Assembly (NCBI GenBank): GCA_050239825.1
Contig: JBFXGO010000002.1
Location: 13,490 to 77,489 of the forward strand
Length of the DNA stretch: 64,000 bases
Reading direction: 5' to 3'
From: a bacterium
Lineage (GTDB): Bacteria > Hydrothermota > 32-111
Part shown: in pieces, positions 1 to 64,000 of the stretch
Layout of the letters: each line of letters begins with the position of its first letter
Position numbering within the stretch: the first letter of the stretch is position 1
Program-made: the position numbers and the translations under genes
The notes under the pieces: generated by a model
What the model saw: the letters and a program-made list of their open reading frames with translations, nothing else
The model's database searches: none
What the model was told of the DNA's origin: nothing

Positions 1-103
1 ACCTTGGATACAGAGACCACTGTATTCACCTCAACAAAGACAATCGCCAGAACAAAAACCGCAAGAGGATTCCCTGCGCCGCTCTTTGAACTTTCTGTTT
101 CAT
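1..103 (-). CDS. 5' end of a gene running off the window, apparently frameshifted (membrane or secreted protein start)
   Basis: GGAGG then ATG at 103 gives MKQKVQRAAQGILL and stops after 25 codons. A shifted frame continues as hydrophobic AVFVLAIVFVEVNTVVSVSK to the window edge. Confidence 0.35.
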
Positions 104-137
104 AAAAACCTCCATTTTTAAAGTTAACATACTCTAA

Positions 138-153
138 CGCACTATCCGTGCCA
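138..153 (-). promoter_or_regulatory. Putative sigma-54 (-24/-12) promoter
   Basis: Minus strand reads TGGCACG-GATA-GTGCG versus consensus TGGCACG-N4-TTGCW; GG and GC are correctly spaced; it lies about 35 bp upstream of an RBS and ATG. Confidence 0.6.
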
Positions 154-309
154 CACAAATATATTCGCATAACACGCGTGACAACAACAACTTGCGTTTT
201 ATAAAACCTGTTTAGAAGGGAGGAATTCGGTGCGACAAAAGTTTACATTGTTTTCTCTATAAATATCTGTTTCGCGGAAATTTTTTAAGGGGGGGTCTGT
301 TATATTAAT

Positions 310-1407
310 TTAAATTAAAGTAATCTTTGATGAATAGATGATTTTTTTATTATCAAATATTTTTACAAAATATATCCCGTTATTAAGAAACTTAATTGAA
401 AACTCTTTTGTTTTCACTTCACTTCTAAGCAAGACTCTTCCTGAAACATCCGTAATTGTTATCTTCACAGATAAATGTTCATCAATAGAATTAATAAAAA
501 GGATTCTCTCCTTCATATCAAATACTGCGCAGGATTTCCTCTCCTTAGAAGGTTTAAGAGCAAAATCCTCCTGCAGATTCATCCACGGGAAGTAGATTCT
601 TCTGGCAAGAGTTGTATCTATTATGAATGGATTCGGTTTATTCTGCTGATAAGTCGCTATTTTGTTTGTGCGCCACAATTCCCTTGCATCAACCGGTTCC
701 CTGTAATGCCATGCAAGAAGAGTATCTATCTGTTCTTTCCAGAATGATGTGTCGGAATCAAGGGCGATATACTGGGATTTATACATCGTATAAAAGTAAA
801 ACATTGAGCGGGATGCGTTTCCCTTGTGATCTTCGCGCGGTTCAAACCTCACTCCGGTTAAAAGCTCACTGTAAAAGTTAATGTTTGATGTCGGTATTGA
901 AGTTATATATGAATTATTATAGTACCACTTGTTTGTTGATGCGTCGGATATCTCACCGAACGGCAGGTTCCCCCTTGCAGAATTGACATCAATCTCTGTC
1001 GGATACAAATGATGAAGATCTCCCTCTCCAAGACCCGAAGCGCCCAATGACTGTGGCCATGTGTGTTCGCAGTTGATGCCATTATTGTAAGCATATGTGG
1101 AGGGGTCCTGACCTGCAACCATATAGACCGAGTATGCAGAATAAACACAGGTCAGGTAACCGTCTATCTTGTCTATAACTCCATAGAGAGTGTCCCTTCC
1201 TGCATCATATCCCAGATTTGAGCTTGACTTATAGTACTTTACAACAGAATCAGCCAAAGCAGAGCCTGTGACTCCCGGAAAGAGTATATCTTCATAAGAG
1301 AGGAGAGCCACTAAGAGCAATGATACAAGAAATATTTTTTTCACATTATATATGATAATGTTTTTTTTCGGTTTGGCAATAGATATGTAAACTAATGTCT
1401 CATCCAT
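310..1407 (-). CDS. Secreted endonuclease I-family nuclease with Por/T9SS-type C-terminal domain (likely start GTG at 1344)
   Basis: Motifs INCEHTWPQS, DLHHLYP, NSARGNLPFG, FEPREDHKGN, NKPNPFI; signal-like KKIFLVSLLLVALLS; C-terminus DVSGR...GIYFVKI...KITLI. Confidence 0.85.
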   Translation of the reverse strand: MDETLVYISIAKPKKNIIIYNVKKIFLVSLLLVALLSYEDILFPGVTGSALADSVVKYYKSSSNLGYDAGRDTLYGVIDKIDGYLTCVYSAYSVYMVAGQDPSTYAYNNGINCEHTWPQSLGASGLGEGDLHHLYPTEIDVNSARGNLPFGEISDASTNKWYYNNSYITSIPTSNINFYSELLTGVRFEPREDHKGNASRSMFYFYTMYKSQYIALDSDTSFWKEQIDTLLAWHYREPVDARELWRTNKIATYQQNKPNPFIIDTTLARRIYFPWMNLQEDFALKPSKERKSCAVFDMKERILFINSIDEHLSVKITITDVSGRVLLRSEVKTKEFSIKFLNNGIYFVKIFDNKKIIYSSKITLI

Positions 1408-1614
1408 TCATTCTCTGCTCTGGACTTAATGTCCCTTCATTCAATGTGTTAACATCTGGCATAGTTTATGATTATGTTAAAAGAAAAACAGGAGGTAAAG
1501 ATGAAAAAACTTTGTGTACCGTTGGGGAGGGTTTACACCTCTTCAACATTCCACTTTATCCGTGTCTGTTTTTGATTCTATTGCAAATTTTTCAGGGAGG
1601 ATTATAGTATTCTT

Positions 1615-2484
1615 ATGGCAAAATTCCTTATCATTCAAAATCCTGTGGCAGGAAACGGGTCTTCCGTTGAATATCTCCCCGAAATAATTTCAACAATCGA
1701 AAGATTGAAAATTCCTTATGTTTTAAAAAAGACATCTGAGAAGTTTGATGCGCAAAAACATGTCAAAGAGTGGATGACTCCGGATATCACAGATATTGTT
1801 GTTGTCGGAGGAGACGGAACTCTAAATGAAGTTGTGAATGGGTTATATCCGCATCTGAAGCCGATACGGCTGATAAGCACGGGCACAGGGAATGACCTCG
1901 TGAAAAATCTGAAAGATTACACAATGGACAATCTATTTCTCACAAATGATTTTCATGCAATAGATTTGTTTACAGTAAATGACACTGTCGGGATAAATGC
2001 GCTCGGACTGGGTTTTGACGGAGAGGTTGTAAGCGAGATGGATGAAAAAAACCTCAAAATAAACGGAATGTTCGCCTACATGATTTTTGTTCTTTCCAAG
2101 CTCTTTAAATTCCGCGCTCCGCGGTATCATATAACTGCTGATGGTATAGATTACAGGGGAAAATACTACATTACATGCGTGGGAAACGGAAAAGCTGTCG
2201 GAGGGGGATTTTTCTTGACTCCCAAAGCGCACATTGAAGACGGAAATCTTGATATTTGCCTCATCAGTGACATTCCTATGATTTTAAGACCCTATTATCT
2301 TATTAAAGTCATGATGAAAATACATCCCGGAGATAAAAAGGTTATTTATAAACAGTTCAAAGAGATGATTATAAGAAGTTCAAGAAATATTATGGGGCAG
2401 GTTGACGGTCAGCTTGTAACAGGCAAAGAATTTGTTGTGAAGATTGTAAATGAAAAACTTCATATAGTCTCCCACAAACACTGA
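1615..2484 (+). CDS. Diacylglycerol/lipid kinase family protein (YegS/DgkB-like)
   Basis: NPVAG, GGDGTLNEVVNG, GTGND, GLGFD, GGGF and QVDG motifs. Confidence 0.9.
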   Translation: MAKFLIIQNPVAGNGSSVEYLPEIISTIERLKIPYVLKKTSEKFDAQKHVKEWMTPDITDIVVVGGDGTLNEVVNGLYPHLKPIRLISTGTGNDLVKNLKDYTMDNLFLTNDFHAIDLFTVNDTVGINALGLGFDGEVVSEMDEKNLKINGMFAYMIFVLSKLFKFRAPRYHITADGIDYRGKYYITCVGNGKAVGGGFFLTPKAHIEDGNLDICLISDIPMILRPYYLIKVMMKIHPGDKKVIYKQFKEMIIRSSRNIMGQVDGQLVTGKEFVVKIVNEKLHIVSHKH

Positions 2485-2499
2485 TTTTTTCAATCCCCC

Positions 2500-2995
2500 T
2501 GTAAAGACAAAATCTTACTCAGCAGTGTCACCCTGAACGCTTCTATGGTTATGACTATCGTGAAGGGTCTATCAGTTTATTGCTTATTGATAATTGAAGA
2601 TTGAGCTGGGGCTGCACGCGGGCATAGCGTCGACTCACACACTCCGCTTCGCCGCTTTATCAAGATGGGAAAGCGGAGCAAGGGGTCGGCCACTTGATGG
2701 GCGTCTGCGCGGAGCGTCCTCGCCGACTTGTAGCTTTCACTTTCAATAAGTTAATTAATTGATTGTCCTCATGAGAAGCATTGAAAAGACGAGCGCTGTG
2801 GACAGGCTTCTCATTCGGAATTGTAAAGACAAAATATTAATCAGCAGTATATTGAGTTATGACTGTACTGGAATTTTTCCTCGGAACTGTAAAGGCAATT
2901 TATTTACTCAGCTCCCCGTATTATGCGCATGGCACACGGCTCATGGCTCAAGGCTGATTTTGTGGCTGCACGCTGGCATAGCGTCGGCTCACACA
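2500..2995 (+). repeat. Short mosaic repeat locus: one full ~128-bp core (2608-2735), one partial core (2962-2995) and linker modules shared with the 41.8-43.65 kb array
   Basis: Near-identical to 41808-42034 and 43150-43325, e.g. TGTAAAGACAAAATCTTACTCAGC, GTCACCCTGAAC...GTGAAGGGTCT, CACTTGATGGGCGTCTGCGCGGAGCGTCCTCGCCGAC. Confidence 0.95.
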
Positions 2996-2997
2996 AC

Positions 2998-3144
2998 AAA
3001 GAGAGTTGAAAAGTAAAAGAGTTAAAATGTAGAAGGATTAAACAGAAGAAAAGTAAAAAATAAGAAATCAATTTTTAGCTTTTGTACTCTTTTACTCTCT
3101 CTTACCTCTTACTTTTCTTTCTTATACCTTCACATCTTCTCATT
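2998..3144. repeat. Degenerate ~8-bp-period purine tract followed by a pyrimidine tract
   Basis: GAGAGTTG AAAAGTAA AAGAGTTA AAATGTAG... then TTTTAGCTTTTGTACTCTTTTACTCTCTCTTACCTCTTAC... Confidence 0.6.
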
Positions 3145-3210
3145 AGGCAAACACAAATCTTGACTGAATCTATTTTTTGCATTATCATTATTTTTTAACA
3201 AGGAGTTGAT

Positions 3211-5988
3211 ATGGAGAAAAGAATCTCTCTTTTGCTTTCTTTTGTTTTGATACTTATTTTCATAAATCTTCACTCTCAAATCAGCGGTTTTGTATTTGAT
3301 TCCGCAAACGGTCTCCCGCTATACGGAGTCGAGGTGAAATCAAATGGGAATTTTCTATGCATTAGCGACATCAACGGATATTTTCATGCGGATACACCCG
3401 ACACAGAAGAGGTATCACTATCATTTTCAAAGGATGGTTATTCAAAAAAGGTTTTTAAGGAGAATTCTTCTTCAGGTTTCGTCACCATAAAACTTCTTCC
3501 CGCCAATGTTGATGTTTATTCTTCATTTACAAGATATTACAGGGATGCTTCACAGCTGAAATACTTTTCAAGAATGAGCTCAGCTGACAACTTAAACACT
3601 CTGCCGGGCAATGTCTCAGGCAGATACTCAAGGCTTGGAAGAGATAATTTTATTCTCTATTCCCTCAACTCTGCATCAATTCCATCTTCAAGGGAAATCG
3701 CTTTTTTTGACTATGACAGAGCAATCTACTCCCCCTCCGGGTATATCAATTCCTTCTCTGACAATTTGAGCGGAAGAGTTGATTTTATAACTGACGACAC
3801 ATTCAACAAAGACGGCTTCAATGCAGAGCTTGAGGGTTTTCAGAATTATCTCTCATTGGGAAGCGGATTTCGCAGATTTTCTCTCTCTTATCAGAATGCA
3901 ATCGGACACAAGACATCCTATTCGATAGACGCATCCATGTTATCATCAGATGAAAAGTCACTTCTCTTCATGAGGCGGCCCTCACATGTTTATGCAAATA
4001 TTGATACTGAGAATTATGCGTTCAAATACACATTTTATGATTATTTTGTGAACGGAGAGAATGAACTTGATTCTTTACATTCGACTCTTACCTGGACAGA
4101 AGATTCTATCCCATTTTTTTCGGAGAGGATAGAGACTCTCTTTATTAATGACACCCTCTCTGTTGTAAAGAGATCCGCTGTTTTGGATACCGTGATAAGA
4201 AACAGATTCACCGATGACTATTTTGACAAGACAATGTCTAATCCTCCGCACACTGCGACGAGGGATTATTCTACCACGCTCTCATTAAAGAGCAACATTT
4301 TTGAAAATGCTCTCTTGGGAGCATCATTATATCTCTTCTCCGAAAATAAAGAACTTTATAGTTCCGCATACAGATACAATGAAGAGGATTTTGCTTCTTC
4401 TTTAAGAAATGGCTATTTTTTAAAGGCATCAGCCATGATTTACATGGGCGGGTCGCGCTCACTGAGCATCCAAATATCAAACGGATATACTCATGATAAA
4501 ACAGCGCCATCACATATTGACACAATGATTGCCATTCATGATGACGGAACAACCGACACCCTCTTTCCGAAAGTCAATTCTCCTCTTGAGGCAATTCTGG
4601 ATCCGTTCAACCTCTTCGAATATGATGATTTCATGAATCTGGAGTATGACACAACCCCTTACTATAATGATTATCCATATATGACTCTCTATTGTGGTTA
4701 TGAGGGAAAGTACGGTTATTATATTGAGAAGAACACAACTACAAATGCACTCTGCGTTGACTATTCGATGAACTTCCTGCAGGGAAACAGAATAACATCG
4801 GGAGCCGGAGTCAAGCAGAAGAGTTACTCACAGACAAGTGTCTTTCTTCCCTGGGACCCATACTATTTTAAGGATACATATTCGACTTCCTCTCTCTTCG
4901 CATACGGCTACATAAGGGATGCATTTGAAAGAAACGGTGTTTTTCTTGATATGAATATCAAGACAGATTTTGTATCAAGAAGCGGAGTGGCTGTTGAAGA
5001 TTCTATTGTCGGAGAATCAAATAGCGCGGTTCTATCATACAGGTTCGGGTTGAGGGATATGCTGAATGAATACTCATCAATCAGATTCTCTGCTGAAAGG
5101 GCTATTCAACAGACAGACGAGACATACCTCTTCTCCTACAGAACAGATGAAATATTTTCAAACAAACAATACGGAGACCCGCTCATTGCGCCCGCATCCT
5201 CCGGTTTATACGATTTTGGATTCGCCTTTGACCTCCCATCGGGAATATATCTCAATTCAAGCATCTTTTACAGGGAGTTTGAGAACCTTATTAATACAGT
5301 GAGAATTGAAACGGTTCCGTCCCCATACAATATTTACAAAGCAAACGGTTACCTCTATGGAAAGGGTTTTGAAATTCTCTGCGGTTTAAAAAGAAGATAC
5401 ATTGACATTGAGGGGAGCTACACATTTTCAACCTGCATCGAATCTGTTGACTCTTTGGATTACATAAGGTCATTCTACCCGGATTACAGTTCAAGACATA
5501 AGATAAACATCCTTCACACATTCAAAATGCCCTTCTCCAAAGACGATAAAAATGACCTCATTCTATCCGTAAATCACAGCTTCCGTTCGGGAATGCCGGC
5601 AAATGAGGGCGATGGAAATTATTACATTTTACCGGATCTTTATCTGGCGGATTTGGCTCTCATCAAGCAAATCTTCTTTGAGAACCGTTCCATTCATTTT
5701 TATTTTAATGTCTCCAATCTCTTCAATGCAGAGACCATGATTAGAGTCTATTCAAATACTCTCGACCCTGACAGGGACTGGACTGAAGAGTTGGATGCCG
5801 ACACATTTGCCCAGTACAGAATCGGAGAGACCGGCTATGATGTGAGAAAGGATGCAGACAGAGATGGAATTGTTTCAAGCGAAGAAAATTATGATTTCAC
5901 TCTCGGAATGTACTATGATAGAGCTTATAATCCTTATAATTACACAACACCGAGGGAGTTCTCTTTCGGATTAAGAATAGGTATTTAG
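3211..5988 (+). CDS. Outer-membrane protein, TonB-dependent-receptor-like, with N-terminal carboxypeptidase-regulatory-like domain
   Basis: Signal peptide; ISGFVFDSANGLPLYGVEV...SDINGYF; GDPLIAP, NVSNLFN and terminal PREFSFGLRIGI are typical of TBDR barrels. Confidence 0.7.
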   Translation: MEKRISLLLSFVLILIFINLHSQISGFVFDSANGLPLYGVEVKSNGNFLCISDINGYFHADTPDTEEVSLSFSKDGYSKKVFKENSSSGFVTIKLLPANVDVYSSFTRYYRDASQLKYFSRMSSADNLNTLPGNVSGRYSRLGRDNFILYSLNSASIPSSREIAFFDYDRAIYSPSGYINSFSDNLSGRVDFITDDTFNKDGFNAELEGFQNYLSLGSGFRRFSLSYQNAIGHKTSYSIDASMLSSDEKSLLFMRRPSHVYANIDTENYAFKYTFYDYFVNGENELDSLHSTLTWTEDSIPFFSERIETLFINDTLSVVKRSAVLDTVIRNRFTDDYFDKTMSNPPHTATRDYSTTLSLKSNIFENALLGASLYLFSENKELYSSAYRYNEEDFASSLRNGYFLKASAMIYMGGSRSLSIQISNGYTHDKTAPSHIDTMIAIHDDGTTDTLFPKVNSPLEAILDPFNLFEYDDFMNLEYDTTPYYNDYPYMTLYCGYEGKYGYYIEKNTTTNALCVDYSMNFLQGNRITSGAGVKQKSYSQTSVFLPWDPYYFKDTYSTSSLFAYGYIRDAFERNGVFLDMNIKTDFVSRSGVAVEDSIVGESNSAVLSYRFGLRDMLNEYSSIRFSAERAIQQTDETYLFSYRTDEIFSNKQYGDPLIAPASSGLYDFGFAFDLPSGIYLNSSIFYREFENLINTVRIETVPSPYNIYKANGYLYGKGFEILCGLKRRYIDIEGSYTFSTCIESVDSLDYIRSFYPDYSSRHKINILHTFKMPFSKDDKNDLILSVNHSFRSGMPANEGDGNYYILPDLYLADLALIKQIFFENRSIHFYFNVSNLFNAETMIRVYSNTLDPDRDWTEELDADTFAQYRIGETGYDVRKDADRDGIVSSEENYDFTLGMYYDRAYNPYNYTTPREFSFGLRIGI

Positions 5989-6992
5989 AGAGAGTCTTTT
6001 ATTGATTTAATATAAGTCTCTTTTTCTCTCTCTGAGATGAAACTTGCATTTATTGAATTTTTCGCGAGAGTCAGAATATCTTCTTCCTTCAAATCAAGCG
6101 CATCCGAAATTGCCATATAATTTTCATTCAGATATCCGCCAAAATATGCCGGGTCATCCGAATTGATTGTTGCGACTACTCCTGCATCGAGAAACTTCTT
6201 CAGAGGATGTTTTTTCAAATCTTTTACTACTTGAAGCTTCAGATTTGAAAGAGGGCATAAAGTAAGAGGAATCCTTCTCTCGGAGAGTTTTTTCAAAAGA
6301 GCCTCATCCTCCGATGATGCATTCCCATGGTCAATCCTCGACACATTCAAAAGTTCCATTGCCTCCGTAATATACTCTTTCGGACCCTCTTCACCCGCAT
6401 GAGCGACCGCAAAGAATCCGTTTTTTATGGCTTTTTGAAAGACCCCTCTGAATTTTGAAGGCGGATGTCCGATTTCGCTTGAATCTAACCCCACCGCAGT
6501 AATCCACTCTTTAAAAGGAAGCGCCTCTTCAAGGGTCCTGTATGCATCCAATTCATCCATGTGTCTTAAAAACGACATTATGATTTTCGAACTCACCGAA
6601 TATCTTTTCCTTCCCTCTTCGAGTGCGTTTCTAATACCTGTAATAGCAGTTTTAAATTTTACTCCGCGCGACATGTGGGTCTGAGGGTCAAAGAATATTT
6701 CCGCGTGGACTATCTTCTCTTGCTTTGCTTTTGAAATGTAGGCAATTGTGAGGTCATAAAAATCCTCCTCATTTATCAATACACCGGCCCCCTCATAGTA
6801 TATATCAAGAAACTCTTGCAGGTTTTTGAATTCATACGCTTTTTTTATTTCATCAACTGTTTTGAATTTCAATTGAATCTTGTTTCTTTTAGCAAGATTG
6901 AACATCATATCAGCTTCAAGGGACCCCTCTATATGCAGATGAAGCTCCGCCTTTGGCATTTTCCGTATCAGATTGTTTTCACTTATTCCCAT
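5985..6992 (-). CDS. add: Adenosine/adenine deaminase
   Basis: PKAELHLHIEGSL, FFDPQTH, AHAGEEG, RIDHG, CPLSN, NSDDPAYFGG. Confidence 0.92.
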   Translation of the reverse strand: MGISENNLIRKMPKAELHLHIEGSLEADMMFNLAKRNKIQLKFKTVDEIKKAYEFKNLQEFLDIYYEGAGVLINEEDFYDLTIAYISKAKQEKIVHAEIFFDPQTHMSRGVKFKTAITGIRNALEEGRKRYSVSSKIIMSFLRHMDELDAYRTLEEALPFKEWITAVGLDSSEIGHPPSKFRGVFQKAIKNGFFAVAHAGEEGPKEYITEAMELLNVSRIDHGNASSEDEALLKKLSERRIPLTLCPLSNLKLQVVKDLKKHPLKKFLDAGVVATINSDDPAYFGGYLNENYMAISDALDLKEEDILTLAKNSINASFISEREKETYIKSIKDSL

Positions 6993-7101
6993 TATTGTTA
7001 TTATATGTAAGATTCAAGTAATTTCAATCACAATCTCTTCATTTTCTTAAACTTGACAATAATCGTCAGATGTGGTATTCTAAAAAGAAAAAGGAGGATT
7101 C

Positions 7102-8067
7102 ATGAAAAAAACGCTCGTACTCTTTTTGACCGCGATGCTTTTGTTGAGTTCCTGCTCTCTCATAGGATTCAACACGATAAAGATCACAATTCCGTCAGAG
7201 TATCTTGCTGAAATAGACAAACTAATTGTTTCAATAGCAAATGGCGACAATGTGACGGAGAAGGAGATTGAAGAGTTGTCCGAAGAGATATCCTTTACGC
7301 ACATGGGATTTATAGATGTTGTAATGGCTTATGCATACAATGCGCAGGGAATACTTATTTTCACAGGAAAGGGCGGAAACGGAGATTTGGACATAGAGCT
7401 TGATTATGTCGGAGCAAATGCCGCTTCGCACATTGTGATATTTCAGGACGGACTTCCGTGGAGCACAACTTCAATGGAAGACATGCTCATTTCAGAGGGA
7501 TTTTCCACAGGAGAGGGTGAAAATCAGTATGAGTTTATAACTTCTGATAAAATTGAAGATTTCAATCTCAATCCCTATGAAGACCTTCTTATAATAGCAA
7601 ATGACCAGTCACAGACATTTTATAATGTGATTGGAGAAAACAATGACAAGATAAATGATTTTATAAATGCGGGCGGAACAATACTGTGGGAAGTGTGTGA
7701 CAACGGATGGGCAATGGGAGACATAAAAACCGCAGGCATAGTGCTTCCTGCTGAAGTCGAGATAAATCTCCTTTATGAATATTACAATACGATTATGCAG
7801 CCTGAACACAAAATGTTTGACGGTATTACTCTGACGGAGCTCTACAACTACTACGCAAGCCATGAGTATTTCACAAACCTTCCGGCATCCGCAAACATAC
7901 TGATGAACGGGTCTGATTCTGATGAACCGACTCTTGTTGTCTATCCTTACGGAGCAGGAATTGTCTTCATGACCGGACAGCCGCTTGAACATGCGTATGT
8001 GTACGAATCAGAATCAATGGGACTTATTCTTCCCAGACTCGTAAAGCTTGTTTTAGGAAAACTGTAA
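7102..8067 (+). CDS. Lipoprotein of unknown function with a GATase-like (flavodoxin-type) domain
   Basis: Lipobox LLSSC; FINAGG and YGAGIVFMTG motifs; similar to the middle domain of 16060-18342. Confidence 0.65.
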   Translation: MKKTLVLFLTAMLLLSSCSLIGFNTIKITIPSEYLAEIDKLIVSIANGDNVTEKEIEELSEEISFTHMGFIDVVMAYAYNAQGILIFTGKGGNGDLDIELDYVGANAASHIVIFQDGLPWSTTSMEDMLISEGFSTGEGENQYEFITSDKIEDFNLNPYEDLLIIANDQSQTFYNVIGENNDKINDFINAGGTILWEVCDNGWAMGDIKTAGIVLPAEVEINLLYEYYNTIMQPEHKMFDGITLTELYNYYASHEYFTNLPASANILMNGSDSDEPTLVVYPYGAGIVFMTGQPLEHAYVYESESMGLILPRLVKLVLGKL

Positions 8068-8095
8068 ATCCTTATAGCATAAATGCAAATTTATC

Positions 8096-8123
8096 CGGGC
8101 GTCTTTTGACGCCCGTTTTTTTT
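8096..8123 (+). terminator. Rho-independent terminator
   Basis: CGGGCGTC-TTTT-GACGCCCG followed by a T tract. Confidence 0.85.
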
Positions 8124-8181
8124 ATTTCACTGTTAACAAAAAGAGCTGTCAGTGTTATCATATAGGTATATTGGAGGTATT

Positions 8182-9590
8182 ATGAAAAAGTTAATTCTTT
8201 TGGTATTGGTATTTTCTGCTCTGCCCAGAGTTTTTACAAAATGAGAATACTTTTGTATGACGGGGATAAAGGCAGAACATTTACGAACCCAGACAATCAG
8301 AATAAAATTGGATATGAATATAATTTTGAAAAGGCATTTAATTATCTTGGTTTTAAAACTGATTCAACCCTTATCAAATCCACTATACTTCCGACATCAA
8401 TAGCAGGTTATATGCAGTTTGCGGCAGTATTTTTAGTAATGGGCAACGGAAGCCCCGACATAAAACCTGTTGATATTCAGCTGATGAAGGCATATCTTGA
8501 TTCCGGAGGATGAATTTTCAATGAGGGAAACAATGTGCCGTATTACCTCTATCAAACGGATCAGGCATTCTTGGAAAATTATTTCAACAATTCATGCCTT
8601 GACAAGTCTCATACTGTTCTGTATCTCGGAGAGGGGAAGTGGGACCAACATCTTAATCGGCCTTTTCATGACCTATGACTGAAAGGTCTTGTCCACTTCC
8701 CTCCGCCATTTATATCTTATGCCTTCTCTTTTTACTTTGCAATACTATGTGTTTTTAGCATACGATGACACTTTGAGATTTGCTTTAAGCAACCTCGGGA
8801 TTGATTATGTAAGAAAAACAGTTTTGGCCAATGCAAGCCGACCTTCATGGATAGAGCTGATGAAATACAATTATGTAATTTGGTTTACCGGCGTCGATAC
8901 TGCATTAACCCTTACTTCGACGGACACAACAAATCTTTCTGTTTATCTTTCGTATGGAGGAAATTTCATTCTTTCCGGAGAGAATATTGCTCAGGATATC
9001 TGCGTTCAGGGAGAACAGTCAAACATTCTTGATGAAAACAGATTCATCTCTCTGCGCCTTCGAATCGATTATCTCGGAAGCACTCTTGATTCAAGAGTAT
9101 ATTATGCAAATGCGGATGGTTATTTTCATGGACATTCCGGAACAAAAGTGCGATCCCTCTATGCGGCAACAGTAGGTTCAAATGTTGACAATATCAAGCC
9201 ATACTTAAGAGGAACTCATGTTGATTCAACTTACTATTTCATATCAACAAAAACAAAAGCCAATAATCTTGTGGCACTCTCTCATCAGGGAATAATGCAC
9301 AGAACTCTTTTTTTCGGATACTGCATAGAAAAACTTTATTACTCGGATATATCCTCAATTCTTTTCTATACATACCTCCAATACTTCACTTCAAATCTCT
9401 GGTTTAACCCTCTTGAGTGGGACGGCACATCAGATACGAAGGAAAAAAACACGGTAATTTCGCAAAACCTGCGGCGGTTTCGCCGGCGGCTGTCTATTTC
9501 GAAAGAAACCTTTATATCAGCGGAATATATTTCATAAGAGGAAAAATTGAAGGTAAAGATTATTCAAAGAGAATTCTTGTAATTTAATAT
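8182..9590 (+). pseudogene. Disrupted secreted protein with two related alpha/beta domains
   Basis: GGAGG and ATG at 8182 (MKKLILLVLVFSAL) shift into ORF 8241-8513. An in-frame TGA interrupts YLDSGG*IFNEGNNV, which parallels YLSYGGNFILSGENI in fragment 8689-9537. Confidence 0.7.
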
Positions 9591-9626
9591 TTTTTTATAT
9601 TAGTTCTTGTTGAATTCTTTTATGTT

Positions 9627-11612
9627 TTGTGTTATCATTTCTTAATTATGAGGAATTTCATACTTTTCATTTGTCTGACATTCTTCCTATCTCTTAATGC
9701 AGAGAGATACATGGTTGAATTCAAAGATTATTTGCCCGAAAGAAAAGAGTATGGATTCATCAAGGCAAATTCCAAATATAATTTTATAGTTATAGATTCA
9801 GATTATGAAAAAATCAAGGCGTCATATCCCGATGCTGTAAAAATCTACAAAGAACCCAAGCTTTATGCTTTGTACACTCCCAACGACACATATTTTTCAT
9901 ACCAGTGGTCTCTCTGGGAAGAACATTACAATGTTTCATACCTTCTTGACAGGGGCATCCTCGGAAATTCGACAGTTATTATCGGAGTGCTCGATACCGG
10001 TGTTTCATTTGAAAACTATCCCATTCCGGCGAACGAACAGGGGCTTGTCATCTCTGCGACAAACGAGTATGAGATGTACTCTGACTTTGAAGGAATCAAT
10101 TTCGTGCAGGGTTATGATTTTGTATCGGACGATGCGCATCCCAATGACATGAACGGACACGGAACGGCTGTCACAAACGTCATCGCCTCAACCATAAACA
10201 ATTCCCTTGCAACTTCGGGAATAATTTTCAATGCATCAATAATGCCTCTTAGGGTGCTTGATGAAACAGGAGCCGGAAATCTCACAGACATACTCGATGC
10301 GATAGAATACGGAGTTGCAAACGGATGCAAGGTTCTCAATCTCTCATTAGGAGGAGAACCGGGCGATTCAAACGGATGGGACATACTCCACTCTGCGATA
10401 ATTGATGCGAGAAACAGCAATGTTATGGTTCTCGCGGCGGCAGGAAATGACGGAGTCTCAATGCTCTCATACCCTGCAGGATTTGAAGAGGCAATATCTG
10501 TCGGAGCAGTGGATTATTTTTTTGAAAGAACCCCCTATTCACAGTACGGAACAAACCTTGACTTCATGGCTCCGGGAGGATATGTCTATCAGGATATAAA
10601 CGGAGACGGAGAGGATGAGGGCGGAATACTCTGCCCCATGCCGGAGCAGACAGAGGATGGGGTAAATGTAAATGATTTTTATCTTTACTTTGTCGAGGGA
10701 ACCTCATTTTCGACACCGCATCTCAGCGCTCTTGCGGCTTTAATGTACTCTTTGGGATATTCCACTGTTGATGAGATAGTCAACCTTATGATAGACGGCT
10801 CAATAGACCTTGGAACGGCAAATTATGATAATGAATACGGCTGGGGTTACCCAAAACCCGAATCTCTATTTTCACAGCCTGTTGCAATCAAGACAATAGA
10901 TTTTGATGTTGCATCCGACATACTCTTCTTTTCAATGATTGTTTTGAATGACACATTCATGCTTGATTCGATAAACCTCTCATCCCTGCTTGTAAATGAA
11001 AAACTCAACTTCATTAGAGAGGGAAGTCTGATAATGGCGGAGTTCTCCTCTTCAAAATCAGGAATATACTCGGTAACCGCATTTGGCAGGAAGAATGGAG
11101 AAGCCTACAAATTCAAAAGAGATTTCGCTTTAAAGGCAATCACCGACCCTTCAAATGTTGTTTATCACGGAACCATAAAGATGTTTTCTGATTCACCCTT
11201 TGTTTTGTTCTTTGATGAAGGAAAAATAATCTCTTCTTCACACAATTCTTCAATAACCTTAACAATTCCTGCAGAAGATGCCGCCAGAAAAGAGGTTTTC
11301 TGCGGAGATATCTCGGTTCCTGCAAAAAGATATTCCGACAGAATAGAGTTTTCAATCTCTAAAAAAGGAACATACAGAATTTCCTCACTCTCTTCAAATG
11401 CGCACGCTCTTGATGATTCATTCTCAAAAAAGAGTTTGCTTCTTAAAACAAGCATTCTCAACCTTGAAGGGAAAGAAGGGATGCTCTTCGACAAAAGCGG
11501 AAGACTCCTCAAAGAATCTATCAAATCGCACATTTCATTTGAAGGCCTGCCATCAGGCATATATTTTATTGAATCAGAGAGAATGTTATGGAAAATAATA
11601 AAATTGTTTTAA
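9627..11612 (+). CDS. Secreted S8 (subtilisin-like) serine peptidase with Por-type C-terminal domain (likely start 9648)
   Basis: VLDTG, NGHGT, NLSLGG, AAAGN, GTSFSTPH catalytic motifs; tail DKSGR...LPSGIYFI. Confidence 0.9.
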   Translation: MCYHFLIMRNFILFICLTFFLSLNAERYMVEFKDYLPERKEYGFIKANSKYNFIVIDSDYEKIKASYPDAVKIYKEPKLYALYTPNDTYFSYQWSLWEEHYNVSYLLDRGILGNSTVIIGVLDTGVSFENYPIPANEQGLVISATNEYEMYSDFEGINFVQGYDFVSDDAHPNDMNGHGTAVTNVIASTINNSLATSGIIFNASIMPLRVLDETGAGNLTDILDAIEYGVANGCKVLNLSLGGEPGDSNGWDILHSAIIDARNSNVMVLAAAGNDGVSMLSYPAGFEEAISVGAVDYFFERTPYSQYGTNLDFMAPGGYVYQDINGDGEDEGGILCPMPEQTEDGVNVNDFYLYFVEGTSFSTPHLSALAALMYSLGYSTVDEIVNLMIDGSIDLGTANYDNEYGWGYPKPESLFSQPVAIKTIDFDVASDILFFSMIVLNDTFMLDSINLSSLLVNEKLNFIREGSLIMAEFSSSKSGIYSVTAFGRKNGEAYKFKRDFALKAITDPSNVVYHGTIKMFSDSPFVLFFDEGKIISSSHNSSITLTIPAEDAARKEVFCGDISVPAKRYSDRIEFSISKKGTYRISSLSSNAHALDDSFSKKSLLLKTSILNLEGKEGMLFDKSGRLLKESIKSHISFEGLPSGIYFIESERMLWKIIKLF

Positions 11613-12148
11613 CAACCCTCTTAGTCCTGTCTTTAATGGCATGTTCCATTCTTGACCCTCTTTCAGAGGACGGATGGACATACCTTAAGCAAGAGAATTT
11701 CTCAAAGGCGCATGCAAAATTTTTGCAGGATTTTTCATCATTTCCTGATTCGCTCGACATAGTCGGAGGATTATCCTACACATTCTTTGCCTTCGGAGAG
11801 AGGGATTCGGCGAAATACTATCTCGACCTTTCAAGAGAGATTGAAACAGACAACAATATCTCTCTTTTTGTTTCTACAATGTATTTCAGGGATGAACCCG
11901 AGAGCGCATCCGGCAGATATAGAACATTTGTTTCAAAATACTCTTCATTTCCTCTTTATGCAGTAAGAGATGTTGTCAAGTCAAATACCATTCACAAGCT
12001 CGGACTTTCAATTGAAATCCAACGGGACAGTTTTGACTATGCATATTCGATTCTTAAAAGGATAACCTCTATCGACGATTCCCTCGATATGAATTCTGAT
12101 GAGGACAGGTTTTTGATAATAGAATATATAAACTCACTGGAGGAGTGA
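11588..12148 (+). CDS. Hypothetical lipoprotein, TPR-like helices
   Basis: Lipobox LMAC; GWTYLKQENFSKA...F resembles a TPR; overlaps both neighbours. Confidence 0.6.
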   Translation: MENNKIVLTTLLVLSLMACSILDPLSEDGWTYLKQENFSKAHAKFLQDFSSFPDSLDIVGGLSYTFFAFGERDSAKYYLDLSREIETDNNISLFVSTMYFRDEPESASGRYRTFVSKYSSFPLYAVRDVVKSNTIHKLGLSIEIQRDSFDYAYSILKRITSIDDSLDMNSDEDRFLIIEYINSLEE

Positions 12149-12606
12149 TGCAGGAAAAAATTGCGATAATAATGGGTTCGGATTCCGACAGAGAAGTAAT
12201 GAGCTCTGCGGAAAGCACCCTTAAAGAGTTCGAAATAGAATTTGATGTATTGGTTATGTCTGCCCACAGAAATCCAAACAAAGTGCGGGATTTTGCCATG
12301 AAGGCAAGAGAGAACGGCTATGCGGCTATTATCTGCGGAGCCGGCTATTCGGCGCATCTTGCGGGAGTTGTTGCATCTCACACGACACTTCCGGTTCTTG
12401 CAGTGCCGATTGACTCATCTCCTCTTAAAGGAGTCGATTCCCTCTACTCATCCGTAATGATGCCGTCAGGAATACCGGTCGCAGTATTCACAATAGGAAA
12501 GGCTGGAGCAAAGAATGCCGCCATATTTGCGGTGGAACTGCTCTCTGTCAATTCACCGGATATGGAATCAAAATTAAAGAAGATGAGAGATGGCTGGAAC
12601 AGGTAA
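12145..12606 (+). CDS. purE: N5-carboxyaminoimidazole ribonucleotide mutase
   Basis: IIMGSDSD, SAHRNP, AHLAGVVAS, MPSGIPVA, NAA. Confidence 0.95.
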   Translation: MMQEKIAIIMGSDSDREVMSSAESTLKEFEIEFDVLVMSAHRNPNKVRDFAMKARENGYAAIICGAGYSAHLAGVVASHTTLPVLAVPIDSSPLKGVDSLYSSVMMPSGIPVAVFTIGKAGAKNAAIFAVELLSVNSPDMESKLKKMRDGWNR

Positions 12607-13189
12607 TATACAAAAGACTGTAGATCTTTTAAATAAGGGCGGTGTGATTGCATTTTCAACAGATACTGTAAATGGAATGGCGGCTCTCTATGACAATGAG
12701 GATGCGATAAACTCTATCTTCCGAATGAAGAAAAGATGCAAAGACAAACCCTTTGCACTCTTCTTCAGCTCAAAAGAGAGTGTTTTGAAATACTTCCACA
12801 ACTCTAAGCTACTTAAAATGGTCATTGATGAATTTTTGCCGGGACCTCTTACAGTAATTTCAAAACCAAAGAGAAGAGTCAACAAACTTCTATTGAAAGA
12901 CGGTTTTGCATCATTCAGAATTCCCGAGAAGAAGGATGTTCTCCTTCTTCTTGAACTCTTAAAGAAACCTCTTGCGGTCACATCTCTGAATGTCTCAGGC
13001 GAAAGAGTTTTAACATCAGAATATGGTGTTGAAAAGGTCTTTGACTCTATAAGCATTTTCAACAAACTCAAGCCCTCCAAAACTCCGTCAACCATTGTCA
13101 AGATAAAAAACGGGAAGATAGAGATTTTGAGGGAGGGCGCAATAAGCAAAGCTGTTTTTTTTGAAAGAATAAATAAACATTTGAAATAA
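12590..13189 (+). CDS. tsaC: L-threonylcarbamoyladenylate synthase (TsaC/Sua5/YrdC)
   Basis: TDTVNG, KKRCKDKP, PGPLT, RIP, TSLNVSGE, PSTIV, LREGAI. Confidence 0.88.
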   Translation: MAGTGNIQKTVDLLNKGGVIAFSTDTVNGMAALYDNEDAINSIFRMKKRCKDKPFALFFSSKESVLKYFHNSKLLKMVIDEFLPGPLTVISKPKRRVNKLLLKDGFASFRIPEKKDVLLLLELLKKPLAVTSLNVSGERVLTSEYGVEKVFDSISIFNKLKPSKTPSTIVKIKNGKIEILREGAISKAVFFERINKHLK

Positions 13190-13198
13190 GGAGATTCT

Positions 13199-14539
13199 AT
13201 GCTGACCAAAAGCAAGATTCATCAGTTTACTGACAGGGTCATAAAGGCGTCAGACGCTGACATGACCACAGTCTCCATAGCCGGAGAGAGGGAGGCTTTG
13301 ACCAGATTTTCAAACAATGAAATAACGCAGAATGTCGATTCCCTCAGATACACATTCACCATCAGATGCGTTTACAAAGATAAAGTCGGAGTGGTGTCGG
13401 GAACATCTCTTGAATCAAAGAATATTAAGAAATTTCTTGAAAATGCAAAACAGATTGCATTGAACCAAAAAACCGGCAAGAAGGTTTACCCTCTGTTGCC
13501 GCCTCAGCAATACACTGCAACAAAGGGCTATGATAAGACAATGGAGGATGTCAGTCCTCAGGCGAAGGCAGACCTTGTCAAATCGGCAGTGAAGCTATGC
13601 GCAAAGGAGAAGATGTCGGCGGCAGGAATAATGTCAAACTCCATAGTGGTTTATGCAGTTGCTAATTCCGCAGGGCTCTTTGCCATGCATGAAAATTCAA
13701 ATGCCACATTCTCAATTACAGCACAGACAAAAAATTCATCAGGATGGTCTGAGGATTCACAGACAAGCATTAAAAAACTGAATGTTATTCATGATGCGGA
13801 AATTGCAGTAAAAAAGGCGAAGCTGTCAAAAAATCCTCAATCTCTCGAGGCAGGCAAATATACGGTCATTCTTGAACCATCTGCAGTTGCCGATATTCTT
13901 TCGTTTCTCTCCTATACTGTCTTTAATGGTTTAAGATATGCCGAGGGACGCACATGTTTATCCGGAAAGATGGGTGAGCGCGTTGCAGATGCTAAGATAA
14001 ATCTCTACGATGATCCTTTTATAGACGGCATAGGCGGAATCCCATTTGATATGGAGGGTTATCCGCGCAAAAAACTCGCCCTTATAAAAAACGGCGTATT
14101 TCATGAAATTCCCACAGACAGAAAGGTAGGCGAGATGCTAAAGATGGAAAATAACGGACACTCTTTGGGAGCCGATGACGAGTATGGGCCTCTTCCTCTG
14201 AACCTTCATCTTGAAACTGGGAAATCATCGGTTGAAGATATGATTAAATCGACAAAAAAGGGAATTCTCGTCACGCAGTTTCATTATGTGAACATACTCG
14301 ATCCTATGAAAACCATCATAACCGGAATGACAAGAAACGGAATATTTCTTGTGGAGAATGGAAGAGTGAAGAATGGTTTGAAGAATTTGAGATTCACACA
14401 GTCTATAATGGACGCACTTATGAATACGGAGATGATCGGCAACAGAGCCATTGTACAGAATGGTGGATTCGGCGGAGGATTCTCTGTGCCGGCTATGAAG
14501 GTGAGAAACTTCCATTTCACAAGCAAAACAGAGTTTTAG
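13199..14539 (+). CDS. TldD/PmbA family protein, PmbA(TldE)-like
   Basis: TRFSNNEITQN, GKYTVILEP, FDMEG, TGMTRNG, NLRF; no HExxxH. Confidence 0.88.
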   Translation: MLTKSKIHQFTDRVIKASDADMTTVSIAGEREALTRFSNNEITQNVDSLRYTFTIRCVYKDKVGVVSGTSLESKNIKKFLENAKQIALNQKTGKKVYPLLPPQQYTATKGYDKTMEDVSPQAKADLVKSAVKLCAKEKMSAAGIMSNSIVVYAVANSAGLFAMHENSNATFSITAQTKNSSGWSEDSQTSIKKLNVIHDAEIAVKKAKLSKNPQSLEAGKYTVILEPSAVADILSFLSYTVFNGLRYAEGRTCLSGKMGERVADAKINLYDDPFIDGIGGIPFDMEGYPRKKLALIKNGVFHEIPTDRKVGEMLKMENNGHSLGADDEYGPLPLNLHLETGKSSVEDMIKSTKKGILVTQFHYVNILDPMKTIITGMTRNGIFLVENGRVKNGLKNLRFTQSIMDALMNTEMIGNRAIVQNGGFGGGFSVPAMKVRNFHFTSKTEF

Positions 14540-14552
14540 AGCAGGAGGAACA

Positions 14553-16001
14553 ATGTTTAAACTAGGAAATTTGGCTATAGATACCGCAAAGCACTATGGA
14601 GCAGATTATGCGGACATCAGAATAATCGAGACAAAGAATGAGGATTTAGGTGTAAGAAACGGAAAGGTGAATGCGGATTACTCGCAGACATTGGGCTTTG
14701 GAATTAGAGTTCTCTGTAAGGGCTCATGGGGATTTGCATCAAGCGACACCCTCACAACAGAAGAGATAAAGAGAATAGCAAAACAGGCGGTTCTTATAGC
14801 AAAGGCATCAAGCACTCTTCAAACAGCAAAAGTAAGCTGGGCAAAAGAAGATTCTTACAAAGACCATTGGTTTACGCCGGCTTTGAAGAACCCTTTCAGA
14901 ATACCTCTTGAAAAAAAGCTCGCTCTCATGCTTGAAATAGACGAGGTGCTGAGAAAGAAGCCTGAAATAAAAGTATCAAATGTCGAAATGTCTTTTCAAA
15001 ACACAAGAAAATGGTTTGTAAATTCACAGGGAAGCGAAATTTTGCAGGACCTTCTTAGAAGCGGAGCGGGCTACTCCGTAACATCAGTGGGCAACAATGA
15101 TATGCAGGTCCGCTCATACCCTGCATCTTTCGGAGGACAGTATTATTCAGGTGGATATGAAATAATAGAGCAGATGGAGCTTCTGCAGAATGCAGAGAGA
15201 GTCAGAGAGGAGGCAATAGCGCTTCTCACTGCTGATGAATGTGAAGAGAAGGTCTCGGATTTGATAATCGGCGGCTCTCAAATGGTTCTTCAAATCCATG
15301 AATCAGTGGGACATGCAACAGAACTTGACAGGGTGTTGGGTTATGAAGCCAATTATGCTGGAACATCATTTGCCACACTTGAAAAGTATAAAAAATTCAG
15401 ATATGGTTCGCCTATCGTAAATCTTTTCGCTGATTCGACAATACCATTAGGACTTGCAACGCACGGATATGATGATGACGGAGTAAAAGCCCAGAGATGG
15501 GATATTGTGAAAAACGGAATTCTCTCCGGATACATGACTAACAGGGAATTGTCTCATAAGATAGGAGATTCCCGTTCAAGAGGATGCTCCCGCTCTCAGG
15601 GTTTTTCATCAATACCGATTATTAGAATAGCAAACCTTTCTCTTGCACCGGGAGAATGGGAGCTTGATGACCTTATAAAAGACACAAAAAACGGAGTCTT
15701 CATGGATACAAACAAATCATGGTCTATAGACCAGATGAGGCTCAACTTCCAATTCGGATGCGAAATAGGTTATGAGATAAAGAACGGAAAAATAGGAAAG
15801 ATGCTGAAGAATTGCTCCTATCAGGATATTACCCCAAACTTCTGGGGAAAATGCGATGCAATATGCAATGAAAACCACTGGGATCTCTGGGGAGTAATAA
15901 ACTGCGGAAAGGGACAGCCCGGACAGAGAGCCGAGATGTCTCACGGCTCTGCTCCCGCAAGATTCAAAAAAGTCCCCATAGGAATTGGAAACAAAAAGTA
16001 A
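14553..16001 (+). CDS. tldD: TldD metalloprotease
   Basis: YADIR, GFGIRVL, HESVGHATELDR, DDDGV, NCGKGQPGQ. Confidence 0.9.
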   Translation: MFKLGNLAIDTAKHYGADYADIRIIETKNEDLGVRNGKVNADYSQTLGFGIRVLCKGSWGFASSDTLTTEEIKRIAKQAVLIAKASSTLQTAKVSWAKEDSYKDHWFTPALKNPFRIPLEKKLALMLEIDEVLRKKPEIKVSNVEMSFQNTRKWFVNSQGSEILQDLLRSGAGYSVTSVGNNDMQVRSYPASFGGQYYSGGYEIIEQMELLQNAERVREEAIALLTADECEEKVSDLIIGGSQMVLQIHESVGHATELDRVLGYEANYAGTSFATLEKYKKFRYGSPIVNLFADSTIPLGLATHGYDDDGVKAQRWDIVKNGILSGYMTNRELSHKIGDSRSRGCSRSQGFSSIPIIRIANLSLAPGEWELDDLIKDTKNGVFMDTNKSWSIDQMRLNFQFGCEIGYEIKNGKIGKMLKNCSYQDITPNFWGKCDAICNENHWDLWGVINCGKGQPGQRAEMSHGSAPARFKKVPIGIGNKK

Positions 16002-16014
16002 TTTAAAAAATCAT

Positions 16015-16043
16015 AAAGAGGCGCGCCTCTCGCGCCTCTTTTA
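16015..16043 (+). terminator. Terminator hairpin
   Basis: AAAGAGGCGCG-CCTCT-CGCGCCTCTTTT. Confidence 0.8.
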
Positions 16044-16059
16044 TTTACAAGGAGGTTTT

Positions 16060-18342
16060 ATGAAAAGATTAGTGGTATTTTTAATTCTGTCACTTGCATT
16101 TTTGTCTGTTCTTGCTGATTCCGGAGGAGACCCAAGTAGAAATACTTACGGAATCAATGCTGTTTCCGGTATTGATTCGGTAATCGACACAATGAATACA
16201 GGGAGAACACTCTCAAATGGAGTGGAATTTGACGGAAGACAATTCTTTATCATAAACAATGAAAGCGCAAGAATGTATAAGATGGATTACATTTACGGTC
16301 TCATTGATTCTTTTGCAATGCCTGTTGCCGGATATCACATGGGTATAGGAATAGTGAATGACATACTCTATGTTTCAAATTTGACAACAGGAAATATTGA
16401 CAAAATGACAAAAGCCGGAGTCTCTGTTACTTCTATTGCCTCACCCGGAGGCACAGGAGCACGAGGAGTTACAAGCGACGGAATTCATCTTTACATTGCC
16501 ACAACAGACGGATTTATATGCGTCACCGATACTCTCATGAACATAATAGATACGATTCATATTTCTTCAGTAATCGGATGGCCCATGGATATGGCTTTCT
16601 GCTCTGAAGATTCAACATTGTGGGTACTCGACGATGTTACACAGTTCGTAAAAAAACTAGATATTTCAATTGACCCACCGGTAGTTTTGGACAGCATTGC
16701 TGTTTTAAACGGCGCAACAAATACCGGCGAGGGTGTTGCCTTTGATGGGAATGATATATGGATAAGCACCTATACTGACCCTCAGATATTCAGATACGAT
16801 GTCGGATATGCAAAGACGAGGGTTGCTTATTTTGAGGATCATGCTCCCTGGGGATCTTGGGCAAATGAGGATGTTCTCTGCAGAAACAGAGTGGCATACC
16901 ATTATTTTTCCGTTCTTGACTTGCCGACAATGGACCTTTCAAAATTTCAGAAGGCAATATTCGCAAGCCAGCAGGAACTTTCATTCTATCAGGCAATTGC
17001 AGATAACAGAACAAAGATAGAGACGTGGATTTCAAGTGGTGGAATATTCCAGCTCAATGGAGCGACTTTCTCATCAGATGCATGGGACGGACTTGTGATG
17101 CCCGGAGGATTCTCAATGACCTTTCAGCAGATTGATACTGCCACAATTGTAAGCGCTTGGCATCCGCTTCTTAACGAACCTGTGACGATGGATTCTTCTA
17201 TGCTTGTCGATTGGGGAACAGTCTTCCACGGACGCCTTACAGGACTTCCTGCAGACGCTTATAATATTCTTTTGACGGGTGACTCACTCAACCCCTCTCT
17301 ATCTGTTTTCAGAATGGGAAAGGGAGGCGTAATTGCAACAACGCTTACTGCAGAGTATGCCTTTGATAATGCTCTTTCGGAAATTATAGAAAACATTGAC
17401 ATGTACTGGTTGTACGGGTGCTCTCCCAATGTGCTTTGGGCAGTAGCAGAGCCCAACTCTCCTGTAATGATAAAGGAAATTGAAGAGTATCCTGATTTCG
17501 GAAATATTGATTATATGGATGCAGGAATTTTTATTCCAAATCAGCAAGATATGTCTCTTTATGATGTTATTTTGACTTATCCGGATTATCCTTATGCAGA
17601 TCCCGAATCAATTGGAGATTCACTTTTTGAACATGTTGCAAACGGCAAGTGGGTTATCACATGCGGATGGTCATGGTTCACAACCGGACATTACCTCGGA
17701 GGAGAAATAATGAAAAATACATACAATCCATTCTCTCCCCTTGACGGTAACAACCACTTTTCAACTGCCAACCTCGGTGCATTTGTCGCAGGACATGAGT
17801 TCATGAATAATGTCTCCTCTCTTTCTTCTTATTACAGGGATTATCTCGTTCTCAATTCCGGAGCAGACACTGTGGCAAGATGGGATGATGATGAATGGCT
17901 CCTCGGTTACAGAAATCTTCCCGGAATACTCGGAGGAATAGTCGGTCTCAATATAGTTCCAACAGATCAGTATGTCATTTCCGGAGAACTCGGAGGCGAT
18001 TATATTCAGCTTTTACATAATGTTCTGCTTGTTTCGGAGCTTACTCCGGTTGAAGAGGTTGCTCTTGACGGAAAAACAAATGCATTCAAAACCGAAATAA
18101 CCTCAATTACATCGGGCATTTTCAAGGCATCATTCTCTCAGCCCGTAACGGAACCTGTCAAACTTTCAGTTTATGACAAGACCGGTAGAGAGATTTCAGT
18201 GAAAACATTCTTCAAGTCTTCGGGCATCAAAGAGGCATCCTTTGACGCCAAAAAGACAGGAATTTCATCGGGAGTATATTTCTTCAAGATTGAATCCGGA
18301 AAGAATCTCGTCAGCGGAAAATTTTTATACATTTCAAAATAA
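16060..18342 (+). CDS. Secreted multidomain protein: beta-propeller, GATase-like domains and Por-type C-terminal domain
   Basis: GGAGG and ATG at 16060; signal peptide; repeated GVxFDG blade motifs; tail YDKTGR...SSGVYFFKI...GKFLYISK. Confidence 0.75.
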   Translation: MKRLVVFLILSLAFLSVLADSGGDPSRNTYGINAVSGIDSVIDTMNTGRTLSNGVEFDGRQFFIINNESARMYKMDYIYGLIDSFAMPVAGYHMGIGIVNDILYVSNLTTGNIDKMTKAGVSVTSIASPGGTGARGVTSDGIHLYIATTDGFICVTDTLMNIIDTIHISSVIGWPMDMAFCSEDSTLWVLDDVTQFVKKLDISIDPPVVLDSIAVLNGATNTGEGVAFDGNDIWISTYTDPQIFRYDVGYAKTRVAYFEDHAPWGSWANEDVLCRNRVAYHYFSVLDLPTMDLSKFQKAIFASQQELSFYQAIADNRTKIETWISSGGIFQLNGATFSSDAWDGLVMPGGFSMTFQQIDTATIVSAWHPLLNEPVTMDSSMLVDWGTVFHGRLTGLPADAYNILLTGDSLNPSLSVFRMGKGGVIATTLTAEYAFDNALSEIIENIDMYWLYGCSPNVLWAVAEPNSPVMIKEIEEYPDFGNIDYMDAGIFIPNQQDMSLYDVILTYPDYPYADPESIGDSLFEHVANGKWVITCGWSWFTTGHYLGGEIMKNTYNPFSPLDGNNHFSTANLGAFVAGHEFMNNVSSLSSYYRDYLVLNSGADTVARWDDDEWLLGYRNLPGILGGIVGLNIVPTDQYVISGELGGDYIQLLHNVLLVSELTPVEEVALDGKTNAFKTEITSITSGIFKASFSQPVTEPVKLSVYDKTGREISVKTFFKSSGIKEASFDAKKTGISSGVYFFKIESGKNLVSGKFLYISK

Positions 18343-18356
18343 TTTTCAAATTCTCA

Positions 18357-18384
18357 GGGGAGCGCTCAAGGCGCTCCCCATTTT
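18357..18384 (+). terminator. Rho-independent terminator
   Basis: GGGGAGCGC-TCAAG-GCGCTCCCC-ATTTT. Confidence 0.8.
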
Positions 18385-18502
18385 ACATCTTGACTTATCT
18401 TTTTTATTGATATAAAATAAATAAAAAAAAGGAGGTATTTGGGAATTGCATAAATCTGTTAATAATAAGTTATTTGTAACAATCAAAACAAAGGAGGAAA
18501 GG

Positions 18503-20128
18503 ATGACTTTTAAGAGAGTTTTATTTTTACTCACTCTCTCTGTTCTCTGCATCTCTCTTTCGGCTCAATTTGTATCATTCAGGTCTCTGTCAACAGCAGG
18601 ACTTATTGATGACAATATTGAAGCGATACTTGCAGTGACCGAGATGACTTATGTTGACGGGTTCAATGTTTTTACGAACCTTTCAAATTTCAACTATCTG
18701 TCGGAAGATATTTTTGACGGATACTCTGACAATTATCTTGTGGGTTTCAAGGGATCAATGATGGATATGCTTCATCTTGGATTCCTCTCTGTCTCCAACG
18801 GCTACTCTGAGGGATATGCGGACACGACTATCGCAACAGAGTATATAGACAACAACAATGACGAGCAGTATGACGAGTTGGTTAGCGAGACAAATAACTA
18901 CTCCGATTTGGAGGCTGATAACTGGTCAACAAATTACCTTGCATTCACTTTTGGCAAACCGGAAGGCCTGAAGGCAGGATTCTCCTATACAAACAACAGG
19001 GGCGCCTATACCTATGATGAGATTTACAATGACGAGATTATGGATTCAAACATAATCTCAGGCGACCTCATGAGACTATACAATGAGTGGTATGATTACA
19101 CTTATGAAAATTTGTATACTGACAACTATTACACTCTCAATGGAGCATTCTCTGCGGGCGCAATGGAATTTGCACTGAGCATCGGTCTTGATTTCTTCAA
19201 AGAGGTTTATTTTGGATACGATGTCGAATCTATTTATGAAAACCTCTCTCCTTCAGACCCATCCATCGTGAACTTTTGGAGTGAAGATTTCAATGATTCT
19301 TCTGACTACATAACAAACGGATTCGGATGGAACATTGGTTTAAAGGGCTATTACCGCACAACAAATCAGGATTCAGTAGAATTCGGCGGATACTTCTCAA
19401 ATACAAACTACGGACGAACAAACGTTACAGAATATTATATATACAATTACAACGAAGTTCTTCCCGGAGTGGTTGATGAAGAAAGGTATAGTTTTTCATA
19501 CAGAGATTCATACGGCGACTCTGTCAGCATGTACTCCGAAACATATCTGTCATGGGGCATGGGCGGAAAATTTGTAAAGAAGCTTGAAAAAGCGCACTTT
19601 GCAATGGGCGCCTTCTTCGGACAGTCAAAGGATTCTTACATTGACACAGTTATCTATGATTACAGGTATGATGAGTCCTATGACGATGGAAACGGAGTAG
19701 ATGACGCAGGAGATTATGTATATCTTGAAACAGGTTCATACTCCGGAGAGTATGTCTATAACAGTCTCTCGACCTATCTCCAAATGCCGGTAGGAATAGA
19801 GTATAACTTCTGGGGACCCCTTACAGGTCGTCTTGGAGCGAACACACAGCTGAGCTGGAGAAATTCATACAATTCAAGCAAATACTTTGCATTTGACCCG
19901 GGAACATACACAGTCACTTATGGAGACGGCTCTGTTTATGAATATCTCAATGACTGGGATACATACAGGGAGGATTATTCGTACGGATATTCATCATTCT
20001 ATCGCGAGACCTACTTTGAATACGGAATAGGCTGGGAGATTTCAAAGAATGTCAAGATTGACCTTATGGGATTCTCCGATTTGACGGATTTGACAGACTG
20101 GTCAATTTCAGCCAATGTCAAGTTTTAA
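18503..20128 (+). CDS. Tyr/Asp-rich outer-membrane beta-barrel protein of unknown function
   Basis: GGAGG and ATG at 18503; signal peptide; alternating aromatic strands, PVGIEY...RLG, terminal SISANVKF. Confidence 0.7.
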   Translation: MTFKRVLFLLTLSVLCISLSAQFVSFRSLSTAGLIDDNIEAILAVTEMTYVDGFNVFTNLSNFNYLSEDIFDGYSDNYLVGFKGSMMDMLHLGFLSVSNGYSEGYADTTIATEYIDNNNDEQYDELVSETNNYSDLEADNWSTNYLAFTFGKPEGLKAGFSYTNNRGAYTYDEIYNDEIMDSNIISGDLMRLYNEWYDYTYENLYTDNYYTLNGAFSAGAMEFALSIGLDFFKEVYFGYDVESIYENLSPSDPSIVNFWSEDFNDSSDYITNGFGWNIGLKGYYRTTNQDSVEFGGYFSNTNYGRTNVTEYYIYNYNEVLPGVVDEERYSFSYRDSYGDSVSMYSETYLSWGMGGKFVKKLEKAHFAMGAFFGQSKDSYIDTVIYDYRYDESYDDGNGVDDAGDYVYLETGSYSGEYVYNSLSTYLQMPVGIEYNFWGPLTGRLGANTQLSWRNSYNSSKYFAFDPGTYTVTYGDGSVYEYLNDWDTYREDYSYGYSSFYRETYFEYGIGWEISKNVKIDLMGFSDLTDLTDWSISANVKF

Positions 20129-20143
20129 TTTTAGGAGGAAACA

Positions 20144-21397
20144 ATGAAAAGATTTATACCATTGATTCTTGCAATACTGCTCATTGCAGCCGGCTGCACA
20201 TTTAAACCGTATGACGGAGCCGACTATTCGGCAAATTTTGAACCGGCATTAACCGGAGTGAAACCAATGAACATCACAGGGTCAACACCCGCCAATGAGG
20301 GCAATATTCAGGACACAGATGGGGACACCGGAGATGTCGAAGGCATCATCTATGTTTATTTCAACGACTATCTCTCTTCAAGCGTTGTGAATGCAACAAA
20401 TTTCGAACTTATGGAGAACAACTCCGACGGAAGCATTGAGGATATCACTGTTAAATATGAGAAGAATTTCAAGAGAGTAAAGATAACAGCTACATTTGCA
20501 AACGGAGCAACATACTCTCTTAGAATTTCAGGAGACCTTGTATCTGACGGAGGATGTTTCCTTGACGGCAATGGAAATGATATAGACGATGATTCTCCAT
20601 ACGATGATGTTTACTTTCAGTTTAGAACCGGAGGAGCATCTGACTGGGCAGACCACAAACACCCTGAATTGAATACACTGATTCCCAACGGAGGAGATGT
20701 CAATGTTGATGATATGTTCTTAGTCTCTTTCGACGAATATGTGGACTCGGAAGCGCTTGTAGAAAATGTCTCACTCATCCGCGAAAGCAATGAAAATGAG
20801 GAAGACCTTGAGCTTCTACTTTATTTCGGAAATGGAGCGATATTCGGAGTAGAAGGCGGAGATTCTCTTGCAGAGAGACAGGCATATACTCTTACAGTAA
20901 AATGCAGTGAAATTACAGACACTTTTGGAAATGTCGCGCTTCCACCAGACTACCCTTATTCTGCGAAGATTCCGGATTTCAGCTCAAGATTCATGACAAA
21001 CTCGTTCAGCGGTGATGATTACACCCCGCCGACGGCAAATGTTTCATTCTCGGGGGGCGCACCATTCCTTACAATAAACTTCAGTGAAGCAATGAACATC
21101 ACAACTTTGACATCAGCAAACATAAAATTTTACGCTGATTTCGGAAACGGTCCTGTATATGTGCCGGGTGAACTTTCAATACATCCGGACACTTCAGCTG
21201 TCGACTATTCTCTGATAAATTTGAACTGGGATGATTTCAATCAGGGACTTATAGTAATACAGAAAGAGGTGACAGACAATTCAGACAAGAACTGGCAGCT
21301 TGATGCAAATGGAAACGGCATAGGCGGAGAAGATGCTGACCTTAACAGGGAGTTTTTCAATTCAGAAGAATCTGACATCTATTATGAATGGTTTTAA
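20144..21397 (+). CDS. Acidic lipoprotein with three Ig-like (Big_5/SbsA-type) repeats
   Basis: Lipobox IAAGC; repeated VxFND/FDE/FSE...YxLxI motifs; LDGNGN and LDANGNG motifs. Confidence 0.7.
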   Translation: MKRFIPLILAILLIAAGCTFKPYDGADYSANFEPALTGVKPMNITGSTPANEGNIQDTDGDTGDVEGIIYVYFNDYLSSSVVNATNFELMENNSDGSIEDITVKYEKNFKRVKITATFANGATYSLRISGDLVSDGGCFLDGNGNDIDDDSPYDDVYFQFRTGGASDWADHKHPELNTLIPNGGDVNVDDMFLVSFDEYVDSEALVENVSLIRESNENEEDLELLLYFGNGAIFGVEGGDSLAERQAYTLTVKCSEITDTFGNVALPPDYPYSAKIPDFSSRFMTNSFSGDDYTPPTANVSFSGGAPFLTINFSEAMNITTLTSANIKFYADFGNGPVYVPGELSIHPDTSAVDYSLINLNWDDFNQGLIVIQKEVTDNSDKNWQLDANGNGIGGEDADLNREFFNSEESDIYYEWF

Positions 21398-21412
21398 TTA
21401 ACCGCACCAAAT

Positions 21413-21441
21413 AAAAAGGGGGCTTCAAGCCCCCTTTTTTT
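21413..21441. terminator. Bidirectional terminator between convergent genes
   Basis: AAAAAGGGGGC-TTCAA-GCCCCCTTTTTTT. Confidence 0.9.
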
Positions 21442-21454
21442 ATTCTCTGTTTTG

Positions 21455-24214
21455 CTATTTAACTATCGCCACTTTCTTCAAATACCTCTTATCTGAAAAT
21501 TCAACATTCACAAAATAGACTCCCGCCAATAACTCTTTCCCGAAAGAGATTCTCTGGGATCCGCCGTTTACCAAGATATCTTTTTTTACTATAACTCTGC
21601 CTGCGATGTCTATTAAAGAGATTTTTGCAAGACCTTTCTTTTCACCCGAAAAAGCAACATTGACATTGTTCATGTTTGATGTTACCGAAAAGAAGAGTTC
21701 AGGTTGAATCTCCCTATCTATGCAGACGGATGAGATGTCTCCAAACATCTGAAGAATGTTTTTCACGAGATTTTTGGCATCAGCGGTATTCATGTAAAAA
21801 AGCGGAGCCGCAACTATTACAACTGATGTATCTGCGGTGGCTATAATCAAAGGCTTTCCTCCAAAGAGAGTATCTCCGGAAAATGAATGGTAAAAACCTT
21901 TTGCCTGCGAACCAGATGTAAGAGAGAAGATTCCTCCATAGTACATCTTCCCCTCTCCCCTCGGAAGTTTTGTCTCTAAAAACCTAATTGTATCAGTCTC
22001 GCCATTCATTGTATAGTTTATAAAGTCAAGGTCATACAGAGTATTTCTGTTGTAAGAATCTATTCCGAGAAGAGTTCTTGCCTTTGAATTGGAATCAGAG
22101 TATGCGGGAAATGATACCGGATATTCCAATATAGATTTTCCTATATTCCATCCGGCAAGTGCAACTCTTCCTCCCGCTTCAACATACCTGTAAAGGTCTT
22201 CATAATCGATTTTATTGAGGCTGAGATCATCATCAATATAAAGAATCCTCTTGTAGAGTGCGAATTCCACAAGAGTCGTCTTTGCCAGAGAATCAGCGTC
22301 GATAATATCAAATGCAAAATTACCCATAATTGAATCGTAGAAGGCATCCGTTGCTCCGTCAAGAGCTGTTCCTCCGTTATTTGTTTCGTCAATAACCAGA
22401 AGCTCCTTCACCCTGCTCACAATCCTGGTTTCCAGTGTATCAGAGAAGGCGGACTCGTAGCCGTCCGTATCAACAGCTGTCACTGTATATCTGAAAACGG
22501 AAGTATCCGAGAGCATCAAATCAATGTAGAGTGTGTCCGCAGTCGTATCTATTTCAGAGAATGAAGAATTGTTGATACTTCTGTATATTCTATAAAAAGA
22601 TATATCTCCTGCATTTGATTTATGGAATGAGAGATATATGTTTGAACTGTCTCCGTATGCGTCTATACATTTTATTCTGTTGGGGACAAATGACGGCCGC
22701 ACAGTATCTGTTGCCTCCGAGAAGGCTTCTATACCGGTTGTGTCAATCGGAGATATTCTGAATGTATAAAGAGCTCCGGGTACAAGAGATAACACTGTGT
22801 AGTCGTTCGTATCCGGCGCATCCGAGAATTGCTCAGAGGTGTCTCCCTCCTTTTTATAGTAAATTCTGTATGATTCTATGTCTGTGTTTATGGTCTTTGT
22901 CCATGACACATCAATCGAAGAATCTCCATTGTCCAAAAGAGTGAATTCGGTTACAGGAAGAGGCATCTGCGAAAGATAATAGACTGTTGCAGTTCCCGCC
23001 TGCACAAGCTCCTTCATGTAGTCAAAATTCAAAAGCCCTATTGAATCCATGGGTGAATGATATACGGGAGAAAAATCATACTCTATTGCAAATGCAGATT
23101 TGAAGCCAGCCATGTCAAAAGGATAGTGGTCGCTTCCGGAACTTGAACCCAAAACGTGAGTCGTAAGTGTCGTGAATGTGTCTGCCATCATTGCAAATAT
23201 ATTTTTCAACGGTAAGGAGTGCGCCATGCCATAAAGGTCATAGTGGTATGATGCAGAGGGATTGTACCCTATCATGTCAAAGTTGACCATTCCGAGAACA
23301 TGCATGTTGTTCGGTATGATAAAGTCATTGACAAAATAATCTGAACCGTAGAGACCCCACTCTTCTGCCGTAAAAAGCACAAAGTAAATGTCATAATCGC
23401 TCTCTATACCCATCAATGCTCTCGCCGCCTCCAAGACACCGGCGGAACCTGATGCATTGTCATCCGCTCCCGGGGCAATATTGTAATTTGAAGAGTAATC
23501 ATCATAGTGTGCGCCAATCACTATGCAAGTATCATGGGAAATCAAACCTCTTTTAAGACCAACAACATTCTTTACATAGTATGTTGAGACAAAAAAGTCC
23601 TGTCCATAAACCGAATCAAATCCCATTGAGTCCATTACTCCTTTAAGATAGATATAGGCAGTATCAAGCCACGTTGTTACCATCACTCTTGATTTGCTGT
23701 ATGTGCCCTGCGGATATGCATCTTCACCGCTTAAAACAGCGACATAATCATAGAGGGTGTCCGAAGAGATTATATTTATTATAGAATCTATTTCACTCAT
23801 AATTGATTTTTCACTGTCAAGATTTGCAGTATATAGGTAATCCAAAGTTTTTTTAGATGGTCTGGCAAAGGAGAGCTTGTATAGCTCCCATAATCCTCTT
23901 TCTCCCTGTAAAGGCATTCTGTCAAGAAGAAGAACCGAACTTTCAAAATCAGCATAGAGAAAATCCGGAACATATTTCACGCTTCTATCTTTTCCTACAG
24001 TAGCAATATAATACTCTTTATCTTTTTCATAAGGAATCTTTTTTATGATTTCTTTTCCTTCTACCGCGCCTGATGAAATACCTATTTTGAAAGTTTCAAG
24101 GTCATAATATTCTGTGACTCCTTCAACAACTCCCCTGTAAATAACTATCTCATCCGCTGAGAGAAAAAAGATTGAAAAGAACAAGAGAAAAATCGGCAGT
24201 ATTTTTTTCATCAA
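21455..24214 (-). CDS. Secreted M28 aminopeptidase with two fibronectin type III domains and Por-type C-terminal domain
   Basis: GAHYD, GADDNASG, AEEWGLYGS, NFDMIG, SDH, YHS; FN3 motifs (W...Y.IY...Y.F.I); tail DIAGR...AGVYFV...KKVAIVK. Confidence 0.9.
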   Translation of the reverse strand: MMKKILPIFLLFFSIFFLSADEIVIYRGVVEGVTEYYDLETFKIGISSGAVEGKEIIKKIPYEKDKEYYIATVGKDRSVKYVPDFLYADFESSVLLLDRMPLQGERGLWELYKLSFARPSKKTLDYLYTANLDSEKSIMSEIDSIINIISSDTLYDYVAVLSGEDAYPQGTYSKSRVMVTTWLDTAYIYLKGVMDSMGFDSVYGQDFFVSTYYVKNVVGLKRGLISHDTCIVIGAHYDDYSSNYNIAPGADDNASGSAGVLEAARALMGIESDYDIYFVLFTAEEWGLYGSDYFVNDFIIPNNMHVLGMVNFDMIGYNPSASYHYDLYGMAHSLPLKNIFAMMADTFTTLTTHVLGSSSGSDHYPFDMAGFKSAFAIEYDFSPVYHSPMDSIGLLNFDYMKELVQAGTATVYYLSQMPLPVTEFTLLDNGDSSIDVSWTKTINTDIESYRIYYKKEGDTSEQFSDAPDTNDYTVLSLVPGALYTFRISPIDTTGIEAFSEATDTVRPSFVPNRIKCIDAYGDSSNIYLSFHKSNAGDISFYRIYRSINNSSFSEIDTTADTLYIDLMLSDTSVFRYTVTAVDTDGYESAFSDTLETRIVSRVKELLVIDETNNGGTALDGATDAFYDSIMGNFAFDIIDADSLAKTTLVEFALYKRILYIDDDLSLNKIDYEDLYRYVEAGGRVALAGWNIGKSILEYPVSFPAYSDSNSKARTLLGIDSYNRNTLYDLDFINYTMNGETDTIRFLETKLPRGEGKMYYGGIFSLTSGSQAKGFYHSFSGDTLFGGKPLIIATADTSVVIVAAPLFYMNTADAKNLVKNILQMFGDISSVCIDREIQPELFFSVTSNMNNVNVAFSGEKKGLAKISLIDIAGRVIVKKDILVNGGSQRISFGKELLAGVYFVNVEFSDKRYLKKVAIVK

Positions 24215-24272
24215 ATCTCCTTTTTTTATTATTTATAATATAATCACAATTGTACTTATTTCAATATTGAAA

Positions 24273-26702
24273 TCAATAAAAACCGCACTCCTTTATTCCA
24301 TTATACCCTTCTTTAATAACATCTTCTCCAAATATCATATATTCAGTCATATAAACTCCGGAGGAGAGCGGAAGAAAGAGTGTTGCTCTGGACTGTGCCT
24401 CTCTTGTCTGTCCTATGAATCCTGCTATAAGATTATTGTTTTTTGTCTTCTTGCAGAAGATCATAGAGGTGTTTGTTGTTATAAATCGCTTCCCTTCATC
24501 AACTATCAGGTCATCCGTCATTTTAACCGAGAGTTTTTCAAAGATTTTCCTTGCTTCCGTGCCCTCTTTGGGGATACCTATAAATACAATGTTTTTGCTT
24601 TCTTTTTCATCAACCATTGAATCGGCCATCAAATTTAAAATTCCTCTGCATTTTACGGCAAACAGATTGCTTATATATGCCGCCTGAGATTCTGTTATAT
24701 CCGAAATTGAATCATTTGTTGAATAAACTAAAATAAAGGGTCTTTGGAACGCATAGTTTATCAGGGTATAATCATGACTCTCTATGGGTTTTTTACACAA
24801 TGTGAATCTGTCATTCTTCATACAAAAAGAGATTTTTTTAGCAGGGGTCACAGAAAACTCATCTTTGTCTATGACAATTTTCACTTTGCCGCTGTAGGCT
24901 TTATCAACATTTAAAAGAGTGAATCCCTCGACATTATTTGTTTTTATGACAATTTCATTCAGATTAAGCTCTGCATCAATGCGCGATTTGTGATATTTTT
25001 TCTTTTGTCTGTCTATCCTCACAAAATCAGAGGAATCCGAAACAAAGAGCGAGTATGTTGCAAAACTCATACTCCTTGATAAAACCGCTTTCTTTGATTG
25101 CTCAATAAAGTGTTTAATTTTATCGGAATCAACGCAGTCAATGCCTGCCGTAGAGTCTAAGTCAAACCAGTGCTTTTCTTGAGGATATTCAAGGATCTGA
25201 GTTTCATTATTTTCTGCCTTAACTGCATTGTAAAAGATTCTCGACTGATACACAGGCACATTGTCATCCGACTCTCCGTGAACGAGAAGAACATCCGTAT
25301 TCCTCAGGTTTTCTATAAAACAGAGTGGATTTTCAAAATCCTTCAAGAGGTCTATGTTTTCCCTCACACTGCTGTTGCCGAACATATTCAGCCTCTGCAT
25401 GTTTTGAGGCATGTATGTATTGAAATTGATCCATCCGGCAGAGGGAACTATCCCGGAAAAGATGTGCGCATAGAGAGCTCCGAGATACATTGCGCCATGC
25501 CCCCCCATGGAGTGTCCCGTCAGGGTAATTCTACTCTCGTCAATTAAATATTTCTCCTTTATTTTCTCAAGAACTTCAAGAAAATCTATCCTTCCAAAAT
25601 CCTGCCAGTCAAAACCGTATTCTCCCCTGTTTGTCGGGCAGACAAGGATTCCATTCTCCATCTCTCTGTATGAAGATGCCTGCCCCTCAGCTTTAACTCC
25701 AGCCCCGTGGAGAGAGAGAGTCAATGGGGCGGGCTTATTGTCTGAAAAATTTTTCGGAAGTCTTATAGCATAATATTGAATTGAAGAATCCATTGCAGAA
25801 ATAAAAGTTTCACGCCTGACATCTTTTAGTTTTTTAACCTGAAGATTCAAACTCTCATTGTAAACCGTTTCACACGCTTCTATGGTCATTTGCACAACCT
25901 GGAGATTCTTCTCTTTGTGAACTCTCCTCATTTCGAGTTTTATAGGTATGTTCTTTACTCCGAGAGAAGGGATTGTATCAAAAATTGTTTGAAAAAAGAA
26001 TGTAGAATCATTCTCATTATGAGAAATTTCAATATCCATCCGAGTCAGTCCCGCATTCATCACTTGAACAGAGACCCAGCCGAGCATCAAAGAATCTTCA
26101 ATTATATCAAACACGACAGAGGCAGAATCATTGAAAATAAATGGTGTTTCCGCTGAATATACTTCAATATATGCATCGGCATAGCCATAGTAACCGCTTA
26201 ATATAAAAGAAAATTTATTGATTCCCTTTTCAAGTAGAACGGGAGTTAAGATCTTCCGATTGCTGTATGGAGATGCCTGATACTTGATTGAATTTACAAA
26301 AAAATTCGAAACCCCTCCGGCATAAATGAGAGCAATCCTCCTTTCATCAGATTCAATAGAAGAGAAGGCATAATATAAGGATAGAATCCCCGGGAACCCC
26401 ATAGCTTCGTAAGCATTACTGAAAGCAAGAGTGTCGTGACTCAGGTGGATTTCATTATTTTTTGACTTATAATCCCAAAAATACAAATCTTTCGGTTCAT
26501 AAAATCTGTAAGAGGAAGTCCATTCTTCATACATTTCAATCTCCGGATAGAATGGAATCTCTGCAACACCCTCTTTGGGGGCAAAATTCAAAGGACCGAG
26601 AATCTTCCACTCCCTTAAACCCGAAATGTTTGATAGTTCCACACCCTGCAAAGATAAAAGCAGAAAGAGAAAAACTACGGAAAGAATGAGTATTCTGTTC
26701 AC
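24273..26702 (-). CDS. Secreted alpha/beta hydrolase (prolyl oligopeptidase/esterase family)
   Basis: LSLHGAG, DWQDFG, GHSMGGHG, HGESDDNVP, KHW. Confidence 0.85.
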   Translation of the reverse strand: MNRILILSVVFLFLLLSLQGVELSNISGLREWKILGPLNFAPKEGVAEIPFYPEIEMYEEWTSSYRFYEPKDLYFWDYKSKNNEIHLSHDTLAFSNAYEAMGFPGILSLYYAFSSIESDERRIALIYAGGVSNFFVNSIKYQASPYSNRKILTPVLLEKGINKFSFILSGYYGYADAYIEVYSAETPFIFNDSASVVFDIIEDSLMLGWVSVQVMNAGLTRMDIEISHNENDSTFFFQTIFDTIPSLGVKNIPIKLEMRRVHKEKNLQVVQMTIEACETVYNESLNLQVKKLKDVRRETFISAMDSSIQYYAIRLPKNFSDNKPAPLTLSLHGAGVKAEGQASSYREMENGILVCPTNRGEYGFDWQDFGRIDFLEVLEKIKEKYLIDESRITLTGHSMGGHGAMYLGALYAHIFSGIVPSAGWINFNTYMPQNMQRLNMFGNSSVRENIDLLKDFENPLCFIENLRNTDVLLVHGESDDNVPVYQSRIFYNAVKAENNETQILEYPQEKHWFDLDSTAGIDCVDSDKIKHFIEQSKKAVLSRSMSFATYSLFVSDSSDFVRIDRQKKKYHKSRIDAELNLNEIVIKTNNVEGFTLLNVDKAYSGKVKIVIDKDEFSVTPAKKISFCMKNDRFTLCKKPIESHDYTLINYAFQRPFILVYSTNDSISDITESQAAYISNLFAVKCRGILNLMADSMVDEKESKNIVFIGIPKEGTEARKIFEKLSVKMTDDLIVDEGKRFITTNTSMIFCKKTKNNNLIAGFIGQTREAQSRATLFLPLSSGVYMTEYMIFGEDVIKEGYNGIKECGFY

Positions 26703-28354
26703 AAACTCCTCTTTCTGAGAGATTTCAGGGCGGCAGAGTAAAGAAATACAAAAAGAATCATGGTAATAATAAATACAACAGCTATTGCATAAAAAAAGTT
26801 GACATTGTTGAATTCAATTCTTTTGAATGCATACTCAAAATATGTTTTTGTCGGATTTGAGAGAATTCCGAGGGTGAGACCTATATATGCAAGAGATGAT
26901 ATAGCGGATATTATTCCTCCGAATCCACTAGCTATCTTTGAAGGGTTTGTCTCTGTAAACTCCGGAAGAAGGGCTCCTATGCCTGTATTTATTATCGTTA
27001 TTCCAAATGATACAATAAAGGTGACAACCATTGAAACAAGAACGACAATTCTGTCTATAGACAAAAACGCATTTGTCCCCACGATAAGAATCTGTCCTAA
27101 AACGCTTATCACTATGAAATTAAAAACAAGCTTCGCATTAAAATAATCCCTTATATTCACACTGCTCTTTATAAGAGAGAATGTCCGTCCCTCAAGCGAT
27201 ATCAATGGAAATATGAATCTGACCGAGAGAGTCGCCATTATGTATGTCGAAAATCCTATGTTAGCAAATGCCAGAATGTAGGTATAGAATGGCGTCTTAA
27301 AATAAATGGGGCTTCTCACAATGCTTATGCCGTAAAAAAGGAGAAGCAGAAGAAAGGTTACGGACTGCCCCCACTGAGACGGGTCCCTAAGAAAGACAAG
27401 CATGTCCTTCTGCATAAGAAGGGCAATGCGGTTCTCTCTGAATACGGTTGGAAAGTCCATTCGGTTTTTGTGTTTGACGCTTCTTCTGCTTGTTTTTTCA
27501 TACGACACATATTTACTGCTGTACAGTTTCATGAATATAAAAGTTGCCGCTATCGTCGGAATGAGATAAGCCGTCAGAAGCATGAGATAAAAGAGGTTGC
27601 TCCTATCCATTCTCTTGTTAAATATCATCTCTATGACTATTCCGGAGGGCAGATACTTGAATTGCTCTACTTCAAGAGATGAAATGAACCTTTCTGCTTC
27701 GTAAAGGTCTGCATTTCTCGGAAGATTGAACAAATCGGAGGATTTCATGAAAAATATAGCTATAATTATAATAACCAATACAAGAACAACCGTTATGATT
27801 ATGTTGCCTATTGATTTTTTTCTGAAAAATTCGGAGAGCATGAATGAGATAAACACTCCGACCGAGACTGCGATGAAGACCATTGTGAGAAAGAGAGCTG
27901 TTGACTTCAAGGTAAACCCGGCGCCGAAAGCAAACGCGCGGCTGAGAGCAAGCATGAGGGGTATCGAAATCATAAGAGTCGCCCATGATGCAAAAATTCC
28001 GTTTTCGATAAGCTTTATAATGAAGATTTTCTTCGGATTTATCGGTGTCGTGAACAAAAACTCAAGTTCCGGCGTGCGGAAGAATGTTGTTACGGATGTC
28101 ACAACGCTTGACATCATAAGCATAATAAAGAATGTGGAAAACATTATAGAGACAAGCCTCTGTGTTATGCTGTACCCTATTTCCGGATCCGACTGCAGGA
28201 GAAATGAAAATATCTTGTAAAAAATGAAATAGTTGAAATATAAAAATACTGAAATAACGCAGAAATATGTGAGAAGCCTGACGAAAGACTTTAAGTCGTG
28301 CGCTATGATTGACCTGAAAAATGTTTTCAGTCGTATAAGAATTATTTCATTCAT
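26699..28354 (-). CDS. ABC exporter permease
   Basis: About 12 hydrophobic segments; ELEFLFTTP, KDMLVFLRDP, SLEG; adjacent to an ABC ATPase. Confidence 0.85.
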   Translation of the reverse strand: MNEIILIRLKTFFRSIIAHDLKSFVRLLTYFCVISVFLYFNYFIFYKIFSFLLQSDPEIGYSITQRLVSIMFSTFFIMLMMSSVVTSVTTFFRTPELEFLFTTPINPKKIFIIKLIENGIFASWATLMISIPLMLALSRAFAFGAGFTLKSTALFLTMVFIAVSVGVFISFMLSEFFRKKSIGNIIITVVLVLVIIIIAIFFMKSSDLFNLPRNADLYEAERFISSLEVEQFKYLPSGIVIEMIFNKRMDRSNLFYLMLLTAYLIPTIAATFIFMKLYSSKYVSYEKTSRRSVKHKNRMDFPTVFRENRIALLMQKDMLVFLRDPSQWGQSVTFLLLLLFYGISIVRSPIYFKTPFYTYILAFANIGFSTYIMATLSVRFIFPLISLEGRTFSLIKSSVNIRDYFNAKLVFNFIVISVLGQILIVGTNAFLSIDRIVVLVSMVVTFIVSFGITIINTGIGALLPEFTETNPSKIASGFGGIISAISSLAYIGLTLGILSNPTKTYFEYAFKRIEFNNVNFFYAIAVVFIITMILFVFLYSAALKSLRKRSL

Positions 28355-29090
28355 TGTTCTTCGTTATCTCCAGAAAAATATCTTCAAGATTATTCTTCTT
28401 TATTTTGTTTTTCAAATCCTTTATCTCTCCAAAATAAACAAGCTTTCCCCTGTCCATGATTCCTATCTTATTGCATATCTCCTCCGCAAGAGAGAGCGTG
28501 TGTGTCGACACAAAGAGAATCCTGTCCTCCTGAGCAACACGTTTGAAGAGGTCTTTGACTATTCTGCTTGATTTCGGGTCAAGACCAACCATAGGTTCAT
28601 CTACAAGAAGTATGTTCGGATTGTGTATGAAAGCCGATGCTATCACTATCCTTTGTTTCATCCCATGCGAATACTCTTCGGTTCTCGCATCCATATAATC
28701 CGCAAACTCCATCTCTCTGGAATAGAATTCTATCTTCTTCTCAATGTCCGCCTCTTTCATTCCATATATTCTTCCGACAAAATAAAGAAACTCCCTTCCT
28801 GTAAGTTTGTCGTAGAGAAACGGAGTATCAGGCACATACCCTATTCTTTTTTTGCTTATATCCGAATAGTTTTCGGCATTCCGATTATTTATTTCTATTG
28901 TCCCGCTTTGATAGTTGAGAAGCCCCGAAATGCACTTTATTGTAGTTGTCTTGCCTGCCCCATTTGGTCCGATAAATCCGAAAATGTCGCCCCCTTCAAT
29001 AAATAGATTAAGGTCTTCAACCGCGGTCGTTTTTCCGTATTTTTTTGTAAGATGTTCAATCTTCAGCGATATTTTTTCTTTCTCTTCCAT
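28347..29090 (-). CDS. ABC transporter ATP-binding protein
   Basis: GPNGAGKTT, YSHGMKQR, LLVDEP, STH. Confidence 0.95.
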   Translation of the reverse strand: MEEKEKISLKIEHLTKKYGKTTAVEDLNLFIEGGDIFGFIGPNGAGKTTTIKCISGLLNYQSGTIEINNRNAENYSDISKKRIGYVPDTPFLYDKLTGREFLYFVGRIYGMKEADIEKKIEFYSREMEFADYMDARTEEYSHGMKQRIVIASAFIHNPNILLVDEPMVGLDPKSSRIVKDLFKRVAQEDRILFVSTHTLSLAEEICNKIGIMDRGKLVYFGEIKDLKNKIKKNNLEDIFLEITKNNE

Positions 29091-30651
29091 TTTTCATCTT
29101 CTCCATTTTAATTTTTCTCAGTTTGTTTGCGAATCTGTGCGCCTCATCTCTGATTGATTTTATAAGAGTTGCTCCCGAAGTTCTTCCGTTAAGCATTATC
29201 TCTCTTCCTTCCGAATCATATAGAATATCAAATCTTTTAGCCAGAGCGAAAACATCCAAATCCCTGCCTGTCTCTTTTACAATCTTCATGCAGGAGGAGA
29301 GCTGTCCGAGTCCTCCGTCAATAATTATCATGTCAACAGGATGTTTTTCGAGATACCTGAAAAGCATTCTGCTCAAAGCAAGATAATCATTGTTGCCTAT
29401 TTCTTCGAGATTATAGTACCTGTAAAGACTCTTATAGGGTTTCCCGTCTTTGAATGCGACAACAGCTCCGGATGTCCACTCTCCGTTTACATGAGATATG
29501 TCGATGCCAACAATGTACTCCGGAATTCTTTTGAGATGCAGGTCTTCCCGTAGCTGTAAAACCGCCTTTGAAACAAACCTTTTGTTTATCGAAAAATAGA
29601 GTTCATTCTTTGCATTTTCAAGCGCTGTCTCATACAATCCATATTCATAAGATTTTTTTCCAACCTCTTTAACCTCAATATCCCTTTCTCTCATAACATC
29701 TTTTTTCACATCCTCTACAGATGCTCCCTCAACAAATATAACTTTAAAATCAAAATCCGTTGTTGTCATGTAGTATTCGGAGAGTATCTCTATCGCTACG
29801 GTTTCATCATCAAGTAGCGGATTGGCTGAAAATCTTTTTGTTATTATCTCATGTACTGTTCCGTTCCTCAGCTTCAAAACAGAAAATGCTCCCGAACTTT
29901 TTTCTCTCGCCATGGCGAAAATATCGGCATTTTTTCCTTTTAAGCCGGTCTTCTTTCCCCGTCTCATCTCTCGTTTGATAAAAGAAATGGTATCCCGTAT
30001 CAATGCCGCAGATTCAAAATCCTCTGAATCCGCATTCTTCTTCATCTCCTCTTCAAGCTCTTTAAGTATCTCCCTTGTGCCTCCGTTGAGAATTCTGCGT
30101 ATTTTCTGCATCTTCTCCGGATATACAGCCTGCTCCTCCCCGAATTCACAGACCCCTGCACAATTGCCCATTTGATGCTCTATGCACGCCTTCTTGGGCA
30201 ATTTTTTCTTGCATGTTCTGAGTTTATAAATCTTGTTGATGTTTTCAACAAGAGTCTTTACATAGAGTCCGGAGGTGAAGGGCCCGAAAAACAGCCCTTC
30301 CTTCTCTGCGGCATAAGTATAAGAGAGGCGCGGATACTCTTCCTTTGAGAGCATTATGTAGGGATATTTGCTTGAATCTTTCAGTTTTACATTATACTTC
30401 GGCTTGTTTGCGGAAATAAGATTGTATTCAAGTATAAGAGCCTGCTGTTCCGATTCCGTTATGCTGAATTCTATTTTTTTCGTCTCTCTTTTTATGAATT
30501 CAATCTGAGGGCGGGTGTCTTGATTGCCTGTGAAATACTGCTTGACTCTCTGTTTCAGCGAGTTGGCTTTCCCTATATAAATTATTTTACCTTCACTATT
30601 TTTAAATATATAGACGCCGGTTTTGTCTGGAACAGCTTCAAAATCAATCAT
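29056..30651 (-). CDS. uvrC: Excinuclease ABC subunit C (no C-terminal HhH domain)
   Basis: GVY...IYIGKA GIY-YIG, PKYNV, UVR domain FESAALIRD, DISH, IDGGLGQ, RDEAHRFA. Confidence 0.92.
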   Translation of the reverse strand: MIDFEAVPDKTGVYIFKNSEGKIIYIGKANSLKQRVKQYFTGNQDTRPQIEFIKRETKKIEFSITESEQQALILEYNLISANKPKYNVKLKDSSKYPYIMLSKEEYPRLSYTYAAEKEGLFFGPFTSGLYVKTLVENINKIYKLRTCKKKLPKKACIEHQMGNCAGVCEFGEEQAVYPEKMQKIRRILNGGTREILKELEEEMKKNADSEDFESAALIRDTISFIKREMRRGKKTGLKGKNADIFAMAREKSSGAFSVLKLRNGTVHEIITKRFSANPLLDDETVAIEILSEYYMTTTDFDFKVIFVEGASVEDVKKDVMRERDIEVKEVGKKSYEYGLYETALENAKNELYFSINKRFVSKAVLQLREDLHLKRIPEYIVGIDISHVNGEWTSGAVVAFKDGKPYKSLYRYYNLEEIGNNDYLALSRMLFRYLEKHPVDMIIIDGGLGQLSSCMKIVKETGRDLDVFALAKRFDILYDSEGREIMLNGRTSGATLIKSIRDEAHRFANKLRKIKMEKMKNGRERKNIAED

Positions 30652-31738
30652 AGTATTCGTTTATTTTTTCTATTACAAAATTCTGCTCTTTTGTATCAAG
30701 CTCCGGATAAATCGGAAGAGATAAAACCATTTTTGACATCTGCTCTGAAACAGGCATACTCTCAATGTTAATATAAGGACTAAGAGCGGTTTGAAGGTGG
30801 AGGGGCACCGGATAATAAACAACAGAATCTATGTCATTCTTTTTAAGATGCTCCATAAGAGAATCCCTATCCTTTACTGCTATCGTATACTGATGAAAGA
30901 CATGTTTGGACAAACTGCCGGTTTGAGGTTTTACAACCTTCTTCGTGAGTCCCTCAAAGTATCTTTCCGCAAGAAAAATTCTTCTCTCGTTTTTCTCATC
31001 AAGATGTTTCAATTTTGCGTCAAGTATTTCCGCATGCAGTGAATCAAGTCTTGAGTTGAATCCTATCTCTGAATGGACATATTTTTTTACGGCACCGTGT
31101 ACTCTCAACAGCCGCACCTTTCTGTTTATTTCGTCATCATTTGTAACAATTGCGCCGCCGTCCCCAGCGGCTCCAAGATTCTTTGTGGGAAAGAAGCTTA
31201 TTGTTCCGGCTACTCCGAATGAACCTGTTTTTCTGCCTTTAAACTCCGCTCCGATAGCCTGCGCGCAATCCTCTATCACAATGAGATTGTTCTTCTTGGC
31301 TATTTCGGTTATCCTGCCCATATCTGCCGGATTTCCGTAAAGATGCACGGGAAGTATCGCCTTTGTTTTCTTTGTTATCTTTTTCTCTATCTCTTTCGGA
31401 TTTATGTTGTATGTCTCTTCATCTATGTCTGCAAAAACCGGCTTAGCCCCTGCCTGCACTATTGTCTCGCCTGTTGCAAAAAAAGTGAATGGAGTTGTTA
31501 TAACCTCGTCTCCCTCTTTCACTCCCGCGGCAATCATGGATATTAGAAGCGCATCCGTGCCGTTTGCAACACCTATGGCATGTTTGACTTTGAGATACTC
31601 TGCAAGATTGTTCTCAAAATTTTCAACAGGTCTGCCGAGGATGAATGACCCTTCGTCAAATATTCTGTTTACTGCTTCAAGGTACTCTCTTCTGTAAAGC
31701 GAATACTCCCTTCTCGGGTCAAGCATCTTCACTCTCAT
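30644..31738 (-). CDS. DegT/DnrJ/EryC1/StrS sugar aminotransferase (WbpE-like)
   Basis: NGTDAL, PVHLYG, EDCAQA, SFFPTKNLGAAGDGG, NSRLD. Confidence 0.92.
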   Translation of the reverse strand: MRVKMLDPRREYSLYRREYLEAVNRIFDEGSFILGRPVENFENNLAEYLKVKHAIGVANGTDALLISMIAAGVKEGDEVITTPFTFFATGETIVQAGAKPVFADIDEETYNINPKEIEKKITKKTKAILPVHLYGNPADMGRITEIAKKNNLIVIEDCAQAIGAEFKGRKTGSFGVAGTISFFPTKNLGAAGDGGAIVTNDDEINRKVRLLRVHGAVKKYVHSEIGFNSRLDSLHAEILDAKLKHLDEKNERRIFLAERYFEGLTKKVVKPQTGSLSKHVFHQYTIAVKDRDSLMEHLKKNDIDSVVYYPVPLHLQTALSPYINIESMPVSEQMSKMVLSLPIYPELDTKEQNFVIEKINEYYD

Positions 31739-32331
31739 TTTTGAATGACTCCTTCGCGGGTTTTTTCATATACTCTTCCGCACTTAAAACATCTGTATGA
31801 TGATTCATAGGAAGATATGTCGAATTTGTTTTTCATTTTTTCTCCGCATTCGCACATGTATCCGACTATTCTCGCAGGATTTCCGACAACCACGGCAAAA
31901 TCCGGAACATCCTTTGTGACAACCGAGCCGGCTCCGACAAATGCCCACATTCCGATAGTTGTCCCGCAGACAATTGTCGCGTTTGCTCCGATTGATGCTC
32001 CGCGCCTTACGAGAGTCGCCACCCAATCCCCATGCTTCGGATATGGAGCCCTCGGATTGAGGTCATTTGTAAATACCATAGACGGACCGAGAAAAACATC
32101 ATCTTCAACAGTCACCATTCCGTATATCGAAACATTGTTCTGAATTTTAACTCTCTCTCCCACAACCGCTCTGTTTTCTACGGTAACGGACTGCCCAATC
32201 ACGCACATCTTTCCGATTTTTGCTCCGGATAAAATATGCGAAAAATGCCATATTTTTGTTCCATCTCCCACTTCAGCTCCATCGTCAACATAGGAAGATT
32301 CGTGAACAAAGTATTTTTTTTCTAACATCAT
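31735..32331 (-). CDS. Hexapeptide-repeat sugar N-acetyltransferase (WbpD-like) with C-terminal Cys motif
   Basis: KIWHFSHI, KIQNNVS, VFTND, GASIGANATI, GNPAR, CECG...CFKC. Confidence 0.9.
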   Translation of the reverse strand: MMLEKKYFVHESSYVDDGAEVGDGTKIWHFSHILSGAKIGKMCVIGQSVTVENRAVVGERVKIQNNVSIYGMVTVEDDVFLGPSMVFTNDLNPRAPYPKHGDWVATLVRRGASIGANATIVCGTTIGMWAFVGAGSVVTKDVPDFAVVVGNPARIVGYMCECGEKMKNKFDISSYESSYRCFKCGRVYEKTREGVIQK

Positions 32332-33245
32332 AAACTCCTGAAATATTCTGCCGTCTTTTTCAATCCCTCTTCAATTTCCACAAAACTAATTCCGTAATCT
32401 TTTTTTATCTTATCAGAGGAGACTACACTGTTTACAACTTCTCCCATTCTTCTCTCTTTCAGCTCCGGCTCCAAAGTATACTCCGGATAATTCTTTTTTA
32501 AAAGATCATATATTCTCTTGACGCTTGTCTTTATTCCGGTCCCGACATTGTAGATTTCTCTGTCTCCGCTTGATGCTGATATAAGATTGGCGTTCGCAAC
32601 ATCTCCTACAAAGACATAATCTCTGTACATCTCTCCGAATCCGTACAGAATGGATTTTTTCGAACTCTTCATGTTGTTTGCAAATATAGCCACGACGCCC
32701 GCCTCTCCCTTAACCGACTGTCTCGGTCCGTAAACGTTGGCATACCTTAAAATAGTATAATTTATGTTGAAGTTTTCAGAAAAGAACTGAATGTAAAGTT
32801 CTGACGCCAGTTTGGATATTCCGTATGGCGCCTTGGGATTCTTATCGAAATTCTCTTTCGCCGGAGATTCGGCCTCTCCGTACAGAGCACCGCCGGTTGA
32901 TGAAAAAATTATTTTATTTGCTTTATGTTTTTTCATTGCATTAAGAATGTTTATAGTCCCGATGACATTTATTCTTGCATCCTTTTCCGGCTCCTCTGTT
33001 GAAATTCTTACATCTATCTGAGCCGCAAGATGAAAGACTCTCTCTATGCCGCAGGAGGCGAAGAGACTCTCCACATTTTCTTCATTTGAAATGTCTCCTC
33101 TGACAAATTGCGCCTTTGGATTTATGTTTTCCTCGCATCCGGTTGAAAGATTGTCAAAGACAACAACCTGATGGCCTGCTTCAACGAGTTTATCAACAAC
33201 ATGAGAACCTATAAACCCGGCTCCTCCGGTTACAAGCATTTTCAT
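32328..33245 (-). CDS. NAD-dependent epimerase/dehydratase (UDP-glucose 4-epimerase-like)
   Basis: TGGAGFIGS, HLAAQ, SSTGGA, YGISK, NVYGPRQ. Confidence 0.92.
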   Translation of the reverse strand: MKMLVTGGAGFIGSHVVDKLVEAGHQVVVFDNLSTGCEENINPKAQFVRGDISNEENVESLFASCGIERVFHLAAQIDVRISTEEPEKDARINVIGTINILNAMKKHKANKIIFSSTGGALYGEAESPAKENFDKNPKAPYGISKLASELYIQFFSENFNINYTILRYANVYGPRQSVKGEAGVVAIFANNMKSSKKSILYGFGEMYRDYVFVGDVANANLISASSGDREIYNVGTGIKTSVKRIYDLLKKNYPEYTLEPELKERRMGEVVNSVVSSDKIKKDYGISFVEIEEGLKKTAEYFRSL

Positions 33246-34705
33246 ATTACCACCTTCAATTTTCCTGTTAAATTTAAAACACCCCTGTTTGATATCTCTT
33301 CTCCGCTCTCCTCATACCCGTTCAGAAGCGATGCCAGAGCCGATATTTCAAAGCTTAATATTTTGTTGAATTTATACCCCATTCCTATTTCAGAGGAGAT
33401 TATCCGGTCTATTGTTCCGGACGGAAACGCAAGGTCGGAATCGGGCATCTCTGATTCCCATGAGTTTGTCAATTTCCCGTCACCTTGCCTCAAATAAGAA
33501 ATGTCAAGATAAACTTCAAGATTCTTTGCTTGAATGGTTTTCACTCCAAATGAAATATTGTCCATGTCTGTGCCGGACATATATGACATCGGAGCATTGT
33601 AATAAGAGTATGACAGAGAGGTATATTGGTGGGTGTTTGTATATGTGTTTATAAAACAGTATTCTCCGTAAAATATGGGATTCATTCTGATGTTTAAGGA
33701 GAGAGAGCCGTTCAGAAGGAGTCCTATTTTGTGCGGCACATACTCATAATCTTTGTCATACTGAAAATCATCTATAAAAAACTCTCCTGATAACAAGAGA
33801 CCCTCTATTCTTTTATTGGAAATCTCCAATGACCAGAAAATATTGTCATCCGAGTGTGAATTGTGCTGTATCACATAATAGAACATCGCCGGATTGAGAT
33901 AATACATCTGAGGCAGATTTGACCTGTAGAGGACAGTCTCTTTAAATGAGAGTGTTGTTTTAAAAGGAAGCTTGAATGACAGCTTGTGGCTTGACATGTA
34001 AGCATTGTCGACAGTTCTTTTGTTTGCATGGTGATATTCTGATTTGTTGGCGGCAAAGAAGGAGAAGCTTCCGCTCTCCCAATAAATCTCTGCAAGCAAA
34101 CCATCCATAGGCAGAATTTTTCTTGAAAAGAATATGTCATCCTTTATGCCCTGACCCCACGCAGGAAGAATCCTTCCGAACAAAATGCTCCATGCATCAC
34201 CGAAAACAGCCGCATAGGTGTTGCGACAATCGCTTCCTGTATTTTTCCACTCATCCATGCGAAATGATGTTGAATCGGTGTTTTCAAACGGAGCTTCGGT
34301 GAGAATTTCAAATACAAGAATTCCGTGCGGAATATTTTTTTTCGCATATAGAATGTTTTTAAAAAGATAGTCAACGGAATCGGAATATGAAACAAGGAAA
34401 GACGCGTCATCCTCTATGACAAGGTCATCTCTTCTTGAGTATCTTTCAAGAATAGAGTTGATCGCTATAAGCTCCTCCTGTGAAAAACCGTTTTCTTTGT
34501 TCATCTTCTCAATCCATGCTGACTCTATGGCGAGAATGACCTTATCCGACCTCATCGGAAGGTTAAGAAAGTCAATATCAATAATGTCTCTTCTCACAAG
34601 AAATTCTATTTCATCATAGAGAGGATCATCCCTGAATATGAACTCCTGCGGAAATAATGTTAAAAAAGAGAGTGCCGCAAGAATTATTGCGGTAAAGATT
34701 TTCAT
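33242..34705 (-). CDS. Outer-membrane protein, capsule assembly Wzi-like
   Basis: Signal peptide, DDPLY, FGR..WG.G, YLNP, DN, EFFIDD; sits inside the polysaccharide operon. Confidence 0.6.
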   Translation of the reverse strand: MKIFTAIILAALSFLTLFPQEFIFRDDPLYDEIEFLVRRDIIDIDFLNLPMRSDKVILAIESAWIEKMNKENGFSQEELIAINSILERYSRRDDLVIEDDASFLVSYSDSVDYLFKNILYAKKNIPHGILVFEILTEAPFENTDSTSFRMDEWKNTGSDCRNTYAAVFGDAWSILFGRILPAWGQGIKDDIFFSRKILPMDGLLAEIYWESGSFSFFAANKSEYHHANKRTVDNAYMSSHKLSFKLPFKTTLSFKETVLYRSNLPQMYYLNPAMFYYVIQHNSHSDDNIFWSLEISNKRIEGLLLSGEFFIDDFQYDKDYEYVPHKIGLLLNGSLSLNIRMNPIFYGEYCFINTYTNTHQYTSLSYSYYNAPMSYMSGTDMDNISFGVKTIQAKNLEVYLDISYLRQGDGKLTNSWESEMPDSDLAFPSGTIDRIISSEIGMGYKFNKILSFEISALASLLNGYEESGEEISNRGVLNLTGKLKVVI

Positions 34706-36093
34706 TATATGCCCCCTCCCTTTAAAACTATCGGAATTGTCTTTACAACAATCGCAAAATCATATATAAGAGACCATTTATCTATATACTCCATATCCTT
34801 ATACATCCAGTCCGTAAAATCAATTTCATTCCTTCCGGAAATCTGCCAAAGGCATGTGAGTCCGGGTTTCATGGAGAGGCGTCTTCTGTGCCAGAACTCA
34901 TACTCTTTTACTTCACTTAGAAGCGGTGGCCTCGGTCCGACAAAAGACATCTCCCCTTTTAGAATATTTAAAAACTGAGGTATCTCGTCAAGACTATACT
35001 TTCTTAAAAATCTGCCAAGCCTTGTCACCCTCGGGTCTTCCACTATTTTAAAGACCGGTCCGCTCATTTCATTCTTCTCAACAAGCTTCTCCTTCATCTC
35101 CTCGGCTCCTTTTACCATAGTGCGGAATTTAATCATTTTAAATGCTTTTCCGTTCATCCCCACCCTCTCCTGAATAAAGAGTATGGGTCTGCCCATGAAA
35201 ACAAGTATCAAAAGAGTCACAAGCAGATAAATCGGCATCATGAGAATAATAAGAATCAAAGAAAAGATTTTGTCAAAAAAATATTTAAGATAAATCGGCA
35301 TCGGTTTTTCGTTGGTATCGGAGAATTCAAGAAAATCAAATCCAAAGACTGTCTGGGTTGAAACAAAGTTGTTTTTCTTGACATTGAATATTGTGTCAAT
35401 GTTCACCATTGTTTTTATGCCCGACTCTGCAAAGAGGTTCAGGTATTCTTCTATTTTCTCGGAATCTTTCTTTTCACCGGCAAAAATTACAAGGTCGATA
35501 GGCATTGATTTTATTTTATCAGCCGTCTTTTTGTCAAATCCGTCTATATCATACTCATTTGCAAGAGTTATCCCCCAGTCTCTGTGAGAACGTATCAGCT
35601 GGGTTATCTGCTTGAATGCGGCGCCTCTTCCGATGATGACTATGTCGCTCAGCCCTTTATTGCTTCTGAATTTTGAGATTTTATAAAACTGATACAGCTT
35701 TCTCTCTGCTACAAGAAAAATGACATTTATCGCAGAAAAAAGCAGAATGAAGATTCTTGAAATTATAAATCCCTTTATAAGAAATGTAATCGAGAGTATG
35801 AGAATGGTGCCTACAAAGACAATCTTTGTCACATCGTATGCAATTTCTTTAAATGATTTATTCGGCAGAATCTGAACTTCGCGGCTGCCGGAAAGAAGTA
35901 TCGTCCACACGAGCAGAATAAGAATAAAGAGGAGGGCATAATACTGTATATCGACAAGAAAGCTGTTGTTGTCTATAACAAGAAAGCTTCTTATGAAGAA
36001 TGCAAGGGCGAATGCCAAAACAGTGACAAGCAGGTCAAGAAACACAAGGGATATCCTCGTGTGTTCCCTTTTACTCCCCAGAAGCATCTTCAA
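34705..36093 (-). CDS. Polyprenyl-phosphate glycosylphosphotransferase (WcaJ/WbaP family)
   Basis: KFRTM, DPRVT, SLDEIPQF, GEMSFVGPRP, KPGLT. Confidence 0.92.
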   Translation of the reverse strand: MKMLLGSKREHTRISLVFLDLLVTVLAFALAFFIRSFLVIDNNSFLVDIQYYALLFILILLVWTILLSGSREVQILPNKSFKEIAYDVTKIVFVGTILILSITFLIKGFIISRIFILLFSAINVIFLVAERKLYQFYKISKFRSNKGLSDIVIIGRGAAFKQITQLIRSHRDWGITLANEYDIDGFDKKTADKIKSMPIDLVIFAGEKKDSEKIEEYLNLFAESGIKTMVNIDTIFNVKKNNFVSTQTVFGFDFLEFSDTNEKPMPIYLKYFFDKIFSLILIILMMPIYLLVTLLILVFMGRPILFIQERVGMNGKAFKMIKFRTMVKGAEEMKEKLVEKNEMSGPVFKIVEDPRVTRLGRFLRKYSLDEIPQFLNILKGEMSFVGPRPPLLSEVKEYEFWHRRRLSMKPGLTCLWQISGRNEIDFTDWMYKDMEYIDKWSLIYDFAIVVKTIPIVLKGGGI

Positions 36094-37120
36094 TTCTCCT
36101 GTAATTTTTCAGCATTTTAAGAAGAGAGTATACAAAAATCATTGCTGTAAAAATTCCGTATAATACAAATACTGCCGGCGATGGGAAAAGAAATGAGAGC
36201 ACTGAAAATGCCGCAAATATTATGTTTATTCCATATATTAAAAGCACAACCGTATTGTGTTTCGTCCTACCGCCCATAAGAATGTGATGAATGTGATTTT
36301 TGTCAGGCGCGAAGAGCGGTCTTCGGGCAATAACTCTTCTTACAACAGAAAGAACAAGGTCAAGGAATGGATATGTGAAAAGCACTATAAATGCATACCA
36401 TGACTCTGTAAGATGGTATGAGAGAAGCATTATCATCATGGAAAACATACTGCCGAGGAAGAGACTCCCGGTATCGCCCATAAAAATCTTCGCCGGATAA
36501 AAATTAAAGACAAGAAACCCTCCCAGAGCCCCCATAAGAGAGAGTGTGAGAAAGACAAGGTACGCCTTGCCGGTAAGCACTGAAAAGAAGAGAAGAACCG
36601 ACGAGAGTATGAATGATACTCCTCCGCATAGTCCGTCAAGCCCGTCAACAAAATTGATTCCGTTTATAACAGTTGCAAAAAGAACTGCTGAGAGTATTGT
36701 AAGAGTTGCATTTGTAAAAATTATATTGTTGAAAAGAATCGCTAGGTCGTTTCTGTTCCAAAGAAAAAAGAATGCCCCAGCCAGTAGTTGAAACATAAAT
36801 TTTGATTTCGCAGATACTCCATGCACATCATCGATGAGTCCGATTACAAAAAACAGAGTGCTTGTCGAAAGAAGCTTAAGGGTGGAGCTGTCCGCTTCAA
36901 TTATTCCAACGGCATTCAGGACTATCATGGTTATCCAGGTGGCTCCGAACAAACCGATGCCGCCCAGGGTCGGAATCTTCTCAGTGTGAACCTTTCTTTG
37001 ATTTGGAATATCATGAAAACCAAAATCTATCGCAAGCCTCTTTATTATATTGACAAGAAGCGCAGAGAGCATTCCCGAGAGAAGTATTATTGGTAATATT
37101 AATTTATTCATATTTTTCAA
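36071..37120 (-). CDS. WecA/TagO-family undecaprenyl-phosphate GlcNAc-1-phosphate transferase
   Basis: RKVH..PTLGG, GLIDD, NFVDGLDGL, FMGDTGS, DKNHIHH. Confidence 0.9.
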   Translation of the reverse strand: MKNMNKLILPIILLSGMLSALLVNIIKRLAIDFGFHDIPNQRKVHTEKIPTLGGIGLFGATWITMIVLNAVGIIEADSSTLKLLSTSTLFFVIGLIDDVHGVSAKSKFMFQLLAGAFFFLWNRNDLAILFNNIIFTNATLTILSAVLFATVINGINFVDGLDGLCGGVSFILSSVLLFFSVLTGKAYLVFLTLSLMGALGGFLVFNFYPAKIFMGDTGSLFLGSMFSMMIMLLSYHLTESWYAFIVLFTYPFLDLVLSVVRRVIARRPLFAPDKNHIHHILMGGRTKHNTVVLLIYGINIIFAAFSVLSFLFPSPAVFVLYGIFTAMIFVYSLLKMLKNYRRIEDASGE

Positions 37121-37252
37121 TCCTTATAATATTCATAGCAAAATATTATATATCTAATTAATCATATTGTCAAGAAATCACAACTTCTGCAGGTGTTTGT
37201 TGTTGATTTTTTTTAATATATGCTTAAAATAGCTTTTTTTAAAGGAGGTTTA

Positions 37253-39016
37253 ATGAACAAGCGGTGGAATCTCGACGCCCTATATCCTTCGTTTGAATCA
37301 AATGAATTTCTTGAAGATATCAAGACTCTGGATTTGGAGATTGCCGAGCTGATTGAGTTCGGAAATTCTGATTTTTCGGCAGACAAGAGGGCGGCTATTG
37401 AAAAATATATAGGGCTGGCGGAAAAATTTTATAACACACTTTACCGCCTCTTCGCCTTCTGTTCTCTCACCCTTGCAGTTGATACATCAAACAGTAGCGG
37501 AATGAATTTTAAGGATCTTCTTCTCAAGAAATCAAATTCGGCAACGGTTCCTTTCACAAAATTCCGCCTCTTTATAAAAGATTTAAACGACCTTGAAAAA
37601 CTCGCAGAAGAGAGCGCCACTATAAACTCCCACCTGTTTCATCTTAAAGAGATGCGCACATCTGCAAAACGCCTCTTCTCTCCGGAAATAGAGGAGATGG
37701 TATCAGACCTTCAGCGCACCGGCTCTTCGGCTTTCTCATCTCTCCAGAGTCAGCTCACGAGCAACCTCATCGTGAATGTAGAGGTTGACGGAAAAGTCAA
37801 GCCGATGTCCTTGGCGCAGGCAAGAAATCTCTACTATGAAAAAGACAAAGATCTTAGAAAGAGGGCATACGATGCAGAAATTTCTTCCTACTCACTTATT
37901 GAGACTCCATCATCTGCCTGCCTCAGTGCCATAAAGGGGGAGGTCATAACTCTCTCAAAGAGGCGCGGCTATTCATCCGCCCTTGAAATGACTCTTGAAG
38001 AGAGCAGAATGGATATGGATACTCTTGATGCCCTTCTTGGTTCAATGAGAACATCTCTCCCAATGTTCAGAAAATATTACAGACACAAGGCAAAGCTTCT
38101 TGGAAATAATGATAAATTGCCGTTTTATGACCTTGTTGCTCCGGTTGGACAAAGCAGAATCTTTTTCACCTATGAAGAGGCTGCCGATTATATTCTGAAG
38201 GCGGAGAGGAAATTCTCTCCGGAGATAGCTGATTTCATGAAGAATGCCTTCGATAATTCTTGGCTCGACATTGAGCCGAGAAAGGGAAAGCGCGGAGGCG
38301 CATTCTGCAGCACGATTTATTCAGTGCGCCAGTCAAGGATACTCGCAAATTTCAACGGCTCCTTCGATAATATGACAACTCTCGCGCATGAGCTGGGACA
38401 TGCCTATCATGGGTATGTTCTAATGGATGAAACCATTTTGAATTCTGATTATCCGATGCCTCTTGCAGAGACGGCTTCCATTTTTTCGGAGACTGTGGTT
38501 ATGGATTATTCTTTCAGGAATATGTCTGACGACAATCTTCTGACGATTCTTGAAAATGATATTTCAAGCGCCGCAACCGTTATTGTTGACATATATTCAA
38601 GGTATCTCTTTGAAACAGAGCTTTTCAGGCAGAGAGAATCATCCGTTCTTTCCGCAGACAAGCTGAAAGAGCTAATGTCAAAGGCTCAGATTGAAGCATA
38701 CGGAGACATTCTTAACGAAAAATTTCTGCATCCTTACATGTGGGCAAACAAACCTCACTACTATTATCCGGGAGCCAACTTCTACAATTTCCCCTATGCA
38801 TTCGGATTTCTCTTTGCGAAAGGTCTGTATGCCATATACAAAAAAAATCCTATAAATTTCACTGAAAAGTACAAAACTCTTCTCAGAGAGACCGGAAAGA
38901 ACACAATATACAATGTCGGTCTCTCAGCCGGCATAGACCTTCATAATAGGAAGTTTTATGACGACACATTTGAAATGATATCAGGCGACATTGAAAGGTT
39001 CTTGACAATGAAATGA
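37253..39016 (+). CDS. pepF: Oligoendopeptidase F (M3B)
   Basis: GGAGG and ATG at 37253; WNLDALY, GKRGGAFC, AHELGHAYH, AETAS, FYNFPYAFG. Confidence 0.9.
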   Translation: MNKRWNLDALYPSFESNEFLEDIKTLDLEIAELIEFGNSDFSADKRAAIEKYIGLAEKFYNTLYRLFAFCSLTLAVDTSNSSGMNFKDLLLKKSNSATVPFTKFRLFIKDLNDLEKLAEESATINSHLFHLKEMRTSAKRLFSPEIEEMVSDLQRTGSSAFSSLQSQLTSNLIVNVEVDGKVKPMSLAQARNLYYEKDKDLRKRAYDAEISSYSLIETPSSACLSAIKGEVITLSKRRGYSSALEMTLEESRMDMDTLDALLGSMRTSLPMFRKYYRHKAKLLGNNDKLPFYDLVAPVGQSRIFFTYEEAADYILKAERKFSPEIADFMKNAFDNSWLDIEPRKGKRGGAFCSTIYSVRQSRILANFNGSFDNMTTLAHELGHAYHGYVLMDETILNSDYPMPLAETASIFSETVVMDYSFRNMSDDNLLTILENDISSAATVIVDIYSRYLFETELFRQRESSVLSADKLKELMSKAQIEAYGDILNEKFLHPYMWANKPHYYYPGANFYNFPYAFGFLFAKGLYAIYKKNPINFTEKYKTLLRETGKNTIYNVGLSAGIDLHNRKFYDDTFEMISGDIERFLTMK

Positions 39017-39029
39017 TTTTGATTAGAAT
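39002..39029 (+). promoter_or_regulatory. Sigma-70-type promoter for dnaA
   Basis: TTGACA-16 nt-TAGAAT, overlapping the pepF stop. Confidence 0.6.
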
Positions 39030-39043
39030 GATTTTCCCTTGAG

Positions 39044-40405
39044 TTGTATTTAAAAAAGAAAATGAAAACATTAAATGATCAGTTGCACAAAATCCTTTCA
39101 GAGAAAGTGTCATCCGCCGATTACAGCCGCTGGCTCTCTTCTCTCCGCATAAAGGAGCTTGACGAAAGAAGCATTACGCTTATTGTTCCGACCAATGTTA
39201 TAAAAGAGATGATAGAGGATGATTTGTTTCAGGAGCTTGTGGATTCCATCCGCTCTATTATGGATAGGGACCTTCAGATAAGAATCGTTGCAGAGAAGGA
39301 CATTCATGACATCCCAAAGGAGCTCAACCCGTTTAAAAACAATGATTTTGGAATAATAGACACATCATCTCTCAACACAAAATATACTTTCGAAGAATTT
39401 GTCGTGGGAAAATCAAACGAACTCGCTTATGCCGCATCTTTCTCCTTGACAAAGACTCCTGGCGACCAGTACAATCCGTTATTTATATACGGTTCGAGCG
39501 GGCTCGGAAAGACGCATCTGTTAAATGCGATAGGAAATCAGATTAAGCAGAATGACCCGAGAAAGAAGATCTATTACCTTTCAACGGAGAGATTTCTCAA
39601 CGAATATGTCTTTGCCATTCAAGAGAAGAAAATTCTTGATTTCAGAAACAAATACAGGGAGATGGATGTTCTGCTGCTTGATGATATTCATTTCCTGAAT
39701 AAAAAAGAGGGAACGCAGGAGGAGATTTTTCACACATTCAACGCACTGTATGAAAACAACAGTCAGATTGTTTTAACATCAGACAGACCTCCCAATGAAA
39801 TTCAATCTCTTGAACAGCGGCTTGTTACAAGATTTCAGTCAGGACTCGTAGTCGACATACAGCCGCCCGATTTTGAAACAAGATTGGCGATACTAAGAAA
39901 GAAGGTGGAGAGCGACAACATACAGATAGGCGATGATTGTCTTATCTACATCGCCAATAACATTAAAAATAATGTCAGGCTTTTAATTTCAGTCATTATA
40001 AACATACTCGCGCACTCTTCTCTTCTTAAAAAGAATGTCGATATAAATCTGGTGAGAGAGGTCGTAACAGGAATAGTGAAGCCGACCCATGATTCTGTTT
40101 TTTACAGTAAAAAAATTATGCCTGCGGATATTTTGAAGACAGTCTCTGAATATTATAAAATTCCCGAATCCCAGATAACAGGAAAAAAGCGCACTGCATC
40201 ACTGGTTATACCCAGACAGATATCGGCATTCCTTATGAAGAAGTTCACTCAACTCTCCTTAAAGGAGATAGCAGAAAAACTGGGAAAGAAGGACCACTCG
40301 ACAATCATACACGCTGTAAAAAAGATTGAAGAGCTCTCCAAAAGGAATGACAGCAGAGTAAAAGAGGATATTGAGAGCATAATCAGTTTATTGAATATTG
40401 ATTAG
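39044..40405 (+). CDS. dnaA: Chromosomal replication initiator DnaA (likely start 39062)
   Basis: YTFEEFVVGKSN, NPLFIYGSSGLGKTHL, LLDDI, QEEIFHTFN, DHSTIIHA. Confidence 0.98.
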   Translation: MYLKKKMKTLNDQLHKILSEKVSSADYSRWLSSLRIKELDERSITLIVPTNVIKEMIEDDLFQELVDSIRSIMDRDLQIRIVAEKDIHDIPKELNPFKNNDFGIIDTSSLNTKYTFEEFVVGKSNELAYAASFSLTKTPGDQYNPLFIYGSSGLGKTHLLNAIGNQIKQNDPRKKIYYLSTERFLNEYVFAIQEKKILDFRNKYREMDVLLLDDIHFLNKKEGTQEEIFHTFNALYENNSQIVLTSDRPPNEIQSLEQRLVTRFQSGLVVDIQPPDFETRLAILRKKVESDNIQIGDDCLIYIANNIKNNVRLLISVIINILAHSSLLKKNVDINLVREVVTGIVKPTHDSVFYSKKIMPADILKTVSEYYKIPESQITGKKRTASLVIPRQISAFLMKKFTQLSLKEIAEKLGKKDHSTIIHAVKKIEELSKRNDSRVKEDIESIISLLNID

Positions 40406-40581
40406 CTGTGGATAATATAAGAACAACTTTGGTTTTTCCACATCAACTTCGGTTAACAACATAATTGTGAATATGTCTGTTGATTTTAAGGTGTAATTTT
40501 GATATAATTTAATACGGTTATGAACATATGGACACTTAATAATAGAAGTAATAAGAAAATTAATACTATAAAGGAGGAGAG
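40406..40581. other. Replication origin oriC
   Basis: Perfect DnaA box TGTGGATAA (40407-40415); near-matches TTTTCCACA (40434-40442), TGTGAATAT (40466), TTATGAACA (40518); DnaA-trio-like TAATAATAGAAGTAATAAG (40537-40555); AT-rich; between dnaA and dnaN. Confidence 0.85.
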
Positions 40582-41691
40582 ATGAAATTTCACGTTGACA
40601 AACAAGAGTTTTTGAAAAACCTCAATACAATATCAAGCATTGTTCCTGCAAAACCCATTGTAACAATAATCTCCAATATTATGATTGAAGCGAAAAAAGA
40701 GACATTGTCATTTTCCTCTACTGATTTTGAAATAACAATGCATTCAGAGATGCCTGCAACAGTCACTGAGGACGGAGTGATTGTTATAAATGCAAAGACA
40801 ATAGTTGAACTTGTAAGAAAACTTCCTGAAGGCGAACTCTCAATATCTCTCTCCAATGATGAAGTATCTATAAAATCAAAGTCAGGCATTTATAAAATGC
40901 CTGTAATCAAGAAAGATGATTATGTGGAAATTTCAAGAATAGAAAAAAACAAGATGTTCAATGTTGATTCTCTTCCATTGAAATCTGCAATAGACAATTC
41001 AGTATTTGCAGTTTCCAAAGATGCCGTAAAAGTTGCAATAACCGGAGTTCTTCTTGAAGGAGCCGGAAAGAATCTGACATTTGTTGGAACAGACGGACAC
41101 AGGTTGGCATTTTATTCAATCAAAGATATTTTTGAAAAACCCATATCAAATTCTGTTATAATTCCTCCAAAGGTTTTGACGATTCTTAGAGACCTTATTG
41201 ATGATGTGGATGAATTCAGCATGGGTTTTGATGAAAAGAGAATTATGTTCAAAGTCAAGACAATAGAAGTCTGGGCAAAACTCATAGAGGGTACATATCC
41301 TGATTACAAACGAGTCATACCAACGGATAACAATAAAGTCATGATTGTCAAAAAGGATGACCTTATAAATTCTCTTAACATAATAAATGTGTTTACAAAT
41401 CCAAATACGAGGCTTGTCAAATTTGAAATAGAGAGCGGCAAGCTTATAATAAATGCGTATCAGAATCAGACAGGAGAGGGGACGGAGTTTATCGAAGTCG
41501 ACTATGAAGATAAAGAGAAGCTTGTGATAGGATTCAACAATAACTATCTTCTTGAAATACTAAAACGGATAGAGACTGAGAATGTAAAGTTTAAATTCAA
41601 GGGAGAGATGTTTGCTGTGATAGTTGAAAACGAAATGAGCAAGGTTGATCAGGAGGCAATTTATATTATAATGCCTCTCAGATTAAAGTAA
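40582..41691 (+). CDS. dnaN: DNA polymerase III beta sliding clamp
   Basis: STDFE, GTDGHRLA, LIEGTYPDYKRVIP, IGFN, IMPLRL. Confidence 0.97.
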   Translation: MKFHVDKQEFLKNLNTISSIVPAKPIVTIISNIMIEAKKETLSFSSTDFEITMHSEMPATVTEDGVIVINAKTIVELVRKLPEGELSISLSNDEVSIKSKSGIYKMPVIKKDDYVEISRIEKNKMFNVDSLPLKSAIDNSVFAVSKDAVKVAITGVLLEGAGKNLTFVGTDGHRLAFYSIKDIFEKPISNSVIIPPKVLTILRDLIDDVDEFSMGFDEKRIMFKVKTIEVWAKLIEGTYPDYKRVIPTDNNKVMIVKKDDLINSLNIINVFTNPNTRLVKFEIESGKLIINAYQNQTGEGTEFIEVDYEDKEKLVIGFNNNYLLEILKRIETENVKFKFKGEMFAVIVENEMSKVDQEAIYIIMPLRLK

Positions 41692-41715
41692 AAACAGATT
41701 TATATTATTGAGTGC

Positions 41716-41744
41716 AAAGAGGCGGGGTAACTCCCGCCTCTTTT
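41716..41744 (+). terminator. Rho-independent terminator after dnaN
   Basis: AAAGAGGCGGG-GTAACT-CCCGCCTCTTTT. Confidence 0.85.
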
Positions 41745-41807
41745 ATTGAAAATGTAAAAGAGTGAAAATATAGGAAGGTTAGAATGTGAGGGAGATTGAG
41801 TAAAGCT

Positions 41808-43654
41808 AAAATCTTACTCAGCGGTGTCACCCTGAACGCCTCTATGGTTATGACTATCGTGAAGGGTCTATCAGTTTATTGCTTATTGATAATTGAAGAT
41901 TGAACTGGGGCTGCACGCAGGCGTAGCGTCGGCTCACACACTCCGCTTCGTCGCTTTATCAAGATGGGATAGCGTAGCGAGGGGTCGCCCACTTGATGGG
42001 CGTCTGCGCGGAGCGTCCTCGCCGACTTTGAGCTTTCATTTTCAATAAGAATTGATTTGCTTGTCCTCGGAAAAACATTGAATAGCAGTGCGGAGATGCA
42101 CTGGAATTTTTCCTCGGAAATGTAAAGACAAAATCTTACTCAGCTCCCCGTATTTTGCTCAAGGCACATGGCTCACGGCTCATGGCTGATTTTGGGGGCT
42201 GCACGCGGGTGTAGCGTCGGCTCACACACTCCGCTTCGCCGCTTAATCAAGATGGGATAGCGTAGCAAGGGGAGAACCACTTGATGGGCGTCTGCGCGGA
42301 GCGTCCTCGCCGACTTGTAGCTTTCGTGTATCAATAAGTTAATTAATTGATTGAATCTTCACAAAGCATTGGCGAGGGTGTAATGTGCGCGAGCGCACAT
42401 GATAGACGCCTCGGGCTGCACCAGAACTTTGTGAAGATTACTGTAAAGACAAAATCTTACTCAGCGGTGTCACCCTGAACGCCTCTATAGTTATGACTAT
42501 CGTGAAGGGTCTATCAGTTTATTGGTTATTGATAATTGAAGATTGTTCTGGGGCTGCACGCGGGTGTAGCGTCGGCTCACACACTCCGCTTCGCCGCTTA
42601 ATCAAGATGGGTTAGCGGAGCAAGGGGACAACCACTTGATGGGCGTCTTCGCGGAGCGTCCTCGCCGACTTTGAGCTTTCACTTTCAATAAGTTAATTAA
42701 TTGAATGAATCTTCTAAAACCATTGGCTGGGGTGTAATGGACGCGAGCGCACATGATAGACACTTCGGGTTGCACCAGAACTTTGTGAAGATTATTGTAA
42801 AGACAAAATCTTACTCAGCAGTATCACCCTGAACGCCTCTATGGTTATGACTATAGTGAAGGGTCTATCAGTTTATTGTTAATTGATTATTGAAGATTGT
42901 TCTGGGGCTGCTGGCGGGCTTAGCGTCGGCTCGCACACTTCGCTTCGCCGCTTAATCAAGATGGGATAGCGGAGCAAGAGGTCGCCCACTTGATGGGCGT
43001 CTGCGCGGAGCGTCCTCGCCGACTTGTAGCTTTCGTGTATCAATAAGTTAATTAATTGCCTGAATCTTCTAAAACCATTGGCGCGGGTGTAATGGACGCG
43101 AGCGTCCATGATAGAAAAAACGGGTTGCACCAGAAGTTTTAGAAGATTATTGAAAAGAATAAATATTAATCAGCAGTATATTGAGTGATGACTGCACTGG
43201 AATTTTTCCTCGGAAATGTAAAGACAAGTTATTTACTCAACTCCCCGCATTAAGCTCAAGGCACATGGCTCACGGCTCATGGCTGATTTTGGGGCTGCAC
43301 GCGGGTGTAGCGTCGGCTCACACACTCTGCTTCGCCGCTTAATCAAGATGGGTTAGCGGAGCAAGGGGACAACCACTTGATGGGCGTCTGCGCGGAGCGT
43401 CCTCGCCGACTTGTAGCTTACACTCTCAATAAGAATTGATTTGCTTGTCCTCGGAAAAACATTGAATAGCAGTGCGGAGATGCACTGGAATTTTTCCTCG
43501 GAAATGTAAAGACAAAATCTTACTCAGCGGTGTCACCCTGAACGCCTCTATGGTTATGACTATCGTGAAGGGTCTATCAGTTTATTGTTAATTGATTATT
43601 GAAGATTGTTCTGGGGCTGCACGCGGGTGTAGCGTCGGCTCACACACTCCGCTT
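41808..43654 (+). repeat. Non-coding tandem mosaic array of structured repeats
   Basis: ~128-bp cores start at 41907, 42195, 42550, 42904, 43291 and (partial) 43613; period 288-387 bp; linkers are reused modules; no credible ORF. Confidence 0.97.
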
Positions 43655-43663
43655 TTGCTCCTA

Positions 43664-43692
43664 TTGACAATATTGTTTAAATATTATATATT
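43664..43692 (+). promoter_or_regulatory. Sigma-70-type promoter of the PBP1A operon
   Basis: TTGACA-17 nt-TATATT, 8 nt before the ATG. Confidence 0.65.
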
Positions 43693-43700
43693 GAAATATT

Positions 43701-45839
43701 ATGGTTAAAAAAGCATTTAAAAATTTTAAAAAGAGCAAGAAGACCAAAAAAACAGTAAACACCGCGATATTTGTTTTTGGACTTATTGTTTTTATTGCTG
43801 TCTTTGCGGCAGTGGGCTTTGCAGTTACAATGTATTTCAGTCTTCAGAAAGAGATTCCAACCATGACAGATATGTTCATATACTCGGCTCCTTCAGCCAC
43901 TTTGATATATGATGACAACAACAGAAAAGTGACGGAACTCTTCCTTGAGAAAAGGATGCCGATTAAACTCAAAGAGCTACCTCAATACTCGATAGACGCA
44001 GTCATATCGCTTGAAGATCAGCAATTTTACTCGCATTGGGGAATAAATGTAGCGAGATTTTTTGTGGTTTTGACAAAGAATATGCTGACATTAAAAAAAG
44101 GAGCGGGAGCATCTACCATAACACAACAGCTTGCAAGGAACATGTTCCTCACAATGGAGAAGACATGGACAAGGAAGATAAAAGAGGCTCTCATAACCAT
44201 AAATCTTGAGCGCAACTTTTCAAAGGATGAAATTCTTGAAATGTATTTCAACCAGATAAACTATGGCTCGGGAGCTTACGGCATAGAGGCCGCATCAAAC
44301 ATGTATTTCAATAAATCTGCGCGGGAGCTCACTCTTGCAGAGGCAGCAATGCTTGCGGGAATTCCGCAGATTCCGGAAAAATTCAATCTTTTCAGGCATT
44401 ATGACAATGCCAAAAAACGCCAGAAGCTATGTCTAAGCAATATGCTTCAAGAAGGATACATATCAAAGGAAGAGTATGAGGATGCCGTTGATGACAGTGT
44501 GATAGTGATAAAAGGCTCCAAAGATGCAGAGTATGGAAGATACTTTATAGAGGAGGTCAGAAAAGAGGTCATATCAAGGTTTGGCATGAATACTCTCTAT
44601 AAGGGCGGTCTGAAAATCTATACAACAATGAATTCCGATATGCAGAGAGAGTCAGAAAAAGTTGTGGAAAAAAAGATGCTCTATTTTGAAAAAATGTACA
44701 AATTCAAAAATACAAAAGAAAAGTATGATGAAATATTTTCAAAAGACACGGCAATAACTGTTCCCCCGCAGTATCTTCAGGCAAGTATGGTAATAATTGA
44801 AAATGAGACAGGAGAGGTCAAGGCAATAGTCGGAGGCAGGGATTTTGAACAGTCCGAATACAACAGGGTCTTACAATCGAAGAGGCAGCCCGGTTCAATT
44901 TTTAAAATATTCCTCTTTTCAGCCGCAATAGAGAGCGGGATGAATCCGGGAGACATAATTATGGATACTCCGGTGGTTCTTGACGACGGAAGTGACACCC
45001 CGTATAAACCGAGAAATTTCGACGGGGATTTTTTGGGGCCTATACCTTTGCGCAAAGCTCTTGCACTTTCAAGAAATGTAACGGCTATTAGGCTTATAAA
45101 GAGCATAGGACCCGGAACTGTAGTAAAACACGCAAAGAAGCTGGGAGTTGAATCGCAGTTGACTCCGGTGCTCTCTCTGGCTCTCGGTTCAAGTGATGTC
45201 ACTCTCTTTGAAATGGTGAGGGCATTCTCCGTATTTCCAAACAAAGGAATACTCAGAAAGACGAGCATGATACGATATATTGAGGATGCTCAGGGAAATG
45301 TGATTTTTGAAAATGACAATCTTGAATCAAGAGTGATGGATGACGATGACGCATACATAGTGACAAACATGCTTGAAAGCGTTGTAAAAGAAGGCACTGC
45401 GGCTGGGCTTAAATATTACAAGTTCAATGTGCATATAGGCGGAAAGACGGGAACTACCGATGATTATTCGAATACATGGTTTGTTGGTTTTACAAAAGAG
45501 TATACCGCTGGTGTCTGGGTGGGCTTCGACAAACTCCGCACAATAGCCGATAAGGCAACCGGAGCGGTGCTTGCGCTTCCGATATGGGCTGAGACAATGA
45601 AGCCCTTTGTCAACAATGCCGATTCTCTGCCGTTTCCTCAGACAGACAGTATAATCCATGTGACAGTATGCCGCGAATCCGGGCAGATAGCAACGAAATA
45701 CTGCAAGTTCATACGGGATGAAATATATAAAAAAGGTCACGAACCCAAGGTGAGTTGTGAAAAGCATATAAAGGGCTACTCAACCAATCAGGATTTTGAT
45801 TTTTCAAAACAGGACATTCTCAAAGATGATGACCTGTGA
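43701..45839 (+). CDS. Class A penicillin-binding protein (PBP1A family)
   Basis: EDQQFYSHWG, GASTITQQLARN, RKIKE; transpeptidase SIFK, SRN, KTGT. Confidence 0.95.
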   Translation: MVKKAFKNFKKSKKTKKTVNTAIFVFGLIVFIAVFAAVGFAVTMYFSLQKEIPTMTDMFIYSAPSATLIYDDNNRKVTELFLEKRMPIKLKELPQYSIDAVISLEDQQFYSHWGINVARFFVVLTKNMLTLKKGAGASTITQQLARNMFLTMEKTWTRKIKEALITINLERNFSKDEILEMYFNQINYGSGAYGIEAASNMYFNKSARELTLAEAAMLAGIPQIPEKFNLFRHYDNAKKRQKLCLSNMLQEGYISKEEYEDAVDDSVIVIKGSKDAEYGRYFIEEVRKEVISRFGMNTLYKGGLKIYTTMNSDMQRESEKVVEKKMLYFEKMYKFKNTKEKYDEIFSKDTAITVPPQYLQASMVIIENETGEVKAIVGGRDFEQSEYNRVLQSKRQPGSIFKIFLFSAAIESGMNPGDIIMDTPVVLDDGSDTPYKPRNFDGDFLGPIPLRKALALSRNVTAIRLIKSIGPGTVVKHAKKLGVESQLTPVLSLALGSSDVTLFEMVRAFSVFPNKGILRKTSMIRYIEDAQGNVIFENDNLESRVMDDDDAYIVTNMLESVVKEGTAAGLKYYKFNVHIGGKTGTTDDYSNTWFVGFTKEYTAGVWVGFDKLRTIADKATGAVLALPIWAETMKPFVNNADSLPFPQTDSIIHVTVCRESGQIATKYCKFIRDEIYKKGHEPKVSCEKHIKGYSTNQDFDFSKQDILKDDDL

Positions 45840-45848
45840 GGAGGCAAA

Positions 45849-46499
45849 ATGAAATTCTTGGCAGTAATGCTTCTTATGATAATAATTGCGATGTCAATCT
45901 ATGGCATTTACTACTATTATCAGTCATATAAACCGGCGTTAGACAAGTACTCTGAACTGGTAAGTGAAAACAAGACACTTGCAGAGTATATAAGCAAGCT
46001 GAGGTCTGAGCAGATGAAGAAGGACAGCGTACTCTCCATTCTTGCCAATTCAAAGAGTGATGTGGATACTCAGATAATTTTTGACAACATAACCGGAACA
46101 AGAATAACTCTGGAATCGGAAAATCTCTTTGAATCCGGAGGATACACTCTCAATAAAAAAGGAAAGGGTCTTCTGAAAAAGACCGCAGAGGTGCTTCTTA
46201 CAATGTCTGATGCGGAGATTGTCATAGAGGGACACACAGACAATCAGAAGATAGGACCCTCAATAAAAAATGTCATTCCGTCAAACTGGGAATTATCTGC
46301 GCTGAGGGCGATAAATGTGATGAAGTATCTGAGGGATTCAATAGGAATTGAGGAGAAGAGAATGTATGTTGCGGCATACGGCGAGACAAGACCCATTGCA
46401 GATAACAGCACCGAAGAGGGAAAGAAAAAGAACCGCAGAATTGAAATATTTCTTAAAGGTTCATCCTTCAACAAGATTGTTGAGGATACTCTAGAGTGA
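45849..46499 (+). CDS. OmpA/MotB-family peptidoglycan-binding protein
   Basis: N-terminal TM and coiled coil; IEGHTDN, NWELSALRA, YGETRP, NRRIEI. Confidence 0.9.
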   Translation: MKFLAVMLLMIIIAMSIYGIYYYYQSYKPALDKYSELVSENKTLAEYISKLRSEQMKKDSVLSILANSKSDVDTQIIFDNITGTRITLESENLFESGGYTLNKKGKGLLKKTAEVLLTMSDAEIVIEGHTDNQKIGPSIKNVIPSNWELSALRAINVMKYLRDSIGIEEKRMYVAAYGETRPIADNSTEEGKKKNRRIEIFLKGSSFNKIVEDTLE

Positions 46500-47374
46500 A
46501 GCGCAGAATACTGCATCTCTTTTCAGGCGGTCTGGACTCAATACTCTCATATAAAATACTTGAAAGAGCGGGACATGATGTTACCGCCATCTGTTTTGAA
46601 ACTCCATTCTTTCCATCCGCAAAAAGTGTTGAGTACGGAGATAAAAATAAAATAAAAGTAAGAGTATTGAATATTTTTAAAGAGTATGTTTATATGCTTG
46701 CTCGACCTAAGTATGGATACGGCAAGAACTTAAACCCATGCATTGACTGCAAGGCGATGATGATAAACAAAGCGTGCAGAATCGCGATTGACGAAGGGTA
46801 TGATTTTGTTTCCACAGGAGAGGTTCTCGGACAGAGGCCTATGTCACAGACAAAAGGAGGGTTCATCAAGCAAAAAAAATTGCTTGAACATCCGGAAATG
46901 GTGATAAGAGTTCTGTCGAGAGAGGATGGAGAGAACAACCTTGAGGGAATGAAAAGAATTGAAATTGTCGGAAGAGAGAGAGCGGCTCAGATGAAGATGA
47001 GCGAAGAGATTGGGATAACAGAGTATCAAACACCATCCGGAGGATGCTTTCTCACATATAAAGAGTTTTCCTTAAAGGCGAAAGTTCTTCTGAAAAAGAA
47101 TCTGACAGAGGAAAGATATTTTTACATGATTAAAGAGGGGCGGTTCAAAGAGTACTCCTGCGGAGTTGCTGTGATTGGAAGATGCGAGGAGGATAATGAG
47201 AAGCTTTTATCGCGAAGAAATGGAGAGGTTTGCTATCAGGTGATTGATGGAAAGGGTCCGGTAGGAATTGTGTTGGGAAAACTGAATGATGAAGAAGAAA
47301 ATGATTTGAAAGAGACTCTTTTGAAATATTCAAAGAGAGATATAAATGAAAAAGATTCTATTCACCCTGTTTAG
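46496..47374 (+). CDS. PP-loop ATPase, ThiI/MnmA-related putative tRNA thiolation protein
   Basis: FSGGLDS, NPCIDCK, GEVLGQRPMSQ, PSGGCFLT. Confidence 0.8.
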   Translation: MKRRILHLFSGGLDSILSYKILERAGHDVTAICFETPFFPSAKSVEYGDKNKIKVRVLNIFKEYVYMLARPKYGYGKNLNPCIDCKAMMINKACRIAIDEGYDFVSTGEVLGQRPMSQTKGGFIKQKKLLEHPEMVIRVLSREDGENNLEGMKRIEIVGRERAAQMKMSEEIGITEYQTPSGGCFLTYKEFSLKAKVLLKKNLTEERYFYMIKEGRFKEYSCGVAVIGRCEEDNEKLLSRRNGEVCYQVIDGKGPVGIVLGKLNDEEENDLKETLLKYSKRDINEKDSIHPV

Positions 47375-47681
47375 CTTATTTGTCTTAATCCACCTCAACG
47401 CAGAAGATCTCTGGGTTCCGCCGGTTCTCTCTCTAATATTTCCGGGAGGCGGACAGGTGTATAACAAAGATTATTTAAAGGCGGGAATATTTGCGGCTGC
47501 AGAGATAACAACTGCCGCAGTTTTATACAAAGAATTTAAATCCGAAGGAGAAAGAACCCTGCTATACAGGGATATTCTTGCAGGAGTCATTCTCTTTTCA
47601 ATTCTTGACGCATATGTTTCCAAAGAACTTAAAGAGATAAAAGAAGGGGAGGTTCTATCAGATACACTGCCGAAGAAATAA
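47346..47681 (+). CDS. Small hypothetical exported/membrane protein (DUF5683-like)
   Basis: Signal peptide; SLIFPGGGQVYN..Y.K; DAYV. Confidence 0.65.
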   Translation: MKKILFTLFSLFVLIHLNAEDLWVPPVLSLIFPGGGQVYNKDYLKAGIFAAAEITTAAVLYKEFKSEGERTLLYRDILAGVILFSILDAYVSKELKEIKEGEVLSDTLPKK

Positions 47682-48220
47682 GAGAATGCTTTAAATCCAG
47701 TAAGATAGATATTTCAAAAAAACAAGCGGAATCATTTGAATTATACCTCAACCTCATAGTTAAATGGAACAAGAGTGTCTCCCTCGTTTCTCACAGAGAT
47801 GAGATATCTCTGATTGAAAAACACCTTCTTGATTCTGCCGCAGGTTTGGTTTCCTCGGGGATAGAAGACAAAGAAAAGATAACGGATTTGGGTTCCGGTA
47901 ATGGATTTCCTGCAATCCCGATAAAAATTCTGCTTCCCGATACGATTGTGGATATGGTTGAAGTAAACCAGAGAAAAGCTGCGTTTTTGAAAGAGGCTGT
48001 AAGAGTTCTTGAAATACAAAACATCAATGTCCTATGTGAAAGAGTTGAGGATTATGAATTCTCTTTCACAGAAAAAATTACAGCGAGGGCTTTTAAACCC
48101 ATAGAAGAAATTAAAAAGATTCTTTTGCCCTCAAGGTTCTGCGGAGAGATTATTGTCTGGGAAAAGAGAAGTGGCGCAAGAGTCGCAAAATACCCGTTCT
48201 GTAATGTGGAAAAGATGTGA
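47657..48220 (+). CDS. rsmG: 16S rRNA m7G527 methyltransferase RsmG (GidB); start extended upstream of the ORF-track call
   Basis: The frame upstream of 47846 stays open and encodes YLNLIVKWNKSVSLVS...HLLDS; then DLGSGNGFP, RKAAFL, TARAF; located next to parAB. Confidence 0.88.
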   Translation: MRYTAEEIRECFKSSKIDISKKQAESFELYLNLIVKWNKSVSLVSHRDEISLIEKHLLDSAAGLVSSGIEDKEKITDLGSGNGFPAIPIKILLPDTIVDMVEVNQRKAAFLKEAVRVLEIQNINVLCERVEDYEFSFTEKITARAFKPIEEIKKILLPSRFCGEIIVWEKRSGARVAKYPFCNVEKM

Positions 48221-48222
48221 AA

Positions 48223-48238
48223 TGTTCCACGTGGAACA
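48223..48238. promoter_or_regulatory. parS centromere site
   Basis: Perfect palindrome TGTTCCACGTGGAACA. Confidence 0.95.
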
Positions 48239-48330
48239 TTTGCAACCGAAATATTATTCCGCTAAGTTATTGTAAATAAGATACATTTGATTTTTCCGTA
48301 CAAAATAGTTTTCCACAAAACAAATTTCAT

Positions 48331-48346
48331 TGTTCCACGTGGAACA
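48331..48346. promoter_or_regulatory. parS centromere site
   Basis: Second TGTTCCACGTGGAACA, just upstream of the parA promoter. Confidence 0.95.
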
Positions 48347-48394
48347 AAAAAAATGCTTGAAATATTTTCTTCTTTGTGGTAATATTGCCCTCTG

Positions 48395-49183
48395 ATGAAA
48401 AGAATAATTGCAATTGCAAATCAAAAGGGCGGAGTCGGAAAAACAACCACCGCCGTAAATCTTGGAGCGGCTCTCGGGGTGGCTGAAAAGAAGACACTGC
48501 TTATTGACATAGACCCTCAGGCAAATGCCACATCCTCTTTGGGATATTATGACAAGAATTTTCTCGGAAGAAGCGTTTATGATGTTCTTGCTAACAAAGT
48601 TTCAATTGAGGATACGATTGTACACACAGAGCTTGAGTATCTTGACCTTCTGCCGTCAGACATATCTCTTGCCGCAACGGATGTTGAGCTTGTCGGGCTT
48701 GAAAGAAAAGAGCATCTGTTAAAGCATTCTCTCAGCCCCATTTTAAACAGGTATGAATATATTCTTATTGATTGTCCGCCCTCTCTTCAAATTCTGACTC
48801 TCAATGCGCTTGTGGCGGCTCATTCGATATTGATTCCGGTTCAGGCGGAGTTTTACGCTGTTGAGGGGTTGGCGAAACTTCTCAATACGATTAACAGCGT
48901 GCGTCAGGCTTTGAATGACGACCTTGAAATAGAGGGTGTTTTGATTACAATGTATGATTCCCGTCTCACATTGGCTCGGCAGGTTGCGGACGAGGTTCTC
49001 AACTATTTCAAGAGTTCTGTTTATAAGACATACATTCCGAGAAATGTGCGTCTTGCCGAAGCACCGTCATTCGGAAAACCAATTATAATTTTTGATCCGG
49101 TTTCAAACGGCTCAAAGGCTTATTTGGAGCTGGCAAAGGAGTTGATTGAAAAGCATGAAAAAGGCGTTGGGTCGAGGTCTTGA
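48395..49183 (+). CDS. parA: Chromosome partitioning ATPase ParA/Soj
   Basis: NQKGGVGKTTT, DIDPQANAT, DCPPSL, IPRNVRLAEAPSFG. Confidence 0.97.
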   Translation: MKRIIAIANQKGGVGKTTTAVNLGAALGVAEKKTLLIDIDPQANATSSLGYYDKNFLGRSVYDVLANKVSIEDTIVHTELEYLDLLPSDISLAATDVELVGLERKEHLLKHSLSPILNRYEYILIDCPPSLQILTLNALVAAHSILIPVQAEFYAVEGLAKLLNTINSVRQALNDDLEIEGVLITMYDSRLTLARQVADEVLNYFKSSVYKTYIPRNVRLAEAPSFGKPIIIFDPVSNGSKAYLELAKELIEKHEKGVGSRS

Positions 49184-49997
49184 ATCTCTGATTTCGGGAA
49201 CCGAGCAGAGAGAGATTAGGCAGATATCTATTAAGCAGGTCAAACCCAATCCGTTTCAGCCAAGAAAGACCTTTGTAGAAGAGGACCTTTCGGAACTGAC
49301 GGAATCAATCAGAGCAAATGGTGTGCTTCAGCCGATAACAGTAAGAAGAAAGAATGATTTCTTTGAAATTGTCGCCGGAGAGAGGCGGTTCAGAGCATCT
49401 GTCTCTGCAGGTCTTAAAGAGATTCCCGCAGTGATAAAAGAGATTCCTGACGAAAAAATGCTTGAGTTCGCTCTTGTCGAAAACATACAGAGGGAAAATC
49501 TGAATGCTCTTGATGAGGCGATGGGATACAGAGATCTGTCAGACAAGTTTCACCTTACGCACGAAGTTATTTCGGAAAGAATGGGAAAATCCCGTTCGCA
49601 CATATCAAATATGCTGAGAATCCTTGAGCTTGAAACTCACATAAGAAAGATGATTTCGGAAAATACACTCTCATTCGGTCATGCAAAGGTTCTCTTATCC
49701 ATAAAAGACAAAAACCGTCGTCTTTTAATAGCGCAGAAAATTGTAAGAGAAAAACTCTCGGTAAGAGATGTTGAAAACCTTCTCTCCTCAAAGCAAAAAA
49801 GTCTTCCTGTTAAAGAGAAGAGAGTCGACCATAAATCAAGCCACATAAAGAATCTCGAAAACAGAATCTCTGAGCAGTTTTCAAGAAAAGCAGAGATTTC
49901 ATATAAAAAAGGAAAGGGAAAGGTCTCTCTTGAATTTTATTCGGATGATGATTTCAAAGTTCTTTTAGAGAAACTTGGGCTTAAAAATTTTGATTAG
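49155..49997 (+). CDS. parB: Chromosome partitioning protein ParB/Spo0J
   Basis: ALGRGL, NPFQPRK, AGERRFRA, ENIQRENL, HTH GKSRSHISN. Confidence 0.97.
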   Translation: MKKALGRGLESLISGTEQREIRQISIKQVKPNPFQPRKTFVEEDLSELTESIRANGVLQPITVRRKNDFFEIVAGERRFRASVSAGLKEIPAVIKEIPDEKMLEFALVENIQRENLNALDEAMGYRDLSDKFHLTHEVISERMGKSRSHISNMLRILELETHIRKMISENTLSFGHAKVLLSIKDKNRRLLIAQKIVREKLSVRDVENLLSSKQKSLPVKEKRVDHKSSHIKNLENRISEQFSRKAEISYKKGKGKVSLEFYSDDDFKVLLEKLGLKNFD

Positions 49998-50005
49998 GAG
50001 TATAG

Positions 50006-51043
50006 ATGAAAAACATGCTTGAAACAGTCAAATCCCTCACTATGGCTATAGGTCCTTCAGGCGCCGAAGATTCTCTGTTTAAGGTTGTGAAGAATCTTGT
50101 CAGAGGGTTTGATGTGAGTGTCGAAAAGGACAGAATGGGAAATATAATTGTAATGAAAAAAGGAAACAGAAAGGGAAGAGTCGCCTTTTTCACACACAAT
50201 GATGAAATAGGTCTTATAGTGACTAAGATAGATAAGGATTACCTTCGCTTTACAGAGGTGGGCGGATACGATGAAAAAGTTCTTTTGGGGCAAGAGGTCA
50301 TTGTTTATGGAAAGAAAGAGATAAAGGGTATAATAGGAGCAAAACCACCGCACCTTCAGACAAAAGGAGAAAGCGATAAGTTCCTTAAATTCGAGGACTT
50401 ATACATAGATATCGCAATGAAAAACAAGGATATAGTTAAATATATATCAGTTGGAGACAGGGTGGTAATAAGAAGCGACTTTGCAGAAATGAAGCAAAAT
50501 TCAGTATGTGTGAAGGCTCTCGACAATCGTTCCTGCGGAGCAATAATACTTTACATGCTCAAGTACCTTGAGAATGTTAAGAGTCATCCGGACATTTACC
50601 TTGTTTTGAACTCTCAGGAGGAGACAACTATGACCGGGTCTAAAACCTCCGCATATAAATTGAATCCGGATGTAGCATTTGTTCTTGATGTGACATTTGC
50701 CAAACAAACCGGATATGAACAGGGATATGCTCTCGACAAAATAGGATTCGGAATGGGAGCAAATATCTGCAAGAGAATCTTTGATTTTGTCAGAAAAAGC
50801 GCAGATGAAAACAATATCCAGTATTTTATAGAGCCGCTTCCTTCAATGTCAGGCACTGACGCCTATGCTGTGCAGACTGTAAAGAGGGGAGTGACCACAA
50901 TGCTGATATCTCTTCCCATAAGAAATATGCACTCTCCTGTTGAAATAGCCAGCACCAAGACAATGGAGGATGCTTCAAAATTCCTCTCACTTCTTATGGC
51001 AACAATCAAGACGGAAGATTTCAAAGAAAGAATATTAAAATAA
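50006..51043 (+). CDS. M42 family aminopeptidase (copy 1)
   Basis: PSGAE, HNDEIG, ALDNR, QEE, GTDA, MHSPVE. Confidence 0.9.
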   Translation: MKNMLETVKSLTMAIGPSGAEDSLFKVVKNLVRGFDVSVEKDRMGNIIVMKKGNRKGRVAFFTHNDEIGLIVTKIDKDYLRFTEVGGYDEKVLLGQEVIVYGKKEIKGIIGAKPPHLQTKGESDKFLKFEDLYIDIAMKNKDIVKYISVGDRVVIRSDFAEMKQNSVCVKALDNRSCGAIILYMLKYLENVKSHPDIYLVLNSQEETTMTGSKTSAYKLNPDVAFVLDVTFAKQTGYEQGYALDKIGFGMGANICKRIFDFVRKSADENNIQYFIEPLPSMSGTDAYAVQTVKRGVTTMLISLPIRNMHSPVEIASTKTMEDASKFLSLLMATIKTEDFKERILK

Positions 51044-51052
51044 GGAAAAAAA

Positions 51053-52063
51053 ATGAACATCCTACTTAAAAAACTCACAGAAGCAAGCGGAGTCTCCGGA
51101 TGCGAGGATTCTGTGCGCGATATAATCATTGAAGAGATTAAACCATTCTGCGATTCCCTTAAAATAGATAAGATGGGAAACCTTATAGCATTCAAAAAAG
51201 GGGCTCTTTCAAAGAAAAAGAAAATAATGCTCGGAGCGCACATGGATGAGGTCGGATTCATGATAAAATCGATTGATGAAAACGGAGCTCTTAAGTTCAT
51301 GACCGCAGGTTCAATAGACCGGAGGGTTTTGATAGGAAAGAGAGTTCTTGTTGGAAAGGACCGTATCCCGGGCGCAATAGCGTATAAAGCTGTTCACAAT
51401 CAGCGCGAAGAGTATGAGGTTCTGCCGAAAGTTGAACAGCTTTCAATAGACATCGGCTGTTCTGACAAAAAAGAGACAGAAAAATTTGTTTCGATCGGCG
51501 ACTATGCTGTCTTTGACACAAAATATGAAGAGCGCGGAGACATCTTGAAAGGAAAGGCGTTTGATGACAGATTCGGTTGTTATGCCATTATTGAAATTTT
51601 CAAGAAAAAGCACAAGCACGATATTTACGGCGCATTCTTCGTACAGGAAGAGGTTGGACTGCGCGGTTCCGCTCCATCAGCGGCTTTTATTGAACCCGAC
51701 TATGCAATCGTGCTGGAGGGGACATCAGCCGCAGATATGCCGCATGAAAGAGATGAGGCGGATTTTCCGCAGATGCAGAAAGGGGTTGTAGTGACAATTT
51801 CAGACAGAACCTTCTTTGCCAATAGAAATTTTCTTTCTCTTGTTCAAAAAACCGCCAAAGAAAACAGAATAAAGTTTCAGTTCAAACAACCGCAGGTGGG
51901 CGGCACAGATGCAGGTATGATACATGTCTCAAACGGCGGTATAATGACGATGGTATTTGCTGTGCCTTCAAGGTATATACACTCCCCTGTTTGTTTTGCT
52001 TCAAGGGCAGATTTGGAAAGCATGATTCAGTTGACAATGAAAACTATTAACACAATAAAATAG
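51053..52063 (+). CDS. M42 family aminopeptidase (copy 2)
   Basis: AHMDEVG, AFDDRFG, QEEVGLRG, GGTDAG, YIHSP. Confidence 0.92.
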   Translation: MNILLKKLTEASGVSGCEDSVRDIIIEEIKPFCDSLKIDKMGNLIAFKKGALSKKKKIMLGAHMDEVGFMIKSIDENGALKFMTAGSIDRRVLIGKRVLVGKDRIPGAIAYKAVHNQREEYEVLPKVEQLSIDIGCSDKKETEKFVSIGDYAVFDTKYEERGDILKGKAFDDRFGCYAIIEIFKKKHKHDIYGAFFVQEEVGLRGSAPSAAFIEPDYAIVLEGTSAADMPHERDEADFPQMQKGVVVTISDRTFFANRNFLSLVQKTAKENRIKFQFKQPQVGGTDAGMIHVSNGGIMTMVFAVPSRYIHSPVCFASRADLESMIQLTMKTINTIK

Positions 52064-52073
52064 AGGTGAATAG

Positions 52074-53081
52074 ATGAAAACAATTATTCGCACCCTGACA
52101 GAAATTATAGGACCCTCTTCTTATGAAGAGCTTGTAGCTGATGCAATAGAGAAAATGCTCAAAAAAAACAGAAAGCTGGAGATAAAGAGAGATGTCATGG
52201 GCAATCTTATAGCCAGAAGAAAAGGAAATGGCAAAAAAATAATGCTTGCCGCGCACATGGATGAAATAGGTTTTATGGTGAAACATATAGACAAGAATGG
52301 ATTTCTCCGCTTTGCGGTTGTGGGTGGGATCTTCAACCACAACATTATTGAAAATCATGTGAAATTTACAAACGGCGTAGAGGGCGTAATTGGCGTGGAA
52401 TCTAAAACATTCAACTGGAAGGATATACCCGCGGCGGAGAAGATGTTCATAGACATTGGAGCAAAGAGCAAAACAGAGGCGGAGAAGCTTGTTTCCATAG
52501 GATCTCTTGCCGGTATGAAGGCCTCTTTTGTCGATATGGGAAAGAGAATTTCAACAAAGACTCTTGATGACAGAATAGGCTGTGCAATGCTGGTGGAGCT
52601 TGCTCTTCAGAATATAAAGGGAAACAATGACATTTACTTTGTGTTTACGACACAGGAAGAGGTGGGGCTTCGCGGAGCAAAGACATCTGCATTTGGAATC
52701 TCGCCTGACTTTGCGGTCGCTATTGATGTGACAGATACGGGAGACACTCCGGAATCGCACATAATGGAGGTCTCTCTTGGAAAGGGACCGGCGATAAAGG
52801 TTATGGATTCCGGCATGGTTGTAAGGAAACCTGTTATTGATTTTATGAAGGATTCTGCGGAAAAAAACAAAATTCCCTATCAGCTTGAGATTCTGACTGC
52901 AGGGTCAACAGATGCTATGGTGATGCAGACAAACAAAGATGGAGTTCTTGCCGGAGTCATCTCTGTTCCCACAAGATATATTCATTCACAGGCGGAGATG
53001 TGCGACATGGATGATGTTGAAAACGGAATTAAACTTTTAAAGGCAATGGTGGAAGCAGACATAGCAAAAAGGATAATGTAA
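52074..53081 (+). CDS. M42 family aminopeptidase (copy 3)
   Basis: AHMDEIG, LDDRIG, QEEVGLRGA, STDA, RYIHS. Confidence 0.92.
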   Translation: MKTIIRTLTEIIGPSSYEELVADAIEKMLKKNRKLEIKRDVMGNLIARRKGNGKKIMLAAHMDEIGFMVKHIDKNGFLRFAVVGGIFNHNIIENHVKFTNGVEGVIGVESKTFNWKDIPAAEKMFIDIGAKSKTEAEKLVSIGSLAGMKASFVDMGKRISTKTLDDRIGCAMLVELALQNIKGNNDIYFVFTTQEEVGLRGAKTSAFGISPDFAVAIDVTDTGDTPESHIMEVSLGKGPAIKVMDSGMVVRKPVIDFMKDSAEKNKIPYQLEILTAGSTDAMVMQTNKDGVLAGVISVPTRYIHSQAEMCDMDDVENGIKLLKAMVEADIAKRIM

Positions 53082-53837
53082 TTGAAGAGACCGCATACGA
53101 TTATTTACATAACTCCCGACGGAAAAGTGAAGAAGCAGTTCTCTGTGAGCCAAACTCTTTTCAAAGTAATTACCGGATCAATAGCCGCTCTTCTTCTTAT
53201 TGTAATAGTTTCGCTAATATTTGTGGGAAGCGTCTATTCTGATGCAATCCAGAAGAGGGTCTATGCAGACAAAGTGAAGAAGATGGAAGAAGAGATGAAG
53301 AAAATAGAAAAGCTGAAGCAGGATATACTCTACCTATATGACAGGAGCGAAAAGATAAAAGAACTTTTGGGTATAGATATTCAGAATGTCATACTGAGGT
53401 CTCACTATGATGAAACAAGGCGCGTGACTATAGATTCAATTGTTACAAAGGAATCTCTGACAAATACGGAAAACTCTGTTCCGGATGTTAATCCGACAGA
53501 CGGAGAGATATCAAGAAAGTTTTCAAAAGAACATCCTGCAATAGATATTGCCACATCGTCCGGCTCTCCCGTTGTTGCAACGATTGACGGAACAGTTAAA
53601 GCTGTGGGCTGGGATGAGAATTTCGGCAATTACATAAAAATAAGCAACAAAGGATTTGAAGTTTTTTACGGGCATCTTGAAAAAATCTATGTAAAGAATC
53701 TTCAGAATGTTAAAAAAGGAGAAATCGTCGGGCTTGTCGGAAATTCAGGAAAATCAACGGCTCCGCATCTTCATTATGAGATAATCTCTGACACCTCGCT
53801 TGTGGACCCGGAAAACTTTTTGACAAAAAAGAAGTAA
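53082..53837 (+). CDS. M23 family metallopeptidase
   Basis: TM and coiled coil; HPAID, YGHL, STAPHLHYE. Confidence 0.92.
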   Translation: MKRPHTIIYITPDGKVKKQFSVSQTLFKVITGSIAALLLIVIVSLIFVGSVYSDAIQKRVYADKVKKMEEEMKKIEKLKQDILYLYDRSEKIKELLGIDIQNVILRSHYDETRRVTIDSIVTKESLTNTENSVPDVNPTDGEISRKFSKEHPAIDIATSSGSPVVATIDGTVKAVGWDENFGNYIKISNKGFEVFYGHLEKIYVKNLQNVKKGEIVGLVGNSGKSTAPHLHYEIISDTSLVDPENFLTKKK

Positions 53838-53853
53838 ATAAAGGAGAGTATTT

Positions 53854-54216
53854 ATGGAAAAATCAACAGTTGGAATTACGAACATCATCGGAGAGGGAAC
53901 TGAGATCAACGGTAAAGTGTTTGTGCCCGGTTCTGTCAGAATAGACGGCAGGGTGGATGGAGAAATGTCAATAACAGAGATGATGACTGTGGGAAGAAGC
54001 GGAAACCTTAAAGGAACAATTACAACAAAAGATGCCGTGGTCGGAGGAAGAATTGAGGGCACTCTTAATGTGAAAAACAGAATAGAGCTTCAGAAGACGG
54101 CAAAGGTCTCTGTTGATATGAACTGCAAGTTTTTGGTTATTGAAGAGGGTGTTGTCTTTGACGGAACATGCTCTATGACCAAACAATCGGACAAACAAGA
54201 GCCGGTGAAACACTGA
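53854..54216 (+). CDS. Bactofilin (polymer-forming cytoskeletal protein)
   Basis: IIGEGTEING...VRIDGRVDG...IEEGVVFDGTCSM; follows an M23 gene. Confidence 0.92.
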   Translation: MEKSTVGITNIIGEGTEINGKVFVPGSVRIDGRVDGEMSITEMMTVGRSGNLKGTITTKDAVVGGRIEGTLNVKNRIELQKTAKVSVDMNCKFLVIEEGVVFDGTCSMTKQSDKQEPVKH

Positions 54217-54221
54217 ATGGT

Positions 54222-55043
54222 GTGTTAAAAAAGAACTTTTTATTCTTTCTTTTGGCTCTTGCCATGCTCTCCTCATGCGGCAAGAAGCTTCCGCCTCCTT
54301 CGCCGGATATCTTTCCCGCAAAGGTTCTTCTCGGATACTATATCCCCAATTCTCAGATAAGGGTGGATTTCAATGAGAATCTTTACTCTTCATTTGATTC
54401 GGCATACTGCCAGATAAACGAAGAGAGGTTCCCCGTAAATGGTTATGTGAAATCAAAATCCGTATTCATAAATTATGATTTTGACTCCTCGGCAGAGTAT
54501 CTTGACTTGTTTGGAGTGCAGGATGAAAAGAAAAATAAAAGAGATTATCTTTCAATAAAGATAGGTGGAAAAGTTCAAAAGGATACAATGCCTCCTGAGA
54601 TAATAAAGCAGGTTCTTTCCGATTCCACTCTTCTTTTGGAGTTTTCGGAGGATATCTTTTCGTGTTCTCTTGAACTTCTTCCGGAGTATGTCTCATACTC
54701 ATACTCTGTTGTAAAAAATAAGGTAATTGCGAAATATTTTGACACTCTCGGATTTTATCCTCTGCAGATGTTCGTTTCAAAGGCGGAGGATTCGAGAAAA
54801 AATAATATTAAGGCGCCGATAGAACACAGGTTTGTTGATTTTTCGGATTCCGCCTCCTTTGTCAGCCTCAGGATAGATTCCGTAGGAGAATTCAAGACAT
54901 TGATTCTGATTGATGCGGATTCTTCAATCATTTTCAAGAAAAATTCCGGATTGTCTCAATATGTTCTCTTCGACAATTTAAAACAGGGAAGATATGAGGT
55001 TTGTGGAGATTCGTTTTTTCTTGATACTCTTCTGTTAAAATAA
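54222..55043 (+). CDS. Hypothetical lipoprotein with Ig-like segments (likely start GTG 54222)
   Basis: Lipobox LSSC then GKKLPPPSPD; DFNE, DTMPP, EFSE motifs. Confidence 0.65.
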   Translation: MLKKNFLFFLLALAMLSSCGKKLPPPSPDIFPAKVLLGYYIPNSQIRVDFNENLYSSFDSAYCQINEERFPVNGYVKSKSVFINYDFDSSAEYLDLFGVQDEKKNKRDYLSIKIGGKVQKDTMPPEIIKQVLSDSTLLLEFSEDIFSCSLELLPEYVSYSYSVVKNKVIAKYFDTLGFYPLQMFVSKAEDSRKNNIKAPIEHRFVDFSDSASFVSLRIDSVGEFKTLILIDADSSIIFKKNSGLSQYVLFDNLKQGRYEVCGDSFFLDTLLLK

Positions 55044-55088
55044 AAAGAGGGCGGTATGCCCCCTTTTATTCTTTAATAACCAAACTTC

Positions 55089-55625
55089 TTAATAATTTTC
55101 AACAAACAGTTCGAAGAATGCCTTCGGATGTTTGCAGACCGGACAAATATCGGGAGCCTCTGTTCCCTCATGAATATGCCCGCAATTTCTGCATTTCCAG
55201 TAGACCTTCTTCGCGTTTTTGAAGACAACTTTCTTCTCTACGCTATCGAGAAGCTTTCTGTATCTCGTCTCATGGTCTTTCTCGACGCTTCCTATAGCTT
55301 CGAACATTTTTGCTATTTCTTCAAATCCCTCTTCTCTAGCCTCTGCCGCCATCTTGGGATACATTTCCTTGGTTTCAAAATTTTCTCCATCCGCCGCCGC
55401 CTTCAAATTGTCTGTTGTTGTTCCGATTCCGCTCAATGCCTTGAAATGAAGTTTTGCATGCTCCTTCTCATTTTCGGCTGTTTCGAGGAATATTCCGGCA
55501 ATCTGCTCATACCCCTCCTTCTTCGCCACTGAAGCAAAATATGTATATTTGTTTCTCGCCATTGATTCGCCGGCAAATGCGTCATGAAGATTCTTCTCTG
55601 TTTTTGATCCTTTTAATTCTTTCAT
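55089..55625 (-). CDS. rbr: Rubrerythrin
   Basis: AFAGESMARNKY, EKEHA, EKDHE, CRNCG...CPVC. Confidence 0.95.
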   Translation of the reverse strand: MKELKGSKTEKNLHDAFAGESMARNKYTYFASVAKKEGYEQIAGIFLETAENEKEHAKLHFKALSGIGTTTDNLKAAADGENFETKEMYPKMAAEAREEGFEEIAKMFEAIGSVEKDHETRYRKLLDSVEKKVVFKNAKKVYWKCRNCGHIHEGTEAPDICPVCKHPKAFFELFVENY

Positions 55626-55675
55626 CTTACCTCCGATTGAATTAGTTTTTACCGAGGATATTTAAAGTTATCTCC

Positions 55676-56062
55676 TTAAGCCTTCCAAAGCATATGTTTG
55701 TTGCAGTATTCGCGCACCTCTTTTATTTCTGATTTTTTTATGTTGAACATTGCCGACGGATTATCTCCCGGCTTGAGTTCGTGCCTTAATACATCGCGCT
55801 CCGTGAGAACTTCTATGAAGACTATGTAATGATCATTCTCCATAGGATGGGCAACCGAACCAATCTTTACAATGATCTTATCTTCACCCAGTTCTTCAAT
55901 AACCGGAGTGTGCTTCTCTTTTCCTTCATCTCCGCTCTTTGCGGTGAGTTTGTTCATCGGTTTTCCGCAGCACACAAGAGCCGGGGCTCCTGTATTGACA
56001 ACCTCAATTACATTTCCGCAAATTTCACAGCGGTAAATTTCCCTGAGTTCTGTTTTTGCCAT
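55676..56062 (-). CDS. dfx: Desulfoferrodoxin (2Fe superoxide reductase)
   Basis: CEICGN...CCG, EKHTP, HPMENDHYI, CNKH. Confidence 0.95.
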   Translation of the reverse strand: MAKTELREIYRCEICGNVIEVVNTGAPALVCCGKPMNKLTAKSGDEGKEKHTPVIEELGEDKIIVKIGSVAHPMENDHYIVFIEVLTERDVLRHELKPGDNPSAMFNIKKSEIKEVREYCNKHMLWKA

Positions 56063-56071
56063 AAATCCTCC

Positions 56072-56560
56072 TTATTCTCTTGTTCCCAATTGTTTATCCA
56101 GCATGAGGAGTCCGTTTGCGGAATCTTTAATCTTTACAAGCATTTTTACTATGCGGTCAAAAGATGCCTCCTCCTCGACCTGTTCATCGACATACCACCT
56201 TAAGAAGGACTCTGATGCATAATCATTTTCATTTTTAGCGAGAGTCATAAGAGTTGAAATGTTCCTTGTAACTGTAAGTTCGTGATTGTATGCGTATTTG
56301 AAGACATCAAGAGCATCTTTGAAGCTGTTTTTGGGAGCATCTAATTTCTGAAGCTCAACCGAAGCTCCTCTTTCATAGAGAAAATCCAAAAACTTCATTG
56401 CATGCGAATGCTCCTCTTTTGCCTGAATCATCATCCATCTTGCGAAGCCGTCAAGGTTCTCGCCTTTGAAAAAGGCGGCCATCTGCATGTAAAGATATTC
56501 AGAGAACAACTCCCTCTGAATTTGGTCATTTACCTCTTTGACCATTTTTTTACTGATCAT
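56072..56560 (-). CDS. ftn: Non-heme ferritin
   Basis: ELFSEYLY, EEHSHA, HE, WYVDEQVEEE. Confidence 0.93.
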   Translation of the reverse strand: MISKKMVKEVNDQIQRELFSEYLYMQMAAFFKGENLDGFARWMMIQAKEEHSHAMKFLDFLYERGASVELQKLDAPKNSFKDALDVFKYAYNHELTVTRNISTLMTLAKNENDYASESFLRWYVDEQVEEEASFDRIVKMLVKIKDSANGLLMLDKQLGTRE

Positions 56561-57719
56561 TTATAACTCCTTTTAAATTGTTTTTTATCTTATTCAAGGA
56601 ATCCTCTGTCGGCACAAATTGATGTTTGATTGATTCCAGCATTTCAAAGCCGCAGTTTTTGAGAGACTCTTCAACTTGTTTTATTGATTCTCCACCCCAG
56701 CCGTAGGAACCGAAAGCAAGCCCCTTTCTTCTTTTTGGAGAGAGTCCGTTAAGATATGTCAAAAATCCGCTCACCGATGGAAGCATGTTTTTGTTGAGAG
56801 TGGGAGACCCGACAGCGATTATCTCTGAATCCAAAATCTCAGTCATCACATCTGACATGTGGAAGGTTTTGAGGTTGCATAAAACAACCTTGTATCCCTT
56901 CTCTTCAAATGCCTCGTAAATTTTGTACGCGATTTTCTTTGTGGAGTTCCACATTGTGTCGTAGATTATCACAGCTTTTCTGATTGTTTTGTTATCCGAC
57001 CAGTCCGAATATTCTCTTAAAAGAGCATCTATTGATTTTCTCCACATTATTCCGTGGCTTGGACATATCATCTTGATTTCCAAAGGCGACAAGGCAGAGA
57101 GTGCATTCTTTACCTGCTGAGAATATGGGAGAACTATGTTTGCATAGTATTTTTTTGCCTGTTTCAATACTTCATCAACCGACACTTCATCGTCAAACCT
57201 TTCGAATGATGCAAAATGCTGTCCGAAAGAATCATTTGAAAAGAGAATCTTCTCTTTCTCAATATATGAAACCATATTGTCAGGCCAATGAACCATCGGA
57301 GTCTGGTAAAATTTTACTTTGAATTCTCCTGTTTCAAGAACATCTTGGCTTTTTACTGTGTTGTATTTTATATCTCTAAAAAAATGGTTCTTAAGCCCCT
57401 TTTCTCCCTGAGGGCAGGTGATGACATCTGCATCCTTGGCTATGTCGAGAATTAAAGGTATTGAGCCTGAGTGGTCCATCTCCACATGATTGGATATGAT
57501 GTGTTTTATCTCTTTCGGGTCAATCAGCTCTTTTATTCTTGACAGCATTTCATCAAATTTATAGTGTTTTACCGTATCTATGAGTGTTGGTTCTCTATCA
57601 AGGAGAAGGTACGCATTGTATGTTGATCCCATCTCTGTGGTATAGCCGTGGAAATCCCTTAAATCCCAGTCTATTGCACCAACCCAGTAAATTTTTTCTG
57701 CTATTTTGACAGGTTTCAT
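56550..57719 (-). CDS. fprA: Flavodiiron protein (FprA, O2/NO reductase)
   Basis: HVEMDHSG, HWPD, SNDSFGQH, PSHG, FGSYGWGG. Confidence 0.95.
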   Translation of the reverse strand: MKPVKIAEKIYWVGAIDWDLRDFHGYTTEMGSTYNAYLLLDREPTLIDTVKHYKFDEMLSRIKELIDPKEIKHIISNHVEMDHSGSIPLILDIAKDADVITCPQGEKGLKNHFFRDIKYNTVKSQDVLETGEFKVKFYQTPMVHWPDNMVSYIEKEKILFSNDSFGQHFASFERFDDEVSVDEVLKQAKKYYANIVLPYSQQVKNALSALSPLEIKMICPSHGIMWRKSIDALLREYSDWSDNKTIRKAVIIYDTMWNSTKKIAYKIYEAFEEKGYKVVLCNLKTFHMSDVMTEILDSEIIAVGSPTLNKNMLPSVSGFLTYLNGLSPKRRKGLAFGSYGWGGESIKQVEESLKNCGFEMLESIKHQFVPTEDSLNKIKNNLKGVINDQ

Positions 57720-58432
57720 CAGCTCTCCGGAGTAAACTCAGATTTGCCCGCTCCGCATATCGGACATACCCAGTCTTCAGGGATCTTTTCAAACGGAGTG
57801 CCGGGTTCGATTCCACTGTCCGGGTCGCCCTTCTCTGGGTCATAAACATATCCGCAGACATCACATTTATACTTTTTCAAAACTGCCTCCTTTTTTTCTT
57901 CTTTTCTTGCTTCGGCTTGATATGTGGGCGCATTCTTTGGAGATTTTCCATTCTTTACCAAATGATAAAATGAGTAGGTCATCATATTCGCATTTGAATA
58001 AACCTCAGCATCCAAAATCTCTCCGATGAAAATCGTGTGTGTGTTGACATCAATCTTTTGAATAATCTTGAAATCAAGCCCGGCAACAGAATAGTCTGTA
58101 ACAATGGGAGCCCCTGTTGCCAGAGTTTTATATTTTATGCTTTCGAATTTGTTTATCTCCCTGCCGGATTTGAATCCGAAATTTCCTATGAATTGCATCG
58201 TAGCATCTTCCGATATGACCGACACTCCGAAAATGCCGCTCTTATCTATATACTCGTGCGTCAGATTGAGTTTGTTTATCGAGACTGCCACTGTTGCCGG
58301 CTCGGATGTTATCTGAAAGAGTGTGTTTGCAATCTGTCCGTTGATTTTATCATTTAACTTTGATGAAACAACATACATTCCATAAGAAACTTTAAAAAGC
58401 GCGCTCTTGTCCACTATTCCTCCTCTTTGCAT
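57719..58432 (-). CDS. High-molecular-weight rubredoxin (flavin reductase plus rubredoxin; likely start GTG near 58414)
   Basis: SYGMYVV, FGFKSGR, THTIFIG; C-terminal [10 protein letters not shown]...WVCPICG. Confidence 0.92.
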
Positions 58433-58836
58433 TTTTTACAAACACCGTAAAGGTATATCTCTTCGCTTTCAACTCTGTGTTCTGCGTTTTTTATCTTTGG
58501 CGATGCGGAAAATATGTCATAAACAGCTCCGCACTTTGTGCATTTGAAGTGCATGTGATTTGATGTGTCAATGTCGAATCTGACGAGAGATCCCTCTATG
58601 AAGAGTCTTCTCGCCATTCCGTTGTCTGCGAAAAGTTTCAACGTGCTGTACACCGTTGTGCGCGAAAGCGTCGGAATCTCTCCGACAAGATCAAGATAGA
58701 CCGTCTCGGCAGAAGGATGAATGCGGTGCTTCATAAGATACTCGTAAATTTTGATTCTTTGAAAAGAAGGAGATATGCCCTTGCTTAGAAGCATATCCTT
58801 TATCTCATCCGAATAAATCTTATTCTCTCTTTTCAT
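58414..58836 (-). CDS. Fur-family regulator, PerR-like
   Basis: [31 protein letters not shown]; within the oxidative-stress operon. Confidence 0.9.
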
Positions 58837-59468
58837 TTGAAGACCCTCCCTGCCTCCTTGTACCAGAGTACAAAATCAAGGTGGCTCATGGGAATATTGA
58901 TTTTGCCCGAAAATGAAACCATTTTCTCTTCAATGGCAAGGTATAATTTTTTTGTAATAACTTTTGGCACTTCTTTGATTATACCCAACAATTTGAGATT
59001 TTTCAAGATGTGTCTGTCAAGAATTGCAAGTTTTTCTCCATAGCCAATATTTCGCAGAAAATGGCTTGCCTCTTTGAATCCAATACCTTTTATGTTTTTG
59101 ACGAGATACTCCCGCATCTCTTTTGGCTCCTTGACTTTCAGCATCTCCTTTAATAATCCATCATTCCACATCTTCTGCGCCTCTTCGAAATACTTTGACT
59201 TGTTGTTTTTAAATCTGACTTTATTCAGGTGCTTTACAATTTCAAAACTTTTATGATCCTTGCGCTTGCTCTTTTTTATTGAGCATATTGCTTCCCAGCA
59301 GGAGATGGCCTTTGACTGCGGAGTAAGGATGCAGAATCCGAGTTCGTAAAAAAGTTCATCCTTCGGCATATCTCTGCCGGTTATTTCAAATTCCTTCATT
59401 CGCGACTCTATTTCAGGTTTTATCCGGGCATAAATATCAATTATTTCTTTCAAAAGCGCTTTATTCAT
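58833..59468 (-). CDS. ogg: 8-oxoguanine N-glycosylase/AP lyase (Thermotoga/archaeal Ogg type)
   Basis: ELGFCILTPQS, VRF.NNK, KGIGFKEASHFLRNIG, ILDRH, LDFVLWY, terminal VFK. Confidence 0.9.
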   Translation of the reverse strand: MNKALLKEIIDIYARIKPEIESRMKEFEITGRDMPKDELFYELGFCILTPQSKAISCWEAICSIKKSKRKDHKSFEIVKHLNKVRFKNNKSKYFEEAQKMWNDGLLKEMLKVKEPKEMREYLVKNIKGIGFKEASHFLRNIGYGEKLAILDRHILKNLKLLGIIKEVPKVITKKLYLAIEEKMVSFSGKINIPMSHLDFVLWYKEAGRVFK

Positions 59469-59475
59469 TTTTAAT

Positions 59476-59490
59476 TTGTAATTATTACAA
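59476..59490. promoter_or_regulatory. Per/Fur-type 7-1-7 operator
   Basis: Perfect TTGTAAT-T-ATTACAA between the promoter and the ogg start; the Bacillus Per box is TTATAAT-N-ATTATAA. Confidence 0.75.
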
Positions 59491-59500
59491 TTTCAAACCA

Positions 59501-59528
59501 ATTATAATTCAAACAATTGATTTGTCAA
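59501..59528 (-). promoter_or_regulatory. Consensus sigma-70 promoter of the oxidative-stress operon
   Basis: Minus strand TTGACA-16 nt-TATAAT. Confidence 0.8.
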
Positions 59529-59555
59529 GTGCGCAAATTAAAAGAGGAAAATCTT

Positions 59556-59723
59556 TTACAGCACGAAAACAAAAAGAATATGCAGTATTCCGAATACTAA
59601 AGCAAGTCCTGCGAGTAGTTTGTGATGAAATATTTTCAGCTGAAGCTTTCTCATGAACATTCCTGCCGCCATTGAAAATACCATAAAGACGAATGTTGTT
59701 ATTCCGGTCAAAATTTCCATCAT
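59556..59723 (-). CDS. 55-aa two-helix membrane protein (missing from the ORF track)
   Basis: MMEILTGITTFVFMVFSMAAGMFMRKLQLKIFHHKLLAGLALVFGILHILFVFVL; ATGA overlap with the upstream gene; GGAGG upstream. Confidence 0.7.
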   Translation of the reverse strand: MMEILTGITTFVFMVFSMAAGMFMRKLQLKIFHHKLLAGLALVFGILHILFVFVL

Positions 59724-60064
59724 TTTTCTCCTCCTGATGAGAGTTTTGTTTTTTTGCCTCCGAATATGTTGCAGGATGCTGAAATTTCAACTGATGTATC
59801 CGTCTGTGAAGGTGCATAAAGAAAATATGCCTCCTCAAACTCTTTGCTTGATTGTCTGGAGAACCTCTCGTCTATGAGGTCCTTTCCATTCACAATCAGC
59901 TTTATTGATTTTATATAGTGGGCGGTTACAGAAGGAACATTGTGATAAACTTTTACATAGAGCAGGTTAAGTGAATCATTGATTGTCAAGTCAATAGAGG
60001 ATGGTCCGTGTGCAAATAGAGTCAGGGATGTAATTAAAAAAAGCGCGCATAAAGCAATCTTCAT
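59720..60064 (-). CDS. Exported protein resembling the superoxide reductase Fe-binding domain
   Basis: Signal peptide ending LFA|HGP; VYHNV...AHYIKSI...SCNIFG, compared with HPM...HYI...CNKH in Dfx. Confidence 0.65.
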   Translation of the reverse strand: MKIALCALFLITSLTLFAHGPSSIDLTINDSLNLLYVKVYHNVPSVTAHYIKSIKLIVNGKDLIDERFSRQSSKEFEEAYFLYAPSQTDTSVEISASCNIFGGKKTKLSSGGEK

Positions 60065-60097
60065 TTTTCCTCTTTGTATATACTTATATATATTATG

Positions 60098-60530
60098 TTA
60101 AAATGGCGTTAAACAAATGGGATACGAATGATAACCGAATGAAATCTGAATGTCTGTTAGAATGGAATCAACCTCTTTTCTGCTTAATCTTTCAGAAGTT
60201 TTTATCTCAATTAAGCCGATTGAATAGAGTTTTCTCAAATCAATTACACCCATAAGCCAGCAGGCAAGGTTAGGAATATCAATCTCAATACAAATGGGAA
60301 GTGGTTTTCCCTCACTGACTTTAACAGAGTTTTTTGAAGAGATTATATTTAGTGAAACTCTATTGTTTGCCATAAAATTGTCATTTATTTTGAGTGTGAA
60401 TGAAAAATCCTTGTTTGTCTTTGATTTTTTCGCCCTGCGATGTGAGTTTTATTCCCGGATATGCTGTAGAGACAATCTCAGTAAAGGTCTTTATCTCTTT
60501 TAACTCAAGCTCTCGTATGACTCTCTTCAT
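60098..60530 (-). pseudogene. Internally deleted Eis-like GNAT acetyltransferase remnant
   Basis: ATG at 60530 gives MKRVIRELELKEIKTFTEIVSTAYPG then stops; another frame gives TLKINDNF...IDIPNLACWLMG...PICLTPF, resembling the Eis C-terminal SCP2-like domain. Confidence 0.55.
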
Positions 60531-61051
60531 TATTTATAATCTATCTCCATATTTCCGAATACGACATTTGCCTCAATTGTAACAGCAGTCTCGGATGATG
60601 CATTTTCAGAAGAGAATGTGTTTGACCCAAAGTGGACAGTACTGCCGTTTAAAGCCCTGCCCTGACCGAACACAGAATTCATGTGTATTACATACTTCTT
60701 GTCTTTTGAGAGATACACTTTACCATCTCCGAATATGACATTGATTTCAATCTTCTTCCCAACTTCAAAATCAGTCTTTGAGAGGTCAACTTCTCCTGAT
60801 GAGAATATTACATTGTATTCTCTGTTGGAGGGTGTTGCGTCGAGTTTTGATTCTCCGAACATTATCGTGTTGGAGCGCTTTTTAAAAGGCGAACCGGTGA
60901 ATATTCTGATGCCGAGGTAAATGAATAAGAGAGCGAAAAGAGTTTTGAATATCGGTATTGAAATATGAAAATAAGTTGAAATCAAAATAAGTCCGCCTAT
61001 TACAAGAAGCAGTGTTCCCCAAAAAATCGATGAGCGTGATTTATTGCACAT
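60530..61051 (-). CDS. LiaF-like membrane protein (cell-envelope stress)
   Basis: FWGTLLLVIGG TM hairpin; repeated NVIFS/NVIFG/NSVFG/NVVFG beta motifs. Confidence 0.75.
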   Translation of the reverse strand: MCNKSRSSIFWGTLLLVIGGLILISTYFHISIPIFKTLFALLFIYLGIRIFTGSPFKKRSNTIMFGESKLDATPSNREYNVIFSSGEVDLSKTDFEVGKKIEINVIFGDGKVYLSKDKKYVIHMNSVFGQGRALNGSTVHFGSNTFSSENASSETAVTIEANVVFGNMEIDYK

Positions 61052-61211
61052 GGTTTCTCCTTATGGCTTATTCTATTTATATTATAAGATGAGCATCTCT
61101 TTGTCAAGGTGCAGTTATATCATCCGCATAAAAAATATAGAAAGAAGAATGGGCAGACAAATGAAGCGGAATATGTCTTGACTGACTTTCAAAAATAATT
61201 TACCATCTATA

Positions 61212-61277
61212 ATAATCAGGAGGCAGGATGAAGAAACTTTTGACATTGTTTCTTATGATTGGAGTATTGGGTGCGTA
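61212..61277 (+). repeat. Direct repeat copy 1 (RBS plus signal-peptide coding leader)
   Basis: ATAATCAGGAGGCAGGATGAAGAAACTTTTGACATTGTTTCTTATGATTGGAGTATTGGG matches 62877-62942 with few mismatches. Confidence 0.9.
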
Positions 61278-62046
61278 TTGGAATGTAGCAAGTGAAGAAA
61301 TTTGGGAAGAGAAAAATATAATTCATACTTCTATGGATGACATTAATAATAAACTAGCACTAAAATATTTTTTAACATTAAATCATAATGGAGAAATTAT
61401 TAATGATAATAAATGGAATTTAACATTAGGTTACTCGCTGGCATATTGTTTAAGGGGAGAGGATTTCAACGAAGGACCGGAGTGGGGTTTGTTGAATATT
61501 TGGAACTGGGATGATAAATGGGCATATTGGTTGAATATATTTGAAGTTGGAAGCATTTTTAATTATAATAATTACAATATAGAAGTTGGCATTGGGTATG
61601 GCAAATGTTCTATGAGAGGCGGTTCATATGTTTTTTTTAAAGATGAAGAGAGTACTTACTGGCAATATTCTCGCAATATAATAAACCCATATAAATATTA
61701 TTTGTTTTTTGGTGGCAAAATTGATAAAAATATGATTCTCGGAGCAGAATTGAATTTCAGTAGAATTAATGCTTTAGAATCTCATTATAATCTTACAAAT
61801 CCCGGAAGTGATACAGATACTAGTTTTATAACAAGGATGGATTTTTGGGGTTGTGGAATGTATTTTAAACTATATTTCAATGAATTTTCTAATGAAAAAA
61901 TTGGTTTATCTCCATTTTTAGTTTTAAAAATCGCCGGTTCCAACGAAATTCATAATGACTCGCGGAGTTCAGATTATTTTAAAAACACAGTGATGATTTG
62001 GTATTCAGGTATTTATTTGGGATTTAATTTTAATCTGGGAATGTAA
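61228..62046 (+). CDS. Hypothetical exported, probably beta-barrel protein (AT-rich)
   Basis: Strong RBS, signal peptide, aromatic-rich strands, ends GIYLGFNFNLGM. Confidence 0.7.
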   Translation: MKKLLTLFLMIGVLGAYWNVASEEIWEEKNIIHTSMDDINNKLALKYFLTLNHNGEIINDNKWNLTLGYSLAYCLRGEDFNEGPEWGLLNIWNWDDKWAYWLNIFEVGSIFNYNNYNIEVGIGYGKCSMRGGSYVFFKDEESTYWQYSRNIINPYKYYLFFGGKIDKNMILGAELNFSRINALESHYNLTNPGSDTDTSFITRMDFWGCGMYFKLYFNEFSNEKIGLSPFLVLKIAGSNEIHNDSRSSDYFKNTVMIWYSGIYLGFNFNLGM

Positions 62047-62047
62047 G

Positions 62048-62445
62048 ATGAAAAAAATAATTTTATTATCATTTCTTTTTTGATTTATATTTTCTTTTTC
62101 ATCGGAGGTGCGAATTTTCTTTCGGTTGGTTGTGGATTGGCGATTAATAATTTTAATTTATCCATTGAGAAAATCATTATAGGATATTACAAAGAATTGT
62201 CTTATTATTATAGTCAAATTCTATTAAATAATAACTTTGATATTTACGAAAAGAATTATGGCTATTTAGTTAATTTCAAGTATGACTTCTGGGGTGTTGG
62301 AATTGGCTGGGGGAAAAAGTATAAAGTATGGAAAGAATTATATATTGAACCGATGTTGAATTATAAATTTATTTACACTTTTGATTTCGAATCAGGATGC
62401 ATAACAGGTTTTATCGGTGGATTGGGAATAGGTTATAGCTTTTAG
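62048..62445 (+). pseudogene. Frameshifted small outer-membrane protein
   Basis: ATG at 62048 (MKKIILLSFLF*) stops in a T-rich tract; ORF 62080-62445 ends GLGIGYSF. Confidence 0.55.
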
Positions 62446-62455
62446 GAGGAAAAAT

Positions 62456-62870
62456 TGAAAAATAGTATTTTATTAATTATTTTATTATTTTCATTTTTAT
62501 TTGCATATTCTGATGAAGTATTACCAAACATCATATTTATTCACGGAACAAGCGAAGAGGCAATACCAGATTAAAAAGAGATAATGATGATGGATATAAG
62601 AAAGGTTCACTATTTTCATGGCATCCTTTGCGATATAATGAATCTTTAGGAAAGTATATAGAAGTGGACAGCACGGCTTTTCTTAGAATATTAGGTTATA
62701 AAGGATACAAAAAAGGGAGTCCCTTTGACTGCACAATAGACTCAAATCCAAGAGATGTTTCCGGCAATGTTGTTTACAATTTTAGCTATTATAATCCGGA
62801 TGAAAAAAGCAGAGAGGAAACAAGATATAAAAACTATACATTGACACTTGAAATCAAAGTGCTAATATGG
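62456..62870 (+). pseudogene. Truncated secreted alpha/beta-hydrolase-like gene
   Basis: GGAGG and TTG, signal peptide, LPNIIFIHG, stop near 62573; a second frame continues (VVYNFSYYNPD) until the repeat leader. Confidence 0.5.
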
Positions 62871-62876
62871 GATTAT

Positions 62877-62942
62877 ATAATCAGGAGGCAGGATGAAGAG
62901 ACTTTTGACATTGTTTCTTGTGATTGGAGTATTGGGGGTGTA
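62877..62942 (+). repeat. Direct repeat copy 2 (RBS plus signal-peptide coding leader)
   Basis: Matches 61212-61277. Confidence 0.9.
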
Positions 62943-63831
62943 CGGACAGACAATTGAGGGTGCAATGCAGATAGAGACACAGGCAGAGATAGATACAACA
63001 CAGCAGGTGGATACAATTGTTTTACCTGATACTATTGATGTTAAAGAATTGCAGATTGAATATGATACAGCTTCATCAATTAAAGATTCATTGTTTACCA
63101 GAGAAAACAAAATTGACCAAGAGGAGGAAAACGAAAAGAAAGAGAATCTGCTTTCATGTTGTTGTTTGGGTGAAAAGAAAGAACAACGGAAATCAAACTT
63201 TAGCATAGGATATACCTTGGGAGTATATCCGAGAATCCTTTGGGCAGTATATGGAGGAGAAGAGCTTAGAGGTGCAACCGATGGGTTTTATATTTATGGT
63301 AATTGGGTATGTTTGTTTCATGGAATTGAGATAAGCCACAATTTAAATTTAATAAAAAGATTTCCAATGAAGCTTGGATATAGCTATGAGTATTCTAATT
63401 CATTTAATATAGTTAATTTATTACATGTATCAGAATTCAACTCGGATTACGAGATTTCTCATTATCACGGATTGAACTCATTTACATTTCATTCAATTAG
63501 CATAAATGCAATTAAAGATATTTTGTTTTTTAGGATTGGTTTATCTGAAGGTGTTACTATTTTATCGCAAAAGTTTAATAGCTATTTTGAAACAGATGAA
63601 GGATATGAACAATATGGGATTGAAGTGTCAAGAAAATGTTTTCAATCAGGCGTAAATGCTGGTTTAAATTTATCTTTTTTTAAAGACAGGATGATGTTAT
63701 ATTTGGGATTGGCATATAAGATGTATTTTCAATTTAAATCAAATATTAATTATCCCAATATTATTTACAAAGTTGATGAGTTAAATCCGAAAATGTTGAA
63801 TCATACTATAAAAATATCCTATAATTTTTAG
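62893..63831 (+). CDS. Hypothetical exported/outer-membrane protein (AT-rich)
   Basis: Signal peptide nearly identical to that of 61228; acidic linker, CCC, terminal IKISYNF. Confidence 0.7.
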   Translation: MKRLLTLFLVIGVLGVYGQTIEGAMQIETQAEIDTTQQVDTIVLPDTIDVKELQIEYDTASSIKDSLFTRENKIDQEEENEKKENLLSCCCLGEKKEQRKSNFSIGYTLGVYPRILWAVYGGEELRGATDGFYIYGNWVCLFHGIEISHNLNLIKRFPMKLGYSYEYSNSFNIVNLLHVSEFNSDYEISHYHGLNSFTFHSISINAIKDILFFRIGLSEGVTILSQKFNSYFETDEGYEQYGIEVSRKCFQSGVNAGLNLSFFKDRMMLYLGLAYKMYFQFKSNINYPNIIYKVDELNPKMLNHTIKISYNF

Positions 63832-64000
63832 GAGAAATTATGAAAAAGTTACTTACTTTATACCGTCAGAGATATGGGGGACGGTGCTTCTTTGAAAGAG
63901 TGTCAATAGGATAATCGATAATTCTCCTTTTTTCAATTAAAGAACTTAATTACTTGCAAAAGACCCGATAATGATATAAAATTAATTATGCTTCTTTAGA

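Follow-up and report, generated by a model that had tools for sequence, protein, structure and literature searches.

A candidate REP/BIME-type array of palindromic, non-coding repeat modules downstream of dnaN in an uncultured WOR-3-type bacterium

Mosaic repeats and their transposases

REP/BIME repeats and their domesticated transposases are best known from Proteobacteria. The enterobacterial ERIC (or IRU) elements, imperfect palindromes of about 127 bp, and the neisserial intergenic mosaics can be likened, by description only, to the repeats analysed here: units of similar size with a long imperfect palindrome lie between genes and cluster in mosaics with further repeat families. ERICs differ in that they mostly occur singly and bear terminal inverted repeats of their own, and the neisserial mosaics in that they are bounded by 20-bp dRS3 repeats.

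As the cited passages describe them, BIMEs are made of GTAG-tagged REPs accompanied by a RAYT (TnpA_REP) enzyme, in E. coli and in Pseudomonas (PMC3333891, PMC3116915). TIRtrons, with their TIRYT enzymes (Di Nocera et al. 2013, PMC3733652), correspond to TnpA_REP subclass 2.1 (Quentin et al. 2018, PMC6006769), and the layout given in the passages cited is that of a Y1 transposase with a C-terminal HTH and long terminal inverted repeats. The TIRYT enzymes are described there from sequence analysis alone (PMC6006769), and TIRYT repeats are presented in the same passages as unrelated to REPs, bar two Pseudomonas fusions of a REP with a stem-loop (PMC3733652, PMC6006769).

The stretch of DNA analysed here (the window, 64,000 nucleotides) carries at 41808–43654 an array of GC-rich repeats between dnaN and the gene of a class A penicillin-binding protein (PBP1A). 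We read it, with a probability of roughly 0.6, as a lineage-specific, non-coding, modular array of hairpin-forming units of the REP/BIME type, moved by TIRYT/RAYT-like Y1 enzymes encoded elsewhere and enlarged locally; that it represents a non-coding, mosaic, and non-autonomous DNA repeat family is highly probable. What is new here is the family; the kind of element is known and no new system is involved, and the ranking of the array in the first-pass annotation as the top candidate for an undescribed system was overstated. Like BIMEs in the passages cited, the array is an intergenic, non-coding mosaic of a palindromic unit and a few linker motifs, whose tandem unit number varies between strains or species (PMC3333891). 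Further points of likeness to that description are a conserved tag 5' of the hairpin foot and an HUH Y1 enzyme encoded at a few loci elsewhere. Unlike the 20–40 nt of REPs, the palindrome here takes up about 100 nt of a 134-bp core, and the units of an array share one orientation, whereas BIMEs alternate REP and inverted REP. Of the two tags, CGTC shows the stronger conservation here, and the host belongs to a WOR-3 lineage.

Layout of the array in the window

Five full copies and one partial copy of the core (K) follow one another head to tail on the + strand, with spacings of 288, 355, 354, and 387 bp between the full ones. The full copies start at 41907, 42195, 42550, 42904, and 43291, and the partial one, holding core positions 1–42 only, at 43613; the first-pass annotation had given the same starts, and the core was now measured at 134 bp. 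Module BLAST returned the order A-K-C-H-B-K-D-H-A-K-D-H-A-K-D(part)-fusion-B-K-C-H-A-K(1–42), which agrees with the linker kit and order proposed earlier. The features of the locus, together with its neighbours and a second array, are as follows (C-numbers denote contigs of G000, the genome of the window):

2499..2995, + strand: second, small array of the same family in the window, H-A-K-tail-B-K(3–34), equal to C3:15988–16484
40582..41691, + strand: dnaN, DNA polymerase III beta clamp (Pfam DNA_pol3_beta domains 1–3); upstream neighbour, outside the element
41719..41745, + strand: dnaN terminator hairpin with T run (sequence, terminator scan); the array starts downstream of it
41756..41799, + strand: A/G-rich edge module, also found at the edges of other arrays; the similarity starts at C3:55245, which is window position 41756
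41800..41822, + strand: degenerate copy of H, the 24-nt head motif (pile of 28 HSP starts at 41800)
41823..41906, + strand: head module A (module BLAST)
41907..42040, + strand: core copy 1 (K), a variable leader followed by GTAG-CGTC and the long imperfect palindrome of about 100 nt
42041..42119, + strand: tail module C; forms a hairpin whose inner stem (42086–42103) is terminator-like
42120..42194, + strand: H motif and head module B (module BLAST, HSP ends)
42195..42328, + strand: core copy 2 (repeat search/BLAST)
42329..42443, + strand: tail module D; forms a hairpin whose closing arms are GAATCTTCACAAAG / CTTTGTGAAGATT (sequence, module BLAST)
42444..42549, + strand: H motif and head module A (module BLAST)
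42550..42683, + strand: core copy 3 (repeat search/BLAST)
42684..42903, + strand: tail D, H motif, and head A (module BLAST)
42904..43037, + strand: core copy 4 (repeat search/BLAST)
43038..43290, + strand: tail D (variant), fusion piece (H variant, A start, C end), H variant, and head B
43291..43424, + strand: core copy 5 (repeat search/BLAST)
43425..43612, + strand: tail C, H motif, and head A (module BLAST)
43613..43654, + strand: truncated core, positions 1–42 (pile of 114 HSP ends at 43654)
43664..43692, + strand: promoter-like site of the PBP1A gene (TTGACA, 17 nt, TATATT), outside the element
43701..45839, + strand: PBP1A gene (Pfam Transgly and Transpeptidase); downstream neighbour

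A 35-nt "C-tail" occurs three times in the window array with 100% identity. The GC content of the array is 42%–52%, against 31%–36% in the adjoining 300-bp bins (40500–41699) and about 40% window-wide, which bears out the earlier remark that it is richer in GC than other intergenic DNA here. The array had also been described as gene-free and devoid of cassette ORFs, and this holds: every frame contains 29–36 stops, at most 50 of 77 core copies are open in any one frame, and a protein-coding array was rejected since no ORF is conserved. A CRISPR array, dismissed already in the first pass, was rejected as well, because the repeat is 134 bp long and the "spacers" are modules that themselves recur 23–56 times genome-wide at a coverage of at least 70%. 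Remnants of TnpB/IscB guide RNAs and of IS110 bridge RNAs were discarded too, as neither PF07282 nor PF01548 has a match in G000. The position next to oriC noted at first is correct as far as proximity goes, a perfect DnaA box being present in the dnaA-dnaN spacer (40407–40415), but a link to the origin is rejected because 38 other arrays exist and the sister genome G002 lacks this one. No DnaA box with up to one mismatch was found in the array, which has no bearing on origin function.

Across 65 non-redundant core copies, columns 17–20 read GTAG in 39 and NTAG in 58, and CGTC comes next in 62; both are tags known from REP elements. The tag stands just 5' of the hairpin foot, the stem GTCGGC...GCCGAC beginning right after it. 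The fold has a z-score of −2.2 with DNA and −2.3 with RNA parameters, and three different apical hairpins occupy the same core position. Covariation in the core is thin: pair 37:107 covaries strongly, with U-A in place of C-G in 15 sequences, and of the 20 further pairs four show a two-sided change in one sequence each and the rest are invariant or changed on one side only. The fold energies of the two strands differ by about 1 kcal/mol, with opposite signs under RNA and DNA parameters, so the strand asymmetry of folding is uninformative.

In the best-matching DNA run, long contigs end at 41837 and 43625 and only pieces of 60–165 nt fall within the array; the unit number and order given above are thus those of the assembly alone. 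Reads of a dispersed family might have been mis-assembled at a locus that in truth holds one unit or none, and the array left unbridged in that run, as well as the contigs of the sister genomes that frequently end at these repeats, would fit such an artefact. However, both unique flanks reach about 30 nt into the array at single-copy depth (26.7–26.9), and array-specific junction pieces (42115–42186, 42504–42564, and 43200–43262) show depths of 14–36, near single copy. Moreover, arrays of two to six cores were assembled at 22 of the 39 loci, and the family is present in three genomes and in metagenome contigs. We regard an artefact as extremely improbable. The family also accounts for the many intergenic breaks in assemblies of this genus.

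The family in one genus

BLAST found 125 matches to the core in G000 (104 of them at least 110 bp long) and nhmmer 131 (106 near-full). They make up 39 arrays with one to six cores each, which occupy 40.8 kb, that is, 1.9% of the genome and 23% of the crude intergenic DNA. Outside this genome the core is rare: 3 of 41 relatives carry it by BLAST and 3 of 101 genomes of the phylum by the covariance-model search that had been recommended in the first-pass annotation, all of them members of one genus. The copy number is far higher in G000 than in the sister genomes, G001 and G002, and the family has expanded recently in one species.

Orthologous sites were compared at six loci with eight arrays, which yielded two clean empty sites, both in G002, where both loci with the two flanks on one contig are empty (2/2). 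The dnaN-PBP1A spacer measures 98 bp in G002 and 1966 bp in G000, and the array C50:98321–99406 corresponds to a gap of 34 bp. Judged from these alignments, the window array arose after the split from the sister species, and it sits between the dnaN terminator and the PBP1A promoter and leaves both intact. At two loci the G001 flanks lie on one contig, but the repeat content differs and masked N runs intervene, and these sites were not counted as empty; a presumed empty site of G001 at the C27 array was dropped after the sequence was read. The remaining loci, and the other sister genome at those four, present contig breaks or a missing flank. Where G000 has the C35 array, a TIRYT gene and a partial core are found in G001. 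The empty dnaN-PBP1A spacer of G002 keeps the promoter-like site of the PBP1A gene; an equivalent of the dnaN terminator hairpin is also present there.

In the BLAST list the cores of each array keep to one strand; one composite locus (C39) contains opposite-strand pieces. The left ends of arrays are defined and the right ends ragged. Truncation at the right end was counted in 4 of 39 arrays by nhmmer and in about 12 of 39 by eye, the latter count being higher because short leader fragments escape the model; the window array itself stops at 43654, inside the 5' arm of the core palindrome. No target-site duplication was seen at the two filled/empty comparisons and no defined right end was found. 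A MITE was rejected given the missing duplication and the contrast between left and right ends.

The sharpest borders of all modules belong to H, where HSP ends pile up directly after CAGC. It stands between every tail and every head, heads and tails combine freely across it, and many arrays begin or end with it, all of which would suit an attachment site where a recombinase with its gene elsewhere inserts circular units (head-core-tail-H) serially, as in an integron. Against this, the window array ends in the core instead of at H, and so, counted by eye, do about 12 of the 39 arrays. The Pfam scan of the six genes flanking the window array suggested no recombinase, G000 has no IS110-type gene, and no clear H was found in the two empty sites of G002. 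Serial integration of cassettes is, in our view, very unlikely.

Of the 39 arrays, 33 have the tag on the G-rich strand (p = 1.4e-5); so do 14 of the 17 arrays whose neighbouring genes diverge or converge and thus give local transcription no direction (p = 0.013). We presume that the G-rich strand is the lagging-strand template, which is an assumption, because GC skew and gene strand run together in G000. The bias also bears on an RNA reading, by which the modules are tandem structured non-coding RNA genes (one of two options put forward in the first pass) or RNA-level cis elements, the arrays being transcribed and the hairpins acting, for example, as processed small RNAs, mRNA stabilisers, or terminators. 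Agreeable to an RNA function are the GC-rich modules in an AT-rich genome, the conserved hairpins with one covarying pair and swapped apical stems, the terminator-like stem and T run of tail C, and the direction of the arrays, which between co-directional genes agrees with that of the genes in 13 of 15 cases. Nevertheless, the strand bias remains where local transcription is symmetric, the fold energy is nearly equal on both strands, the array ends are ragged, and the presence of an array at a given locus differs between sister species. Promoter-like sites number 3 in the region against 3.6 expected, none of them inside the array, and the Rfam search suggested earlier (38000–48000, E ≤ 1) gave no match in the array, its only hit being a chance lncRNA match outside. 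An RNA role of this kind finds little support and is quite unlikely.

Y1 enzymes, repeat R1, and the proposed route

Four Y1 genes are encoded in G000. Their best match is NCBIfam NF047646, REP-associated tyrosine transposase, over the full profile with 57–73 bits, which is under the NCBIfam equivalog cut-off of 80 bits. Each protein has a C-terminal HTH, the HUH and tyrosine motifs are invariant, and each gene is flanked by inverted repeats of 25–28 bp (three pairs with 100% identity and one with 96%); these terminal repeats also occur as gene-less dimers 100–210 bp apart. A PDB sequence search with the protein of the C5 gene (G000:C5:4330–5109) gave no match at E ≤ 0.01. The HTH, the long terminal inverted repeats, and the gene-less dimers liken the four genes to TIRtrons, and the published passages on these elements give GGGGWSAS, to which the outer motif of the repeats here, GGGACGG (or GGGGACGG in G001), comes close. 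Unlike in TIRtrons, one repeat family is here fused in a single orientation to the head of arrays of a GTAG/CGTC palindrome.

This repeat, R1, is the terminal repeat of the C5 gene. It has 22 copies in all, of which 2 flank the gene and 12 lie in arrays (23% expected; p = 4e-4); the window array, however, is without R1. Of the 12 array copies, eleven share the strand of the core, and seven sit at most 11 nt from the left edge of the array; right edges have none. Compared with two separately skew-oriented elements, the agreement in strand gives p = 0.15 and does not clearly exceed independent skew. R1 followed by the core was also found in G002, in a metagenome contig, and in a locus of the genome collection (loci L104, L071, and L052, respectively). 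The last of these lies on a contig labelled as a Vulcanibacillus MAG. At E ≤ 1e-8, tblastx matched neither flank to G000, and the locus may equally reflect horizontal transfer or mis-binning.

The core itself does not flank the enzyme genes: in G000 the 600 bp on either side of each of the four Y1 genes contain no match to the core or modules, so the arrangement of a classical REPtron is not found for it, and only R1 is common to gene and arrays. In G001, roughly 130 nt, part of them masked, separate one Y1 element from a partial core upstream of it. In another genus, g4, the same terminal-repeat motif is abundant (25 copies in G005 and 17 in G008) but no core was found, and the enzyme system therefore exists without arrays. 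Two observations point to an action of TIRYT enzymes on the core, namely their co-location and the TAG-SGNCGG start shared by core and terminal repeat (TAGCGTCGG and TAGGGACGG). That these enzymes mobilise the family is possible, though at somewhat less than even odds.

Satellite-like DNA would need no dedicated enzyme: a hairpin-rich sequence would spread and be kept uniform purely through replication slippage, unequal crossing-over, and gene conversion among intergenic sites that tolerate it, and TIRYT repeats would merely accumulate there. Mean core identity is indeed higher within arrays than between them (0.903 vs 0.863; p = 6e-10), 28 of the 70 cores of multi-core arrays have their best match in the same array, and all four head/tail combinations occur in the arrays of the genome, as recombination at shared modules would yield. 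The absence of a target-site duplication or defined right end at the sites compared, and of a core next to the Y1 genes of G000, is likewise what such DNA would show. Yet the best match of the other 42 cores is in another array, and recombination alone does not seed 39 dispersed loci, or new loci lying between a stop codon and a promoter and empty in the sister. The placement of R1 at the left edge of seven arrays and never at the right, and the strong strand bias, also speak for more than passive spread, and we consider an origin without an enzyme unlikely. The first-pass suggestion of a BIME/REPIN-like, non-autonomous family with its enzyme encoded elsewhere is, in contrast, supported by the genome-wide, non-coding, and mosaic character of the repeats, the empty sister site, the four candidate TIRYT/RAYT-like genes, and the R1-core fusions.

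For the REP/BIME-type reading we infer the following route from the sequence comparisons. Copies of the 134-bp core, a GTAG/CGTC-tagged long imperfect palindrome, are strung head to tail and set apart by interchangeable heads (H with A or B; elsewhere R1) and tails (C or D). Acting on the lagging-strand template, TIRYT/RAYT-like Y1 (HUH) transposases encoded elsewhere would nick the units and transfer them as single-stranded DNA, and the arrays would then grow and be shuffled through local tandem duplication and inter-array recombination at common modules. A bolder proposal, which we hold to be doubtful but worth stating, is that the arrays are the natural substrate and product of the TIRYT Y1 enzymes, the TIRYT repeat priming a head-to-tail, strand-polar copying of the palindrome on the lagging-strand template. 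If true, TIRYT-primed copying would produce arrays with fixed left and ragged right ends, a REP-like system making direct arrays and not inverted doublets, and would provide a first handle on the function of the biochemically uncharacterised TIRYT class.

About a quarter of the intergenic DNA consists of one mosaic family in this uncultured WOR-3-type genus, a family whose orientation follows replication and which is physically fused to a TIRYT terminal repeat. The core and R1 offer a concrete substrate pair for testing a TIRYT enzyme.

The repeat array downstream of dnaN

The repeat array that the first-pass annotation placed next to oriC is present as described, with core copies at all six claimed starts, and dnaA, dnaN and a class A PBP gene flank it. 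A second, smaller array of the same core family lies elsewhere in the window, and its right end likewise cuts through a core's 5' arm.

Repeat features in the window (K, core; H, 24-nt head motif; A and B, head modules)
41808-43654: main array
41907, + strand: full core of about 134 bp
42195, + strand: full core
42550, + strand: full core
42904, + strand: full core
43291, + strand: full core
43613, + strand: sixth core, cut off after 42 nt
42195-43179: tandem repeat, period 354 bp, 89% matches (Tandem Repeats Finder)
2499-2995 (contig C3:15988-16484): second small array, H-A-core-tail-B-core(3-34)
40407-40442: perfect and one-mismatch DnaA boxes

When the modules of the first-pass annotation, including the tails C and D, were used as BLAST queries, the same order was recovered as assembled: A-K-C-H-B-K-D-H-A-K-D-H-A-K-D(part)-fusion-B-K-C-H-A-K(1-42). 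The reported GC-richness (42-52% in the array versus 31-36% in the bins just upstream) and the absence of ORFs also held: each of the six frames contains 29-36 stop codons, and of 77 core copies at most 50 are open in any one frame. The Rfam search that the annotation had proposed gave no match in the array at E <= 1.

The assembly was checked against a sequencing run containing 77% of the words of the stretch. Two long contigs of depth 26.7-26.9 reach about 30 nt into the array from either side, stopping at 41837 and 43625, and the interior is represented in that run by pieces of 60-165 nt only. The summed depth of the internal bins is 166-3329, and at least 475 in all but one, values that would be expected from some 100 family copies. 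The depth of a few array-specific junction pieces is 14-36. The repeat locus adjacent to dnaN is real, and the number and order of its units have the assembly as their sole source.

The link to oriC proposed for the array did not survive. The only perfect DnaA box near the array lies, together with the one-mismatch box, inside the 177-bp dnaA-dnaN spacer, and the cumulative GC skew reaches its minimum near 36-40 kb of the window; because of both, the origin is probably located there. The array itself was rejected as an origin feature, as it contains no DnaA box with up to one mismatch and the same core is spread over the whole genome.

The core begins with a variable 16-nt leader followed by GTAG-CGTC; among 65 non-redundant copies, GTAG is present in 39, NTAG in 58 and CGTC in 62. 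Di Nocera et al. sort REP elements by two tags, GTAG and CGTC (PMC3733652), and the REP-associated Y1 enzyme of E. coli is described as needing the GTAG located 5' of the hairpin foot in order to bind and cleave (PMC3333891). A long, imperfect hairpin follows, with outer GTCGGC...GCCGAC, inner CTCCGC/GCGGAG and an apical stem-loop, the position of the latter being occupied by three unrelated hairpins that differ by subfamily. Fifteen sequences have U-A instead of C-G at pair 37:107; four other pairs vary on both sides in one sequence each, and 16 are invariant or show one-sided changes. The fold is moderately better than that of shuffled sequences (z = -2.2 and -2.3), and since its stability is about equal on the two strands, it fits a palindrome acting as DNA better than an RNA made from one strand.

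Extent of the family, growth and gain of its arrays

The genome holding the window (G000; 2.1 Mb, 67 contigs) contains 125 core matches by BLAST, 104 of them at least 110 bp long, and 131 by nhmmer, of which 106 are near-full. They are grouped in 39 gene-free arrays of 1-6 cores, totalling 40.8 kb, or 1.9% of the genome and, with crude ORF calls, 23% of the intergenic DNA. BLAST found the core in 3 of 41 related genomes, and a covariance model built on the 65 non-redundant copies found it in 3 of the 101 phylum genomes searched, all of one genus. G000 has several times the copies of either sister genome (G001, G002), whose counts are minimum figures because many of their contigs break off within the repeat. 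A pattern scan found the core in nine metagenome contigs and in 12 genome-collection loci, the latter labelled candidate division WOR-3 bacterium, unclassified 'bacterium' and, in one case, Vulcanibacillus MAG. The last (L052) has H, R1-like (see below) and C18-type repeats as well as a core that reaches 94% identity with copies in G000, and its flanks gave no tblastx match to G000; either mis-binning or horizontal transfer would account for this core.

Small repeats are abundant between genes in this genus as a whole. A second core type, at C28:27031, C35:20343, C43:7544 and C54:15145 of G000 and downstream of dnaN in G001 (L040), has the core's leader and ...GTAGCG but then reads CTCATTCG... 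in place of TCGGCTCACAC. Other repeats of 50-80 nt (L073 19037-19087; L074 16948-17027, 15687-15735 and 9169-9218; contigs C27 and C28 of G000) have dozens of matches in G001 and G002.

Mean core identity is 0.903 within arrays versus 0.863 between arrays (p = 6e-10), and cores in multi-core arrays find their best match in their own array in 28 of 70 cases and elsewhere in 42. This likeness and this split indicate, at the level of sequence, that local duplication and exchange between arrays both take place. All four head/tail combinations are present. The array ends are polar: on the left, arrays begin with H, R1, an A/G-rich module or position 1 of a core; on the right, about 12 of 39 by eye versus 4 of 39 by nhmmer break off within a core's 5' arm, and none of the 39 opens with a 3' core fragment (nhmmer).

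Orthologous sites were compared for six loci with eight arrays. Both flanks lie on one contig of G002 at two loci, and both sites are empty: the distance from the dnaN terminator to the PBP1A promoter is 98 bp in G002 versus 1966 bp in the window (dnaN DNA identity 83.5%), and array C50:98321-99406 corresponds to a 34-bp gap. At both filled sites the array is preceded by the stop codon or terminator of the upstream gene and followed by the downstream gene's promoter, which is intact, and no target-site duplication is visible in these two comparisons. At two other loci G001 has both flanks on one contig with different repeat content; the remaining comparisons stop at a contig break or have one flank.

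Strand bias and candidate enzymes

In 33 of 39 arrays (p = 1.4e-5), the tag lies on the strand whose GC skew over the flanking 30 kb is positive; the figure is 31 of 39 when skew is taken from intergenic DNA only. Array orientation agrees with that of co-directional neighbouring genes in 13 of 15 cases; in divergent or convergent contexts, in which local transcription favours no direction, the bias is kept (14 of 17, p = 0.013). Around dnaA in the window, positive skew marks leading-strand sequence; if it does so in general, the tagged strand would be the lagging-strand template, on which IS200/IS605 Y1 transposases act (PMC3333891; PMC6006769).

Four Y1 (HUH) genes are encoded in G000, all outside the window.

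Candidate TIRYT (Y1 gene bracketed by long terminal inverted repeats) elements and gene-less inverted pairs in G000
C5:4330-5109: Y1 gene, element C5:4299-5154
C14:63662-64483: Y1 gene, element C14:63633-64522
C56:11012-11902: Y1 gene, element C56:10995-11938
C18:43111-44016: Y1 gene, element C18:43061-44060
C14:36253-36467: gene-less pair
C28:13894-14107: gene-less pair
C41:22134-22347: gene-less pair
C47:6390-6605: gene-less pair
C19:6834-6985: gene-less pair
C19:9970-10121: gene-less pair
C22:10779-10905: gene-less pair

The best match of all four proteins is the whole NCBIfam profile 'REP-associated tyrosine transposase', at 57-73 bits, below the equivalog cut-off of 80. The NHYHL and Y...NP motifs are invariant, and all four have an extra C-terminal region, which matches HTH profiles in two cases. 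Each gene lies between 25-28-bp inverted repeats (three pairs 100% identical, one 96%) beginning TAG[G/C]G[A/G]CGG. This is the layout that Di Nocera et al. describe for the TIRYT/TIRtron (PMC3733652), which Quentin et al. class as TnpA_REP subclass 2.1 (PMC6006769). Gene-less inverted pairs with a spacing of 100-210 bp exist for every repeat type and resemble MITE or REPIN doublets. In g4, a different genus without the core, the motif of these repeats, AGGGACGGTGGTT, is abundant, in pairs about 125-146 bp apart.

The C5 and C56 elements directly adjoin sequence resembling a tRNA gene, and one in G001 adjoins tRNA-Pro. Outside the window, C27:42781-43106 consists of three tandem units, each about 150 nt long and each with a copy of the final 26-34 nt of the neighbouring tRNA gene. 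The arrangement, also found in G001, resembles the outcome of a small element integrating serially at a tRNA 3' end.

A link between enzyme and arrays is suggested by R1, the terminal repeat of the C5 gene. Of its 22 copies with up to five mismatches, two flank that gene and twelve are located inside core arrays, where the array share would predict 23% (p = 4e-4). Eleven of these twelve are on the core's strand, and seven are no more than 11 nt from an array's left edge, none at the right. At several sites R1 replaces head A or B right before the core; C14:11092-11402 consists of tandem units of R1 plus core positions 1-53, and R1 also precedes a core in L052, metagenome contig L071 and G002 locus L104. 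Both sister genomes hold an orthologous TIRYT gene with the same or a near-same repeat, and the site of the C35 array in G000 is occupied in G001 by a TIRYT element and a partial core. Counting against the link, no core adjoins any of the four Y1 genes of G000, R1 is absent from the window's own array, g4 has 17-25 copies of the repeat motif and 0 cores, and the R1/core strand agreement could arise from two separate skew biases (p = 0.15).

Relation to BIMEs

The earlier proposal of a BIME/REPIN-like family with its enzyme encoded elsewhere is supported. Like BIMEs, the array combines a tagged palindrome with a few linkers into a mosaic of variable tandem number, with Y1 genes located elsewhere. 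It departs from a REPtron in three respects: the unit size of the core falls outside the range, the cores are not paired in inverted orientation, and the enzyme genes of G000 have no flanking core repeats. For these three reasons we do not file the family as a REP/BIME member proper. In function and form it is closest to BIMEs, and we class it as a BIME-related variant associated with TIRYT elements.

Follow-up and report, generated by a model that had tools for sequence, protein, structure and literature searches.

Genomic context and composition of the rod arrays

We analyzed a 64,000-nt stretch of bacterial DNA (the window) that contains two arrays of repeated modules. Array 2 occupies the spacer between dnaN and a class A penicillin-binding protein (PBP) gene, and array 1 begins 16 nt past the stop codon of a DAGK/YegS-type kinase gene. 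Both contain a 128-nt unit, the rod. The copy studied here, at 41907–42034 on the plus strand, is one of 95 full copies in the genome and is accompanied in the window by five others (starting at 2608, 42195, 42550, 42904 and 43291). The features of the window are as follows.

2500–2995, plus strand: array 1, with the order J–LA–rod–R3–X–LB–truncated rod
2608–2735, plus strand: rod copy in array 1, whose GTCGAC leaves an A-C mismatch on this strand
2964–2995, plus strand: truncated rod at the end of array 1 (rod positions 3–34)
40582–41691, plus strand: dnaN (DNA polymerase III beta), upstream neighbor of array 2
41800–43654, plus strand: array 2, five [J – L (LA or LB) – rod – R (R1 or R2)] units and a truncated rod
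41907–42034, plus strand: rod copy 1, the unit under study and the 128-base rod of the original prediction
Unit positions 1–16, plus strand: variable 5′ leader of copy 1
41923–41926, plus strand: tetranucleotide GTAG of copy 1
41928–42026, plus strand: imperfect palindrome of copy 1
41928–33/42021–26, 41941–46/42008–13 and 41958–63/41992–97, plus strand: helices of copy 1
41969–41987, plus strand: apex of copy 1
42035–42118, plus strand: R1 module, with a terminator-like hairpin (42086–42103) followed by a T run
42119–42142, plus strand: J junction motif, AATGTAAAGACAAAATCTTACTCA, which recurs between units and has 62 near-full copies in the genome
42195–42322, plus strand: rod copy 2
42323–42441, plus strand: R2 module, with a long hairpin CTTCACAAAG...CTTTGTGAAG
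42550–42677, plus strand: rod copy 3
42904–43031, plus strand: rod copy 4, CTTCGC variant
43291–43418, plus strand: rod copy 5, CTCTGC variant
43613–43654, plus strand: truncated rod at the end of array 2 (rod positions 1–42), joined directly to the native PBP promoter region
43701–45839, plus strand: class A PBP gene, downstream neighbor of array 2

A terminator-like hairpin of dnaN (41724–41740) lies ahead of array 2 and a promoter-like site (43664–43692) just past it; no promoter-like site was found inside the array. Array 2 is missing from the orthologous dnaN–PBP spacer of a congener, which measures 98 nt compared to 1966 nt here. The rod arrays appear to have entered this lineage alone. 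The points at which arrays end or chimeric junctions occur vary along the rod (positions 34, 35, 37, 42, 51, 56 and 64–65), a pattern that illegitimate or microhomology recombination would fit as well as any enzyme.

Public contigs stop at 41837 and resume at 43625, at both edges of array 2, which shows that rod arrays break assemblies. When four DNA runs from two studies were mapped, the unique flanks of array 2 were covered at a depth of about 27 in X1, and the joints derive from other copies. Rod arrays should be masked before RNA-gene searches in such genomes.

Anatomy of the rod and complementarity of its arms

The rod begins with a variable leader, followed by the tetranucleotide NTAG and by an imperfect palindrome of 99 nt that forms the paired region (positions 22–120). 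In 86 of 91 copies, NTAG occupies positions 17–20, one base 5′ of the basal stem (GTAG in 59, ATAG in 19 and TTAG in 8), and the ends of the unit are conserved as GGCT (83/91) and AGCT (88/91). The palindrome’s base and internal loops are nearly invariant, the unpaired loop residues are invariant and the apex is a swappable module; the arms are asymmetric in their loops (TCAC versus CCTC; TT versus TCTGC). The near-invariant base and internal loops suggest a site of sequence-specific recognition. On inspection of the copies, neither the 3′ tail nor the L type shows an association with the 5′ variable block.

Across the rod in two window copies runs a 51-aa frame, which we rejected as coding because the commonly variable columns 30, 51 and 69 are second codon positions and a 37-nt apical deletion breaks the frame. 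The Rfam 15 covariance models gave no match at gathering score over the whole window, and none at E ≤ 1 between 41700 and 43700, self-cleaving ribozymes and riboswitches included.

The original prediction described the rod as a long series of nested pairs. We could confirm GTCGGC/GCCGAC, CTCCGC/GCGGAG, the CGCC/GGCG region, ATCAAG/CTTGAT and TGG/CCA, which pair in 81–91 of the 91 standard copies; the inner helices are 94–100% paired. The proposed outer stem, GCTGCA/TGTAGC, is weak: pairing reaches only 75% in an alignment of 55 sequences, the variable positions of the stem lack association, and positions 15–21 offer an equally good local partner. The covariation once read from the inner stem (GGGAT..GCCCA versus GGGTT..AACCA) also vanishes genome-wide, where A at position 63 accompanies AA in 36 copies and GC in 16, and T accompanies AA in 23 and GC in 11.

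Compensation appears elsewhere. Relatives from sister species show double compensatory changes at pairs 37/105, 38/104 and 23/119, and short-apex copies show one at 52/91. The invariant rod base carries at least four different apical or interior modules, each complementary to itself, among them short apices, long apices (a GGGGACA...TGTCCCC hairpin) and type-2 interiors. On the plus strand, folding of the single sequence stays within chance (z −1.06; 26 of 200 shuffles fold as well); the minus strand gives a z of −2.75. Structure is supported by conservation and compensation, not by folding energy, and the complementarity of the arms is really maintained. The effective sequence number of the set, 1.14, is too low for a formal covariation test. 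Even without selection, hairpin-templated repair can produce compensatory changes in a palindrome.

Distribution of the rod family

The 95 full rods are distributed over 45 arrays, in 44 of which all units share one direction; the exception is a mixed array on contig C39. Most arrays repeat the L–rod–R–J unit two to six times, six units being the longest. The most abundant 16-mer of the genome lies in the rod (103 occurrences), and the family of rod modules accounts for at least 35 kb, or at least 1.7%, of the 2.1-Mb genome.

According to BLAST, the family is confined to the genus (two of two congeners and none of 38 other relatives); a covariance model located rods in 3 of 151 genomes of the phylum and in 1 of 76 genera, and viral contigs contained no matches to the rod pattern. 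The rod is the hairpin core of a genus-specific, non-coding repeat family situated between the genes of an uncultured WOR-3-type bacterium. Our literature search found no REP-type repeats described for WOR-3 and no repeats described for Stahlbacteria.

RAYT-like transposases and the head motif

The genome contains four genes with Y1_Tnp and HTH domains, whose best NCBIfam match is the REP-associated tyrosine transposase (RAYT) over the full profile length, at a score of 56.5 bits that lies below the 80-bit cut-off. Among them are the gene at C5:4333–5109, whose flanking motif matches that of the array heads, and the gene at C14:63668–64483. A repeated head motif (AGGGACGGTGGTT...), which forms MITE/REPIN-like doublets of its own, borders three of the four genes in inverted copies. 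This motif is also associated with the rods: rod arrays occupy 2.0% of the genome, and 14 of the 36 copies of the motif are found inside them or no more than 150 nt away. All 14 are co-oriented and located upstream of or inside the arrays. Altogether, 12 of the 45 arrays carry the RAYT-flanking terminal motif, at their upstream edge or internally, and two further cases occur in external contigs.

None of the four RAYT-like genes has a rod or other array module closer than 6 kb; therefore, by the REPtron/REPIN criterion, the rod is not their REP. The link between the two is also not exclusive, since 12 of the 13 genomes of the taxonomic family carry the RAYT-like family and the head motif, and most have no rods. 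We also rejected an origin of the rod from head-motif doublets, because BLAST against five doublets of relatives returned only chance words of 7–9 nt.

Strand preference, conformers and possible roles in RNA

The original prediction held that sequence variants favor the plus strand. The three C-to-T changes on which it drew are present as described, as is its counter-example GTCGAC, and the preference was a small-sample effect. We scored G-U-type cells as fitting the plus strand only and A-C-type cells as G-U pairs on the minus strand; genome-wide, there are 16 plus-only wobble cells at 7 pairs, compared to 20 minus-only cells at 9 pairs. The signal of three G-U-preserving changes among six copies is lost once 91 copies are counted. 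Over the same 33 pairs, 90.7% of cells are paired on the plus strand and 88.3% on the minus strand, the near-equal support that the prediction itself had named as speaking against plus-sense selection. RNAalifold on both strands, a check proposed at the outset, favors the minus strand (−24.9 kcal/mol for plus and −43.3 kcal/mol for minus). By minimum free energy, the minus strand of the core (22–120) folds more stably than the plus strand in 79 of 89 copies modeled as RNA and in 66 of 89 modeled as DNA; for the full 128-nt unit as RNA, the plus strand has a slight advantage in 58 of 89. The near-fixed A-C mismatches 30/112 and 34/108 form G-U pairs on the minus strand only. Because arm complementarity is kept equally for both strands, the constraint acts on a DNA palindrome or on a hairpin of either strand, and not demonstrably on a plus-sense RNA. 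The pairing data do not show the plus strand to be favored.

A second GCGGAG in the apical loop, competing for CTCCGC, had been proposed for most copies; it is present in four of six in the window and in only 50 of 90 genome-wide. In those 50, the alternative helix 35–40:66–71 has a partition-function probability of 0.65 compared to 0.25 for the rod helix, whereas the rod helix reaches 0.74 in the other 40. Two conformers are thus thermodynamically real in part of the family. The competitor varies between copies, with G or T at position 69; none of six standard-type relatives has it, nor does any variant with a short, long or type-2 apex. Therefore, no selection for a switch is visible. We give very little credence to the full original reading, in which the rod would be a structured RNA of plus sense that can adopt either of two conformers and acts like a switch or cleaves itself. 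The stability of the alternative helix speaks for it, while the patchy and polymorphic competitor, the lack of ribozyme or riboswitch matches at E ≤ 1 and the missing plus-strand preference all count against it.

A broader role in RNA deserves more weight. In enterobacteria, REP and ERIC elements act in transcripts by 3′-end protection, termination or processing, and rod arrays could likewise be transcribed with, or read through from, a neighboring gene, so that plus-sense rods and L/R hairpins would serve, for example, as 3′-end protection, termination or processing sites. Of 14 informative tandem-gene contexts, 13 have the array co-oriented with both neighbors and one has it opposed, an independent hint of meaningful polarity that would also suit a plus-sense RNA role. 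Arrays also lie on the locally purine-rich strand in 32 of 37 cases (regional skew compared with array direction), and 9 of the 27 arrays with a co-oriented upstream ORF start within 35 nt of its stop codon. Array 1, which lies to the left of the likely origin, follows both flanking genes despite an opposite regional skew. The terminator-like hairpin of R1 and the slightly higher plus-strand stability of the full unit as RNA point the same way. Against this reading stand the balanced wobble variants, the two mismatches that pair as G-U on the minus strand only, the minus-strand advantage in RNAalifold and core folding, the lack of Rfam matches, and the position of array 2 behind a terminator-like hairpin with no promoter-like site found inside. 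Moreover, the direction of genes and that of replication are confounded, the assembly being fragmented. On balance, we consider an RNA-level element rather unlikely, though a serious contender. As to whether replication or transcription causes the polarity, array 1 alone separates the two.

Comparison with known repeats and recombination sites

To our knowledge, REP/RAYT biology is known almost only from Proteobacteria. Like the REPs and BIMEs of that group, rods are high-copy intergenic palindromes headed by a conserved tetranucleotide, although NTAG is less strict than its counterpart in E. coli REPs, and they are arranged in mosaic tandems with linker motifs. As in REPtrons, the genome’s RAYT-like Y1 and HTH proteins are flanked by inverted repeats, and the flanking motif is built into rod arrays. 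PMC8266576, which defines the REPtron and lists BIME functions in general terms, gives REP palindromes a length of 20–50 nt, compared to 99 nt for the rod. RAYTs are typically single copy according to PMC5581495, whereas four RAYT-like genes occur here. In REPtrons, the Y1 transposase cuts and joins single strands at a CT beside the hairpin, a position for which the rods offer at most the GGCT and AGCT of their unit ends as candidates. The inverted REP/iREP pairs of BIMEs were never seen among rods, and RAYT genes in REPtrons are flanked by their own REP, while rods flank none of the RAYT-like genes.

The closest arrangement is that of REPIN clusters in Pseudomonas fluorescens SBW25, where, according to the excerpt of PMC3116915, a hairpin and its f1/f2 flanks are repeated in ordered tandem and are lineage-specific; like the rods, these are hairpins of about 100 nt. 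However, a REPIN consists of two inverted copies of the RAYT-flanking REP, whereas the RAYT-flanking motif here differs from the rod; the rod has the top 16-mer and a long hairpin, but this 16-mer is absent beside the RAYT-like genes. Arrays of up to six units are the rule for rods, and clusters are the exception for REPINs.

The ERIC/IRU elements of Enterobacteriaceae, imperfect palindromes of about 127 bp, resemble rods, as generally described, in size class, long imperfect palindrome, internal indels at fixed sites and intergenic location. ERICs are mostly solitary and belong to another host phylum, whereas rods form polar mosaic arrays, and a relationship in sequence would not be expected.

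Two readings would place the rod outside these families. Integron attC sites are imperfect inverted repeats of 57–141 nt with a conserved base, unpaired residues, a variable tip, a direct array arrangement and folding of one strand, and the rods, with their 128-nt size, closely similar copies in direct arrays and better folding of the minus (bottom) strand, share these traits. Yet the attC core-site consensus sequences RYYYAAC and GTTRRRY are found in none of the 95 copies in either polarity, 25-nt flanks included; the rods occupy 45 separate loci and lack gene cassettes and an adjacent integrase, the 160–280-nt ‘cassettes’ are a few repeated non-coding modules, the arrays terminate in truncated rods, and the three clear tyrosine recombinase genes (C50:45332, C66:3317 and C7:47262) lie 4–20 kb from the nearest rod. 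We regard attC sites, or another tyrosine-recombinase cassette array, as a highly improbable explanation. A palindrome that never passes through a single-stranded intermediate and is bound as duplex DNA, whether by a nucleoid protein, a gyrase-type protein or a regulator, fares somewhat better and is still improbable. It would account for the strand-neutral maintenance of symmetry and for the invariant ‘loop’ residues, which would be specific contacts, and BIMEs have been reported to bind such proteins; but the arm loops are asymmetric, and the replacement of apices by unrelated self-complementary sequences is what an intrastrand hairpin, and not a duplex binding site, would lead one to expect.

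Proposed origin and significance of the rod arrays

We favor, with modest confidence, a reading of the REP/BIME/REPIN-cluster kind, in which the rod forms the palindromic core of a mosaic intergenic repeat that is non-coding and specific to the genus. Each unit comprises a J motif, an L hairpin module, the rod and an R hairpin module, and units are stacked head to tail in gene spacers. The family may spread and reshuffle on single-stranded DNA and by recombination between copies, and the genome’s RAYT-like Y1 (HUH) transposases are probably involved, to judge from the co-oriented AGGGACGGTGGTT motif. Effects on the transcripts of neighboring genes would be possible by-products.

A more specific version, which we put forward as speculative and on present evidence unlikely, is a REPtron variant with two palindromes. 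RAYT-like HUH enzymes with a C-terminal HTH would read the short, family-wide head motif, and in this genus they would have recruited the NTAG-headed, 99-nt rod, with its swappable apices, as a second single-stranded substrate. The enzymes would join both into multi-hairpin arrays that are polar, follow the direction of the genes and occupy whichever strand is exposed at the fork or during transcription. If true, the two-palindrome REPtron would represent a directional array-building activity that has not been described for REP/RAYT systems.

A previously undescribed repeat family of an uncultured phylum now has a concrete anatomy and a candidate partner enzyme. The presence of a family-wide RAYT-type motif inside genus-specific arrays of longer hairpins may offer a natural experiment on the diversification of domesticated transposase–repeat systems.

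Rod copies and arrays

The rod, a 128-nt repeat unit that forms a hairpin (reference copy 41907-42034, plus strand), is present in six full copies in the window, starting at 2608, 41907, 42195, 42550, 42904 and 43291, and each of the two arrays ends in a 5′ rod fragment.

2500-2995, plus strand: array 1
2964-2995: 5′ rod fragment, terminating array 1
41800-43654, plus strand: array 2
43613-43654: 5′ rod fragment, terminating array 2

A blastn search of the genome that contains the window (2.1 Mb, 39.8% G+C, 67 contigs) gave 135 rod-matching pieces, of which 95 could be extended to full length; these group into 45 arrays. Within an array the units share one direction, the sole exception among the 45 being a mixed array on contig C39, and the spacing from unit to unit is about 290-420 nt. 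The genome's commonest 16-mer, with 103 occurrences, is part of the rod's 3′ arm. Rods sit within a mosaic, each unit consisting, in order, of a J motif, an L module (LA or LB), the rod and an R hairpin module (R1, R2 or R3), with an X module sometimes added; together the module family occupies at least 35 kb, or 1.7% of the genome. Unit edges carry conserved GGCT and AGCT. The 12 bases between GGCT and NTAG (unit positions 5-16, for example 41911-41922) are hypervariable and take a few block types (CACGCGGGTG, CTGGCGGGCG, ATGAATAGCG and GCAGGTAAGMC), shuffled without regard to the L module or the 3′ tail.

Other repeats were also observed. A second abundant repeat, a 126-nt tandem repeat with 42-54 copies of several 16-mers, lies outside the window (C9:67400-69000 and C17:8750-10200), apparently within long coding regions, and is unrelated to rods. 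In the window, short direct repeats (61212-61277/62877-62942 and 20129-20170/62440-62481) span the ribosome-binding sites and start regions of small genes whose N-termini resemble signal peptides (MKKLLTLFLMIGVLG...), which suggests paralogous lipoprotein or secreted-protein genes.

Base pairing is maintained in the rod

The data support a real rod structure, except for its outermost stem. Numbered within the unit, pairs 22-27/115-120, 32-33/109-110 and 35-40/102-107 and, farther in, 44, 46-48/94-96, 98; 52-57/86-91; and 59-61/83-85 are Watson-Crick in 81-91 of the 91 standard-length copies. In an alignment of 55 sequences (49 genome copies and 6 from relatives and a metagenome), the nested pairs of the original prediction were 92.3% paired, compared to 34-48% for slid controls, with helices 2-5 at 94-98%. 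The outer GCTGCA/TGTAGC helix was weak (75% paired), its three variable pairs being unpaired in 23-28 of the 55 sequences, and its 5′ bases have an equally good alternative partner in the adjacent positions 15-21.

Single-sequence energies are unimpressive (z of -1.06 for the plus-strand RNA, with 26 of 200 shuffles folding equally well, and -2.75 for the minus strand), and the G+C-rich shuffles fold well regardless; it is the comparison among copies and relatives that makes the case. Relatives have the compensated helix CTTTGC/GCAAAG compared to CTCCGC/GCGGAG here, with both one-sided intermediates in existence, and GCCGGC/GCCGGC in place of GTCGGC/GCCGAC, while short-apex copies replace ATC...GAT by GTC...GAC. 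The apex is modular on one constant base, bearing a standard tip, a short tip or a long tip that includes the hairpin GGGGACA...TGTCCCC. In a congener's genome, 'type-2' rods share this base and its flanks, and their interiors are wholly different but again self-complementary.

L038:1597-1729: type-2 rod, congener's genome
L088:1500-1660: type-2 rod, congener's genome

One type-2 rod carries an extra GGGACAG...CTGTCCC tip. The internal-loop residues are invariant, which points to sequence-specific recognition of the rod base.

Strand preference and array polarity

Variants had been proposed to favor the plus strand. The three C-to-T changes behind this proposal are real, yet wobble counts are balanced over the 91 copies: G-U forms only on the plus strand in 16 cells at 7 pairs and only on the minus strand (A-C on plus) in 20 cells at 9 pairs, GTCGAC-type copies contributing 9 times to the latter. 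Fixed wobbles are found on both strands (plus: 42/100, 49/93 and 50/92; minus: 30/112 and 34/108), and across 33 pairs chosen as strand-neutral, pairing reaches 90.7% on plus and 88.3% on minus; the compensated pairs are identical on both. RNAalifold did not favor the plus strand (-24.9 kcal/mol with 29 pairs, compared to -43.3 kcal/mol with 31 pairs on minus). Among 89 distinct copies, the minus strand gives the more stable core (22-120) in 79 when folded as RNA and in 66 when folded as DNA; plus moves slightly ahead (58 of 89) only as RNA with the 5′ leader included. The strands are equal or lean to minus, in tests that have little power because the copies are closely related (mean identity 92%, effective sequence number 1.14).

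Arrays have a polarity. Counting only tandem contexts, convergent and divergent ones being uninformative by construction, 13 of 14 arrays are co-oriented with both neighboring genes and 1 is opposed; 32 of 37 arrays are on the strand that is richer in purines locally. IS200/IS605 relatives insert strand-specifically into single-stranded DNA at the replication fork. The polarity fits either such an insertion or co-transcription as a plus-sense RNA, causes that are inseparable in a fragmented assembly. The orientation of array 1, which matches that of its genes and runs counter to the regional skew, is a single point in favor of transcription.

The proposed inner covariation (GGGAT..GCCCA versus GGGTT..AACCA) is absent: A at position 63 is accompanied by AA (36 copies) or GC (16), and T by AA (23) or GC (11). 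An apical GCGGAG, suggested to compete for CTCCGC and yield two conformers, is indeed present in 50 of 90 copies, where the alternative helix is predicted to be dominant (0.65 versus 0.25). It is missing from all 6 standard-type relatives and from every other apex type, and so looks incidental. What stands of the original prediction is the maintained pairing, and neither plus-sense selection nor a switch.

Array 2 adjoins the likely replication origin

Array 2, the window's largest, immediately follows dnaN and precedes a class A penicillin-binding protein (PBP) gene, with dnaA just upstream.

39044-40405: dnaA
40582-41691: dnaN

The cumulative GC skew is lowest at about 36-40 kb, and genes change direction at about 37.1-37.2 kb, a short distance upstream of dnaA. 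The skew minimum and the nearby dnaA indicate that the replication origin likely lies within 36000-40500 and that array 2 adjoins it. The dnaN-PBP spacer is 98 nt in a congener versus 1966 nt here, the extra sequence beginning just past the dnaN terminator and reaching the PBP gene's native -35 region, and a second congener has a different module set there. By this comparison, array 2 is an insertion. Array ends and chimeric junctions are scattered over the 5′ arm (positions 34, 35, 37, 42, 51, 56 and 64-65), so that fixed transposon termini are lacking; recombination between modules is evidently frequent.

A genus-specific repeat joined to a RAYT/REP-type system

The rod is non-coding and had no Rfam match by gathering score or at E ≤ 1. 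BLAST detected it in both of 2 congeners and in none of 38 other relatives, and a covariance model hit 3 of 151 genomes in the phylum, representing 1 of 76 genera; its distribution is restricted to one genus. Among named genome records, pattern searches located it in two MAGs, one titled candidate division WOR-3 bacterium (five contigs) and the other Vulcanibacillus sp. (one contig); 8 metagenome stretches and no viral contig contained it.

The element is a mosaic intergenic hairpin repeat, an already known kind. Rod arrays have the same pattern as REP/BIME mosaics and the ordered tandem REPIN clusters of Pseudomonas, where a hairpin is repeated together with its flanks (PMC3116915). A REP, as defined in PMC8266576, is a palindrome headed by a conserved tetranucleotide, mostly GTAG, and cut by its own Y1 transposase at a nearby CT; NTAG precedes the rod stem in 86 of 91 copies, and GTAG in 59. 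Integron attC sites were ruled out (core sites in 0 of 95 copies, no adjacent integrase, non-coding 'cassettes', 45 loci).

The genome has four Y1_Tnp genes (273-303 codons, C-terminal helix-turn-helix). The one scanned, on C14, had as its best NCBIfam model the REP-associated tyrosine transposase, matched over its full length at 56.5 bits, below the 80-bit cut-off. None of the four has a rod within 6 kb. Three are bracketed by inverted copies of a head motif, AGGGACGGTGGTT, with a short variable hairpin after it; inverted doublets of this motif, spanning about 110-200 bp, also occur and make up a REPIN/MITE-like population.

Head-motif features of the genome, outside the window
C14:63634-64522, C5:4300-5153, C56:10993-11940: RAYT-like Y1_Tnp genes with helix-turn-helix and inverted motif
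C14:36254/36454, C28:13895/14095, C41:22135/22334, C47:6391/6592, C22:10780/10892: inverted doublets

One type of chimera recurs, in which a rod's 5′ half, up to about position 50, leads, at a constant joining point, into the head motif with its A/T hairpin and then a new rod (C14:11105-11399, C16:407-622, C39:5696-5760 and C54:14678-14760); the C14 chimera is repeated with a 90-nt period.

Allowing up to one mismatch, the head motif has 36 copies, 14 of which lie in or within 150 nt of rod arrays (2.0% of the genome), spread over 12 of the 45 arrays. Each of the 14 has the orientation of the rods, those outside rods are all on the upstream side, and two external contigs repeat the arrangement. 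Relatives hold 8-47 copies, versus 0-2 for a reversed control; two other genera of the family, with 24-47 copies, have a much larger population. The Y1_Tnp gene family is found in 12 of 13 genomes from the family, where the head motif flanks the genes too. Rods, unlike the motif and genes, are not family-wide, so a RAYT/REP-type system is old in the family and the rods are a genus-specific addition, now physically joined to it. RAYT-like enzymes acting on rods would be a candidate partnership.
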